Origin: Eledone cirrhosa
Taxonomy: Eukaryota
Assembly (NCBI GenBank): GCA_964016885.1
Contig: OZ024742.1
Location: 319,982,001 to 320,046,000 of the forward strand
DNA: 64,000 bases
Direction of reading: 5' to 3'
Part shown: piece after piece, positions 1-64,000 of the stretch
How positions within the stretch are numbered: the first letter of the stretch is position 1
Layout of the letters: every line of letters begins with the position of its first letter
Notes under the pieces: generated by a model
The model's input: only the letters and a program-made list of their open reading frames with translations
Databases searched by the model: none
What the model was told of the DNA's origin: nothing
Position numbers and translations under genes: made by a program

Positions 1-3000
1 ACACAACCATCACCATCATCACAACCACCAACTATACCTTTACACAACCATCACCATCATCACAACCACCAACTATACCTTTATACAACCATCACCATCA
101 TCACAACCACCAACTATACCTTTATACAACCATCATCATCACAACCACCAACTATACCTTTACACAACCATCATCATCACAACCACCAACTATACCTTTA
201 TACAACCATCACCATCGTCACAACCACCAACTATACCTTTACACAACCATCACCATCATCACAACCACCAACTATACCTTTATACAACCATCATCATCAC
301 AACCACCAACTATACCTTTATACAACCATCATCATCACAACCACCAACTACACCTTTACACAACCATCACCATCATCACAACCACCAACTATACATTTAT
401 ACAACCATCATCATCACAACCACCAACTATACCTTTACACAACCATCACCATCATCACAACCACCAACTATACCTTTATACAACCATCATCATCACAACC
501 ACCAACTATACCTTTATACAACCATCATCATCACAACCACCAACTACACCTTTACACAACCATCACCATCATCACAACCACCAACTATACATTTATACAA
601 CCATCATCATCACAACCACCAACTACACCTTTACACAACCATCACCATCATCACAACAACCAACTATACATTTATACAACCATCATCATCACAACCACCA
701 ACTATACCTTTATACAACCATCATCATCACAACCACCAACTATACCTTTATACAACCATCATCATCACAACCACCAACTATACTTTACACAACCATCACC
801 ATCATCACAACCACCAACTATACATTTATACAACCATCATCATCACAACCACCAACTATACCTTTATACAACCATCATCATCACAACCACCAACTATACC
901 TTTACACAACCATCACCATCATCACAACCACCAACTATACCTTTATACAACCATCATCATCACAACCACCAACTATACCTTTATACAACCATCATCATCA
1001 CAACCACCAACTACACCTTTACACAACCATCACCATCATCACAACCACCAACTATACATTTATACAACCATCATCATCACAACCACCAACTACACCTTTA
1101 CACAACCATCACCATCATCACAACCACCAACTATACATTTATACAACCATCATCATCACAACCACCAACTATACCTTTATACAACCATCATCATCACAAC
1201 CACCAACTATACCTTTATACAACCATCATCACCACAACCACCATCTATACCTTTACACAACCATCATCATCATCATCACAACCACCATCTATACCTTTAC
1301 ACAACCATCATCATCATCACAACTACCAACAATACCTTTACACAACCATCATCATCATCACAACCACCAACTACACCTTTACACAACCATCACCATCATC
1401 ACAACCACCAACTATACATTTATACAACCATCATCATCACAACCACCAACTACACCTTTACACAACCATCACCATCATCACAACCACCAACTATACATTT
1501 ATACAACCATCATCATCACAACCACCAACTATACCTTTATACAACCATCATCATCACAACCACCAACTATACCTTTATACAACCATCATCACCACAACCA
1601 CCATCTATACCTTTACACAACCATCATCATCATCATCACAACCACCATCTATACCTTTACACAACCATCATCATCATCACAACTACCAACAATACCTTTA
1701 TACAACCATCATCATCACCACAACCACCAAGAATACCTTTACACATCCATCATCATCATCACCACAACCACCAACTATACCTTTACACAACCATCATCAT
1801 CATCATCACAACCACCAACTATACCTTTACACAACCATCATCATCATCACAACCACCAACTATACCTTTACACAACCATCATCATCATCACAACCACCAA
1901 CTATACCTTTATACAACCATCACCATCATCACAACCACCAACAATACCTTTACACAACCATCATCATCACCACAACCACCAACTATACCTTTACACAACC
2001 ATCATCATCATCACAACCACCAACAATACCTTTATACAACCATCACCATCATCACAACCACCAACAATACCATTACACAACCATCATCATCATCACAACC
2101 ACCAACTATACCTTTATACAACCATCACCATCATCACAACCACCAACTATACCTTTATACAACCATCATCATCACCACAACCACCAACTATACCTTTATA
2201 CAACCATCACCATCATCACAACCACCAACTATACCTTTATACAACCATCATCATCACCACAACCACCAACTATACCTTTACACAACCATCATCATCATCA
2301 CAACCACCAACAATACCATTACACAACCATCATCATCATCACCACAACCACCGACTATACCTTTATACAACCATCACCATCATCACAACCACCAACTATA
2401 CCTTTATACAACCATCATCATCATCACCACAACCACCAACTATACCTTTATACAACCATCACCATCATCACAACCACCAACTATACCTTTATACAACCAT
2501 CATCATCATCACCACAACCACCAACTATACCTTTATACAACCATCACCATCATCACAACCACCGACTATACCTTTACACAACCATCACCATCATCACAAC
2601 CACCAACAATACTATTACACAACCATCATCATCATCACCACAACCACCGACTATACCTTTACACAACCATCATCATCATCACCACAACCACCGACTATAC
2701 CTTTATACAACCATCATCATCATCACCACAACCACCAACAATACCTTTATACAACCATCACCATCATCACAACCACCAACTATACCTTTATACAACCATC
2801 ATCATCATCACCACAACCACCAACTATACCTTTACACAACCACCATCATCACAACCACCGACTATACCTTTATACAACCATCACCATCATCACAACCACC
2901 AACTATACCTTTATACAACCATCACCATCATCACAACCACCAACTATACCTTTACACAACCATCACCATCATCACAACCACCAACTATACCTTTACACAA

Positions 3001-6000
3001 CCATCATCATCACCACAACCACCGACTATACCTTTATACAACCATCATCATCATCATCACAACCACCAACTATACCTTTACACAACCACCATCATCACAA
3101 CCACCGACTATACCTTTATACAACCATCACCATCATCACAACCACCAACTATACCTTTACACAACCATCATCATCATCACAACCACCAACTATACCTTTA
3201 CACAACCATCATCATCATCACAACCACCAACTATACCTTTACACAACCATCATCATCATCATCACAACCACCAACAATACCTTTACACAACCATCATCAT
3301 CATCACAACCACCAACTATACCTTTATACAACCATCATCATCATCACCACAACCACCAACTATACCTTTACACAACCATCATCATCATCACCACAACCAC
3401 CGACTATACCTTTATACAACCATCATCATCATCACCACAACCACCAACAATACCTTTACACAACCATCACCATCATCACAACCACCAACTATACCTTTAT
3501 ACAACCATCACCATCATCACAACCACCAACTATACCTTTACACAACCATCATCATCATCATCACAGCCACCAACTATACCTTTATACAACCATCATCATC
3601 ATCACAACCACCAACTATACCTTTATACAACCATCATCATCACAACCACCAACTATACCTTTATACAACCATCATCACCACAACCACCATCTATACCTTT
3701 ACACAACCATCATCATCATCATCACAACCACCATCTATACCTTTACACAACCATCATCATCATCACAACTACCAACAATACCTTTACACAACCATCATCA
3801 TCATCACAACCACCAACTATACCTTTATACAACCATCATCATCACCACAACTAGCAAGAATACCTTTACACAACCATCATCATCATCACCACAACCACCA
3901 ACTATACCTTTACACAACCATCATCATCATCATCACAACCACCAACTATACCTTTACACAACCATCATCATCATCACAACCACCAACTATACCTTTACAC
4001 AACCATCATCATCATCACAACCACCAACTATACCTTTACACAACCATCACCATCATCACAACCACCAACTATACCTTTACACAACCATCATCATCATCAC
4101 AACCACCAACAATACCTTTATACAACCATCACCATCATCACAACCACCAACAATACCATTACACAACCATCATCATCATCACAACCACCAACTATACCTT
4201 TACACAACCATCATCATCATCACCACAACCACCAACTATACCTTTACACAACCATCATCATCATCATCACAACCACCAACTATACCTTTACACAACCATC
4301 ATCATCATCACAACCACCAACTATACCTTTACACAACCATCATCATCATCACAACCACCAACTATACCTTTACACAACCATCATCATCATCACAACCACC
4401 AACTATACCTTTACACAACCATCATCATCATCACAACCACCAACAATACCTTTATACAACCATCACCATCATCACAACCACCAACAATACCATTACACAA
4501 CCATCATCATCATCACAACCACCAACTATACCTTTATACAACCATCACCATCATCACAACCACCAACTATACCTTTATACAACCATCATCATCACCACAA
4601 CCACCAACTATACCTTTACACAACCATCATCATCATCACAACCACCAACAATACCATTACACAACCATCATCATCATCACCACAACCACCGACTATACCT
4701 TTATACAACCATCACCATCATCACAACCACCAACTATACCTTTATACAACCATCATCATCATCACCACAACCACCAACTATACCTTTACACAACCATCAC
4801 CATCATCACAACCACCAACAATACCATTACACAACCATCATCATCATCACCACAACCACCGACTATACCTTTACACAACCATCATCATCATCACCACAAT
4901 CACCGACTATACCTTTATACAACCATCATCATCATCACCACAACCACCAACTATACCTTTACACAACCATCACCATCATCACAACCACCAACAATACCAT
5001 TACACAACCATCATCATCATCACCACAACCACCGACTATACCTTTACACAACCATCATCATCATCACCACAACCACCGACTATACCTTTACACAACCATC
5101 ATCATCATCACCACAATCACCGACTATACCTTTACACAACCACCATCATCACAACCACCGACTATACCTTTATACAACCATCACCATCATCACAACCACC
5201 AACTATACCTTTACACAACCATCACCATCATCACAACCACCAACTATACCTTTACACAACCATCATCATCACCACAACCACCGACTATACCTTTATACAA
5301 CCATCATCATCATCATCACAACCACCAACTATACCTTTACACAACCATCATCATCATCACAACCACCAACTATACCTTTACACAACCATCATCATCATCA
5401 TCACAACCACCAACAATACCTTTACACAACCATCATCATCACCACAACCACCAACTATACCTTTACACAACCATCATCATCATCACCACAACCACCGACT
5501 ATACCTTTATACAACCATCATCATCATCACCACAACCACCAACTATACCTTTATACAACCATCACCATCATCACAACCACCAACAATACCTTTACACAAC
5601 CATCACCATCATCACAACCACCAACTATACCTTTACACAACCATCACCATCATCACAACCACCAACAATACCTTTACACAACCATCACCATCATCACAAC
5701 CACCAACAATACCTTTATACAACCATCACCATCATCACAACCACCAACTATACCTTTACACAACCACCATCATCACAACCACCGACTATACCTTTATACA
5801 ACCATCACCATCATCACAACCACCAACTATACCTTTACACAACCATCATCATCATCATCACAGCCACCAACTATACCTTTATACAACCATCATCATCATC
5901 ACAACCACCAACTATACCTTTATACAACCATCACCATCATCACAACCACCAACTATACCTTTATACAACCATCATCATCATCACAACCACCAACTATACC

Positions 6001-9000
6001 TTTATACAACCATCATCATCATAACCACCAACTATACCTTTATACAACCATCATCATCATAACCACCAACTATACCTTTATACAACCATCATCATCACAA
6101 CCACCAACTATACCTTTATACAACCATCATCATCATAACCACCAACTATACCTTTATACAACCATCATCATCACAACCACCAACTATACCTTTATACAAC
6201 CATCATCATCACAACCACCAACTATACCTTTATACAACCATCATCATCATAACCACCAACTATACCTTTATACAACCATCATCATCATCACAACCACCAA
6301 CTATACCTTTACACAACCATCACCATCATCACAACCACCAACTATACCTTTATACAACCAATACCATCATCACAACCACCAACTATACCTTTACACAACC
6401 ATCATCATCATCACAACCACCAACTATACCTTTACACAACCATCATCATCATCACAACCACCGACTATACCTTTACACAACCATCATCATCATCACATCC
6501 ACCAACTTTACATTTACACAACCATCATCATCATCACAACCACCAACTATACCTTTACACAACCATCATCATCATCACAACCACCAACTATACCTTTACA
6601 CAACCATCATCATCATCACAACCACCAACTATACCTTTATACAACCATCACCATCATCACAACCATCAACTATACCTTTACACAACCATCTTCATCATCA
6701 TCACAACCACCAACTATACCTTTACACAACCATCACCATCATCACAACCACCAACTATACCTTTATACAACCATCATCATCATCACAACCACCAACTATA
6801 CCTTTACACAACCATCATCATCATCACAACCACCAACTATACCTTTACACAACCACCATCATCATCACAACCACCAACTATACCTTTACACAACCATCAT
6901 CATCATCACAACCACCAAGTATACCTTTACACAACCATCACCATCATCACAACCACCAACTATACCTTTACACAACCATCATCATCATCACAACCACCAA
7001 CTATACCTTTACACAACCACCATCATCATCACAACCACCAACTATACCTTTACACAACCATCATCATCATCACAACCACCAAGTATACCTTTACACAACC
7101 ATCACCATCATCACAACCACCAACTATACCTTTACACAACCATCATCATCATCACAACCACCAACTATACCTTTACACAACCATCACCATCATCACAACC
7201 ACCAACTATACCTTTACACAACCATCATCATCATCACAACCACCAACTATACCTTTACACAACCACCATCATCATCACAACCACCAACTATACCTTTACA
7301 CAACCATCACCATCATCACAACCACCGACTATACCTTTACACAACCATCATCATCATCACAACCACCGACTATACCTTTACACAACCATCATCATCATCA
7401 CATCCACCAACTTTACATTTACACAACCATCATCACCATCATCACAACCACCAACTATACCTTTATACAACCATCACCATCATCACAACCACCAACTATA
7501 CCTTTATACAACCATCATCATCATCACATCCACCAACTTTACATTTACACAACCATCATCACCATCACAACCACCAACTATACCTTTACACAACCATCAC
7601 CATCATCACAACCACCAACAATACCTTTACACAACCATCATCATCATCACAACCACCAGCTATACCTTTACACAACCATCATCATCATCACAACCACCAA
7701 CTATACCTTTATACAACCATCACCATCATCACAACCACCAACTATACCTTTATACAACCATCACCATCATCACAACCACCAACTATACCTTTATACAACC
7801 ATCATCATCATCACATCCACCAACTTTACATTTACACAACCATCATCACCATCACAACCACCAACTATACCTTTACACAACCATCACCATCATCACAACC
7901 ACCAACAATACCTTTACACAACCATCATCATCATCACAACCACCAACTATACCTTTACACAACCATCATCATCATCACAACCACCAACTATACCTTTATA
8001 CAACCATCACCATCATCACAACCACCAACTATACCTTTATACAACCATCATCATCATCACAACCACCAACTATACCTTTACACAACCATCATCATCATCA
8101 CAACCACCAACTATACCTTTACACAACCATCACCATCATCACAACCACCAACAATACCTTTACACAACCATCATCATCATCACAACCACCAGCTATACCT
8201 TTACACAACCATCATCATCATCACAACCACCAACAATTCCTTTACACAACCATCATCATCATCACAACCAGCAACAATTCCTTTACACAACCATCATCAT
8301 CATCACAACCACCAGCTATACCTTTACACAACCATCACCATCATCACAACCACCAACAATTCCTTTACACAACCATCATCATCATCACAACCAGCAACAA
8401 TTCCTTTACACAACCATCATCATCATCACAACCACCAGCTATACCTTTACACAACCATCACCATCATCACAACCACCAACAATTCCTTTACACAACCATC
8501 ATCATCATCACAACCAGCAACAATTCCTTTACACAACCATCATCATCATCACAACCAGCAACAATTCCTTTACACAACCATCATCATCATCACAACCACC
8601 AACTATACCTTTACACAACCATCATCATCATCACAACCACCGACTATACCTTTACACAACCATCATCATCATCACAACCACCAACTATACCTTTATACAA
8701 CCATCATCATCATCACAACCACCAACTATACCTTTACACAAACATCATCATCATCACAACCACCAACTATACCTTTACACAACCATCATCATCATCACAA
8801 CCACCAACTATACCTTTACACAACCATCATCATCATCACAACCACCAACTATACCTTTACACAACCATCATCATCATCACAACCACCAACTATACCTTTA
8901 TACAACCATCATCATCATCACAACCACCAACTATACCTTTACACAACCATCATCATCATCACAACCACCGACTATACCTTTACACAACCATCATCATCAT

Positions 9001-9210
9001 CATCATCACAACCACCAACTATACCTTTACACAACCATCATCATCATCACAACCACAAACTATACCTTTACACAACCATCATCATCATCACAACCACCAA
9101 CTATACCTTTATACAACCATCATCATCATCACAACCACCAACTATACCTTTACACAACCATCACCATCATCACAACCACCAACTATACCTTTATACAACC
9201 ATCATCACCA
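1..9210. repeat. Minisatellite array, ~41-bp unit (38/41/44/47 variants) AYACAACC(ATC/ACC)nACAACCACCAACTATACCTTT; plus strand almost G-free; runs off the window start
   Basis: Unit recurs at 1 and 42; length varies by ATC triplets; block duplication with 360-bp period (lines 1021 and 1381 identical). Confidence 0.97.
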
Positions 9211-9269
9211 TCGTCAATGCTACGGACCACCACCAACAACAACAACAACCAACAACAACAACAAAAACA

Positions 9270-12200
9270 ACCACTATAGGAGTTGACTGAGCTGCACAAC
9301 AACAACAACAACAACCACTATAGGAGTTGACTGGGCTGCACAACTACAACAACAACGACAACAACAACCACTATAGGAGTTGACTGGGCTGCACAACTAC
9401 AACAACAACGACAACAACAACCACTATAGGAGTTGACTGGGCTGCACAACTACAACAACAACGACAACAACAACCACTATAGGAGTTGACTGGGCTCCAC
9501 AACTACAACAACCAACTACAACAACCACTATAGGAGTTGACTGGGCTCCACAACAACAACAACGACAACAACAACCACTATAGGAGTTGACTGGGCTCCA
9601 CAACTACAACAACCAACAACAACAACCACTATAGGAGTTGACTGGGCTCCACAACTACAACAACAACGACAACAACAACCACTATAGGAGTTGACTGGGC
9701 TCCACAACTACAACAACCAACAACAACAACCACTATAGGAGTTGACTGGGCTCCACAACTACAACAACAACGACAACAACAACCACTATAGGAGTTGACT
9801 GGGCTCCACAACTACAACAACGACAACAACAACCACTATAGGAGTTGACTGGGCTCCACAACTACAACAACCAACAACAACAACCACTATAGGAGTTGAC
9901 TGGGCTCCACAACTACAACAACAACGACAACAACAACCACTATAGGAGTTGACTGGGCTCCACAACTACAACAACGACAACAACAACCACTATAGGAGTT
10001 GACTGGGCTCCACAACTACAACAACCAACAACAACAACCACTATAGGAGTTGACTAGGCTCCACAACTACAACAACCAACAACAACAACCACTATAGGAG
10101 TTGACTGGGCTCCACAACTACAACAACCAACAACAACAACCACTATAGGAGTTGACTAGGCTCCACAACTACAACAACCAACAACAACAACCACTATAGG
10201 AGTTGACTGGGCTCCACAACTACAACAACCAACAACAACAACAACCACTATAGGAGTTGACTGGGCTCCACAACTACAACAACCAACTACAACAACCACT
10301 ATAGGAGTTGACTGGGCTCCACAACAACAACAACGACAACAACAACCACTATAGGAGTTGACTGGGCTCCACAACTACAACAACCAACAACAATAACCAC
10401 TATAGGAGTTGACTGGGCTCCACAACTACAACAACAACGACAACAACAACCACTATAGGAGTTGACTGGGCTCCACAACTACAACAACCAACAACAACAA
10501 CCACTATAGGAGTTGACTGGGCTCCACAACTACAACAACAACGACAACAACAACCACTATAAGAGTTGACTGGGCTCCACAACTACAACAACGACAACAA
10601 CAACCACTATAGGAGTTGACTGGGCTCCACAACTACAACAACCAACAACAACAACCACTATAGGAGTTGACTGGGCTCCACAACTACAACAACAACGACA
10701 ACAACAACCACTATAGGAGTTGACTGGGCTCCACAACTACAACAACGACAACAACAACCACTATAGGAGTTGACTGGGCTCCACAACTACAACAACCAAC
10801 AACAACAACCACTATAGGAGTTGACTAGGCTCCACAACTACAACAACCAACAACAACAACCACTATAGGAGTTGACTGGGCTCCACAACTACAACAACCA
10901 ACAACAACAACCACTATAGGAGTTGACTAGGCTCCACAACTACAACAACCAACAACAACAACCACTATAGGAGTTGACTGGGCTCCACAACTACAACAAC
11001 CAACAACAACAACAACCACTATAGGAGTTGACTGGGCTCCACAACTACAACAACCAACAACAACAACCACTATAGGAGTTGACTAGGCTCCACAACTACA
11101 ACAACCAACAACAACAACCACTATAGGAGTTGACTGGGCTCCACAACTACAACAACCAACAACAACAACCACTATAGGAGTTGACTAGGCTCCACAACTA
11201 CAACAACCAACAACAACAACCACTATAGGAGTTGACTGGGCTCCACAACTACAACAACCAACAACAACAACAACCACTATAGGAGTTGACTGGGCTCCAC
11301 AACTACAACAACCAACAACAACAACCACTATAGGAGTTGACTGGGCTCCACAACTACAACAACCAACAACAACAACCACTATAGGAGTTGACTAGGCTCC
11401 ACAACTACAACAACCAACAACAACAACCACTATAGGAGTTGACTGGGCTCCACAACTACAACAACCAACAACAACAACAACCATTATAGGAGTTGACTGG
11501 GCTCCACAACTACAACAACCAACAACAACAACCACTATAGGAGTTGACTGGGCTCCACAACTACAACAACAACGACAACAACAACCACTATAGGAGTTGA
11601 CTGGGCTCCACAACTACAACAACGACAACAACAACCACTATAGGAGTTGACTGGGCTCCACAACTACAACAACCAACAACAACAACCACTATAGGAGTTG
11701 ACTAGGCTCCACAACTACAACAACCAACAACAACAACCACTATAGGAGTTGACTGGGCTCCACAACTACAACAACCAACAACAACAACCACTATAGGAGT
11801 TGACTAGGCTCCACAACTACAACAACCAACAACAACAACCACTATAGGAGTTGACTGGGCTCCACAACTACAACAACCAACAACAACAACAACCACTATA
11901 GGAGTTGACTGGGCTCCACAACTACAACAACCAACTACAACAACCACTATAGGAGTTGACTGGGCTCCACAACAACAACAACGACAACAACAACCACTAT
12001 AGGAGTTGACTGGGCTCCACAACTACAACAACCAACAACAATAACCACTATAGGAGTTGACTGGGCTCCACAACTACAACAACAACGACAACAACAACCA
12101 CTATAGGAGTTGACTGGGCTCCACAACTACAACAACCAACAACAACAACCACTATAGGAGTTGACTGGGCTCCACAACTACAACAACAACGACAACAACA

Positions 12201-13990
12201 ACCACTATAAGAGTTGACTGGGCTCCACAACTACAACAACGACAACAACAACCACTATAGGAGTTGACTGGGCTCCACAACTACAACAACCAACAACAAC
12301 AACCACTATAGGAGTTGACTGGGCTCCACAACTACAACAACAACGACAACAACAACCACTATAGGAGTTGACTGGGCTCCACAACTACAACAACGACAAC
12401 AACAACCACTATAGGAGTTGACTGGGCTCCACAACTACAACAACCAACAACAACAACCACTATAGGAGTTGACTAGGCTCCACAACTACAACAACCAACA
12501 ACAACAACCACTATAGGAGTTGACTGGGCTCCACAACTACAACAACCAACAACAACAACCACTATAGGAGTTGACTAGGCTCCACAACTACAACAACCAA
12601 CAACAACAACCACTATAGGAGTTGACTGGGCTCCACAACTACAACAACCAACAACAACAACAACCACTATAGGAGTTGACTGGGCTCCACAACTACAACA
12701 ACCAACAACAACAACCACTATAGGAGTTGACTAGGCTCCACAACTACAACAACCAACAACAACAACCACTATAGGAGTTGACTGGGCTCCACAACTACAA
12801 CAACCAACAACAACAACCACTATAGGAGTTGACTAGGCTCCACAACTACAACAACCAACAACAACAACCACTATAGGAGTTGACTGGGCTCCACAACTAC
12901 AACAACCAACAACAACAACAACCACTATAGGAGTTGACTGGGCTCCACAACTACAACAACCAACAACAACAACCACTATAGGAGTTGACTGGGCTCCACA
13001 ACTACAACAACCAACAACAACAACCACTATAGGAGTTGACTAGGCTCCACAACTACAACAACCAACAACAACAACCACTATAGGAGTTGACTGGGCTCCA
13101 CAACTACAACAACCAACAACAACAACAACCATTATAGGAGTTGACTGGGCTCCACAACTACAACAACCAACAACAACAACCACTATAGGAGTTGACTAGG
13201 CTCCACAACTACAACAACCAACAACAACAACCACTATAGGAGTTGACTGGGCTCCACAACTACAACAACCAACAACAACAACCACTATAGGAGTTGACTA
13301 GGCTCCACAACTACAACAACCAACAACAACAACCACTATAGGAGTTGACTGGGCTCCACAACTACAACAACCAACAACAACAACCACTATAGGAGTTGAC
13401 TAGGCTCCACAACTACAACAACGACAACAACAACCACTATAGGAGTTGACTAGGCTCCACAACAACAACAACCAACAACAACAACCACTATAGGAGTTGA
13501 CTGGGCTCCACAACAACAACAACAACGACAACAACAACCACTATAGGAGTTGACTGGGCTCCACAACAACAACAACAACGACAACAACAACCACTATAGG
13601 AGTTGACTGGGCTCCACAACAACAACAACGACAACAACAACCACTATAGGAGTTGACTGGGCTCCACAACTACAACAACCAACAACAACAACCACTATAG
13701 GAGTTGACTGGGCTGCACAACTACAACAACCAACAACAACAACCACTATAGGAGTTGACTGGGCTCCACAACTACAACAACCAACAACAACAACCACTAT
13801 AGGAGTTGACTGGGCTGCACAACTACAACAACCAACAACAACAACCACTATAGGAGTTGACTGGGCTGCACAACAACAACAACCAACAATAACAACAACA
13901 ACAACAACCATATAGGAGTTGATTGGGCTGCACAACAACAACCAACAACAACCACTGTAGAAATTTACTGGGCTGCACAACAACAACGGT
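9270..13990. repeat. Minisatellite array, ~51-bp unit CCACTATAGGAGTTGACTGGGCTCCACAACTACAACAACC(AAC)n with a 1648-bp higher-order duplication
   Basis: Core at 10089 and 10140 (51 bp). Identical pseudo-ORFs at 10156/11804, 10400/12048 and 11185/12833; rare ATAAGAG variant at ~10561 and ~12209. Confidence 0.97.
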
Positions 13991-14113
13991 AACACAACAC
14001 AACTATAAAACAACAACAACAAGAGAAGCTGACCGGGTTTCAGAACAACAACTAGGGGCCTCAACCAACAACAAAAAATTCACCACAACAAAACTAACTT
14101 TTAATATAACCTT

Positions 14114-14271
14114 CACCACCACAACCACCATTACTACTACTACTACTACTACCGCTTTCACTACTTCTATTACTATTACTACCGCCAACACTACCACTAC
14201 TACTACCGCCACCACTTCTTCTACCGCCACTACCGGCATTACTACTACCACTACTACTACCGCCACCACCA
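14114..14271. repeat. Degenerate (ACT/ACC)n trinucleotide microsatellite
   Basis: Runs of act/acc/gcc triplets. Confidence 0.9.
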
Positions 14272-14856
14272 CCACTGATCGCCGAGTCCGTTTGCCAGAG
14301 GACTGTGAGCGCCTGAGCACATTCGATGTGCCAGTCGCCCATTTTCCTCGGTCTTTGCTTGACTCAGGACTGCAGCTTGGTCAGCGAGACGAGTCGTGGG
14401 AATGCTCGCCTCACGAACCGGACCCACACCGGTTGTCTGGTGAGGAATACGTGGAGGTGTCGCAGCCTGAGCGCGTGTTTGCGCATCGTCAGCCGCGACT
14501 TCTCCAGCCCTCCGTTTGAAGGGTGTTGGCAGCAGGTGGATCTTCTCACCAAAGGAGCCCGTTTCTTCCAAAAGAATTGGAAGAGCGCGCACTATTTTGG
14601 TGAGCGTTTTGGCTGGACAAGGCACAACGGTCAAGTGGTAGTAGATGACGGACGCTATAAAAGTGTTCGCCACCTCCGTTCGACGTTTCAAGGATAGTTT
14701 GCACTCGGCCCACTTCTGGGTGAGCGCAAACACCTTGGCCGTCACCTCGTTCCAGTTCTTCTCCACCTGGAGGTCAGGACCAAACCAGACCCCGAGCAGC
14801 TTTACCGGTCCTTCCGTCCAGCGTCCGACGACGTCATCGGAAGGCATCGGTTTTCC
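14272..14856 (-). mobile_element. Tx1-clade LINE copy A: internal ORF2 fragment (post-RT region), truncated at both ends; same family as copy D
   Basis: Translates GRWTEGPVKLLGVWFGPDLQVEKNWNEVTAKVFALTQKWAECKLSLK, nearly identical to ORF2 of D; frameshifted. Confidence 0.92.
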
Positions 14857-14868
14857 ACACACATATAT

Positions 14869-14888
14869 AGATAGATAGATAGATAGAT
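14869..14888. repeat. (AGAT)n tract between copies A and B
   Basis: agatagatagatagatagat. Confidence 0.95.
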
Positions 14889-14890
14889 AT

Positions 14891-15947
14891 GTTTCTTTTA
14901 TTTGCCACTAGGGCATCAAAAGTGGGACAAGTACAAAGGGGGGAGTTTACACAAAAAGGCGTCCTCAATAAGGAGGAGGCAATAACAAAATATAAAAATA
15001 AAATAAGATATAACAAAAAATAAAATTTTTAACAAAATCCTCAATAGAGAGGAGGCGCCTTGGGGGGTCGCACACACCCCCGAAAAAAGTGTGCAACCCT
15101 TTTCCTCAGGAGCACAGAGAGGGGGTGCTCCCTCGTTCCTTCCTCTTTTCCACCTACAGGCTTATGTAGAGAGAAGGCCCATTCACACGGGCCATTCTCG
15201 CCACTTTCACCCACCTTTCATAAAAACGACTGGGGTGCAGCACCTCTCTCTCCATCCTGATCCTTCTTCCGAAATGATATCGGAAGAAACGGACCAGTTG
15301 TTGGCCAGAGAGAAAGGTGCCTGACCTCAGTCCTTTCAGACGCGTCCACCATACAACCTCTTTCGCCATGGCTATTACGCACAGAAACACCGCCTCTGCT
15401 TCATCTTTGAAGGGGGGAGGCGGCTTGATCATTACAATAGACTCGGTGGTCAACCGGATCGGTCCCACCCTTGACAGCAGTTGTTCGACATAGCCCCACA
15501 GATCGGCTACGCCCGAGCAGTGTACCAATGCGTGTGCAACGGTTTCCTCGTCGCACACGCATCTGGGACAGATCTTTTTGGCGGGGTCCCTACCCGGGCG
15601 CCCGTGTCTGTAGAGCCTTTCTCGAACGGGTAAAGCCCCTCGGTAGCACTGCCAGGCCAGGGACTTCTGGAAGTTGTCCATAGGTCCCGGGCTGAATGTC
15701 CTACCGAACAGGCCGGCCAGTTCGTCCTCCTCCATGTCTAGGGCTTCTCCGAGGGCGTCGTCGCACCTGCTGCGTACCAGCCCTCTATAGAATGTTGCGG
15801 TGGAGTCTCCACTGATAACCGGATCCGCCTGCCAGAGGGCGGTGAGCGCCTGGGCACACTCAGTGTGCCAGGCGCCCAGTTTTCTCGGTCTTTGCTTGAC
15901 CCAGGATTGCAGCTCGGTGAGTGAGACGAGTCTGGGAAAGGTTCGTC

Positions 15948-15948
<1 letters not shown>
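14891..15948 (-). mobile_element. Tx1-clade LINE copy B: 5'-truncated, ORF2 C-terminus plus 3' UTR
   Basis: ORF 15154-15735 with zf-RVT-type CPRCVCDEETVAHALVHC, ends ARVNGPSLYISL*; 3' UTR ends AATAAAAGAAAC then (TATC)n; 5' break abuts (TATC)n. Confidence 0.95.
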
Positions 15949-15979
<31 letters not shown>

Positions 15980-15988
15980 GAGATAGAT
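15949..15988. repeat. (AGAT)n tract between copies B and C
   Basis: About 10 units with one AGAG variant. Confidence 0.95.
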
Positions 15989-16202
15989 TTCTTTATTTAC
16001 CATAAAGGTATAAAAAGAAGGGACAAATACAAAGGGGGAGTTTACATAAAACCGAGTAAAAATGGTATAAAGTGAAAATAATCAAAAACAACCTCAAAAG
16101 GGAGGGGACGTGATGGGGGTTGCATACACCCCCGAAAAAGTGTGCAATCCTTTGCCCGGGGTGCACATGGAGAAAGTGCTCCCCTCTCCTTCACTTCTTT
16201 AC

Positions 16203-19200
16203 CTACAGGATGGTATACAGAGAAGGCCCATTTACACGAGCCATTCTCGCCACTATCACCCACCTTTCATAAAACTGCCTGTGGCCAAGCACCTCTCTCT
16301 CCATTCTTATCCTTCTTCCGAACTGATATCGGAAGAAGTAGACCAGACTATGGCCAGAGAGGAAGTTGCCTGACCTCAGACCTTTCAATCGTGTCCACCA
16401 AACAACCTCTTTCAACATGGCTATTACGCACAGAAAAACCGCCTTTGCTTCCTTTGTGAAGAGGGGAGGCGGCTTGATTGTTATCACGGACTCGGCGGTC
16501 AATCGAATCGGCGCCACCCGCGACAGCAGTCGTTCGGCGTAGCCCCACAGATCAGCCACGCCCGGACAGTGCACCAATGCGTGCGCAACGGTTTCTTCGT
16601 GACGCACGCATCTAGCGCAAATCTTTTTCTAGGGATCCCTGCCCGGGCGCCCGTGTCTGTAGAGCTTTTCTCGAACGGGTAGAGCCCCCCGGTAGCACTG
16701 CCAGGCCAGTGACTTCTGGAAGTTGTCCATTGGTCCCGGGCCGAAAGTCCTACCGAACAGGCTGGCCAGTTCGTCCTTTTCCATGTCCAGCGACTCTCCA
16801 AGAGTGTCATTGCCCCTGCTAGCCACCAGCCCTCTATAGAATGACGAGGTGGATTCTCCACCGATGGCCAGGTCCGCTTGCCAGAGAGCCCTGAGCGCCT
16901 GGGCACACTCAGTGTGCCAGTCGCCCAGTTTTCCGGATCTTTGCTTGACCCAGGACTGCAGATCGGTGAGCGAGACGAGTCTCGGAAAGGCTCGTCTCAC
17001 GATCGGAGCCCACACCGGTTGACCCGTGAGGAATACCTGTAGGTGCCGTAGCCTTAATGCGTGCCTACGCATCATCAACCACGGCATTCCCAGCCCTCCT
17101 TTCGAAGGTTGTTGGCAGCAGATGGATCTTCCAAAGAAATTGAAAGAGCATGCGTTCCATAGTGGTGAGTGCTTCCTTAGGGCAAGGCACGACAGTCAGG
17201 CGGTAGTAGGTGACGGACGCTATGTAAATGTTCGCCACCTCTGCCCGACCTTTCAGGGACAGCTTACACTTGGCCCATTTCTGGGTCAGTGCAAACACCT
17301 TGCTCGTAACCTCGCCCCAGTTCTTTTCCACCTGGAGGTCCGGTCCAAACCAGACCCCAAGCAACTTCACCGGGCCCTCCGTCCAGTGTCCGACGACACC
17401 GTCGGGAGGCATCGGTCTGCCTCTTCACGTTCCGAGTTGCAGCCCGATGGATTTTTCCCGGTTCAGTTTCGCTCTTGACAACCTTTCGTATTCCTCCAGT
17501 AAGGTACCGATCGCCTCGATCTCCGAGTCGGTCGATACCATTTCTGTTACGTCATCGGCGTAGGCCGACAGCGCTTTGCTCAATCCTGGTTCCAGGGGGA
17601 TGCCCTGCAACAACTCCAACTTCCTCAGTAAAGGCTCGAGAGTCAATACGTACAGAAGGGAGGAGAGAGGGCACCTGGATCGTGTGATTTCGAACGGCTT
17701 CGAAAGGTAACCGTTCACCTTGATCCTAGAACAGATGTGGTTGCTATGTAAGGCAGTGATCCAGCCTCTGAAAACAGGACCGAACCCAGCCGCCGCTAGC
17801 ACCGCATTCAGGTAACCATGGTCGACCCTATCGAACGCCTTAGACTGATCCAAGTTGATCAGGGCCCCACCGAAGCCGGGTTTGTTGCCAACCCTCTCTA
17901 TGATGTATCGCATGAGGTGGAGGTTGTCGAGAATGGACCTGGATGGGGTAGCACATGTCTGCGCATCTCCCACCCGGCTACCCACGACAAGCGCCAACCT
18001 CTTTGCTAACACCTTGGCCAAAATCTTTAACTCTGTGTTTAGCAGGGTTATGGGCCGAAAATTATTTATACTATCCCCCTTGTTCTCGTCCTTCCTCACC
18101 AGCGAGACTACGCCCTTGGCTACAGAACAAGGAATTCTCCCGTTCTGCTGCCAATTGCAGTAGACTGCTTCGAGGAGTTCGGAGAAGAAGACCGGCATTG
18201 CTAAATAAAGTTCGTAAGGTATACCATCGAGACCTGGAGATTTGCGTCTGCTGCATTGGCTCAGCGCATCCCCGATCTCATCAGCCGAGATTGGTCCCTC
18301 GCAGGACTCTGCCTCTTCGCTCGAGAGACGCGGCAGGCCGTCGAGGTATGGACCGAAATCCACGTCCCCGCCCGGACCTTCGCCTCCCCCGAACAATCGG
18401 GCAAAGTGCCTTTGAAAGGCCTCGCACATCTGCTTAGGCTCCCGGATCACACGTCCATCCTCGTCTTGCAAAGACCGGATGGTGGATCGATTTCCACTCT
18501 TAGCTTCTGTCACGCGGGCCCAGCCAACGGCTTTGGCCCCCTCATTACCTAGAGCACGTATTTTACTTCGAATGACGCAGCCTTCGTGCTTTGCATAGAA
18601 AAACTGGCTCAAGGCCGTTCTCGATGCCAGCACTCTGGCCACATCTTCGCTCTTGATTGCCTCTTCTAATTTACCTGTTAATTCTTTCTCGTTCCTATTC
18701 CTATCAGCAGCTAACATCTTGCTATAACTTATTGATTCTGTTCTAATCTCTCTTTTGAGAGATGCCCACCATCGGTTGTTGACGATTGCACCCGTCAACC
18801 TCTCCTTAACTAACCTGCTAATCCGGTCTCTGTAAGCCTCTTTTGCCGGTAAAGACAAATTAAGTTTCCAGTAACCGGGACCCTGTCTATGTGTTCTCTC
18901 GAGGTTGACTACGCAGGTCACTAATTTGTTATCTGTTTAGCCAACCGTGAGCATTTCTGGACAGCTTAATATGTCCCTATCCTTACTTCTAACTAAGAAT
19001 CTATCTAAGTACGATCTAGATCGACCACTGTGGTTCGTCAAAGTCCAGGTTGGCACAGTTGGAAGATCTAGTCGATATCTATCGACCAAGTTAAAACGGT
19101 CGAGTAACCCCTTGAGGCTGTTACACCCCCTCTATTAGGAGATGCTCCTGCATAGTCCCAACGTGCATCTAGGATGTCATTCCAGTCCCCCGCTAGAAGC

Positions 19201-19607
19201 AGGGAACGCGACGTTCCCAGAAAAGTCTCCAGACGCTGGAAGAAGTCGGGCCGTTCAGCTCCGAAAGGGGAGTAGACGGCGACCAGTCTCAAGGCCGCAC
19301 CTCCACTACTGCCAACGTCTAGCACCAACAAACGACCTTCCGGGTCCGAGTGAACAACCTGTACGGCGAGACCCAGGTGTTTTTCCAGCAGTACGACAAC
19401 CCCACCCCCACCTCCAGGTTGACAGAGAGATGCGTGCACCTCAAAGTCATCGAAGGTAGGGGCCAGCTGCCGCACGATGCTGATCCGAGTCTCACAGATA
19501 ACCATTACATTTATACCACGTGACCTGAGGTCATTTAGAAGCTTTGCTTGCTTCCAAGTTGAACCCAGGCTACGTGCATTCATACATTCTACTCTTAACA
19601 CATCCAT
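16203..19607 (-). pseudogene. Copy C ORF2 (APE endonuclease - reverse transcriptase - zinc finger), disrupted
   Basis: MDVLRVECMNARS start, GDWN, KSPGLDG, FRPITLLN, DQSKAFDRVDH and AYADD motifs, split over several ORF fragments. Confidence 0.93.
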
Positions 19608-21524
19608 GTGGGCGGCAAAGCCAAAGGAGAGTGTAGAGCCATACCTTTCTGCTTCCCGGGGTTCGGGTCGCACGACTTCCATGGGGTCGGGGATGTTGGG
19701 TGAAGGGGTGTCTTGTGGTGGTGTGGGGTCGTCAGTGTGTGGTGGGGTTTGGGTGTTTGGAGTTGTGTTGGGGGGAAGCTTTTTAGGAGGACGCGGTTTA
19801 TGGGTTTGACAGAGGGTGGTCCTACGTCCTCCTTAAAATCCTTTTTTAGTTTTTGGTAGAGGTTCATTGGGGCCATTATTAATTTTAATTGTGGGTTGTT
19901 TTCTGAAAAAACAAAGTTTACCCCTTCGGTTTGTACCGAAGGGTTATTGTTTATGAGTTCATTTAATTTATTATTGTTTCTGTTGATGTAAGTATAGTGT
20001 AATGTCTTTTTGTCGGATGGTGTGAGTGTTTCGAAGAGGAGAGGAGCAGGTTTGGTTTTGTTTGTTGCTGGAGGAGTGTTTTGTGTTTTGTTGGATTGTG
20101 TTGACATTTGGGTAGGGGCTGTTTGGCCTTGTGTGTTTTGCACATGTTTTCTTTTTTTCCTTTTAATCTGTCTGAAGGACTCCGTTTCTTCCTCCGAATT
20201 CGTTGGGTTATCTTCAGTGTTGGAGGGAAGAGGTATGTTTGCTGGTAGTGTTTCCGTGTTAGTTTTCTTTGTGGGGGAGATGGATGTCACTATGTTAGAC
20301 TGTGTTGTGTGTTGTGGCTGTGGTGGTTGTGTTGTTTTATTGAGTGAGGGGTTGGGTGGGACTGTGTTTTGTTTTGGGGTAATGTGTTGTGTCTGTTTGT
20401 GCTAGGGACGGGTTGGGTGGGACTGAGTTTTGTTGTTTGTTTATCTGTTGTGGTGGTGGTGGAGCTGGTGTTGGTAGCAGGGTTTTCTTCTTGTTGAGTT
20501 GGGGTCAAGCCGCCTTCAGGTGCCCTCTGCCTGCACAGATATGACAGGACGGCCTTCTCCCCTCCACGCTAATGTTTATATACCCGTGGCCCTCTAATAG
20601 GGTTCTGTCGGGTATTTGGGCAATGCGTTCAGGCTTCATTTGCACTACAAGTTCTATACCTGTTCCACTGAACGCATTGCCTGTGGTTTTCCCAATGGAA
20701 ATCACGTTGTCATTCGCTGGGTCGATCAAGCCAGCTATGAGCCAGCAGTAGTCCATATCTGGCATCATCGCATCCAGCCATATGCGCTGAGTTCTTTTAC
20801 CCATATAAGATGGATTAAAGGTAAAATTTGTCGAACGAATCGGCGACAAAGCATATTTTTTCGCCGCCGATTCGTTCTTCATAATAATGGCCAGGCTTCC
20901 ATAGAGCCTGTCTCTTCTTATGAAAGTGGCTTCATTAAATACTTCTCTAAGTACCGCTTTAATTTCTACTTGTGTTGGTTGTTGCGGCTTTTTTGAGATG
21001 TTGTTGATGGTGCGGAAAACGACCGTCCGACTTTCAATATCTTTGGTGAGTTCTTGGGGCATTTTTATCGACAAGGCTCCATTTTCCCCTTGAGTTATGA
21101 ATTGTTTGGCGTTTTTTATTCTTTGTGCCACATCTGAAATATTTTCAGGTATGTACGTTAAAGATTTTTTTGTTGTTTGTGCAAATGAGATGTTATTGGT
21201 GTTGACTTTGTCGTCTGTTTTGCTTTCTGTTATGATGTTGTTGTTTTCAAATGTTATTTTTGTGTTTATTGTTTCTTTGTTTGTGGTATTAATATTGTCA
21301 TGCAATTCTTTCAAATTTTTTTTGTTGTTGGAATCAATCTCCAGATTTGTGTTTTCGTTGTCATTTTTCTCCGCACATTCGTCTGTTTTTATTTTATTTT
21401 TTCTTTCCTTCTCTATGACGTTAGTTCGGAAGGAAGGGGGGACTAAAGCGTGCGAGCTTACAACTCTTACCGCTGCCCCCCCCCCCCCACCACCACCACT
21501 ATTTTTGTTAGCTTCATTTAACAT
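19608..21524 (-). pseudogene. Copy C ORF1 (gag-like, CCHC knuckle), disrupted
   Basis: CHICAGRGHLKAA* (last Cys codon is TGA); downstream PQLNKKKTLLPTP and YTYIN...KPINRVLLK match ORF1 of D and E. Confidence 0.9.
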
Positions 21525-21750
21525 TTCTCCCAGACGATTGAAATTTTATGCAACAAAATTTCTAAAAACAGGTTTTTCACCCTTGGGAGGGGCGAAAATG
21601 AGCTGACCCACCGCCTGACAGTTCAGACGGGGGGGTCAAGCTACACAATAGTATCAAAATTAATATTAAACTTACAAAATATCCGCAATAAATTGGAACA
21701 AAACTTCTGCGCGAAGTGAATTACGTCTACGCTATCGAACAGACGACAGC

Positions 21751-21757
21751 TAGATCA

Positions 21758-21792
<35 letters not shown>
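21751..21792. repeat. (GATA)n tract between copies C and D
   Basis: tagatcaatagatagata... Confidence 0.95.
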
Positions 21793-22031
21793 TATTTCTT
21801 TATTAGCCACAGGGGCACAAAAGAAGGGGACAAATACAAAGGGGGAAGTTTACATACAATAAAAACGTGTAAAATGTTATCACAGATGGAATTTAAAAGT
21901 TAGTCGATTTTCCCCAATAGAGGGAGACAGTTTATATGGGTAACACAGACCCCCGAAAAAAATGTGCAACCCTCATCTCCAGGAGTACGAAGAGCTTGTA
22001 CTCCTTTCCTCTCCTCCTCCTTTTCCTCAAC

Positions 22032-25000
22032 CTACAGGCTGATATAGAGAGAAGGCCCATTCACCCGGGCCATTCTCGCCACTTTCACCCACCTTTCATA
22101 AAACTTGCTGGGGTACAGCACCTCTCTCTCCATCCTGATTCTTCTTCCAAAGTGGTATTTGAAAAAAAGAATCAGTTGTTGGCCGGAGAGAAAGGTGTCT
22201 GACCTCAGCCCTTTCAACCTTGTCCACCATACAACCTCTTTCGCCATAGCTATCACACAAAGGAAAACCGCCTCTCCTTCGTTTTTGAAGGAGGGTGGCG
22301 GTTTGATCATGACAATGGACTCGGTGGTCAACTGGATTGGTCCCACCCGCGACAATAGTCGTTCCACATAGCCCCACAGGTCAGTGACGCCCGGGCAGTG
22401 TATGAATGCGTGCGCGACGGTTTCTTCGTCTCGCACGCACCTCGGACAGATCTTTTTTGCAGGGTCCCTGCCCGGGCGCCCATGTCTGTAGAGCTTGTCT
22501 CGAACTGGTAGAGCTCCTCGGTAGCACTGCCAGGCCAGGGACTTTGGGAAGTTGTCCATCGGTCCCGGGCGGAAGGTCCTACCGAACAGACTGGCCAGTT
22601 CATCTTCCTCCACGCCTAGAGTTTCACCGAGCGCGTCGTCGCACTTGCTGCGGACCAACCCTCTATAGAATGACGAAGTGGAGTCTCCACTGATCGCCGG
22701 GTCCGCCTGCCAGAGGGCTGTGAGCGCCTGAGCACATTCGATGTGCCAGTCGCCCATTTTCCTCGGTCTCTGCTTGACCCAGGACTGCAGCTCGGTCAGC
22801 GAGACGAGTCGTGGGAAGGCTCGCCTCACGAACGGGGCCCACACCGGTTGTCCGGTGAGGAATACGTAGAGATGCCGCAGCCTGAGCGCGTGTTTGCGCA
22901 TCGTCAACCACGGCATCCCCAGCCCTCCGTTAGAAGGGTGTTGGCAGCAGATGGATCTTCTTACCAAAGGAGCCCGCCTCTTCCAAAGGAATCGGAAGAG
23001 GGCGCGCTCCATTTTGGCGAGCGTTTTGGCTGGACAAGGCACGACGGTCAAGCGGTAGTAGATGGCGGACGCTATAAAAGTGTTCGCCACCTCCGCTCGA
23101 CCTTTCAAGGATAGTTTGCACTCGGCCCACTTCTGGGTGAGTGCAAACACCTTGGCCGTCACTTCGTTCCAGTTCTTCTCCACCTGGAGGTCCGGACCAA
23201 ACCAGACCCCGAGCAGCTTTACCGGTCCTTCCGTCCAGCGTCCGACGACGCCATCGGAAGGCATCGGTCTGCCTCTCCACGATCCGAGTTGCAAACCGAT
23301 GGACTTGTCCCGGTTCAGCTTCGCTCCTGTGAGACTTTCGTATTCCTTTAGTAAGGTGCCGACTTCCTCGATTTGCGAGGCGCTCGACACCATTACTGTC
23401 ACGTCGTCGGCGTAGGCCGACGCCGCTTTCCGCAGTCCCGGTTCCAGAGGGATGCCCTGCAATAGCTCCAGCTTCCGCAGTAGTGGCTCGAGAGTCAGTA
23501 CGTACAGAAGGGAGGAGAGAGGGCATCCCTGTCGAATGGATCGCGTAATATGGAACGGCTCCGAGAGGTAACCGTTCACCTTGACCCTTGAGCAGATGTT
23601 GCTGTTGTGCATTGCAGCAATCCAGCCCCTGAACACGGGTCCGAAGCCTGCCGCCTCGAGCACCGCATCCAGGTAACGATGGTCAACCCTATCGAAAGCC
23701 TTAGACTGATCCAAGTTGATCAGGGCCCCACCGAAGCCGGGTTTACACCCTACCCTCTCTATGATGTATCGCATGAGGTGGAGGTTGTCGTGTATGGACC
23801 TGGTCGGGATCGCGCATGTCTGCGCTTCTCCCACCAGGTTCTCGACGACAAGCGCCAGCCTCTTTGCCAACACCTTGGCCAAAATCTGTAACTCTGTGTT
23901 TAGCAGAGTTATGGGCCGGAAGTTGCCTATGTCATCCCCCTTATTCTCGTCCTTCCTGATTAGTGTGACCACGCCACCGGTTACAGAATTGGGAATTCTC
24001 CCGTTCTGTTGCCAGTTGCAGTAGACCGCTTCCAGGAGACCGGAGAATAAGTCCGGCATTGCTACGTAAAATTCGTAGGGTAGACCGTCGAGACCTGGAG
24101 ATTTGCGTTTGCCGCATTGGCTCAGCGCGTCCCCTATCTCAGTGGCTGAAATCGGCTTTTCGCAGAACTTCGCCTCGCTGTCCGAGAGTCGCGGTAGGCC
24201 GTCGAGGTATGGACCGAAATCCATAGCCTCTCCCGGCGCGCCGCTCCCCCCGAACAGCCGAGCAAAGTGCCGCTGAAAAGCCGCACACATCTGCTTCGGC
24301 TCACGTATCACGCGTCCGTTTTGGTCCTTCAAAGACCGAATCGTGGACTTGTTGCCACTTTTTTCCTCCGTCACTCGGGCCCAGCTAACAGCTTTGGCTC
24401 CCTCGTTTCCCAGAGCACGTATTTTGCTTCTGACAACGCAGCCCTCGTGCTTTGCGTCGAAGAACTGGTCCAAGGCCGTTCTCGTTGCTAGCACGCTGGC
24501 TACGTTGCCACTTCTAATAGCCTCTTCTACTTTATCTACCAGTTCCTTCTCGGTTCTATTTCTATCTAACGCTAATTCTTTACTAAAAACTATCGAGTCT
24601 AATCTAACTGCCCTCTTGAGAGAGTACCACCATCTGTTGTTGACAATGGCCCCTGTCAAGTGCTGTTTAACTAAAGTGCTAATCCGTCTACTGTAGGCTT
24701 TGCTTGTCGGTAACGACAAGTTCAGCTTCCAGTAGCCGGGTCCTTGTCTATGGGTTCTATCAAGGTTGGCCATGCAGGTCACTAGTTTGTGATCTGAATA
24801 GGCAACCATGAACATTTGTGGACAGCTTAACATGTCCCTATCCTTATTTCTAACTAGAACCCTATCTAGGTACGATCTAGATGTTCCGCTACGATTACTC
24901 CACGTCCACAGTGGCGCAGTCGGAAAATCTAGTCGATATCTATCGGCCAGGTCAAATCGGTCGATTAACTGTTTGAGGCTGTTACACCCCCCTTTATCGG

Positions 25001-25469
25001 GACATGCTCCCACATAGTCCCAACGTGCATCTAGGATTCCATTCCAGTCCCCCACTAAAAGCAAGGAGCGGGACGTTCCCAGAAAAGTCTCTAGACGTTT
25101 GAAGAAGTCTGGCCGCGGTGTCCCGGATGGGGCATATGCGGCCACCAGCCTGAACGCTCCACCTTCACTACCGTCAACGTCTAGGACCACCAGTCGACCC
25201 TCCGGGTCCAGATGTACCGTCTGTGTTACGAGGCCCAGGTGTTTCCGCAGCAAAACGGCAACTCCGCCCCCACCCCCCGGTTGACAGAGAGATGCGTAGA
25301 TCTCAAAGTCATCGAAGATGGGGGCCAGCTGTCGCTCGTCGTGGATCCTGGACTCGCAAATGGCTACCACATCCAAACTGTGCGACCTGAGGTCGTTTAA
25401 GAGTTTGCCCTGTTTCCAGGGCATCCCCAGGCCGCGTACGTTCACACATCCAACTCTTATATTGGCCAT
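22032..25469 (-). CDS. ORF2p: APE-type endonuclease + reverse transcriptase + C-terminal zinc finger (L1/Tx1 type)
   Basis: NVRGL, ESR, YAP, GDWN, SYLDR, SDH (EN); GYWKLN linker; KSPGLDG, RPITLLN, KAFDRVDH, RQGCPLS, YADD, LLGV (RT); GGLGMP; CPRC..EETVAHAFIHC. Confidence 0.97.
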   Translation of the reverse strand: MANIRVGCVNVRGLGMPWKQGKLLNDLRSHSLDVVAICESRIHDERQLAPIFDDFEIYASLCQPGGGGGVAVLLRKHLGLVTQTVHLDPEGRLVVLDVDGSEGGAFRLVAAYAPSGTPRPDFFKRLETFLGTSRSLLLVGDWNGILDARWDYVGACPDKGGCNSLKQLIDRFDLADRYRLDFPTAPLWTWSNRSGTSRSYLDRVLVRNKDRDMLSCPQMFMVAYSDHKLVTCMANLDRTHRQGPGYWKLNLSLPTSKAYSRRISTLVKQHLTGAIVNNRWWYSLKRAVRLDSIVFSKELALDRNRTEKELVDKVEEAIRSGNVASVLATRTALDQFFDAKHEGCVVRSKIRALGNEGAKAVSWARVTEEKSGNKSTIRSLKDQNGRVIREPKQMCAAFQRHFARLFGGSGAPGEAMDFGPYLDGLPRLSDSEAKFCEKPISATEIGDALSQCGKRKSPGLDGLPYEFYVAMPDLFSGLLEAVYCNWQQNGRIPNSVTGGVVTLIRKDENKGDDIGNFRPITLLNTELQILAKVLAKRLALVVENLVGEAQTCAIPTRSIHDNLHLMRYIIERVGCKPGFGGALINLDQSKAFDRVDHRYLDAVLEAAGFGPVFRGWIAAMHNSNICSRVKVNGYLSEPFHITRSIRQGCPLSSLLYVLTLEPLLRKLELLQGIPLEPGLRKAASAYADDVTVMVSSASQIEEVGTLLKEYESLTGAKLNRDKSIGLQLGSWRGRPMPSDGVVGRWTEGPVKLLGVWFGPDLQVEKNWNEVTAKVFALTQKWAECKLSLKGRAEVANTFIASAIYYRLTVVPCPAKTLAKMERALFRFLWKRRAPLVRRSICCQHPSNGGLGMPWLTMRKHALRLRHLYVFLTGQPVWAPFVRRAFPRLVSLTELQSWVKQRPRKMGDWHIECAQALTALWQADPAISGDSTSSFYRGLVRSKCDDALGETLGVEEDELASLFGRTFRPGPMDNFPKSLAWQCYRGALPVRDKLYRHGRPGRDPAKKICPRCVRDEETVAHAFIHCPGVTDLWGYVERLLSRVGPIQLTTESIVMIKPPPSFKNEGEAVFLCVIAMAKEVVWWTRLKGLRSDTFLSGQQLILFFKYHFGRRIRMEREVLYPSKFYERWVKVARMARVNGPSLYISL

Positions 25470-25502
25470 GTTGGTGCTGAAAAGTTAAAAGAGGAAAAGA
25501 GA

Positions 25503-27419
25503 TCACTCACCCTTCGCCTCCTGGGGACCAGGCCGCACGATTTCCATGGGGGTGTTGGAGGGGTTGTCTGGATGGGTGGTGGTTTCCGGCGGGGTGGGGA
25601 CGCAGATGTTTGGTGGGGTGGGGTCTGGTGGAATGGGGGTGTCTGGGGTGGGGAGGCATTTGAGAAGGACGCGGTTGAGTGGTTTCACGCAGGAATTCCC
25701 CACATCCTTCTCAAATGTTTCTTTTAGGGACCTATAAGTTTGTATAGGGACCCTAATCAGTTTTAGGTTCATTTTTTTGCTATTTTTTATAGAGTGGGCG
25801 AAAGTTTTCCCTTCGGTGAAAACCGAAGGGTCGTTCGTAATGGTCTCCATTAGTGTTTTGTTTTCAGTGTTTATGTAAGTGTAAGTGTAATTTTCTTGTG
25901 TTGTGTTTGTTTTTGTCTGTAGTTCTTGTGTGTGCTTTCGTTTTGTTGTAGGTATTTTGTTTTCAGGAGGTGGGGGTTTTGTTTGTGATATTTTTGTTGT
26001 TTGTGTTGGTGGTTGTATGTTTGTGGTAGTGTTTGCTGGTTTTTTGCTTTTGTGATGTCTTTTCTTTCTTTTCGAGCGATGGGGTTCTCCCTCGTCTTCA
26101 CTGGGTGATGGCGAGATAGCCTCATCTGTTGTATCGTCTGTGTGATTGGGGAGGGGTATGTCTTGGGGAGCTGTTGTGTCTGTATGTGATTTTGCAGTGG
26201 TTTTAGGTGGAGTGGGGTTGGGTGGGACTGTGTTTGTTGTGGTTATTTTTGTGTGTTGGTGTTGTTGTTGTAGTGGTGGTGTTGGTGGTTGTGTTGTTTT
26301 GATGGGTGTTGGCAGAAGAGCCTTTTTTTGGTTCATTAGTTTAGGACAGGAAGCCCTCAGGTGACCCCTGCTAAAGCAATGGTAACATGAAGGCCGCCTA
26401 CCCTCAACCGAAAGGTTTATGTAGGTAAGTCCGTCCAGGAGTACACGCTGTGGGATCATAGCTATTCGCTCTGGGCTCATTTGCACCAGAACTTCAATGC
26501 TAGTCCCATTGAATACATCTCTGGGGGACTTGCCTACTGACAGTATTCTGTCTTCATCAAAATTGATGAAGCCGCACAGTATCCACCATATGTTCACCTT
26601 TGGTGTGACACTTGTGATTCTGATCTTTTGTGTCCTTTTTCCCATGTATGTAGGGAAAAAGGTGTACAGGTTGGATACAATTGGCGACACAGAGTAATTT
26701 TGGGCCGTCAATTGATCCTTCATCAGTACCGAAATACTCCCAAAAAGTTTGCTTCTTTGAATGAATGCAATATCATTCATTGAATCTTTGAAAACCAGTT
26801 CAATATCTTTCTGTGACAATTGGACTGGTTTTCGGGTAGAATTGGAAACTGTCCTAAAAACTATCGTTTTGAGAGCAGTTTCCTTGCGAATTTCTACCGG
26901 AGAATTGATGCTGAAAGCACCATTTTTTTCGAAGGTGACATATCTCTTAGCGTCCTTTAAAAGGTGTTCAGCATTTGTTATGTCGAGATATATCAATTGT
27001 TCTTTCTTTTGAACTTTCTCCGCAAAGGAGATTTTTGGTTTCTTTGTGGAATCCGTATTGGTGGTGTTGTCATTATTGTTGTTATTCTTGTTGTTATTCT
27101 TGTTGTCACCGATGTTGGTATCATCCGTATTTTCCTTGGTGTTGTTGTTGTCTTTGATGCTGGTGTTATTGGCGTTGTCTTTATTTTTTTCTTTGTTGTT
27201 GTTATCATTGTTGCTTTTATCATCATTATTGGTTTTGCTGTTATTTTTGTTGTCATTGAGCTGTTTGGTGTCATTTGTGTTGTTTGGATGTGAATTCGTT
27301 TTTTTATTTTCATTTTGTCTTTCCATCTCTATAGTATCTAGTGAAGAAGACGTTGTTGACTGCGAGCTTTGTAGACTTACCGCCTCTCCACCACCATTAT
27401 CGTTGGACGCAGCGTTCAT
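25503..27419 (-). CDS. ORF1p: gag-like nucleic-acid-binding protein with Asn-rich N-terminus, CX2CX4HX4C knuckle, Pro/Thr-rich linker, basic NLS-like patch and conserved C-terminal domain
   Basis: EGRRPSCYHCFSRGHLRASC; KRKKRHHK; homologous to ORF1 of C and E. Confidence 0.93.
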   Translation of the reverse strand: MNAASNDNGGGEAVSLQSSQSTTSSSLDTIEMERQNENKKTNSHPNNTNDTKQLNDNKNNSKTNNDDKSNNDNNNKEKNKDNANNTSIKDNNNTKENTDDTNIGDNKNNNKNNNNNDNTTNTDSTKKPKISFAEKVQKKEQLIYLDITNAEHLLKDAKRYVTFEKNGAFSINSPVEIRKETALKTIVFRTVSNSTRKPVQLSQKDIELVFKDSMNDIAFIQRSKLFGSISVLMKDQLTAQNYSVSPIVSNLYTFFPTYMGKRTQKIRITSVTPKVNIWWILCGFINFDEDRILSVGKSPRDVFNGTSIEVLVQMSPERIAMIPQRVLLDGLTYINLSVEGRRPSCYHCFSRGHLRASCPKLMNQKKALLPTPIKTTQPPTPPLQQQHQHTKITTTNTVPPNPTPPKTTAKSHTDTTAPQDIPLPNHTDDTTDEAISPSPSEDEGEPHRSKRKKRHHKSKKPANTTTNIQPPTQTTKISQTKPPPPENKIPTTKRKHTQELQTKTNTTQENYTYTYINTENKTLMETITNDPSVFTEGKTFAHSIKNSKKMNLKLIRVPIQTYRSLKETFEKDVGNSCVKPLNRVLLKCLPTPDTPIPPDPTPPNICVPTPPETTTHPDNPSNTPMEIVRPGPQEAKGE

Positions 27420-27636
27420 AACGTAATCAAAATTTTACAATATTTTTTCCAAGATTCGATGGAGAAAAATTTTTTAAATGGATATTCCGCCCCTGAAGGG
27501 GCGAAAATGAGTTGACCCACCACCTGAAGGTCCAGACGGGTGGTCAAGTTACACAATGATATAAAATTGAACTAAAAACTCACGTTTTTTCCTTACATAA
27601 ATTAACGGAAACTTCTCCGCGAAGTGACACACGACT

Positions 27637-27647
27637 GATAGAGAGAG

Positions 27648-27716
<69 letters not shown>
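27637..27716. repeat. (GATA)n tract (with short (GA)n) between copies D and E
   Basis: gatagagagagagatagata... Confidence 0.96.
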
Positions 27717-27717
<1 letters not shown>

Positions 27718-27948
27718 ATTTCTATTTATTTGCCACGAGGGCACAAAAGGAGGGGACATTTACACAGTGGGGGAGTTTACATAAATCGAGTAAAGAAAAA
27801 AGGAATAACAATAATAATATAACAATAAAAAGTCCTCAAAAGGGAGGGGGCGTGTTGGGGATTGCACATACCCCCGAAAAGTGTGCAACTCTTTTCGCGG
27901 GGGAAGCCCAGAGAGGAGGCGCTCCCCCTTTCCTCTTCACTTCTTCAC

Positions 27949-30900
27949 CTACAGAACAATGTAGAGAGAAGGCCCATTTACACGGGCCATTCTCGCTTCT
28001 TTCACCCACCTTTCATAAAACTGTCTGGGACCAAGCACTTCTCTCTCCATCCTGATCCTTCTTCCGAAGTGGTATCGGAAGAAGTAAACCAGGTGATGGC
28101 CGGAGAGAAAGTCACCCGACCTCAGACCTTTCAGGCGCGTCCACCACACAACCTCTTTCATCATGGCTATTACGCACAGAAAGACCGCCTCTGCTTCATT
28201 TCTGAAAGGAGGAGGCGGCTTGATGTTCACCACAGACTCGGCGGTTAATCGAACCGGCGCCACACGCGACAGCAGTCGTTCGACGTAGCCCCACAGATCG
28301 GCAACGCCCGGGCAGTGTACCAGTGCATGCGCAACGGTTTCCTCGTCGCGCACGCATCTGGGACAGATCTTTTTCACGGGATCCCTGCCCGGGCGCCCGT
28401 GTCTGTAGAGCTTTTCTCGAACGGGCAGAGCCCCCCGGTAACACTGCCAGGCTAGGGACCTCTGGAAGTTGTCCATGGGTCCCGGGCCGAAAGTTCTACC
28501 GAACAGGCTGGCCAGTTCGTCCTCCTCCATGCCTAGCGACTCTCCAAGGGTGTCGTCGCCCCTGCTAGCCACCAACCCTCTATAGAATGTCGAGGTGGAT
28601 TCTCCACTGACAGTCGGGTCCGCTTGCCAGATAGCCGTGAGCGCCTGGGCACACTCGGTGTGCCAGTTGCCCAGTTTTCTCGGTCTTTGCTTCACCCAGG
28701 ATTGCAGTTCGGTGAGCGAGACGAGCTGTGGGAAGGCTCGCCTCACAAACGGGGCCCACACCGGCTGACCGTTGAGGAATACCTGTAGATGCCGTAGCCT
28801 CAATGCGTGCCTACGCATCAACAGCCACGGCATACCCAGCCCTCCTTTCGAAGGGTGCTGGCAGCAGATGGATCTCCTCACCATGGGAGGCCGCTTCTTC
28901 CAGAGGAACTGGAAGAGCATGCGTTCCATGATGGTGAGCTTTTCCTTGGGGCAAGGCACGACGGTCAGGCGGTAGTAGATGACGGACGCTATGTAAGCGT
29001 TCGTCACCTCCGCCCGACCTTTCAGTGATAGTTTGCACTTGGCCCACTTCTGGGTCAGCGCAAACACCCTGCTCGTCACCTCGCCCCAATTCTTCTCCAC
29101 CTGGAGGTCCGGTCCGAACCAGACCCCGAGTAGCTTCACCGGGCCCTCCGTCTAACGGCATCGGTTTGCCCCTCCACATTCCGAGTTGCAAACCGACTGA
29201 CTTGTCCTGGTTCAGCTTAGCCCCCGTCAGCCTTTCGTATTCCTCCAGTAGGGTGGCGATCGCCCCGATTTCCGAGGCGTCCACCACCATTACTGTTACG
29301 TCGTCGGCATAGGCCGAGACCGCTTTGTGCAATCCCGGTTCCAGGGGTATGCCCCGCAGCAACTCCAACTTCTGCAGCAGTGGCTCGAGAGTCAATACGT
29401 ACAGAAGGGAGGAGAGGGGGCACCCCTGTCTGATGGATCGGGTGATTTGAAACGGCTCCGAGAGGTAGCCGTTTACTTTAATCCTAGAGTAGATGTTGCC
29501 ACTGTGCATGGCAGAAATCCAGCCCCTGAAAACGGGTCCGAAGCCCGCCGCCGCTAGCACCGCATCCAGGTAACCATGGTCAACCCTATCGAACGCCTTA
29601 GATTGATCCAAGTTGATCAGGGCCCCACCAAAGCCGGGTTCGTAGCCAACCCTCTCTATGATGTATCGCATGAGGTGGAGGTTGTCGTGAATGGACCTGG
29701 ACGGGATAGCGCATGTCTGCGCGTCTCCCACCAAACCACCCACCACAAGCACCAACCTCTTCGCCAACACCTTGGCCAAAATCTGTAACTCTGCATTCAG
29801 CAGAGTTATGGGCCTAAAGTTACTTAAGTCGTCCCCCTTGCTCTCGTCCTTCCTCACTAGCGTGACCACGCCCTTGGTCACAGAACAGGGAATTCTCCCG
29901 TTCTGTTGCCAGTTGCAATAGACAGCCTCGAGGAGTTCGGAGAACAAGACCGGCATAGCTAAATAAAGTTCGTATGGTAGACCATCGAGACCCGGGGATT
30001 TGCGTCTGCTGCATTGGCTGAGCGCTTCCCCGATTTCAGTGGCTGTGATTGGCCTTTCGCAGCACTCCGCTTCGCCGCTCGAAAGACGCGGTAGACCGTC
30101 GAGGTATAGACCGAAGTCCACATCCCCGTCCGGCCCCCCGCCACCTCCGAACAGTCGAGCAAAGTGCCTTTGAAAGGTCTCGCACATTCGCTCAGGTTCA
30201 AGGATCACCCGTCCATCCTGGTCTCGCAAAGACCGAATGGTGGATTTAATTCCACTCTTGGCTTCTGTCACGCGGGCCCAGCTAACAGCTTTGATCCCCT
30301 CGTTTCCTAAAGCACGTATTTTACTTCGGACAACGCAGCCTTCGTGCTTCGCGTCAAAGAACTGGCTCAACGCCGTTCTCGTCGCTAACACTCTGGCTAC
30401 GTCTCCGCTCCTAATCGCCTCTTCTAGTTTATCTGTTAACTCCCTTTCCTTCCTATTTCTATTCGCCGCTAGTTCCTTACTGTAACCTATCGAACTTACT
30501 CTAATCTCTCTCTTTAGAGATACCCACCACCTACTGTTGACGATCGCTCCCGTCAACCGCATCTTAACTAAGCTACTAATCCGGTTTCTGTAATCTTTCT
30601 TTGTCGGTAAGGACAAGTTCATCTTCCAGTAACCGGGACCCTGTCTATGCGTTCTATCAAGGTTGACCACGCAGGTCACTAATTTGTGATCTGAATAGCC
30701 AACCATGATCAGTTCTGGACAACTAAATACTATCCTTACTCCTAACCAAAAACCTATCTAGGTACGATCTAGATTGTCCATTGCGGTTTGCCCAGGTCCA
30801 GGTTGGCGCAGTTGGACAATCTAGTCGAAATCTATCGACCAGGTCGAATCGATCGAGTAACCCCTTGAGGCTGCTACACCCCCCTCTATCGGGACATGCC

Positions 30901-31367
30901 CCTGCATAGTCCCAACGCGCATCTAGGATTCCATTCCAGTCCCCCACTAAAAGCAGGGAACGCGACGTTCCTAGAAAAGTCTCCAGACGCTGGAAGAAGT
31001 CGGCTCTTTCCGCCCCGAAGGGAGCATAAAGACCGACCAGTCTGAAAGCCCCGCCTTCACCGCCTCCGACGTCCAGCACCAGTAATCGACCCCCCGGGTC
31101 CGAGTGAACAATCTGTACGTCGAGAGTCAGACGTTTATCCAGCAGTACGGCAACTCCCCCCCCCCCCCCGCCTCCGGGTTGACAGAGAGATGCGTGCATC
31201 TCAAAGTCATCGAAGGCGGGCGCCAGCTGTCTCACGCTGCTGATCCGACTCTCGCAAACAACCATCACATCTATACTTTGTGACCTGAGGTCACTTAGAA
31301 GCTTTGCTTGCTTCCAAGCTGAGCCCAGGCCACGCGCGTTCAAACAGCCAACTCTCAATTGATCTAT
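27949..31367 (-). pseudogene. Copy E ORF2 (EN-RT-zf); start apparently ATG>ATA, stop at 30723-30725, frameshifting deletion at ~29150
   Basis: ATA GAT CAA TTG AGA GTT GGC aligns with ATG GCC AAT ATA AGA GTT GGA of D; RQGCPLS and AYADD present; VVGRWT segment lost at a GACGG repeat. Confidence 0.93.
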
Positions 31368-33191
31368 TTTGGTGTTGAAAGTGAAGAAAGAAAAGCACTT
31401 ACCTCTCCGGGTTGCGTAATTTCCATGGCATCAGGTGTGTTGGGTGGAGGGATGTTTTGTGGTGGTGTGGGGGTACACGTGTGTGGTGGGGTTGGGGTAT
31501 TTGGAGTTGTGTCAGGGAGAGGGGCGGTTATGGGGAAATCTTTCAAGGGGACGCGATTCAACGGTTTTAAACAGGGGGGGCTCACGTCCCGTCTAAATTG
31601 TTCTTTTAAGGAACGATAAAGCTCCAGAGGGACCTTTATCATTTTTAAATGGGTGAAGTTCTCTGTTGAGATAAAGTTTGGCCCTTCGGTCTGCACCATA
31701 GGGTTATTGTTTATTAATTTAACCAGTTTTTTGTTTTCTTTATTTATATATGTGTATTGCAACGTCTTTTTTTGTGATGCTGTCAATGTTTCGGAGAGGG
31801 GAGGCGCAGATTTATTTTTGTTTGTTGAGGGTGGGGTGTTTTTGATTGGAGTTGGTGTTTGTGTGTGGGTTATTTGTGGTGTGCTGGGTGTGTGTTTTCT
31901 TTTTTTTCTTTTAACTTGTCTGAAGGCTTCTCCTCCTTCTTCTTCAGAAGTTGGGGGAAACTCTTCAGCGCTAGGTGGGAGGGACGTGTTGTGTGGTTGT
32001 TTTTTTTTTGCGGGAGGGGTAGATTTGTTACTGTTTTTTTTATTGTTTGTTTGGAATGGGTTTTGTGGTGGTGGTGGTAATGTTTGTGTCGTGCTTGTGG
32101 TTGGTGATGGTGGTGTTTGTGTTGTGGTTGGTGGTGGTGATTTTTGTGTCGTGCTTGTGTTTGGTGCTGGTGGTGGTAATGTTTGTGTTGTGTTTGTGGT
32201 TGGTGGTGTCTGTATTTTGTTTGCTGTGTGTGGTATTAGTGTATTTTTGGAGGTGGGTGGTGTTGGTGTACTGTTTGTGGTGGGTGTGGGAAATAGTCCT
32301 TTTTGGGGGATACGTTTCGGGCAGTTAGCCTTAACGTGTCCCCTTTCCATGCATAAATAGCATGCTGGTCTTCTCCCCTCTACAATTATGTCTATTGGGG
32401 TAAGGTCATCCAGCCAGATGCGATCCGGGATTTGTGCTATTCTTTCGGGCCTCATTTGGACTAGTATGTCGAGGCCCATTCCCAGAAACGCATCTCCAGT
32501 TGCCTTCCCCATTGACAGCATTGTGTCTTCGCCCATATCAATGAAGCCAGCAATAGCCCACCAGAAGTCCATTGTGGGCAGCATTGTTTTTACTTTTACT
32601 CTCTGTGTTCTTCTACCCATGTAGGAGGGATAGAAGCTATATGTTGTCGATGAGAGTGGGCTTAGGGAAAGCTTCTCCGCCGTTTCCCTGTCTCTTGTTA
32701 GGACCGAAATGCTGCCATAGAGTCGGTCCTTTCGTATGAAGAGAATATTCTTCATATAGTCTTTTAGGACTAACTCTATTTCCATTTGGCTGGGCTGTGC
32801 TGGCTTTCTTGTCTGGTTCAGTATAGTTCTGTAGAGAACTGTGTTTTCTGCTCTGGCTTTCTTGAATTCTGGGGGGGGAGTTAATGGAAAACATTCCGTT
32901 CTCCCCCAAAACAATGTGTTTCTTTGCTTCGGCCAGTTTTTCTCTGGCGGCAGTTAGGTCAATTGGTGTGTATGTAATGGATTGTTTTGTTTTCTGGGCG
33001 AAAGTTGCCCTGTTGTTATTTGTATTATTTTCTGTTTGTTTGTTTTCTGTTTGTTCATTTTCCTTAACATTTGTTTTTTCCTTTTCTTTGTTTGTTTCAT
33101 TGTCTAATTTTGTTGTAATTATTTTTTGTTCTTCAGACTTGGGGGGCGTGGCAGAGCTAATGGCAGACATGTCTGCCATCTTTTCCGCCAT
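31364..33191 (-). pseudogene. Copy E ORF1, single frameshift in homopolymer at ~32871-32878 (could be a sequencing error)
   Basis: MAEKMADMS...ENGMFSINSP / PEFKKARAENTVLYRT...CYLCMERGHVKANC. Confidence 0.9.
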
Positions 33192-33392
33192 GCTGCCAAG
33201 AAAGAAATTTTTCGGCAAAAATAGATATTTATTTTACCCCCTAAAAAGGGGGTAAATGCAAAAATGTTTCCCTAAAAAACAGGGGTTAGTGTTCCAAATG
33301 TGTTGCACTGAAAAATTTATCCGGTACTTACAATAGTAAGGGTAAATCCCGATGGAATAGCGGAGCCGATGTGAAGCGTGTCTTACTCTATC

Positions 33393-33493
<101 letters not shown>

Positions 33494-33591
33494 CAGTAGC
33501 GCTAAACATACCCTGATTCATAGGAAAACATATACACTATATTTGTCCCGTATAGCTCAGTAGCTGTTACACCGGGGTTAGACAGAGCTGC

Positions 33592-34265
33592 ATGGATGCG
33601 CCCGACCTTTTCGACTTTGTTATCGATTATCTGAAGTACGCAGACGACACTACAGCATTCACCAACTCGATCAGTCAGTTCAGGGACGCACTGACCATAT
33701 ACCGGGAGGAATCAGCACAGCTTGGCCTTCAGGCGAACTGGGCAAAGACAAAGCTGATACATGTCGGCAATGGCCCGGATTCTCCTCCGCTTCATATTGG
33801 CCCTGACGCCGTGAAGTTTGTTAGCTCCTTCATTTACCTGGGCTCGAATGTCACCAACATCGGCGACCTGACCCCGGAGATCAACCGCAGATGTGGCGTG
33901 GCTGCCGGGATCATGCACTCCCTATGGAAGTCTCTTCGGTGCCACTACTCAATCTCCCAGAAGACGAAGCTTCATATTTACAACGCATCGATCCTATCCA
34001 TTCTCCTCTACGGAGCAGAAACGTGGCCCCTCATAAAGATCCTGGCAAAGAGGATTGACAGTTTCAATAGCAGAGCCATAAGGACCATCAAAAACATCAG
34101 ATAGCACCACCACGTTACCAACAAAGTGTTGCGTGCGCGCACCCACCAGCCCACAGCTACCCACCTCATAGCTATCCACCGCATGCACTGGGTACACACA
34201 TATCCTCCGCTTACCACCAGACCATCCTACCAGGGCCTTATTCTCGTTCGACGCAACGGCTGCAG
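33592..34265 (+). mobile_element. RTE-clade LINE reverse transcriptase fragment
   Basis: YADD, LGLQANWAKTK, FIYLGS, EINRR, TKLHIYNASILSILLYGAETW. Confidence 0.88.
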
Positions 34266-35014
34266 GCTGTATATATTAAAGTGAAATGACAGGAGGCCAA
34301 ATACGTTGAATTTCCCTAAGTTTTTTCTTACTGTAAACACTATGCACATTTCAGTGGCCATGTTGCATAAGAATCAGGTGACCTCATCAGGTGTAAATAG
34401 ATGTATACCAACGGAATGATGGTAAGCTTTAAGGAAACAAGCAAAGAAAAACAAAGAGGAAAAGTGTGCTATGCTTTGGGCCCAGAGACGGACGGTGTAA
34501 CATGCTGCTACATTGGACTCGAAGGCGGGCAAGCAATGTAGCAGCATGCTACATCGTCCTTCTCTAGGTCTATTATTATTATAATACTGAAACGAAGCTA
34601 TCGAATAAGACCGATACACCTTCGATCGTTTTCCCACTTACTCAATAATTTAATTAAGTCAGCATCATTAAGATACCAGCCCAAACAAATTAGAGTGGTC
34701 ACTAATACTTTAAATAGTGAGAAAAATGATTTTGTGCGGATAAAAAATTTGATTTTCTGGCCCTGGACTAATGCATTAGTTTCTGCTTCTCTCTTTTCTG
34801 GCGACAGTCCAAATAGAACTGCCATGCAGTACCGTTCGTAGGTGTCGAAACTGCCTAAGTCCACCTCAGCAGCCGATGGCCACGGAGTTCTGTGTCCTTC
34901 GTTTGTATATTTACTTTTTTAAAAAAAATTTTTAAGGTTTCCTCTTAAAAAAAGGTTTTTCGTTTTGTTTTGTCTCCGTTTATTGTCTTGTCTTTTTTTG
35001 TTAATATATATATA

Positions 35015-35064
<50 letters not shown>

Positions 35065-35100
35065 GTAGACATTACAATACAATGGGAGGAAACATAATAG

Positions 35101-35144
35101 TACCACTGATGGTGTCGCAGATGTGCGACGAAAGAACTTTGATA
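35101..35144 (+). ncRNA. Degenerate type I hammerhead motif, same family as 54487-54529
   Basis: TACCA-CTGATGG-T-GTCGCA/TGCGAC-GAAA-GAAC-TT-TGATA; core has GG instead of GA. Confidence 0.5.
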
Positions 35145-35593
35145 GATTATATATATATTTATATCTGTATTTTTAACCGCTGGTCAATCAATGATAAACA
35201 TTGATTGCCAAATAAATTAACTATGGAGATATAAAAGATACAGAAGCGAAAACCAACCCAAACCAAACAGTGAGTGTGTTCTGTAATTATTTCTGGCAAT
35301 ATTATAACAATATGACCCTCCCCAAGTATAACAATATATATGTATGTATAAATATATATATATATATAAACAATTAAGTTAAAAATGTACATCTACATAT
35401 GCATACTGAAATACTAGTGTGTATATGAATATACACACGTATACATATGTAGGTGTAACAAGTCTTTCACTGGTTGCTTTACTGTGAGCAGCCCAGCTAT
35501 TCTGTATGTAAACACACAGACAAACCGGTTTTTAGAGTCATACTGGTTTTCGGGGGAACACCTTCCCTCTATTCTCCAGAAGGCCAGACAAGG

Positions 35594-35638
35594 AATATTG
35601 AACTAGTTTCGTTGTTGTTACAACTCATCAGCAATATT
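35594..35638 (-). ncRNA. Type I minimal hammerhead ribozyme
   Basis: Reverse complement of the motif at 36242-36286. Confidence 0.85.
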
Positions 35639-36241
35639 TACCTATCTACCGGCCCTTCTGGAGAATTGTAAAAGCACATATCGTTATATGCTTTTTCTAT
35701 GAAAATTAGTAGTGGGCAGACTAATTTGCATAGAGTGTGAGTACGCACCGGTTCAGCGGAGACGACAAAAACATATAACGAAACGAAATTAAATTTCGCT
35801 TCGTTTGTAGTTCAATATTCCTTGTCTGGCCTTCTGGAGAATAGAGGGAAGGTGTTCCCCCGAAAACCAGTATGACTCTAAAAACCGGTTTGTCTGTGTG
35901 TTTACATACAGAATAGCTGGGCTGCTCACAGTAAAGCAACCAGTGAAAGACTTGTTACACCTACATATGTATACGTGTGTGTATTCATATACACACTAGT
36001 ATTTCAGTATGCATATGTAGATGTACATTTTTAACTTAATTGTTTAAGCGTCAGTCATACAAAAGTGAGTTACAAACGAAGCGAAATTTAATTTCGTTTC
36101 GTTATTTGTTTTTATCGTCTCCGCTGAACCGGTGCGTACTCACACTCTATGCAAATTAGTCTGCCCACTACTAATTTTCATAGAAAAAGCATATAACGAT
36201 ATGTGCTTTTACAATTCTCCAGAAGGGCCGGTAGATAGGTA

Positions 36242-36286
36242 AATATTGCTGATGAGTTGTAACAACAACGAAACTAGTTCAATATT
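36242..36286 (+). ncRNA. Type I minimal hammerhead ribozyme, predicted cleavage GUU^C after 36279
   Basis: AATATTG-CTGATGA-GTTGT(AACA)ACAAC-GAAA-CTAG-TT^CAATATT: 7-bp stem I, intact core, stem II, palindromic stem III AACTAGTT. Confidence 0.87.
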
Positions 36287-36575
36287 CCTTGTCTGGCCTT
36301 CTGGAGAATAGAGGGAAGGTGTTCCCCTGAAAACCAGTATGACTCTAAAAACCGGTTTGTCTGTGTGTTTACATACAGAATAGCTGGGCTGCTCACAGTA
36401 AAGCAACCAGTGAAAGACTTGTTACACCTACATATGTATACGTGTGTGTATTCATATACACACTAGTATTTCAGTATGCATATGTAGATGTACATTTTTA
36501 ACTTAATTGTTTAAGCGTCAGTCATACAAAAGTGAGTTACAAACGAAACGAAATTTAATTTCGTTTCGTTATTTG

Positions 36576-36631
<56 letters not shown>

Positions 36632-36633
<2 letters not shown>

Positions 36634-37241
36634 GTCAGGTCACCAGTTGGTGCTACTGGTAACATGTATCGCAGTACAACCTGTCCCATGGTCGGGTCGT
36701 TGGCGACTGAACTGGCAACCCCATCAATGTTTCTTGGTGAGGAGAGTGACTTTGGACATCCTGCAGGACTAAAAACAAAACCTGTCAAAGGGCAAAGGAG
36801 CTCTTAAGAGTCAATGGCCATCCAAAATCACCGGGAGAGATGACCTCTTAGCCTTTGTCAAGGCAGAATTCTAGGAGAAGGAAATCTCTGATATAACACC
36901 TGCAACCCTGATGGTATCCAATGATGTTGACTTGTTCTCCTTTTTGGTAAATATCATCTTGGTTAAGAGAGTGGGACTGGGTTTGTGCAATGCCTTTGCT
37001 CACTATAAAAGCTTCACGGCACAGGCATTGCTTTATATCTGGAGATCTCTCTGCACTTGTCGTCACATGGTACCATGGGCCCAGCACTATGTGTCAATAA
37101 TTGTCACAAGTGTAGTGTTTGTACCAGAGTTTTCAAGTCGTTGGCTGGACTAAAAAGTCACACTCGTTCAGCGCATCGGTAGGGGTTCTCCTACATGGAT
37201 ATAAAGTAGTGGCCGTACTCGAAAACGAGTTGGCAGCCACC

Positions 37242-37244
<3 letters not shown>
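36632..37244 (+). mobile_element. Probable internally deleted RTE-type LINE derivative ending in a C2H2 zinc finger and 3' stem-loop
   Basis: 37096-37182 encodes HKCSVCTRVFKSLAGLKSHTRSAHR*; 3' hairpin GTGGC..ACTCG AAAA CGAGT..GCCAC; flanked by (AT)n. Confidence 0.55.
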
Positions 37245-37280
<36 letters not shown>

Positions 37281-38007
37281 GTGTAAAGGTAACCGTAACT
37301 GAGTGAATGTATATAGGAATTTGTACAATGTGTATTTAGAAAAGTAAATATGCCAAATCCTTGCATTTTCCTATAAATTGATAAACGTTTTCGAACGTTT
37401 GTGTTTTCTCATCAGAAGATATCGTATAATACCTAAACAACTACAATTTAATATATATCAAAATAAACTGTCAACATGCGCGCTAAGAATATGTAAATTA
37501 GCAAATCCATTTAAGTTATACTACTATAAGCGATTAGGTATATGAGCTCTTGTGGTTGTTTTGATGATATACATGTGGGAACCCAAAACAAAGTTTCTAG
37601 TATCGATTCAAGACCTACTTTTTTTCAATTTGCAGGTAAATTTATATAAAAATATTCAATGAGTGAATTCATACACAGTCTTGTTTACTTCAATACTATA
37701 TATATATACAGATGAATTCATCTTATGCTTCGTTTGTTTAGCGCACCATTTCATATATATATAAGTTTAAAGTTCAACATATATTTGCGTCTGTAAAATG
37801 TTACTATTAAACACAGGCATACACACACATACCCCCCCCCCCCCCTACACACACACACACTTACACACACACACACTTACACACACACTACGCATGCTTT
37901 CACACACTCAAATATTGTATATGTAGACGACATACTTTCTGATCAATGAACAAAATTTCATTTGAACCAAATACGTTTATATAAGTAGATGGCTGTTGCT
38001 ACACTGA

Positions 38008-38051
<44 letters not shown>
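38008..38051. repeat. (AGT)n microsatellite
   Basis: Perfect run. Confidence 0.95.
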
Positions 38052-38190
38052 CGGTTGAGTGGTTAAGAAGCTCGCTTCACAACCATGAGGCTCCAGGTTC
38101 GATCTCATTCAATGACATCTTGGGCTATTCAACCCAAACCTTTTATAAGTGAATTTGGGTAGATGGAGCATCTGTTTGGAAGGCTGACTG
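38052..38190 (+). mobile_element. Degenerate tRNA-derived SINE
   Basis: A-box-like GGTTGAGTGG and B-box GGTTCGATCTC; related reverse copy at ~57935-58165. Confidence 0.6.
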
Positions 38191-38321
38191 ATGGGCTGTA
38201 CTAGCATTTAAATGAGTTAGCCCTGCCATACACAATGGACTGTATCTACATTGAAAGGTGGTGGTGGTGGTAGTGGTGAAGGAACTGATGTCGTAATTTG
38301 TATCGTATTATTTATTTTCAA

Positions 38322-38510
38322 AGCATAGTGGATTGGCAGTATCGGAAGAAGGCCGGACGCCATGCTTTGCAGCATAGAGTTACAGCTCTTTACGGTCTGA
38401 GTTCAAATCCCGCCGCGGTTAACTTTGCCTTTCATCCTTACGAGGGTTGATAAAATAAAGCACCAGTATTGCACAGGGATAATTGCCTTGTGCCAAAAGT
38501 AGAAACAATT
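38322..38510 (+). mobile_element. tRNA-derived SINE with Nin-domain-like core
   Basis: B-box GAGTTCAAATCC followed by GTTAACTTTGCCTTTCATCCTT..GGGTTGATAAAATAAAGCACCAGT; related reverse copy at ~58420-58570. Confidence 0.7.
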
Positions 38511-38589
38511 ATTTGTTTTCAGGTATGGTCGGTGTTTGTTGTCATTAAGGTGGATGACAAAATGATTTTGTCGTTTCAATGACTGGGTT

Positions 38590-39100
38590 GATACGAACCT
38601 TCCTAATGCAAATTTCCTTCATGTTAACTTAGACCTAACCATATCTTCGTATAAACCTTACCATAAGCCTAACGAAAAATTGAAATATATTAATAAAGCC
38701 TCGTGTCACCCCACTGCAGTTTTTAAAAACTTAGTTTCTAATATTAGTCGTAGGATCTCAAATCTATCAGCAAGATAAGATAGATAAGGCAGGCCCTCCT
38801 AGATAGTGATTTTAAAGACAAAATTAAGCACACATCTAATTATTCTCAACCCAACCATACTAAAAATTCTTACAGAAAAATAAGAATTATCTGATTCTCA
38901 GCCCCTGTTTTCTTTAGTGTAAAGACTAATGTAGGTAAGAAGTTTTTACATTTAATAGATAGATATTTCCCACCACAATATCGATACAGTAAAATATTCA
39001 ATCGCTATTCCGTTTATCTGACAAGATGTCAAAAAACAGTAGGGGTGCCGTCATTTTGATTGTACCCTGAGCTGATTGATATCGAAACAATTGTAATATA
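38590..39100 (+). mobile_element. Penelope-like element remnant (RT thumb and linker, internally deleted) ending in a degenerate HHR
   Basis: NFLHVNLDLTISSYKPYHKPNEKLKYINKASCHP...NISRRISNLS and II*FSAP..SVKTNVGKKFLHLIDRYFP..SKIFNR are typical PLE motifs; then CTGACAA-GATGTCAA..TTGATATC-GAAA-CAATTG-TA. Confidence 0.8.
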
Positions 39101-40090
39101 CCAATAAAGTTTGAACATATGCTTCAACACTGACTTCGATTCCATTTAATCTCTCTCTATATATATATGTGTGTGTGTGTGTGTACCCCTCCCTACTGTC
39201 TTAAATTTAGAAAACACATATCCACTATGAGGTCACTAAACCTGCTAGAAACAGCAGCTAACTCTCCCCCATATCACACCCCTCCCTACTGTCTTAAATT
39301 TAGAAAACACACATTAGACAACCATGCAGAACAACTCCATCGCAGCTCTGTTGTTCGGCTGGCATCGTCTACGCGCGTGTTGCGCAAGTACTGTGAAACA
39401 ATAAATTTTAACACTTCTTTGCACAGAGATAATATCCATAGGCGAAACTACAATTGTCACTGCTGGTGCAGCTCCTGCTTCGGCAGTCCAGGTCTGCAAT
39501 TCATTCATCCAGTGCCTGGCAGACAAAAAAGTGCTGCCATAAAATGGGTGGTGCAACCTAACTTTGGTAACTTACTGACCCCGATCAACGCCGGGCTTTA
39601 ATGCTAGTATATATATAAACAGAAATAACAAAGCAAACGACACGGTACAATAAAGGAATATATTAGATACAGTAGGAAAAGAGTCGTTACGTTATGGACA
39701 CTAGTCCTTCATCAGATGATAGAAAGAGAAATAAATTATATATGGTCAACACATCAGAGTACGTAGATATGAAAGTAATTCACTCGAGGCAAGACTTATA
39801 TAGAAAAATAGCATATAATTAAAACAATAACATCAATAATAAAATAGTGTATAATCTAAACAATAACATCAAAAATATACATGTATGGTAAATAGGTAGA
39901 GAAGTTACAGATGTAAAAAGTAAAAGTAAAATATAAGATAGGGTACATTAAAAAGTAAGAAAAAGAGAGAATGGAAAATATAAAGAGATAAACAAATAAA
40001 TAGTAGTAGTTTTTGAGTAAGTGTTCTTATAAGGATTCGTTGGTGGGAAACTAGATTCGAGATGTACATAGATACGTGTAGAGGGTCCGA

Positions 40091-40260
40091 TAAAAGAGAC
40101 AATAAATTAGAGATTAATTGCTGGATACATGTATGATATTTATGGGCTAGGGATGACGAGACATTTGATAAACAAGCGTTTATCAAATGTCTCGTCATCC
40201 CTAGCGAATAAATATCATACATGTATCCAGCAATTAATTTCTAATTTATTGTCTCTTTTA
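40091..40260. repeat. Near-perfect 170-bp palindrome (83-bp arms, AAGC loop)
   Basis: TAAAAGAGACAAT...TTTGATAAAC-AAGC-GTTTATCAAA...ATTGTCTCTTTTA, about 3 mismatches. Confidence 0.93.
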
Positions 40261-40326
40261 TGTATACATCTTACACTTTCAATCAGTGCTGCCTGTAATT
40301 GTGTTCTTTCAAGCAGAACATCTTTT

Positions 40327-40774
40327 TAACTCCTGACTCTCCACATGATGCCTTTGACACTAAAAACAATTATGTACCCTAAATGTTCTAAATGACTAGG
40401 ATTTTAGTTACATGTTTCGACATTCCCTATGCTCCGATGAATTCATACTTCCCTCTGGAAGAAACAATTGTCAGCAAATAAATGTTCTAAACTAAAATTT
40501 TATCGTTTTAACACTTTGTATCTCGGCTCTGTAAAACACTTGAAAATCTTCATTGAGCCTTTTGTCATACCGGTAACCGGCTAGTACTTAGTACTATCTT
40601 CCATATTTATATTTATAGTTGTATCAAACATATATAAATATAAATATTCTTATTACTATATATATATATATATATATGAGAAATGAACATTTTCCTATTA
40701 CCCACTCTACTACCCTAAGTATTGAGTACTCTGGTGCGTTATGGTCCATCTGGTTCCTTACCACACTTTCTTTG

Positions 40775-40824
<50 letters not shown>

Positions 40825-41429
40825 CCATGACCATTACGAGCTGAGGATCCGCTAATGTGAAACAATTGTTCTCTGTATGGTGAACTAACTGTTGTGTTAC
40901 CACTTCTATATATATATATATATATATATAGGAAAATAGTCACGACCCCAACGGCTGAGCTCCGGCCGTTTCGACAGCTAGATCCGGACGGATCTAGCTG
41001 TTACCCACTCTACTACACTAAGTATCGAGTACTCCGGTGCGTTATGGTCCTTCTGGTTCCTTACCACACTTTCTTTGTTATATATATATATATAGGAAAA
41101 AATATGACCCCAAGGGGTCATACTTTTTCCTATTTCCCACTCTACTACCCTAAGTATTGAGTACTCTGGAGCGTTATGGTCCATCTGGTTCCTTACCACA
41201 ATTCCTTTGTTATTTATATATATATATATATATACAAAGTGTTAAAACGATCAAATTTTACTTTATAACATTTGTTAGCTGACAATTGTTTCTTCCAGAG
41301 TGAAGTCTAGAATCATCGGAGCATAGGGAATGTCGAAAACGTGTAACTAGAATCCTAGTCATTTAGAACATTTAGGGTACATAGTTGTTATTAGTGTCAA
41401 AGGCATCATGTGGAGATTCAGGAGTTAAA
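40327..41429. repeat. Two diverged inverted copies (~40327-40521 and ~41233-41429) of a ~195-bp HHR-containing repeat
   Basis: GCT-CCGATGA-TTCTAGA/TCTGGAA-GAAA-CAATTG-TC^AGC at 41278-41322 (-), and a decayed copy at 40431-40475 (+). Confidence 0.75.
40831..40880 (+). ncRNA. Hammerhead-like motif between (AT)n tracts
   Basis: TACGAG-CTGAGGA-TCCGCTAATGT-GAAA-CAATTG-TT^CTCTGTA; weak stem II. Confidence 0.55.
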
Positions 41430-41461
<32 letters not shown>

Positions 41462-41500
41462 CATATATATACATATATATATATACATATATATATATAC

Positions 41501-41587
<87 letters not shown>

Positions 41588-41590
<3 letters not shown>

Positions 41591-41755
41591 TTAAATTCCG
41601 TTATAACGAAATTCATGGGGTATTAAAAACATTCGTTGTAACAAAAAGTTTTTTATATCGAGATCGACCGCCACCGTGTGGCCTGGGATTGAAAAAAATG
41701 TAATTATACTGAAAAATTCGTTATTATGGTATTCGTTATAACGAAATTTTACCTG
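41588..41755. mobile_element. Tc1/mariner (pogo/Tigger-like) MITE
   Basis: TIRs CAGTTAAATTCCGTTATAACGAA / TTCGTTATAACGAAATTTTACCTG, flanked by TA. Confidence 0.8.
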
Positions 41756-42122
<367 letters not shown>

Positions 42123-42146
42123 ATATATATATATATATATATATGT

Positions 42147-42178
<32 letters not shown>

Positions 42179-42386
42179 AAAGAGAGATAGGGTAGATATA
42201 TCCACGCAATACACAATACACCCACATATAACGTATGAAACCTTTAGAAGTCTGACATATACAAGGACAGACAAATGCTGACTAAAATCTCAAAGAATTC
42301 ACTGCACCTACACGTATTGAGGTTTATATTGTTTAAGATACAGACGCAGACACGCCCGGCCTACAATTACCTATACTCATGGTATG

Positions 42387-42499
<113 letters not shown>

Positions 42500-42589
42500 A
42501 CACACACCTACACAATCACACAAAAATGCGTACACATAAAGGGATAAATTATGGTGTGTATTTGTTCACAAACACATACACATTAACAT

Positions 42590-42623
<34 letters not shown>

Positions 42624-42789
42624 ATAGAGAGAGTGGAGAGAGAGAGGGGAGTAAGAAAAGGAGAGAGAGAGAGGTTGATAGATTACTAGGTAAGAAGGTT
42701 GGTATGTAGGTTGCTGGGTGATTAGGTAGGTTGGAGGGTTGGTAGGAGGTAGGTCACTTAGTTGACAGGTAGATAGGACTTCAGAATTA

Positions 42790-43425
42790 CACACAAGCAC
42801 AGAGACACACACACACGCACACACACACAGATACATACACACAAGTACGGACACGCTCACACACACACAGATACATACAGATACGGACACGCTCACTCAC
42901 ATACACATACACACAGATAGATACATACAGATACGGACACGCTCACACACACACACACAGATACATACATACAGATACGGACACGCTCACACACACAGAT
43001 ATATACATACAGATACATACATACAGGTACGGACACGCTCACACACACACACACAGATACATACATACAGATACATACATACAGATACGGACACGCTCAC
43101 ACACACACACACACACACAGATACATACATACAGATACGGACACGCTCACACACACACACAGATACATACATACAGATACGGACACGCTCACACACACAC
43201 ACACACACACAGATACATACATACAGATACGGACACGCTCACACACACACACAGATACATACATACAGATACGGACACGCTCACACACACACACAGATAC
43301 ATACATACAGATACGGACACGCTCACACCCACACAGATATATACATACAGATACATACATACAGGTACGGACACGCTCACACACACACACACACACACAG
43401 ATACATACATACAGATACGGACACG

Positions 43426-43463
<38 letters not shown>

Positions 43464-43577
43464 TATATACACACAGGTACGGACACGTTCACACACACAC
43501 AGATACATACACACAGGTACGGACACGTTCACACACACACACACACACACAGATACATACATACAGATACGGACACG

Positions 43578-43615
<38 letters not shown>

Positions 43616-43679
43616 TATATACACACAGGTACGGACACGTTCACACACACACAGATACATACACACAGGTACGGACACG

Positions 43680-43731
<52 letters not shown>

Positions 43732-44280
43732 TATATACATACAGGTACAGACACGCTCACACACACAGAGATACATACACACAGGTACGGACACGTTCAC
43801 ACACACACACACACATACACACAGATATATACATACAGGTACAGACACGCTCACACACACAGAGATACATACACACAGGTACAGACACGCTCACACACAC
43901 ACAGATACATACACACAGGTACAGACACGCTCACTCACACACACACACACACAGATACATACAGATACGGACACGCTCACACACACACAGATACATACAT
44001 ACAGGTACACACACACACACACACACAGATACATACACACAGGTACGGACACGCTCACACTCACACACACACAGATACATACATACAGGTACGAACACGC
44101 TCACACACACACACACACAGATACATACACACAGGTACGGACACGCTCACACTCACACACATACAGATACATACATACAGGTACGAACACGCTCACACAC
44201 ACACACACACAGATACATACACACAGGTACGGACACGCTCACACACACAGATACAGACACGCTCACACACACACATACTT
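42790..44280. repeat. Compound minisatellite CAGATACATACATACAGRTACGGACACGCT(CA)n
   Basis: Repeated core separated by variable (CA)n. Confidence 0.93.
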
Positions 44281-44766
44281 CATACATGCACTCGCACGCA
44301 CACACACACATACAAAGAAAGGCTGAGAGTGGGGAAATGAGAGAAAAGTTTATGTCGAGAATGAGGCTGTGGGTAAGAGAAGAGGATAATAAGAAAAGAA
44401 TAGCTAAGAGAGAAAATGTTAAAATACATAACGATGAAAGTATTGTGAAAAAAAGGAATTTAAAATGTGGTAGAGAGCAAGAGACAAAGAGAGAGAAGGG
44501 TTCCACAGAAGGAGAGAGAAGTTAACAGTAAGAGAGAAGGTAAAGAGAGAGGGGAAAGAGTGAGATACTCATAGAGAGATAGTGTGAGGAGAAGGCGTAG
44601 AGGGAAAGGGAGAAAGAAAGAAATACACGGAGTAAGAGGTGAGCCTGCTAGTAAAGTAGTTCAAAGGGAAAATAATTTGTGTCAAAGTTAGTATTGTCAT
44701 CACAACTTGGTGAAAATATTCTGGTGACTCATACAAGGGACTGCGGTATCACATTGCATCTCTCTC

Positions 44767-44849
<83 letters not shown>

Positions 44850-45128
44850 TTTTGTGGTCCTTTATCATTGGCCTAGCCCTAGTAAATATCCCGTTATTTC
44901 AAAATCACAAGCATCTTATGCTTTATACACCTCTCTCTCTCTCCATATAGTTTGATTTCGTAAGGAAAAGTACTTAATACCAAAGTATTAAGTACGTTTT
45001 TAAACTGTGGTCACTTCCCAATCCCCAACGAGAAATGACCCCAATATATATATATGACTTTCAAGGGATAACTTGAACCGTTAAGGTATATTATCCTTGG
45101 TCATGTCAAATATTTATAAAACATTTTG

Positions 45129-45189
45129 TATTTTATCTGATGATAGCGTACCAAAATTTTGGTACCCTTGAAATATATATAATAGAATA
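45129..45189 (+). ncRNA. Hammerhead-like motif; relatives at 48932-48997 and 59561-59631
   Basis: TATTTTAT-CTGAYGA-long stem II-GAAA-(TATATA/TATGTA/TGCGCA)-TA^ATARAATA. Confidence 0.65.
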
Positions 45190-45548
45190 AGTATGGTTTT
45201 ATAAATATAGTTTCCATTTATTTAATATTGTATATATATATAACAAAGGAATTGTGGTAAGGAACCAGATGGACAATAACGCACCAGAGTACTCAATACT
45301 TAGGGTAGTAGAGTGGGAAATAGGAAAAAGTATGACCCCATATATATAAGTATGTATACGTACATACATATATGCATACAGACGTACAGTAGTATGTATA
45401 TATATATATACATACATGCACACATATATATGTACGTATGGATTCACCGAACATTTATTATAATGCTCGGTGTGTTTGTAAACAAACATCCCGAATTAAG
45501 CCGTACAGTGTCTAGCAACCATCGTTGCTCATTTGTTCAACACTGACA

Positions 45549-45835
45549 AAGGAACGCTGTACTAGTTTCAAGCTTATTAGCTATCGTCAGCAACGTATAC
45601 CTTCCTGCCAGATGGTTGAACATCTGAAAGTATATACTTTCCTTATGCATATTAACGGCTGAGCAGTTATCGTTTTCGGTACCCCGGCCGATTAACTCAC
45701 TCGATATGCAAATTAGGCTGCTCAGCCGTTAATATGAATAAGGAAAGTATCTACTTTCAGACGTTCAACCATCTGGCAGGAAGGTATACGTTGCTGACGA
45801 TAGCTAATAAGCTTGAAACTAGTACAGCGTTCCTT
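45549..45835. repeat. Inverted repeat, 118-bp arms, 51-bp spacer, one HHR per arm
   Basis: Arms 45549-45666 and 45718-45835 differ at about 3 positions; ACGTTG-CTGACGA-TAGCT AATA AGCTT-GAAA-CTAG-TA^CAGCGT at 45788-45830 (+) and 45554-45596 (-). Confidence 0.88.
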
Positions 45836-46213
45836 GTATATATTTTTCATTAAAGAAATATATTTCACCAATTAATCGATTGGTAAACGACAGTAGCCAA
45901 ATTCTTGATTTTTCTCCAGGGAAGAAGACTTAACTATCTGTGTTTATACATCAAATTCAAATCTGTGACTAACTATTAGCACGTGTTGCATTTAATACAA
46001 ATACACATATCGCGCCAGCTTCGTCCCAGTGGCGTGAATAGGGTTATTGACAACTAGAAATAGCAGTCAAGTCCTTTCAACTGAGTTAGCTCTACAACTG
46101 AGTTAGCTCTGCCGTCGGGGCCATACTTTTTTCCTATTACCCACTCTACTACCCTAAGTATTGAGTACTCTGGTGCGTTATGGTCCATCTGGTTCCTTAC
46201 CACAATTCCTTCG

Positions 46214-46257
<44 letters not shown>

Positions 46258-46579
46258 ATATGTGTTTATGTATGTCTGTGTAATCCCTTCGCCCATTCAC
46301 CCGTCTATCTGCTTGTCTGTTTATCTGTATGTCTCTCTCTTTCTCTATCCCTCTCTCATTCACCCCCTCTCTCTTTATCTCTCTATCTCTCTAGTGTTTC
46401 AGCTATACATCTAATTTTGCTTTCATGAGTACCAACTTTCAGTTTCACTTTCTCGTCTGCTTCAGTCTGCCTCTCTTTCATTGTCTACCTACCTGTCTAT
46501 TCCAGTCCATGTCTTTCTTTCACAATTTATGAAACCCTCTTTATTTATCACTTCCTCTCACTTTCTTTCTCCAACCCTC

Positions 46580-46646
<67 letters not shown>

Positions 46647-46666
46647 ATCTTTCTCTCTCTTTCTCC

Positions 46667-46715
<49 letters not shown>

Positions 46716-47731
46716 GGAATTAAAAGGGACAAGGTGCTGTGTTGTTACTAATAAAGTGTTTAAACATAAGACAATTCCCCTCTTCAGTTGACTGCTTACT
46801 CTTAATTTCTACCCTCTCTTTATATATTCTTTACCCTCATATATGGTTAACATCAAAACCTTCCCCTATACCATTGGTCAAAGAATAATTGTTCCACATC
46901 ACAGCACACAGATTGATAGTGTGAAACTATTTACCCCCACACCCTCTCCTCTCTACTATCACACTAACTGACTGTATTTCATTCTATCTTTAACTTATTT
47001 ATATTCTCTTAAACGAAAATCCCATTGTTGAATTCTACCGCGTAGTGAATAGTTAAATACCACTATCTTTCTGATGAAGTGTAATAAATAATTAAGTATT
47101 GCATATGATTGAACAATTTATATTAGACAAAGAAACATATGTTAAAGCAAATAAATTCCTAATCTCTTCACGCCGGCGTTTATATTTTTCTTGGTGCAAT
47201 ACTTGTTTATATTAATATACTCCGTGATCTCTTCTGGACCTATATACCATATTAGGCTGCTAGGATATTTATACTATACAATTCAAAAGATACCGTCGAG
47301 TCAAACTCTCTGGTAAGCAGCTTTCTTGTTTAAGCATTCATTCCTGATATACATAAACAAAACCTTATCTACCTTCACATTTATATATATATGTGTGTGT
47401 GTGTGTGTGTGCGTTCGGACTATCTGTTTAGTACATAAACTTGTACCATCCACAGAGACCTTTCTTTTAGCTTAAGTTTCAAGAGGTAAGTCCTCCCTCT
47501 CAATGGGATCCAATTCGAAACACATTTCAACAGTGTAGTTTCCATCCTCTATCCAAATCTACGGTATCAGAGACCGGGAACTTTGTTGAGGAAACCCTGA
47601 CTATATATTGCTGGTAACATCTGGCCTCCTCCTACAAATTCCTGCTTGTTACCTGTAAGGGTTGTGATGTTCTCGTTGCCATTTTTTTCATGTTTTCTCT
47701 CTTTTAAACCCTATCTGGGACCTATATATAC

Positions 47732-47773
<42 letters not shown>

Positions 47774-48560
47774 TATGGGGTTAACAGAAGAGGGATATGC
47801 TGATCACATTATGGTCTGTCGGTTACAAAGCAGATAAAAAGAAGCTCTCAACAACCTGTATAAATTGTGCAGGTCGGAACATTATATATTAATAACAAAT
47901 CGAAGGCCATACTCAGTTAATTCCGGTTTATTTAAAGCTCCGTTATACATATTTCACTGAGGACTGTCAGTTAAGATAGCCTGAGCTCTTCTGGCGGCAA
48001 AACCCAAAATAAACATTGAAAGTTCCTAAGAAACCTTTAATTTTGGAAAAATCCAATAATTTCCCCGAAAAATATTTTCTCTTCGTGACAGGGGGGGGGG
48101 GGGCGGAGAAACGACAGCACGCGTTCGGCTGGCTTTCTCTATCATGAAAAGTAACTCCGACATAAAACCTGCGGCTCGGTAGTTACCGATGATGTTGATC
48201 TTTTCTTTTTTTCGGATTATAGCTACTGTCGCTCAGGGAGTGGGACTGGCTCAGTGCACAGTCTTTCCTCACTTTAAAAAAAATCTTCACGCACAGGAAT
48301 TGCACGATGGCATTAATTGATAATTATTAATAATGTTATACGTGCAATGGCCATACTCGATAACGAGGGGGCAGCCATCATATATATATATATTGATACG
48401 TAAACATACACATTCACACATAAGTATATGTGCGTCAGCATGGAAATACAAATACACACATATGCGTGTGATCTTTCGCTCACATATGCGCAAACACAGG
48501 CGCGCATTCATACACGTACTCAGTATTAAAGTATAAATATATATACACGTTAAATGATGC

Positions 48561-48593
<33 letters not shown>

Positions 48594-48635
48594 CACGCAC
48601 ATTTACCTTTACCTTTCCTACGGAAATACTTCATT

Positions 48636-48687
<52 letters not shown>

Positions 48688-48732
48688 GTATATATATATA
48701 TAGCCTGCCTTGTTTTCTCTTGTAATTTTTTC

Positions 48733-48809
<77 letters not shown>

Positions 48810-49004
48810 GAGGTTATATTTAATTTGTTGGGATTCAACAAGCTTAAAAATATCCAGGAAGCTCCAACCGTTAAGGTTGTCTTTTTTTTTTAGGGTATGT
48901 CAATATTTATTTATAAAACAAATCTGTATTGTATTTTATCTGATGAAAGCGCACCATAATTTGCCTTGGTGGTCCTTGAAATATGTATAATAGAATAAAT
49001 ATGG

Positions 49005-49076
<72 letters not shown>

Positions 49077-49317
49077 AGATAGAGAGAGTAGGGGGAATAG
49101 ATGTAGACATGTATTTGTCGGTCAACCAATATCTGTCATTTATTGATATTATGTCAGTCACCTAGTCAGACAGTGTCAGTCTGACAGTCACTATGTTTGT
49201 GTGTCTGTATTTTCTCTTTCTCTCTACTTCTCTGTCATCCTGCCGTTTAACTGCTTCACTTTCTCACGAAAAGAAAAAATTATATTTACTCTATCACAGT
49301 CACTTCAGTAATTCACC

Positions 49318-51820
49318 TCTCCTCCTCTACACCACCCACATTCCTCACCCCCACCTCCTCTACACCACCCACATTCCTCACCCCCACCTCCTCTACACCA
49401 CCCACATTCCTCACCCCACCTCCTCTACACCACCCACATTCCTCACCCCCACCTCCGCTACACCACCCACATTCCTCACCCCCACCTCCTCTACACCACC
49501 CACATTCCTCACCCCACCTCCTCTACACCACCCACATTCCTCACCCCACCTCCTCTACACCACCCACATTCCTCACCCCCACCTCCTCTACACCACCCAC
49601 ATTCCTCACCCCCACCTCCTCTACATCACCCACATTCCTCACCCCCACCTCCTCTACACCACCCACATTCCTCACCCCCACCTCCTCTACACCACCCACA
49701 TTCCTCACCCCACCTCCTCTACACCACCCACATTCCTCACCCCCACCTCCGCTACACCACCCACATTCCTCACCCCCACCTCCTCTACACCACCCACATT
49801 CCTCACCCCACCTCCTCTACACCACCCACATTCCTCACCCCACCTCCTCTACACCACCCACATTCCTCACCCCCACCTCCTCTACACCACCCACATTCCT
49901 CACCCCCACCTCCTCTACACCACCCACATTCCTCACCCCCACCTCCTCTACATCACCCACATTCCTCACCCCCACCTCCTCTACACCACCCACATTCCTC
50001 ACCCCCACCTCCTCTACATCACCCACATTCCTCACCCCCACCTCCTCTACACCACCCACATTCCTCACCCCCACCTCCTCTACACCACCCACATTCCTCA
50101 CCCCCACCTCCTCTACATCACCCACATTCCTCACCCCCACCTCCTCTACACCACCCACATTCCTCACCCCCACCTCCTCTACATCACCCACATTCCTCAC
50201 CCCCACCTCCTCTACACCACCCACATTCCTCACCCCCACCTCCTCTACACCACCCACATTCCTCACCCCCACCTCCTCTACATCACCCACATTCCTCACC
50301 CCCACCTCCTCTACACCACCCACATTCCTCACCCCCACCTCCTCTACATCACCCACATTCCTCACCCCCACCTCCTCTACACCACCCACATTCCTCACCC
50401 CCACCTCCTCTACACCACCCACATTCCTCACCCCACCTCCTCTACACCACCCACATTCCTCACCCCACCTCCTCTACACCACCCACATTCCTCACCCCCA
50501 CCTCCTCTACACCACCCACATTCCTCACCCCCACCTCCTCTACATCACCCACATTCCTCACCCCACCTCCTCTATATCACCCACATTCCTCACCCCCACC
50601 TCCTCTACATCACCCACATTCCTCACCCCACCTCCTCTACACCACCCACATTCCTCACCCCCACCTCCTCTACATCACCCACATTCTTCACCCCCACCTC
50701 CTCTACATCACCCACATTCCTCACCCCACCTCCTCTATATCACCCACATTCCCCCTCCCCATCTCTTCTATATCACCCACATTCCATTCCTCCCCCCACC
50801 TCCTCTACACCACCCACATTCCTCACCCCACCTCCTCTACACCACCCACATTCCTCACCCCCACCTCCTCTACACCACCCACATTCCTCACCCCCACCTC
50901 CTCTACATCACCCACATTCCTCACCCCCACCTCCTCTACACCACCCACATTCCTCACCCCCACCTCCTCTACACCACCCACATTCCTCACCCCCACCTCC
51001 TCTACACCACCCACATTCCTCACCCCCACCTCCTCTACATCACCCACATTCCTCACCCCCACCTCCTCTACATCACCCACATTCCTCACCCCCACCTCCT
51101 CTACATCACCCACATTCCTCACCCCCACCTCCTCTACATCACCCACATTCCTCACCCCCACCTCCTCTACATCACCCACATTCCTCACCCCCACCTCCTC
51201 TACATCACCCACATTTCTCACCCCCACCTCCTCTACATCACACACATTCCTCACCCCCACCTCCTCTACATCACCCACATTCCTCACCCCCACCTCCTCT
51301 ACATCACCCACATTCCTCACCCCCACCTCCTCTACATCACCCACATTCTTCACCTCCACCTCCTCTACATCACCCACATTCCTCACCCCCACCTCCTCTA
51401 CACCACCCACATTCCTCACCCCCACCTCCTCTACATCACCCACATTCCTCACCCCCACCTCCTCTACACCACCCACATTCCTCACCCCCACCTCCTCTAC
51501 ACCACCCACATTCCTCACCCCCACCTCCTCTACATCACCCACATTCCTCACTCCACCTCCTCTATATCACCCACATTCCTCACCCCCACCTCCTCTACAC
51601 CACCCACATTCCTCACCCCCACCTCCTCTACACCACCCACATTCCTCACCCCCACCTCCTCTACATCACCCATATTCCTCACCCCCACCTCCTCTACATC
51701 ACCCACATTCCTCACCCCCACCTCCTCTATATCACCCACATCCCCTCCATCTCTTCTATATCACCCACATCCCCTCCATCTCTTCTATATCACCCACATT
51801 CCATTCCTCCCCCCTCCTCC
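49318..51820. repeat. C-rich minisatellite, 33-bp unit (32-bp variant) CCTCCTCTACAYCACCCACATTCCTCACCCCCA
   Basis: Tandem periodicity; plus strand almost G-free. Confidence 0.97.
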
Positions 51821-52320
51821 TCGGTGGTTTGGGAACCAGGACCGGTTTTGGCCGGTTTACTCAACATCTCTGTAGATATATCTGTTTATTGTTGATGTTA
51901 CTTCGCCCCGGGTGAGCTTCGATCTATTTATGATAAAAGTCGTGCTTCCAGCCATGACCATCCCAAGGTTTTCTCGGGCATCGCTATCTCTGGCTGTATT
52001 ATCCCCACAAAGAAAAGCAAGTGTTATTTGAGTGTTATTTCAAGGAGATTTTGCTGCGATTTCTAGCAGCCTGAACGGCCACATAGAGGTGCCACTCTGT
52101 TTACTTATCAATCTGTGCAGCTATCAACTCTCTCCTCCCCCCCACCTCTCTCTCTCTCTGTCTCTCTGTCTCTCTCTCTCTTTCTCTCTCTCTTTCAATC
52201 TCTCTCTCTAATACTCATACACATATACACACATACTCTTTTATATACCCTCATACACACACACACATATATACATATGCATATGCACCTGATCACTGTA
52301 TACAATAATTTCATTATTTT

Positions 52321-52375
<55 letters not shown>

Positions 52376-52836
52376 AAATTAGTCAGGACCCTGACGGCTG
52401 AGCTCCGGCCGTTTAGGATCTAGCTGTCGAAACGGCAGGAGCTCAGCCGTCGGGGTCCTGACTCTTTTCCCATTACCCACTCTACCTTAAGTATCCAGTA
52501 CTCTGGTGCATTATGGTCCACCTGGTATCTTACCACATCTTCTTTGTTATATATATATATATATATTTATAAAATAGAAAACACAGGTAAGCATTAAGAG
52601 AAGGATTTTATCCAGGTATTTACGACCGTTTCATTGGTAAGTGCAACCTTATATTGCTATACTGCAAATAGCAGCACTCAATTATACTCCAAGATTGAAC
52701 GGAATTCTTACAAACTTGTGGAGTTACTCCTAACCGTACGTTGAAACCATCCATGAAACTGGCTTTCTTAACCAAGAACTGTATCACAATAAGCAATTTT
52801 TTGCTTCTCTAACTATATATATATTTATATATATAT

Positions 52837-53222
52837 GCGCAAGGTCTTCAAAATGTTTTAAATTAAACATACGGTATATTGCCAAATATACTATACATAC
52901 ATTCATGTATACATCGCTATTTCAGAGCACCAATCCTAATTTTTTATTTTTGCTGGACCGGCAATCGCTCTGTATAATCAGTTCCTGATTATTACTGGAA
53001 TTCTATAAGAATCCAGCCTCTATAATTTTCGGCAGAGGTCGGGGAGTATGTTGCTCTGAGGAACACCAACAGTGTGAAACAGAATCTGTCAGCTTTTCTC
53101 CCTTCCTTTGCCGAAAAAAGAAGTAAGTGACATAGTCACTACTTTAAAATGATAGCGCAAGGTCTTCAAAATGTTTTTAATTAAACATACGGTGTATTGC
53201 CAAATATACTATACATACATTC

Positions 53223-53225
<3 letters not shown>
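52837..53225 (+). mobile_element. Second retrozyme/pLTR-like repeat: 318-bp period (~1.2 units) with HHR, in (AT)n
   Basis: GCGCAAGGTCTTCAAAATG... at 52837 and 53155; HHR at 53053-53093. Confidence 0.8.
53053..53093 (+). ncRNA. Type I hammerhead ribozyme, GUC^ cleavage triplet
   Basis: GCT-CTGAGGA-ACAC CAACA GTGT-GAAA-CAG AAT CTG-TC^AGC. Confidence 0.82.
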
Positions 53226-53278
<53 letters not shown>

Positions 53279-53418
53279 CATTTATATATATATACTGTAT
53301 ATATATATATATTGGAAAAAGTATGACCCCGACGGCAGAGTTCAAGCCGTTTCGACGGCTATTTCTAGACTCTATATATATATATACGGGATAACAAGCT
53401 ATCATTATAGGCAAACCA

Positions 53419-53477
<59 letters not shown>

Positions 53478-53759
53478 TTGGAGGCGGTAAAAACCAGTTA
53501 GACCATTACTCACCAGAGTGCACGATACTTGGGGTAATATGAAAAAATTCAGGACCCCGGCGGCTGAGGTCCGGCCGTTTCAACACATAGATCTGAACTC
53601 AGTTCGGGTCTAGCTGTTGAAACAGCCGGAGCTCAGCCGTCGGATTCCTGAAATTTTTCATATATATATATATAGTATAGAAATGGATTCTACAGGACTA
53701 GAACTGTTTCATTGAGTACCTTACTTACTGTGGTTACTCCCGATTGAACCGGGGATACA

Positions 53760-53831
<72 letters not shown>

Positions 53832-54100
53832 GCGTTATCCGAATAACCTCCAGTGTAGTACCTTACATTCTGTGTCTATGTCTCCGTGCACGACTGTCAG
53901 CCAATATATTTTATTTATTTCTGTCAGTTGCCCAGCCTACACACTGTCCCTTGTGTCTCCATCAACCAGCCAGCCAGTCAGCCGGCTGGCCAGACACCCT
54001 GCATGTATGTCTAATCCCCCTGTGTCGTGATCAATGTACTTTTCGCATTCAGCCTTGTAATGTCTCACTGCCATTTAACATGCATGATATAATGACATCT

Positions 54101-54215
<115 letters not shown>

Positions 54216-54399
54216 TACACATACGCACACGCACACACATACATAGATGCCTATATATATATATATATATATATATTTCGTTTCTGAATTTGTTTAGCAA
54301 GATTCTTTATCTGAAATCGTGTGTTGAAACCGATATTGTTATACTTTGGGAGGGTCATGTTGCCAATAAGAAACACACGCACCAGTCGCTTTCACTTCA

Positions 54400-55282
<883 letters not shown>

Positions 55283-56123
55283 GTACGTATACATATACAT
55301 ATATATAAGTTTAGGAATAACCAAAGAGTGCTTAAAATACATTGTTTTATTTGATATCAGTGTTTCATCCATATCCTATGGCAGGAATCATCAGCGCTTA
55401 TAAACAAAAATATATCAAAGGTTGCAGGCTCCATCGAGCTCAGTCACCAGAACAAGGATAAAGGACAAGTAGGGGGGTCCCAAGGCCAGCGCTATATAGA
55501 AAAACACACAATACATGACGCATATAATGTCATAAAAAAATTACATCGAAAGTTTATCCCTTAAATGGTGCAATAGATCATAAGGAAGTTGAGAGAGGAT
55601 AGCATGAAATGAGTGATGGTGTTACTCAGCATAATCAAAAAACAACAAAAAACAAAACCAAGCATAGACACATCAATTCACAAGCAGTGCAAATACAGGA
55701 TTCACAGGCAGAATATGAAAGCTTGTAAGCAGGAGTCAGTCAAAAGAAAAGTTGGTTAGCTGTGGTGCAGCTTTGCAGGTAGGATTGTCTATAGGAAGGA
55801 TGGTGCACTCCAGTCATATCGCCTTGGAAAAACTACAAATGCTCTGTATAGTCTTAAAAAGACTATTTCGCGAAATTTTCAGTGGGGATGGTCACGGTTG
55901 GAGTCGTTCATCAGCATAGCTCAGACACGATAACCCTAAGGTCTCTGTAGAATATGCCAAAAAGGGAATTTAAAGACAGGCTAGTTCACCTCGTACGTAA
56001 TTATGAAAAATAAACGCACATGGCTGGTGAGACGAATGTATATATATTTATTTAATGTTTATATATATATTTAATGTTTTGATATCTCAAAATGTTTTGA
56101 TATCTCTGAAAGAATCTTTTATA

Positions 56124-56215
<92 letters not shown>

Positions 56216-56221
56216 CGTGTA

Positions 56222-56518
56222 CAGGGTGTCCCCTAAGCTATATACACATTTCAACATATATGTATATATACAGGGTGTCCCTCAAAAATGTATACACACT
56301 TTGATTATCTGTACAGGCAATATTAGAATGCACAGCCTTTCTCAAAAATAAAATGACCTACAGACGTCATTCAATTGTATGTAAGCGCCCAAAAATGTTT
56401 ACGTAATTTATTTTAAAGTATTTTTTGTCTTGCTGTTGAAGTGTGTATATATTTTTGCGGGACACCCTGTCTATATACATATATGTTGAAATGTGTATAT
56501 ATTTTGAGGGACAGCCTG
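56222..56518. mobile_element. Tc1/mariner-type MITE with nested double TIRs (inner 56271-56469); lone related TIR at ~57460
   Basis: CAGGGTGTCCC..ATATACACA twice on the left and the complement twice on the right; outer ends flanked by TA. Confidence 0.8.
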
Positions 56519-56530
56519 TACATACATATA

Positions 56531-56925
56531 AGGTTAAGTTTAAGTTTAAGTCCTCCTTTGGTCAAGGCTGACCATGTGTAGTATACTGTTGTCAGCTCGG
56601 CTGGAGCAGTGTCTCTGGCGGCTAAACAGACTTACACGTGAGTGACAGTCTCTGTCACATTGAATACATCTGTATATGGTCTCTGGTCTGTTAGATTTAT
56701 TGCACTCCTTTCGCCGGGCTCGCTTGTCCGCTGCTGCAGTCATCAAACTCTCCTCTCTTGATTTGAGGTGTTGATTCAGGGTGTTCCACCATCTTTGCTG
56801 GTCAGCTGCGAGGCCCTCCCAGGACTCTGTGATGATCTCAATGGCCTTCATATCTCTCTTCACAATGTCCTTCTATCGCAACCGAGGTCGACCAATAGCA
56901 CTCTTTCCAGAGGCCAGCTGCCCTA
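56531..56925 (-). mobile_element. RTE-clade LINE 3' fragment with C-terminal zinc finger and short repeat tail
   Basis: GQLASG..GRPRLR*KDIVKRDMK..WEGLAAD..YRCIQCDRDCHSRVSLFSRQRHC; tail (CTTAAA)n. Confidence 0.85.
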
Positions 56926-56927
56926 TG

Positions 56928-56991
<64 letters not shown>

Positions 56992-57401
56992 TGTGTGTGT
57001 GTGTAAAATTGAAAAAGTGGAGAATAACATGGTCAACAGTACAAAAAAGGGGATTTATTTACAGTCTAATAATTGTTTCACCGATAAAGATGTCTAAAAT
57101 TTGCTGAACACTAGAAGCAGTGCCACTCAATTTTAAATACGATGTTAGCTCGATCAGATCCTCGGAAACTGTTATAGAAAATATATGTAACCGGCAAATT
57201 TACAAATTCAAATTACTTTTTACTCCACTTTTTCAATTTTATCACTCCAAGATAAACTTACATAGGAATACAAGTGAAATCATAAACTTGTCATCTACGT
57301 AAACCTCTTGTTGAGTCAAACAACGCCGTACGCTAAAACTATCCGTAATAAGAAGTATTCACAACCTCTAACTGGATTACCTGTAACGATATTTTGTTAT
57401 C

Positions 57402-57459
<58 letters not shown>

Positions 57460-57497
57460 TGGATGTCCCCCAAAAATGTATACACACTTCAATACCA

Positions 57498-57571
<74 letters not shown>

Positions 57572-57689
57572 ACATATATATATTGGAGAAAATGGCTGAC
57601 TTAATACACATGTACTTTTTCTCAAAAAAATTGTTTCCGTTCCTTCTTCTTCCCACTATCTTTCTATTTCATCTTTTATTTCTCAATCT

Positions 57690-57726
57690 GTCTTCTGATG
57701 AAGGACTAGTGTCTGAAACGTAAATA
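57690..57726 (+). ncRNA. Minimal hammerhead-like motif; decayed relatives at ~39685-39720 (-) and ~63672-63705 (+)
   Basis: CTGATGA-AGGAC TAGT GTCT-GAAA-CG-TA; stem I poor. Confidence 0.5.
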
Positions 57727-59311
57727 CTCTTTTCCTACTATATCAAGTGTTTAACTAATATATTTCTTCATTATATTTTGTCATTTGCTTTGTTGTTTTC
57801 GTTTACTTTTGGGCGCACAAAAATGATAATAATAAGTTCACAGTAACTTGGACGTTTCACTGATGGTTGGTTATCTCAAACTGTATTCCAGTTTAATGAA
57901 GCTGGCTCTTTGAATTACAATCACAGTCCATCCAACGGGCTTCCAAACAGTTTCCGTCAACCTAATTTTAAAGAACATGTCGCTAACGTTTTCAATTACA
58001 GCTACAGTATATCCGACGGACTTCCAAACTATTTCAGCCACTTGATTTCACTCACAATATTGGATCGACTCGAGGTTGGGATTACTAACACATGCTCAAG
58101 ATACCACAGAGTGGGATTGAACCCGAGACCATATTTTTTAGAAGCAAAATTTTTAACTATTCGGACATGCGTTTCTCCACAAAGAGAAGGGTTGTGTAGG
58201 TGTTAGTCCCGTAAGCATCTATTGTAAAACACTATCTACCCATTCGTTCATCCAATGTCATCCATAGGCTCTGAACTCTTGATTGAATCGTAGGAACACC
58301 ATAATCTTGGGAATTTAAACTTGGCAGAGCTCATCCTTCTCCAGGTAAAAACTCAACCAATTTCTTCCAGAGAAAGAGAAAGAGAGGGAGAAAAGAAGTG
58401 AGAAAGATATATAGTGGAAGACTCGACCCCAGTACACGACTGGTATTTTATTTATCCTTCTCGGAAAGAATGAAAGATAAAGTTGACCTCCGCAGGGATT
58501 TGAACTCAGAGTGGAGAGAACCGGGTCGAAAACATTCTATTTGATGTTCTAACGACTCTGTCAATTCCCCTTTAATTGCAAAACACACAGGACTGTATGA
58601 AACCAATGATACGGGGAAACTGTCTAGACTGAGTGTAGTGTGTACCTATATGTGATAGCAGGAGAAGTACGGGGGAGGAGGATGGTAATGTGTATACTTC
58701 AGTGGATCGATCAATATGTCCTTGCTATTATAATCTGTTTGACTGAATGTCGCTCAGTCTGTGCGAGTCCGTACGTCAGATTCTCCCACCCTTTCTCTCT
58801 CTACCACCTTTCTCTCTCTCTTTATATATATATATGTGTGTGTGCGTGTGTGTGTGTGTATGTGTATGTGTGTGTGTGTGTGTGTGTGCGTGCGTGTGTG
58901 TGTGTGTATGTCTGTGTCTATGTGTGTATGTGTGAGTGCTTCTTTACACACACACATGCACATACATACGCAGAGACAGAGACATGTATGTATGTGTATG
59001 CGTGTATGTATGTGCATGTATATATATATAGAGAGAGGGGGAGGGGGAACAGATTAAACCAAATGGCACGGGAGAAATAAATTAAAGTATATAAATATAC
59101 TTATTCTATATTTTATTTCTATAGACATAGATCCATGTTTCTAGTGAAAATGTGTAAATAAAATAATAAGCACCCACCTTACCTACATCAGCAGGCGATG
59201 GAGTATCCTTGAGTCAACTATGTCCTTCACAAATATGATAAAATATTCTTATGTATTAAGTTCTCTTTCACACATATTCACAAAATCTTGATTATACAGG
59301 AATTGTATTGA

Positions 59312-59408
<97 letters not shown>

Positions 59409-59659
59409 GCGTGTGTGTGTGTAGGAGGTGAGTTTTATTGTAGTACAATAAAGCAATGCAGATATCGGATAAGTAGCACTCTACAGTTTGTAGGACTGGA
59501 TATGTTGATTTAAAACTGCACTAGTCACAAGTGTTTTTTAACCTTCATATCATGTCTCCCTATTTTATCTGACGAAAACGCAAATGTTATTGCATGATGA
59601 TATTTGTTTTTGAAATGCGCATAATAAAATACATGGAACTCTTTTAACCATCTTTTGAT

Positions 59660-59692
<33 letters not shown>

Positions 59693-59696
<4 letters not shown>

Positions 59697-60357
59697 AATT
59701 AAGTTAAAAAAGTGTACATCTACATATGCATACTGAAATACTAGTGTGTATATGAATACACACACGTATACATATGTAGGTGTACCAAGTCTTTCACTGG
59801 TCGCTTTACAGTGAGCGGCCCAGCTATTCTGTATGTAAACACACAGACAAACCGGTTTTTAGAGTCATACTGGTTTTTCGGGGGAACACCTTCCCCCTAT
59901 TCTCCAGAAAGCCAGACAAGGAATATTGAACTAGTTTCGTTGTTGTTACAACTCATCAGCAATATTTACCTATCTACCGGCCTTTCTGGAGAATTGTAAA
60001 AGCACATATCGTTATATGCTTTTTCTATGAAAATTAGTAGTGGGCAGACTAATTTGCATAGAGTGTGAGTACGCACCGGTTCAGCGGAGACGATAAAAAC
60101 AAATAACGAAACGAAATTAAATTTCGTTTCGTTTGTAACTCACTTTTGTATGACTGACGCTTAAACAATTAAGTTAAAAATGTACATCTACATATGCATA
60201 CTGAAATACTAGTGTGTATATGAATACACACACGTATACATATGTAGGTGTACCAAGTCTTTCACTGGTCGCTTTACAGTGAGCGGCCCAGCTATTCTGT
60301 ATGTAAACACACAGACAAACCGGTTTTTAGAGTCATACTGGTTTTTCGGGGGAACAC
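59693..60357 (-). mobile_element. Second locus of the 467-bp retrozyme-like repeat (~1.4 tandem units); HHR at 59922-59966 (-)
   Basis: Near-identical to 35368-35809; unit restarts at ~60163; same left end adjoining (TA)n. Confidence 0.9.
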
Positions 60358-60376
60358 GCGCACACACAAATATATA

Positions 60377-60413
<37 letters not shown>

Positions 60414-60763
60414 GTGTGCGCGTGTGCGCGTGTGTGTGTCTATCCCTGTTCTCTTAGCATTCGACAGCGTATGTGGTGATGTTTGTTTACCTTCCGCATA
60501 AACAGAAATCCCGCTGGTCAAACATGCGAATATCCGTACCTTGCTTAACTAATTTGATACCAAACCGCCTGAAATTAGCCCTGGTTCAAAACCGTTTATT
60601 TTATTTTATAGTTTTTTTTATATTTATCTAAATACCTTCCAGCAGAATTTATTTAAGGACATCTGTTAAGTTATTTTCCAAATATCAACTTGATAATGAA
60701 AAAGTTTGTTCTTTTACCCAATCCCTCCAAAATCTAAAATTATTTGAAAATCATAAAATATGG

Positions 60764-63578
60764 TGTAGTGACCTACATTCCGCGGGTTCACATACATTCT
60801 CTGTGCGTGATTTGGCTCAGTTCAGCCAATCAGCGCCAGTAGAAGAGGATGTATCCCTACGCGCCCTGAGGAAGAAATTCCCCGCGAATATTTGAAGAAT
60901 CTCTCTCTTGTACCAGAAACTTCGAACCAGCAACACGCATAATGTAACGGTGAGATATTGCACCCTAGCCTCGCCGGCTTTTCGGCGCAATGGCACATTC
61001 CCTTTTGTAACCTCTTTTTATCTGTAACTTCAACCATATAAGTTAACAAACATTGTTTGTGCTACATCAAAAATAAACATACATTTCATCTCTAATTTCT
61101 GCTGTTGAAATCATTGTTATGTTACTCGTGTCTCAATAACATCTATAATCCATGCTGCTGGAATTGGCGACCTGACGAAAGGAATATTGTAAATACTGAG
61201 ATGGTAAATAGATCGAGGGACCTTCCCTCACGTCTATGTCGACAAGATAATCCAACGAGGATACTACCATTTTACCACAGTGTGACCACTGGCCACAGCT
61301 ACACTGGACACTGCCACACTAACAACCTTTCATTCTACTACCCTGCTAAAGTGGTGAACACGACTATTCATCCTGCTAAAGTGGTGACCGACGTAAGAAT
61401 TTAACGCAGCCCTTCTTTTTCATTCAGTTGAACTTTCATTGCCACGTTGCCGGCCTTTTCGCAACTTGCGAAGATACAATATATTCATTTCAAAGTTTTT
61501 TTTTTGAAAAATTAGCAGTATTTCAAAAATTTTTCGCCACGAAGAAATTTCAAAATGGCTACCGACAAGTCCTGTCTACGATCAACAACGACAGCAGCAG
61601 CAGCGACAACATTTTTTAGCCACTGACCAAAACAGGGAATAGTGAGTGGCAGCTTCATAGCCTTACCGACGCAAACCACCACACATCGGAAATTTCAAAA
61701 CGGCTTGTAACTTTACCGACGCAACCACCATACCTTCTGTCTCGTTACCACAGGGACTCGAGAAATTGAGACAGTAGTTTTCTCACCATTATGGCGTCAG
61801 ACGTGGCTGCCATGTTTGGTGACTGCTACTCTACAGAAGATTCTTTGACTTTGCTTTAACAATAAGCAACACAACCTTATATCACACAAGGTGGTAAGAC
61901 GGTAAAATGGCCACGAAAACTCTCAAAAACACCATACATCTAACCCCTAACGGCATTAACAAACTTCTTTTTCAGTTTTCAGATAGAACTAGTGTCTGTA
62001 CACTGGTGATGTGTGAACTATTTGACTTTGAAAAATTTTGAACTTATTGAGCAATTTCTCTGCTCCCTTAGATTGACTTTGAATTATCAGTTTGTTACAT
62101 TCACATATTTCTTTGTAGAATGCATTTATTTGTTTTGTGCTCTTTTGCTATTTGCTTGCTCATGGTTTTTGTTCATTCACATTCTTTGCTGTTTTACGTG
62201 CCTGCATATGCACACATTTTTTTATCACACACCAACATGTTGTTCTTGGTATATGTTCTTCAAACGTAATATTCTGCGAGTCCCTTTTCACCTGGTTGAG
62301 GTGCTGTCACATGCTAGCAGCTCACAGAGTTTAATCCACTGGATTCAAACAGGCACCGCAACACGAGAATACTAATTGCAGCTGAACTCAAACAGCTTCG
62401 CATCTCATTGCACACTGATCGTCCATGACGGCCATCCGTCTTGTTGTTTTTGCCCGACTCGCTGGGAAAGCAACAAATTGAACTGGACTTGTCAATATTT
62501 CAGCCACTTCTGTGGATTCGCCCGAATTATGGAATTTACACTGCAACCCACCTACAGATTAAACTTGTTTTTTTTTTCTTTACAAAGCAACCAGCCATTT
62601 TTTCCTGGCTCCACAGCACATTCGACAATACATCTAGGGGCCATCATTTTCTCGCCAGCACTGGTAAACTACCATAATAGCTTCGTTCACAGCTACTGGT
62701 ACAACGCTTACCATTAACATTTAATGCAAGAACAGCAACTTCGCCCATGTCAGACTTTATCTGTTTTCTGGTAGGCCCTTGAGGGTCTCGTTTAAACTAC
62801 AAAACAGCTAGTCATTTGACAGCGGCTCAACACGGCCCGTCGCGCCTAATTTTTTTTGTTCTTGCATGAATCTTTCTGCTCAATTATTTTTTCACTGATG
62901 TGCTCTTTCAGCATTTGTTCTTGCTGATTCAATAATATGTGGGTCCTTGGTTTCTTCGTTATCGATTTTCGGCTGAAAATCTGGTCGGAGGTGATGTAGT
63001 GACCTACATTCCGCGGGATCACATACATTCTCTGTGCGTGATTTGGCTCAGTTCAGCCAATCAGCGCCAGTAGAAGAGGATGTATCCCTACGCGCCTTGA
63101 GGAAGAAATTCCCCGCGAAGATTTGAAGAATCTCTCTCTTGTACCAGAAACTTCGAACCAGCAACACGCATAATGTAACGGTGAGATATTGCACCCTAGC
63201 CTCGCCGGCTTTTCGGCGCAATGGCACATTCCCTTTTGTAACCTCTTTTTATCTGTAACTTCAACCATATAAGTTAACAAACATTGTTTGTGCTACATCA
63301 AAAATAAACATACATTTCATCTCTAATTTCTGCTGTTGAAATCATTGTTATGTTACTCGTGTCTCAATAACATCTATAATCCATGCTGCTGGAATTGGCG
63401 ACCTGACGAAAGGAATATTGTAAATACTGAGATGGTAAATAGATCGAGGGACCTTCCCTCACGTCTATGTCGACAAGATAATCCAACGAGGATACTATCA
63501 CTTACCACACTGGCAACTAACGACCTTCAATCATCTACCCTGTTAAAGTGGCGACTATTCAACTTTCATACTGCTAAA
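60764..63578 (+). mobile_element. Non-autonomous LTR retroelement (Gypsy-like ends): LTRs 60764-61380 and 62995-63578, 1.6-kb internal region with no recognisable ORF, 4-bp TSD ATGG
   Basis: ~500 bp near-identical direct repeats starting TGTAGT, both ending CTGCTAAA; PBS-like TGGTGACCGACG at 61382; GGAGGTGA before the 3' LTR; ATGG at 60760-60763 and 63579-63582. Confidence 0.85.
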
Positions 63579-64000
63579 ATGGTAATAAAAGAGTTTTAAA
63601 ACATGTGAGGTTTGGCAACAGGAGCAACATCCGGCCATAGCAACTGTCACCTCTTATACCTTTCCTCCACTCTCATACGAAGGACAAAAGCCTGAAACGT
63701 AAGATTCTACACTCTTCGTAACAAATGAATTTACTAAACTCTCCTACTTGACTGTCATAATCTACTGTTTACATGGTTTACTCTCTCTCTCTTCCATGTC
63801 TTTGTCACCATTCTGTCTACTTAACAATTTAAGACCATACAAAAACCGTCGTAGTCCTTATTGCGTATATTTCATAATAGTAGTACGGTCTATTATAGCG
63901 TGCTGTCAAAAAGATTCGTCGTACATCAACGACCTATTCACTGACACAATTCCACTACATCATCATCATCATTATCATCGTCGACGTCGTCGTTGTCTTT

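Follow-up and report, generated by a model that had tools for sequence, protein, structure and literature searches.

Splice-site motifs around ORF2 suggest an ORF1-only message in a LINE family of Eledone cirrhosa

On balance, a LINE family of E. cirrhosa probably skips ORF2 by splicing, which would yield an ORF1-only message that keeps the 3' UTR. The 64,000-nt stretch analyzed here (the window) contains head-to-tail L1/Tx1-type copies of this family lying in (CTAT)n microsatellites (Table 1). The short ORF1p-only message is made probable by splice signals placed exactly around the reverse transcriptase gene and by the same layout in distant relatives. The original prediction had proposed this message from the window alone, and it gained support from an independent lineage (a/c) and from phase-matched stops unique among 134 candidate acceptors, whereas the junction itself is not among the 15 joints listed from a contig search.

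Table 1. LINE features in the window (a slash marks a predicted exon-intron boundary; introns are proposed).
Feature	Position	Strand	Remarks
Copy D, full-length	21793..27636	-	ORF1 and ORF2 intact; flanked by (CTAT)n tracts
D ORF1, 638 aa	25503..27419	-	putative CCHC knuckle (CYHC..GH....C)
D candidate donor	25505..25513	-	AGG/GTGAGT; first intron base 25510; phase 1
D proposed intron, 3,479 nt	22032..25510	-	would hold spacer and whole ORF2
D ORF2, 1,145 aa	22032..25469	-	APE endonuclease, reverse transcriptase, zf-RVT (PF03372, PF00078, PF13966)
Second conserved donor-like site	22087..22095	-	AAG/GTGGGT; first intron base 22092; in (E/K)RWV codons
Conserved hairpin at end of ORF2	22049..22077	-	inside proposed intron; 3' arm is pyrimidine run CCTTCTC
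D candidate acceptor	22030..22055	-	pyrimidine run and CTGTAG/GT; AG ends ORF2 stop codon; first exon base 22031
D 3' UTR	21793..22031	-	AATAAA at 21804
Copy C, full-length, frameshifted	15989..21757	-	
C candidate donor		-	AAG/GTATGG; first intron base 19644; phase 2
C proposed intron, 3,442 nt		-	donor 19644 to exon base 16202
Copy E, full-length, frameshifted	27717..33393	-	
E candidate donor		-	GAG/GTAAGT; first intron base 31402; phase 0
E proposed intron, 3,454 nt		-	donor 31402 to exon base 27948
Copy B, 5'-truncated	14863..15947	-	CTGTAG/GT; exon base 15153
Fragment A, internal ORF2 piece	14272..14851	-	93% identity to D
(CTAT)n/(GATA)n tract separating E from D	27637..27716	none	likely insertion target
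Similar (CTAT)n tracts	14867-14886, 15948-15988, 21758-21792, 33394-33493		

The copies are non-LTR retrotransposons of the L1/Tx1 group. Their ORF2 carries APE, RT and zinc-binding domains (profile search of D: PF03372, E 5e-13; PF00078, E 6e-27; PF13966, E 4.5e-6), self-comparison of the window revealed no LTRs or terminal repeats, the four 3' ends (B, C, D and E) are fixed, with AATAAA followed by (CTAT)n, and one copy is 5'-truncated. Membership in Ty1/copia is ruled out by the APE, RT and zf-RVT domains and by the lack of terminal repeats. The zinc knuckle of ORF1 is visible by eye, with PF00098 (zf-CCHC) at E 0.078 in D, below the cut-off, and at E 2.8e-4 and 1.5e-3 in related ORF1s. No ORF1 homologue came from a word-indexed search; a HMMER search with the ORF1 core gave 126 unnamed matches lacking DNA context. 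The core of D ORF1 resembles ORF1 of relatives at E 5e-11 to 1e-7. No relative was found among viral contigs. In an RT tree of 30 rows, which contains no reference Tx1 (Xenopus Tx1L or named relatives), D pairs with P0001 (100/99) within an 11-row group (85/74) apart from plant L1. P0001, the nearest protein relative, ends with the unspliced C-terminus. Regarding insertion, no 3' end of this LINE family precedes the tract upstream of E. Targeting of (TC)n or (TTC)n as by Kibi or Koshi was considered and does not apply, the flanks being (CTAT)n, within which target-site duplications are unreadable. In Rfam, nothing in the window or in loci L082, L087 and L116 reached the gathering score, and locus L159 had only a weak repeated miRNA match at E 0.1; thus, no small-RNA gene was found as insertion target.

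Donor motifs lie at the predicted coordinates in C, D and E and precede the start of ORF2 by 37, 41 and 35 nt, respectively (in E the start codon position reads ATA, not ATG). Their surroundings had been called diverged, which is accurate mainly for C, the D and E spacers being clearly homologous. Splice sites were scored throughout with a general position-weight matrix that is not host-specific, by which the donor ranks 1/277 among GT sites in D, 1/264 in E and 5/291 in C. Donors at the end of ORF1 exceed chance, since only 11 as strong occur in the 17,290 nt of C, D and E together (about 0.03-0.05 expected in the spacer) and neutral retention across three lineages would be 4-19%. Contigs of X1, X4 and X5 show a variant in which a single additional base immediately precedes the D donor; the phase is thereby shifted, and GAG/GTGAGT is left. 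Among distant L1/Tx1 control elements, which are from other hosts and include some near-duplicates, 2/34 have a donor scoring at least 8.4 in the 80 nt before ORF2 (37 of 80 loci analyzed, 34 after removal of three mis-parsed rows), and 1/29 has an acceptor of at least 10 near the ORF2 stop (29 of 80 loci). A further control set comprised 47 of 80 loci, and loci without a long complete ORF were left out of every set.

As predicted, CTGTAG/GT closes ORF2 in B, C, D and E. Scored with a pyrimidine window of 16, 20 or 26 nt, all chosen after the 10-nt result was known, this terminal AG ranks 1 of the 134 AGs shared by the copies; with a 10-nt tract it ranks only 6/134, behind shared AG 25054 (456 nt from the donor). 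Against this acceptor, another AG lies 7 nt upstream of it in D and B, no clear branch-point consensus was seen by eye, and its pyrimidine run is paired in a hairpin. That hairpin, at the end of ORF2, is kept in 4/4 copies (z -2.7 to -4.9; both D and E have the third lowest z there among 113 windows), with no compensatory changes among them. Synonymous conservation provides no additional support, since 7/12 four-fold sites in the last 30 ORF2 codons are identical in C, D and E versus 223/403 overall. The purine-rich stretch after the acceptor, described earlier as enhancer-like, is partly paired in 3'-UTR hairpins.

With donor phases of 2, 1 and 0 in C, D and E, the proposed joins reach a stop 0, 0 and 3 codons past the junction, exactly as predicted, and the terminal AG is the sole one of the 134 that gives all three copies a stop within three codons, each in its own donor phase (background rate of a prompt stop, 0.12-0.14 per position). 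Past the acceptor of D, the codons to a stop are 43, 0 and 32 by phase, so that the stop is prompt solely in phase 1, the phase needed; none of the three phases of copy B stops promptly (15, 36 and 78 codons). ORF1 and ORF2 of D share one frame with two in-frame stops between them, and the ORF1 stop TGA begins 5 nt inside the proposed intron. In copy C the ORF1 tail reads in frame into ORF2 and the join would provide an ORF1 stop that the unspliced frame does not offer before ORF2. Two other introns were considered and rejected. Joining donor 27380 to spacer AG 25476, the top-scoring acceptor of D, would give an ORF2-only mRNA, but C lacks this AG and the join would not enter the ORF2 frame. 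A short spacer intron fusing ORF1 to ORF2 would be 34 nt long and out of frame in D, and C has no AG for it.

Conservation of the sites across more families had been proposed as a test, and the outcome was mixed. Lineage a/c, whose ORF2 is 40-41% identical to that of the window family, has AAG/GTAAGT directly after the ORF1 stop in 64/64 units, ranking 1 of about 390 GT sites in 6/7 units scored (four loci were left out of the ranking). The top acceptor of ORF2 plus 3' UTR falls in the 3' UTR in 7/7 units of lineages a/c and b (two loci left out), with scores inflated by the T-rich 3' UTRs; these acceptors are non-coding and are not folded over as in the window copies. Candidate acceptor AGs of a/c lie about 250-265 nt, or about 50 nt, past the ORF2 stop, and that of b at +183. 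Lineage b, however, lacks a donor at the ORF1 end (score 2.2), its strong donor being 216 nt inside ORF2, with another candidate 40 nt past the stop. A second donor of lineage a/c, 14 nt past the ORF2 stop and inside or overlapping it in subfamily c, is unspliced in 61/61 genomic copies, which counts against the proposal because ordinary splicing with cis retrotransposition would not predict it. Also against it, coding sequence can hold donor-like sites, as AAG/GTGGGT does in the RWV codons of all three lineages.

Spliced joints were sought for copy D only (21800-27600) in Logan contigs of X1, X4, X5 and X6, four of six runs listed, which are not on record as RNA. The 22031-25511 joint is not among the 15 joints listed of 314, and neither is any ORF2-less joint. 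Also counting against the proposal, two contigs carry unspliced sites, one of X4 across the donor region (25295-25537) and the other of X5 across the acceptor (21849-22095). Joint 21846-22030 (X4 and X5) was rejected as an intron, because it ends in AG..CA and comes from a related family, in which divergence of the 3' UTR sets in just past TAG GT. It had also been suggested that the spliced RNA could retrotranspose as ORF1-only elements. This is unsupported, as 3/3 ORF1-bearing copies in the window and 64/64 ORF1 ends in the arrays of lineage a/c continue into ORF2.

We therefore favor a transcript with two fates, although use of the sites by the spliceosome, their pairing with each other and any role of the hairpin are inferred. 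Unspliced RNA would encode ORF1 and ORF2 and serve as the template of new copies. In spliced RNA, the 5' splice site at the ORF1 end would be joined to the AG of the ORF2 stop with loss of about 3.45 kb, leaving a short polyadenylated mRNA for ORF1p alone, with its stop 0-3 codons past the junction. Such a message could supply surplus ORF1p for LINE particles, as splicing does for Gag in Drosophila copia. Pairing of the pyrimidine run in the hairpin could weaken the acceptor enough to spare unspliced RNA. Spliced RNA would seldom or never be copied back, as ORF2p would not be encoded in it (cis preference) and the hairpin would be gone.

Evidence for the donor is stronger than for the acceptor, which favors a reading that we consider unlikely: the donor may be a real, selected U1-binding site that is not joined to the ORF2 stop, acting without splicing or using a nearer acceptor (25054, or in a/c an AG 256 nt into ORF2). 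Nearer shared acceptors do outscore the terminal AG with the 10-nt tract, the a/c donor after the ORF2 stop is never spliced in genomic copies, and in Arabidopsis EVD a U1 site keeps premature termination in check (PMC5580714). However, the ORF2s of C, D and E contain no AATAAA to shield, such signals sitting within ORF1, ahead of the donor, or 3'-terminally (E ORF2 has two ATTAAA), a join to 25054 is in frame for D but not for C or E, and phase-matched stops are unique to the terminal AG. It is slightly more doubtful that both motifs are by-products, in which case stop codons would supply part of each consensus (TGA or TAA inside GTRAG, and the AG of TAG), the pyrimidine run would be an arm of a 3' hairpin recognized by the RT, ancestry would keep both, and ORF2 would be translated by termination-reinitiation as in L1 and SART1. 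The donor motif of the X1/X4/X5 variant and of subfamily c does contain the stop, but in D, E and lineage a/c its TGA or TAA does not lie in the ORF1 frame, so the stop does not explain the donor there. Likewise, the hairpin is present in every copy, and 3'-end stem-loops are common among stringent LINEs, including some of the L1 clade (PMC3472496), whereas the acceptors of a/c and b are in non-coding, differently folded UTR. The single frame of D with its two in-frame stops, as in human L1 (PMC5860796), and the absence of the junction from the listed joints would also suit by-products; either site is seldom present in controls, however, and only one AG in 134 gives the phase-matched stop.

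It is very improbable that the acceptor is real but has AAG/GTGGGT at 22092 as its partner, with a 61-nt intron that would trim the ORF2 C-terminus and remove the hairpin, and the ORF1-end donor as an optional second partner. About 60 nt is a common intron length in invertebrates, and the site scores 9.4 and is found in B, C, D and E as well as in lineages a/c and b. Nevertheless, it falls in conserved RWV codons, P0001 retains the C-terminus that such an intron would trim, and the 22031-22093 joint is not among the 15 of 314 joints listed from the same contigs.

Skipping of ORF2, the reading that we prefer, has its closest counterpart in Drosophila copia, where a ~3-kb intron over all of pol is spliced out to give a Gag-only mRNA (Yoshioka et al., 1990, cited in PMC5580714). 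In both, one large intron of similar size takes (here, would take) the whole enzyme ORF and leaves a structural-protein message with the 3' end, GT lies at the end of the structural ORF, AG at the end of the enzyme ORF and a stop soon past the join; in copy C, the unspliced frame is also continuous from ORF1 to ORF2. Unlike copia, the window element is non-LTR and uses target-primed reverse transcription, the ORFs of D are separate, the acceptor is the ORF2 stop codon and splicing is predicted. Arabidopsis EVD and barley BARE1 combine a short intron with early termination to make shGAG RNA (PMC5580714); as in the window family, a strong donor closes the structural gene, a new stop directly follows the junction (here a predicted one) and U1 binding may have a second role, but the window ORF2 has no AATAAA and its best partner site is 3.45 kb away. 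Microsatellite-targeting Tx1 families, such as Kibi in (TC)n, Koshi in (TTC)n and crocodilian families in (TTCC)n/(TTTC)n (PMC4494074), have the same APE-RT-zf ORF2 and microsatellite insertion and a zinc-knuckle ORF1 (the knuckle of the window ORF1 being putative), whereas the tract in the window is (CTAT)n; the accessible part of that paper makes no mention of splicing. Human L1 is also a LINE with splice sites in its sense RNA (candidates in our case), but its splicing, within the 5' UTR or reaching into ORF1, reduces activity and yields dead-end SpIREs (PMC5860796), while the window sites flank ORF2, look selected and have left no spliced genomic copies that we found. The predicted spliced product (5' UTR, ORF1 and 3' tail) resembles HAL1 (half-L1), the ORF1-only non-autonomous derivatives of L1 (PMC5753468), which are genomic families, unlike here, where no ORF1-only genomic copy was found among those examined.

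LINEs need far more ORF1p than ORF2p. Known solutions are translational, with termination-reinitiation in SART1 and L1 (PMC5972666), and L1 splicing has been described as harmful to the element (PMC5860796). We found no report of ORF2-skipping splicing in non-LTR elements among the listings and abstracts searched, which included few subscription journals and no Repbase Reports. Splicing-out of the enzyme ORF is known from copia LTR elements. Taken together, the observations could describe a LINE group (ORF2 identity down to 40%) with a retrovirus-like division of labor, a broader reading that we regard as possible but somewhat short of probable. Each ORF would end in a strong donor, a single acceptor would coincide with the ORF2 stop or follow it, spliced RNA would be an uncopyable ORF1p message, and only intron-keeping RNA would be reverse-transcribed; in some families (copy C) ORF1 would find its stop only after splicing, with the unspliced RNA encoding an ORF1-ORF2 polyprotein as in copia. 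If true, a LINE group would have converged on the splicing strategy of copia and retroviruses, with a direct route to ORF1-only (HAL1-like) derivatives. One would then have to ask how an element copied by way of RNA avoids losing its intron. An intron that is conserved and of use to the element would also be a novelty among elements believed not to profit from splicing.

The window DNA is eukaryotic, rich in microsatellites and most likely of animal origin. Self-comparison of the window identified five pieces of one LINE group, lying head to tail with (CTAT)n tracts in between (see table). ORF2 identity among the pieces is about 77-82%, and 93% for A versus D. The two proteins of D have 638 aa (ORF1) and 1,145 aa (ORF2, with APE endonuclease, reverse transcriptase and zf-RVT domains). 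Because the (CTAT)n tract upstream of E comes after a piece of another reverse transcriptase and not a 3' end of D's family, the microsatellite is probably the insertion target of the group. Two long C/A-rich satellites adjoin the array, and fragment A grades into (TAC)n-like repeats beside them. A minisatellite and a degenerate AC-rich array elsewhere in the window are unrelated to the splice finding.

Features of the window discussed in the text (a slash in a motif marks the splice position)
Feature	Positions	Strand	Description
Copy E	33393-27717	minus	LINE copy
Copy D	27636-21793	minus	LINE copy, sole intact one
Copy C	21757-15989	minus	LINE copy, frameshifted
Copy B	15947-14863	minus	5'-truncated copy
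Copy A	14851-14272	minus	fragment
Site by ORF1 start, D	27375-27383	minus	GCG/GTAAGT, strong donor-like, score 9.7
Site by ORF1 start, C	21465-21473	minus	GCG/GTAAGA, donor-like
5'-UTR site, E	33331		weaker donor-like site, E's only counterpart
Acceptor ending D spacer	25476-25500	minus	top score of copy D, 7 nt before ORF2 ATG; missing in C
Site within ORF2, D	22092		AAG/GTGGGT, donor-like, in RWV codons
Stem-loop, D	21970-22010		opens 3' UTR; equivalents in B, C, E
5'-UTR inverted repeats, D	27470-27550	minus	TTGACC...GGTCA, then CGCCCC stem
5'-UTR inverted repeats, C	~21590-21645	minus	TTGACC...GGTCA
Other reverse transcriptase piece	33556-34104	plus	YADD motif, just past (CTAT)25 tract upstream of E
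C/A-rich satellites	1-13896		41-bp unit, 224 copies; 51-bp unit, 90 copies
Minisatellite	49321-51741		33-bp unit, 74 copies; plus strand without G
AC-rich array	42798-44278		degenerate

The original prediction placed an intron over all of ORF2, from a donor at the ORF1 end to the AG of the ORF2 stop codon, and its motifs and coordinates were all correct when rechecked in sequence. With a position-weight matrix, the donor scores 9.9 in D (first of 277 GT), 11.9 in E (first of 264) and 8.4 in C (fifth of 291). Sites scoring at least 8.4 number 11 in 17,290 nt, so that 0.03-0.05 are expected in the spacer. The copies are related (223 of 403 four-fold sites identical across C, D and E), and a strong ancestral donor was neutrally retained in all three in only 4-19% of simulations. 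On both counts the ORF1-end donor is unlikely to be a chance product, though the window alone represents one evolutionary event.

The acceptor is modest when scored with a 10-nt tract: it comes 39th of 367 in D, 17th of 372 in C, 11th of 375 in E and 25th of 71 in B. Among the 134 AGs that C, D and E all have past the donor, it is sixth. With tracts of 16, 20 or 26 nt, tried after the 10-nt result, it ranks first of the 134. The donor phases of C, D and E are 2, 1 and 0, and the joined ORF1 tails end in EAER, EAKG and GEVKK, each followed by a stop. The ORF2-stop AG is the sole one of the 134 that gives a stop within three codons of the join in all three copies. In D the stop is prompt in phase 1 only (43, 0 and 32 codons for phases 0, 1 and 2), and C and E offer a prompt one in phases 0 and 2, against a background of 0.12-0.14 per position. 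We regard these phase-matched prompt stops as the strongest local sign. In unspliced C no stop separates the ORF1 tail from ORF2, and the two share a frame; this may reflect a decayed stop, since C is frameshifted at other places.

The prediction had missed a hairpin within the proposed intron, in which the pyrimidine run pairs with an upstream GAGAA-GGCCC. Each of the four copies has it (z -4.1, -2.7, -4.1 and -4.9), and it is third in stability of 113 windows in D, likewise in E; comparison of the four copies revealed no compensatory change. The hairpin could lower acceptor strength or mark unspliced RNA for copying. A separate stem-loop opens the 3' UTR, its arms varying by copy yet pairing, and the copies also have in common TTGCACA, TTTTCGGGGGT and a block ahead of AATAAA, similar to one in the G001 lineages described below. 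The matching 5'-UTR inverted repeats of C and D look, by eye, like conserved hairpins.

A protein search found one relative at 70% identity and 36 at 37-44%, and a contig scan found tandem arrays of the group in one bacterial bin, G001, on contigs that evidently derive from a host; 37 stretches of the bin were read. Many of its contigs (L081-L120, L124, L129, L130-L164) are evidently eukaryotic, with head-to-tail arrays of 6.4-6.8 kb period, some finishing with 5'-truncated copies and a short flank repeated between units, the pattern that successive insertions into a single site would give. The ORF2 of the two G001 lineages, a/c and b, is 40-41% identical to D in each case and 47-48% between the two, and a reverse transcriptase tree places both with D in an 11-row group (support 85/74). 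Wider conservation of the layout held in part. In 64 of 64 units of lineage a/c, AAG/GTAAGT directly follows the ORF1 stop and precedes the ORF2 ATG by 13 nt; of about 390 GT sites it is the top one in six of seven units scored and second in the other. These units are close kin and together make a single independent case. An ORF1-end donor is absent from lineage b (score 2.2), which has CTG/GTAAGT 216 nt into ORF2. When ORF2 and the 3' UTR are scored together, the top acceptor falls within the 3' UTR in all seven units scored (12.1-17.9; six a/c, one b); the a/c tract is variable but mainly pyrimidine, and the TAG behind it is invariant. Both lineages carry a strong second donor shortly past the ORF2 stop, at +14 in a and at +40 in b. 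In the G001 arrays the second donor is kept unspliced at 61 of 61 ORF2 ends. About 37 nt past this donor, subfamily a has an acceptor (L087:7485-7522 and equivalents), and other subfamilies keep the TAG with a weaker tract. Lineage a/c also has AAA/GTAAGT close to its 5' end.

Controls were distant L1/Tx1-like elements, mostly of 24-32% identity, from other hosts, with near-duplicates included and differing base composition. Among them a donor of at least 8.4 was found within 80 nt before ORF2 in 2 of 34 and around the ORF2 stop in 2 of 47, an acceptor of at least 10 around that stop in 1 of 29, and a terminal TAG in 4 of 35 closed ORFs. The layout is therefore a trait of D's LINE group and not of LINEs generally.

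Copy D was found in six public runs, none on record as RNA, and contigs from four of these were compared with it. The 22031-25511 joint was not among the best 15 of 314 joints (lowest depth among the 15, 27.7) in these four runs not on record as RNA. Single contigs run unspliced across the donor region (in X4) and across the acceptor (in X5), which either DNA or full-length RNA would produce. The anticipated ORF1-only retrocopies did not appear, no ORF2-less unit being found in the G001 arrays; this would follow from the cis preference of LINE retrotransposition (available text of PMC5860796), and perhaps also to loss of the hairpin.

Other explanations have to be weighed. That the motifs are by-products of stop codons, the hairpin and ancestry is unlikely. 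A variant in runs X1, X4 and X5 has one extra base before the D donor, which changes the phase, keeps GAG/GTGAGT and puts the ORF1 stop inside the motif; it fits selection on the donor, but also this explanation. Stem-loops at 3' ends are known for stringent LINEs (PMC3472496, in part), giving the pyrimidine tract a second possible reason to exist. On the other hand, the TAA in the a/c donor is out of frame, so a stop codon does not explain that donor. Also unlikely, though slightly less so, is a selected U1 site, unspliced or joined to a nearer partner, a reading for which the unspliced second donor of G001 speaks. A 61-nt intron from the 22092 donor to the ORF2-stop acceptor is highly improbable.

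Alternative splicing to an ORF1-only mRNA is the explanation we hold to be moderately probable. A stop close to a junction generally spares RNA from junction-dependent decay. Every ORF-end donor has a stop no more than about 40 nt away, and the spliced RNA would thus escape such decay. The Drosophila copia intron spans all of pol (PMC5580714, in part), and the proposed intron would likewise remove the whole enzyme ORF, although D's group is a non-LTR element and its splicing is predicted from sequence. The group is neither Kibi nor Koshi, judging by insertion target in the available text of PMC4494074. In the accessible portions of earlier work, L1 splicing is called a dead end (PMC5860796), HAL1 is a derivative present in genomes with ORF1 alone (PMC5753468), and LINEs are described as expressing ORF2 by translational means (PMC5972666). 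We found no report of an ORF2-skipping splice in a LINE in the incompletely covered literature (PMC13282606 is background only). ORF2 of C, D and E contains no AATAAA. The spliced transcript would encode ORF1 alone and retain the 3' UTR and poly(A) signal, and the unspliced transcript would yield ORF2p and serve as template.

Follow-up and report, generated by a model that had tools for sequence, protein, structure and literature searches.

The locus raises two questions: whether a 467-nt repeat bounded by hammerhead motifs is a retrozyme unit that could be released as a circular RNA, and which machinery could have placed it in the genome.

Structure of the window locus

Self-comparison of the window (the whole 64,000-nucleotide stretch of DNA that was analysed) bore out the 467-nt period previously proposed from the letters alone, with a 99.4% match between positions 35808-36115 and 36275-36582. 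The description of this locus as a tandem unit did not hold: positions 35367-35809 are the reverse complement of 36071-36513 (99.1% over 443 bp), and what is present is an inverted arm followed by 1.66 direct units, set in a (TA)n tract (Table 1). The sequence-only reading had noticed neither this inverted arm nor the pair of fixed 3' ends; the true connection with Penelope-like elements (PLEs) lies in these features. The unit is non-coding, as had been claimed (read as a loop, the unit has no ATG frame longer than 19-20 codons), and the four hairpins listed by that reading all lie inside it.

Table 1. Features of the insertion at 35367-36582 and of a second family member in the window
Feature	Positions	Strand	Remarks
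Left (TA)n target tract	35333..35366	.	
Inverted arm, 0.95 unit	35367..35809	-	From unit position 259 to fixed 3' site A (unit 234) against (TA)n; self-comparison
Complete type I hammerhead motif of inverted arm	35578..35649	-	Predicted cut between 35601 and 35600
Joint of arms, 2-nt overlap	35808..35809	.	Removes the hammerhead core before 35813
Direct arm, 1.66 units	35808..36582	+	From unit position 463 to fixed 3' site B (unit 303) against (TA)n; self-comparison
One complete 467-nt unit	35813..36279	+	Numbering starts at the predicted cut; predicted circular fold 69% paired
Complete type I hammerhead motif	36231..36302	+	Predicted cut between 36279 and 36280 (GUU triplet); enclosing further helix at about 36214-36309
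69-nt 'tail' between sites A and B, with 13-bp hairpin	36514..36582	+	B end only
Right (TA)n target tract	36583..36630	.	
Second family insertion, single arm, 1.43 units, ending at site A	59692..60357	-	One hammerhead; about 97% identical

The type I hammerhead with a palindromic stem III was confirmed on both arms, where Rfam HH9 matched 36231-36302 (+) and 35578-35649 (-) with 38.2 bits each (E 7.7e-7), under the gathering score of 52; a descriptor scan recovered the same two motifs and a third one in the copy at 59692-60357. The motif is composed of a 7-bp stem I, CUGAUGA, a 5-bp stem II, GAAA, a 2-bp palindromic stem III and the GUU triplet, and two copies are predicted to co-fold through the stem III palindrome. 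Compensatory changes were found in stems I and II between the 467-nt family, its subfamilies and a sister family. The self-complementarity of the unit also stood, folding being far beyond chance both in linear (z -10.0, 100 shuffles) and in circular mode (z -12.0, 40 shuffles). In a fold alignment of 14 sequences 96.5% of the cells of the whole unit paired, and covariation was modest, as 4 of 126 pairs changed on both sides and 209 of 500 shuffles scored as high; the alignments used for covariation include one row with a rearranged 3' end (L056).

Two cleavage sites had been said to delimit one monomer at this locus. The site before 36280 carries its GUU triplet, whereas the one before 35813 lacks the catalytic core because the inversion joint sits at 35808-35809, leaving only the last 5 nt of the core. 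Since a transcript of either strand would contain one hammerhead, the window copy cannot free a 467-nt monomer by double cleavage, and a read-through of the locus would instead fold as a hairpin of about 440 bp. The window locus is an ordinary short copy of a known element class, and likely a dead end: a short product with one hammerhead per strand.

Several other features were recorded in the window. Positions 15154-32953 (-) are occupied by three LINEs in head-to-tail order that have AP endonuclease, RT and zinc-binding domains; one RT frame is open over 1,150 codons. Tracts of (GATA)n or (TAGA)n, near 15950, 21760, 27640 and 33400, bound each LINE, and the array resembles the outcome of repeated insertion by an element that targets microsatellites. 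Long minisatellites with periods of 41 bp and 51 bp at 1-14270, with Thr-codon-rich open frames of 700-1,000 codons on the + strand, may represent either a mucin-like gene or a non-coding satellite. Hammerhead-like motifs of other PLE-type ends, some of them degenerate, were seen by scan at 48940 (+) and 59569 (+) and by eye at about 35105 (+) and about 40850 (+). A near-perfect 60-bp inverted repeat at 40113-40237 gave weak scores against several miRNA families, all far under the gathering scores; the miRNA-family Rfam matches were rejected as TA hairpins.

Two fixed ends and their pairing across the genome

A genome copy number had been proposed as a check, and the pattern search returned 9,294 exact hammerhead cores of the 467-nt family in the 3.0-Gb genome (control 0). 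A wider motif detected 39,657 cores (control 2), including those of the sister family. This sister retrozyme family, of about 430-460 nt (L062, L063, L083-L112, L142), has a GUA triplet, the same hairpin order as the 467-nt unit and its own two ends about 55-60 nt apart, and it outnumbers the 467-nt family. The longest 467-nt arrays reach about 31 units, each returning to the same unit, and many loci of the family display a feature of non-LTR retrozymes that the window locus, with its one hammerhead per strand, does not. Higher-order periods in four arrays (L052, L059, L140 and L167) indicate that some arrays grew or were shuffled at the DNA level. A dimeric circle was weighed as the source of the alternating 467- and 480-nt units of L059 and rejected, the 13-nt duplication being on one arm only. 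The unit was also contained in contigs from four sequencing runs of unknown kind, which are uninformative on expression.

Throughout the family the arms start at variable 5' positions and stop at one of two sites that lie 69 nt from each other, A at unit positions 224-235 or B at 302-304. Exact patterns for ends abutting (TA)n were found genome-wide at 2,222 B and 1,273 A sites, with controls of 0. Among inverted insertions chosen after inspection, all 44 combined one A with one B end; L055 (a duplicate of L054), L057, L165, L030 (four arms) and L087 (unclear) had been left out beforehand, and L022, read as B/A, was skipped by the script and lies outside the 44. A blind test on facing ends within 20 kb, taken from the first places listed on contig 1, gave A/B for 36 of 38 pairs against 19 expected (p 2.7e-9). 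Its two exceptions were a B/B pair formed by the neighbouring insertions L177 and L178, and an A/A pair within a four-armed locus. Exceptions to the A/B rule among the loci read are L214, a true A/A insertion; the four-armed L030/L215; L057 and L165, in which the left arm stops at unit position 18, contiguous with the start of the right arm; and the unclear L087. Several copies that look one-armed (L218, L221 and L231) possess a very short A arm, of 8-20 nt. Target duplications of 12-14 bp could be recognised at interrupted TA tracts in six clear cases of the 44 (L016, L021, L059, L060, L064 and L088); some match was present in 14 of the 44, those beyond the six being doubtful, and such duplications are invisible in pure (TA)n.

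Paired ends of this kind are what a Penelope enzyme would be expected to leave. In vitro, both strands of the target are nicked and extended by a PLE protein, whose synthesis begins at two sites inside the RNA, and the interval between these sites is the genomic tail (PMC11167929, Frangieh et al.), and a tail at one end is described as often or optionally present in PLE insertions (PMC8557442, Craig et al.; PMC3846280, Arkhipova et al.). The window itself contains PLE remnants, which the sequence-only reading had placed near 38590 and 54400 and which were located at 38581-38790 (+) and 54277-55134 (-). The first belongs to a Hydra-type family (RWK, DKT and CxCX5C motifs; 27,507 candidates in the genome) with intact 719-codon frames elsewhere (L071, L079); a second family, with GIY-YIG, has 33,854 candidates. 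The other remnant comes from the 3' terminus of a coding PLE that is young and abundant (L123-L139), has a hammerhead of its own and follows the paired-end rule with a 58-nt tail; its frame in L123 is open over 1,257 codons. Pfam gave no match to the two full PLE frames, which were named by motifs from PMC8557442. Among 17 fetched loci of the coding GIY-YIG PLE, 12 of the 13 with two ends had them paired as in the retrozyme, with a 58-nt tail. Having two fixed ends that pair as those of a coding PLE do, the 467-nt retrozyme therefore bears the PLE insertion footprint. The earlier proposal of a retrozyme family mobilised by PLEs was accordingly retained at the family level, where a non-coding tandem hammerhead repeat carries signs of Penelope-type mobilisation, and the release of a monomer from the window locus itself was given up; the two remnants are present, but they belong to other families with other ends and are doubtful as the mobilising source. 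Another small insertion with inverted structure lies in (TA)n at L079:4440-4740, nested upstream of a Hydra-type frame, and one of its arms has a tail of about 70 nt.

The template and the route of insertion

The reading that we consider probable is that of a protein-free 467-nt hammerhead non-LTR retrozyme, put into TA microsatellites by a borrowed Penelope-type reverse transcriptase-endonuclease that copies one unit-length, probably circular RNA from both cut ends. Multi-unit arrays elsewhere would be transcribed; adjacent hammerheads, paired by way of the palindromic stem III, would excise monomers for closure by a host ligase, by analogy with known retrozymes; and the structured RNA would undergo A-to-I editing, as an excess of A>G variants suggests. 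The PLE protein would then nick both (TA)n strands, whose 3' ends would prime at A and at B, 69 nt downstream, the ends being fixed by observation and the priming modelled on PMC11167929. Each cDNA would make a variable number of rounds and the free ends would be joined by end-joining repair, a presumed route to the inverted structure that is observed. Twin priming by a Penelope enzyme is favoured because the tail corresponds to the stretch between two RT start sites and because both strands are extended in vitro (PMC11167929).

The nature of the template was approached through variants classified in 97 loci, a variant counting as fixed when all copies at its locus have it and as rare when no more than two loci do. 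Among 42 rare variants fixed at a locus, 20 were A>G on the sense (hammerhead) strand and 5 were T>C (p 0.004); the corresponding figures were 15 and 2 for fixed variants on both arms, and 15 and 5 when loci were counted (p 0.04). Variants of single units were balanced (31 A>G vs 34 T>C of 353). ADAR enzymes prefer a 5' U or A neighbour, which was found at 15 of 18 A>G sites, a trend only (p 0.11). The A>G bias points to an edited RNA monomer that would have been copied repeatedly.

Two haplotypes were traced genome-wide, one with 69 copies at 7 places and the other with 670 copies. They are inherited sub-lineages and not single-insertion events, and on the same counts an origin of the L181 and L253 edits within those two insertions was rejected. 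In the first sub-lineage 52 of 54 full units are identical across four arrays, and three clustered A>G changes plus an added A separate it from its nearest relative; between that relative and the second sub-lineage there are five A>G, one C>T and likewise an added A. The very young sub-lineage with 52/54 identical units forms long two-armed arrays (G000:C1:30.83 Mb, C1:322.55 Mb, C6:54.09 Mb and C18:30.95 Mb) and is the best source for cloning an active donor. Each sub-lineage needs one edited unit to have been amplified to whole arrays, for which excision and rolling-circle copying provide a simple account; assembly polishing could inflate the homogeneity of the arrays.

The strongest competitor keeps twin priming and replaces the circle by an uncut, linear multimeric transcript, for whose insertion the hammerhead would be dispensable. 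The PAc protein uses unprocessed RNA in vitro (PMC11167929), which by analogy would speak against the circle, and 8 of 9 predicted Xenopus retrozyme dimers gave no cleavage in vitro (10.64898/2026.07.22.740005). The arms cross many cleavage sites and none begins exactly at the cut: no pile-up of 5' ends was seen at the predicted cleavage site and no arm started at position 1, while by hand count 6 of about 42 position-ordered 5' ends fell within about 20 nt of the site, with about 3 expected. Homogeneous parent arrays exist for a traced haplotype, so an array can derive from a parent that was already homogeneous, and reading such a parent as a linear multimer accounts for any one later insertion just as well. 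Against this stand the clustered A>G changes fixed in every unit of whole sub-lineages: the units of a linear multimer would be edited, and marked, separately, and each lineage therefore needs a bottleneck of one unit, followed by amplification. The hammerhead core has also been kept, with compensatory changes, across families that are about 70% alike in column identity. A linear template appears unlikely on this evidence. The preferred unit-length, probably circular template has a more specific form, which we advance tentatively as a possibility short of probable: at one (TA)n cut, a pair of Penelope enzymes would prime each strand at its own fixed site, the two sites not being interchangeable, on one and the same RNA circle edited by ADAR; both polymerases would roll round this circle, and sub-lineages would arise mainly by its A-to-I editing and not by DNA mutation.

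The two arms could alternatively come from a single cDNA: the first arm would fold back or prime itself to yield the second, with resolution at the remaining fixed site, a mechanism put forward for Penelope copies in inverted arrangement; self-priming is the reading given in PMC3846280. Both arms of an insertion share one haplotype, for which fold-back accounts: divergence between arms was 1.0% within and 7.9% between insertions in 15 position-ordered loci, and 0.8% and 2.2%, respectively, in 29 high-identity loci. Fold-back also agrees with the overlap at 22 of the 44 joints and with the 38 of 44 loci in which one arm could be contained in the other. It is at odds with the inserted bases at 17 joints (the remaining 5 showed neither), and with the finding that either arm may be the longer one (A in 14 loci, B in 30), arm lengths being uncorrelated (rho -0.11). 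In six of the 44 loci each arm has a part that the other lacks, among them L180, whose two arms are both shorter than one unit; this count is close to the 8.4 ± 2.3 expected if the arms were independent, although later loss of a single unit could mimic non-containment and blur this test. Two cDNAs primed on one template and joined by repair fit the arms better, and fold-back is in our view very unlikely.

The reading of the unit as the pLTR of a coding PLE, with the loci as its truncated copies, had been named by the sequence-only reading as the case that would overturn its claim; it was looked for and not found. In their ends, tail and target and in having an inverted arm, the loci agree with PLE pLTRs, and around L010:930-1370 (L003/L010) a retrozyme array is joined inverted to the 3' end of a Hydra-type PLE, whose hammerhead likewise has a palindromic stem III and a GUU triplet. 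This junction, a single hint, may represent a chimeric twin-priming event or a deletion between neighbours. The arrays of up to about 31 units, in turn, come back to the same unit, and no RT and GIY-YIG frame was found between repeats of it. Comparison of the unit with 31 Hydra-type PLE loci by blastn gave no match besides one separate retrozyme insertion, and a sensitive search of both PLE sets gave, among the matches listed, TA-rich matches and separate copies only. The stem III palindrome was found in other hammerheads (253 matches; 30 loci scanned), and in the nine loci read, all mutated copies or isolated motifs, there was no adjoining PLE frame. None of 16 unpaired B-end loci ran into a PLE frame, and no ends shared with an autonomous PLE were seen in the two PLE families examined or by pattern search. 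By exact-match patterns, 65 hammerheads with a deviant upstream sequence were all explained by indels, joints or microsatellites, and so were 76 B sites with a shifted downstream sequence (main subfamily only, shown to 80 nt), with no recurrent foreign sequence in either set. The pLTR reading is largely refuted for close copies and is highly improbable overall; a diverged or unassembled coding partner is possible. Spread as a satellite at the DNA level, by unequal crossing-over or extrachromosomal DNA circles with an inherited but idle hammerhead, would suit the higher-order and other DNA-level duplications of older arrays, but it is practically untenable, being contradicted by the strand-biased A>G spectrum and by copies dispersed in their thousands, whose 3' ends are fixed, whose 5' ends vary and which show short target duplications.

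Comparison with known retrozymes and Penelope-like elements

As described in PMC7229834 (Cervera and de la Peña 2020) and 10.64898/2026.07.22.740005 (Li, Clavereau and Pollet 2026), animal non-LTR retrozymes share all their sequence-level traits with the 467-nt element: dispersed head-to-tail arrays, a non-coding unit of <50% GC with one canonical type I hammerhead, strong self-pairing, thousands of copies, PLEs in the same genome, target duplications of >4 bp and no LTR structure. The unit is longer than the 170-400 nt of the former source and lies inside the 51-972 bp range of the latter. In both, mobilisation by PLEs is proposed from co-occurrence and pLTR homology, and circles are proposed as templates; unlike these published retrozymes, the 467-nt family yielded no homologous pLTR. 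Two-armed insertions, paired fixed ends and editing marks were not found in the text consulted of the two papers, whose supplements and figures may bear on this, and a literature search, with most subscription journals outside its scope, returned no report of paired ends or editing marks in retrozymes.

The window hammerhead is canonical in its helix sizes, with a helix I of 7 bp plus an enclosing helix and a helix II of 5 bp, and so departs from the minimal type of PLE pLTRs, in which helix I is short (4-5 bp) and helix II long (7-8 bp) according to PMC4209133; helix sizes of the latter type were not seen in the 467-nt unit. Both have a short palindromic helix III predicted to need a dimer, and canonical metazoan hammerheads with such helices are likewise expected to act as dimers (PMC4209133).

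Endonuclease-positive PLEs resemble the family in their tandem plus inverted insertions, which are truncated at the 5' side and tailed at one end, in targets that are AT-rich or (TA)n, and in a hammerhead upstream of two start sites (PMC11167929, PMC8557442, PMC3846280). The 467-nt element differs from them in having no ORF, in a tail of 69 nt instead of 30-40 and in arms that can both be long multimers; the tail is described as optional in those papers, whereas two-armed insertions of the family nearly always combine a tailed and an untailed end. Chlamys elements such as MRC1 are, like this family, non-coding, PLE-dependent and inserted as head-to-tail multicopies (PMC8557442). The same source describes the Naiad/Chlamys clade as being without canonical hammerheads, unlike the 467-nt family, and its non-autonomous elements as resembling their autonomous partner at the 3' end, a resemblance for which no counterpart was found here.

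The return of retrozymes to the genome is put forward in the cited papers as a proposal and not as a demonstration. To this question the 467-nt family brings predicted RT start sites A and B, their near-obligate pairing, which fits the two-site initiation of the Penelope protein in vitro, and editing-like marks that would trace copies to one RNA unit. If the circle were true, it would constitute a natural rolling-circle reverse-transcription system writing multimers into a microsatellite, with RNA editing driving the evolution of a mobile element. The 467-nt element takes its place among the animal non-LTR retrozymes as a new member, and it was likely mobilised by a Penelope enzyme that primes both target strands.
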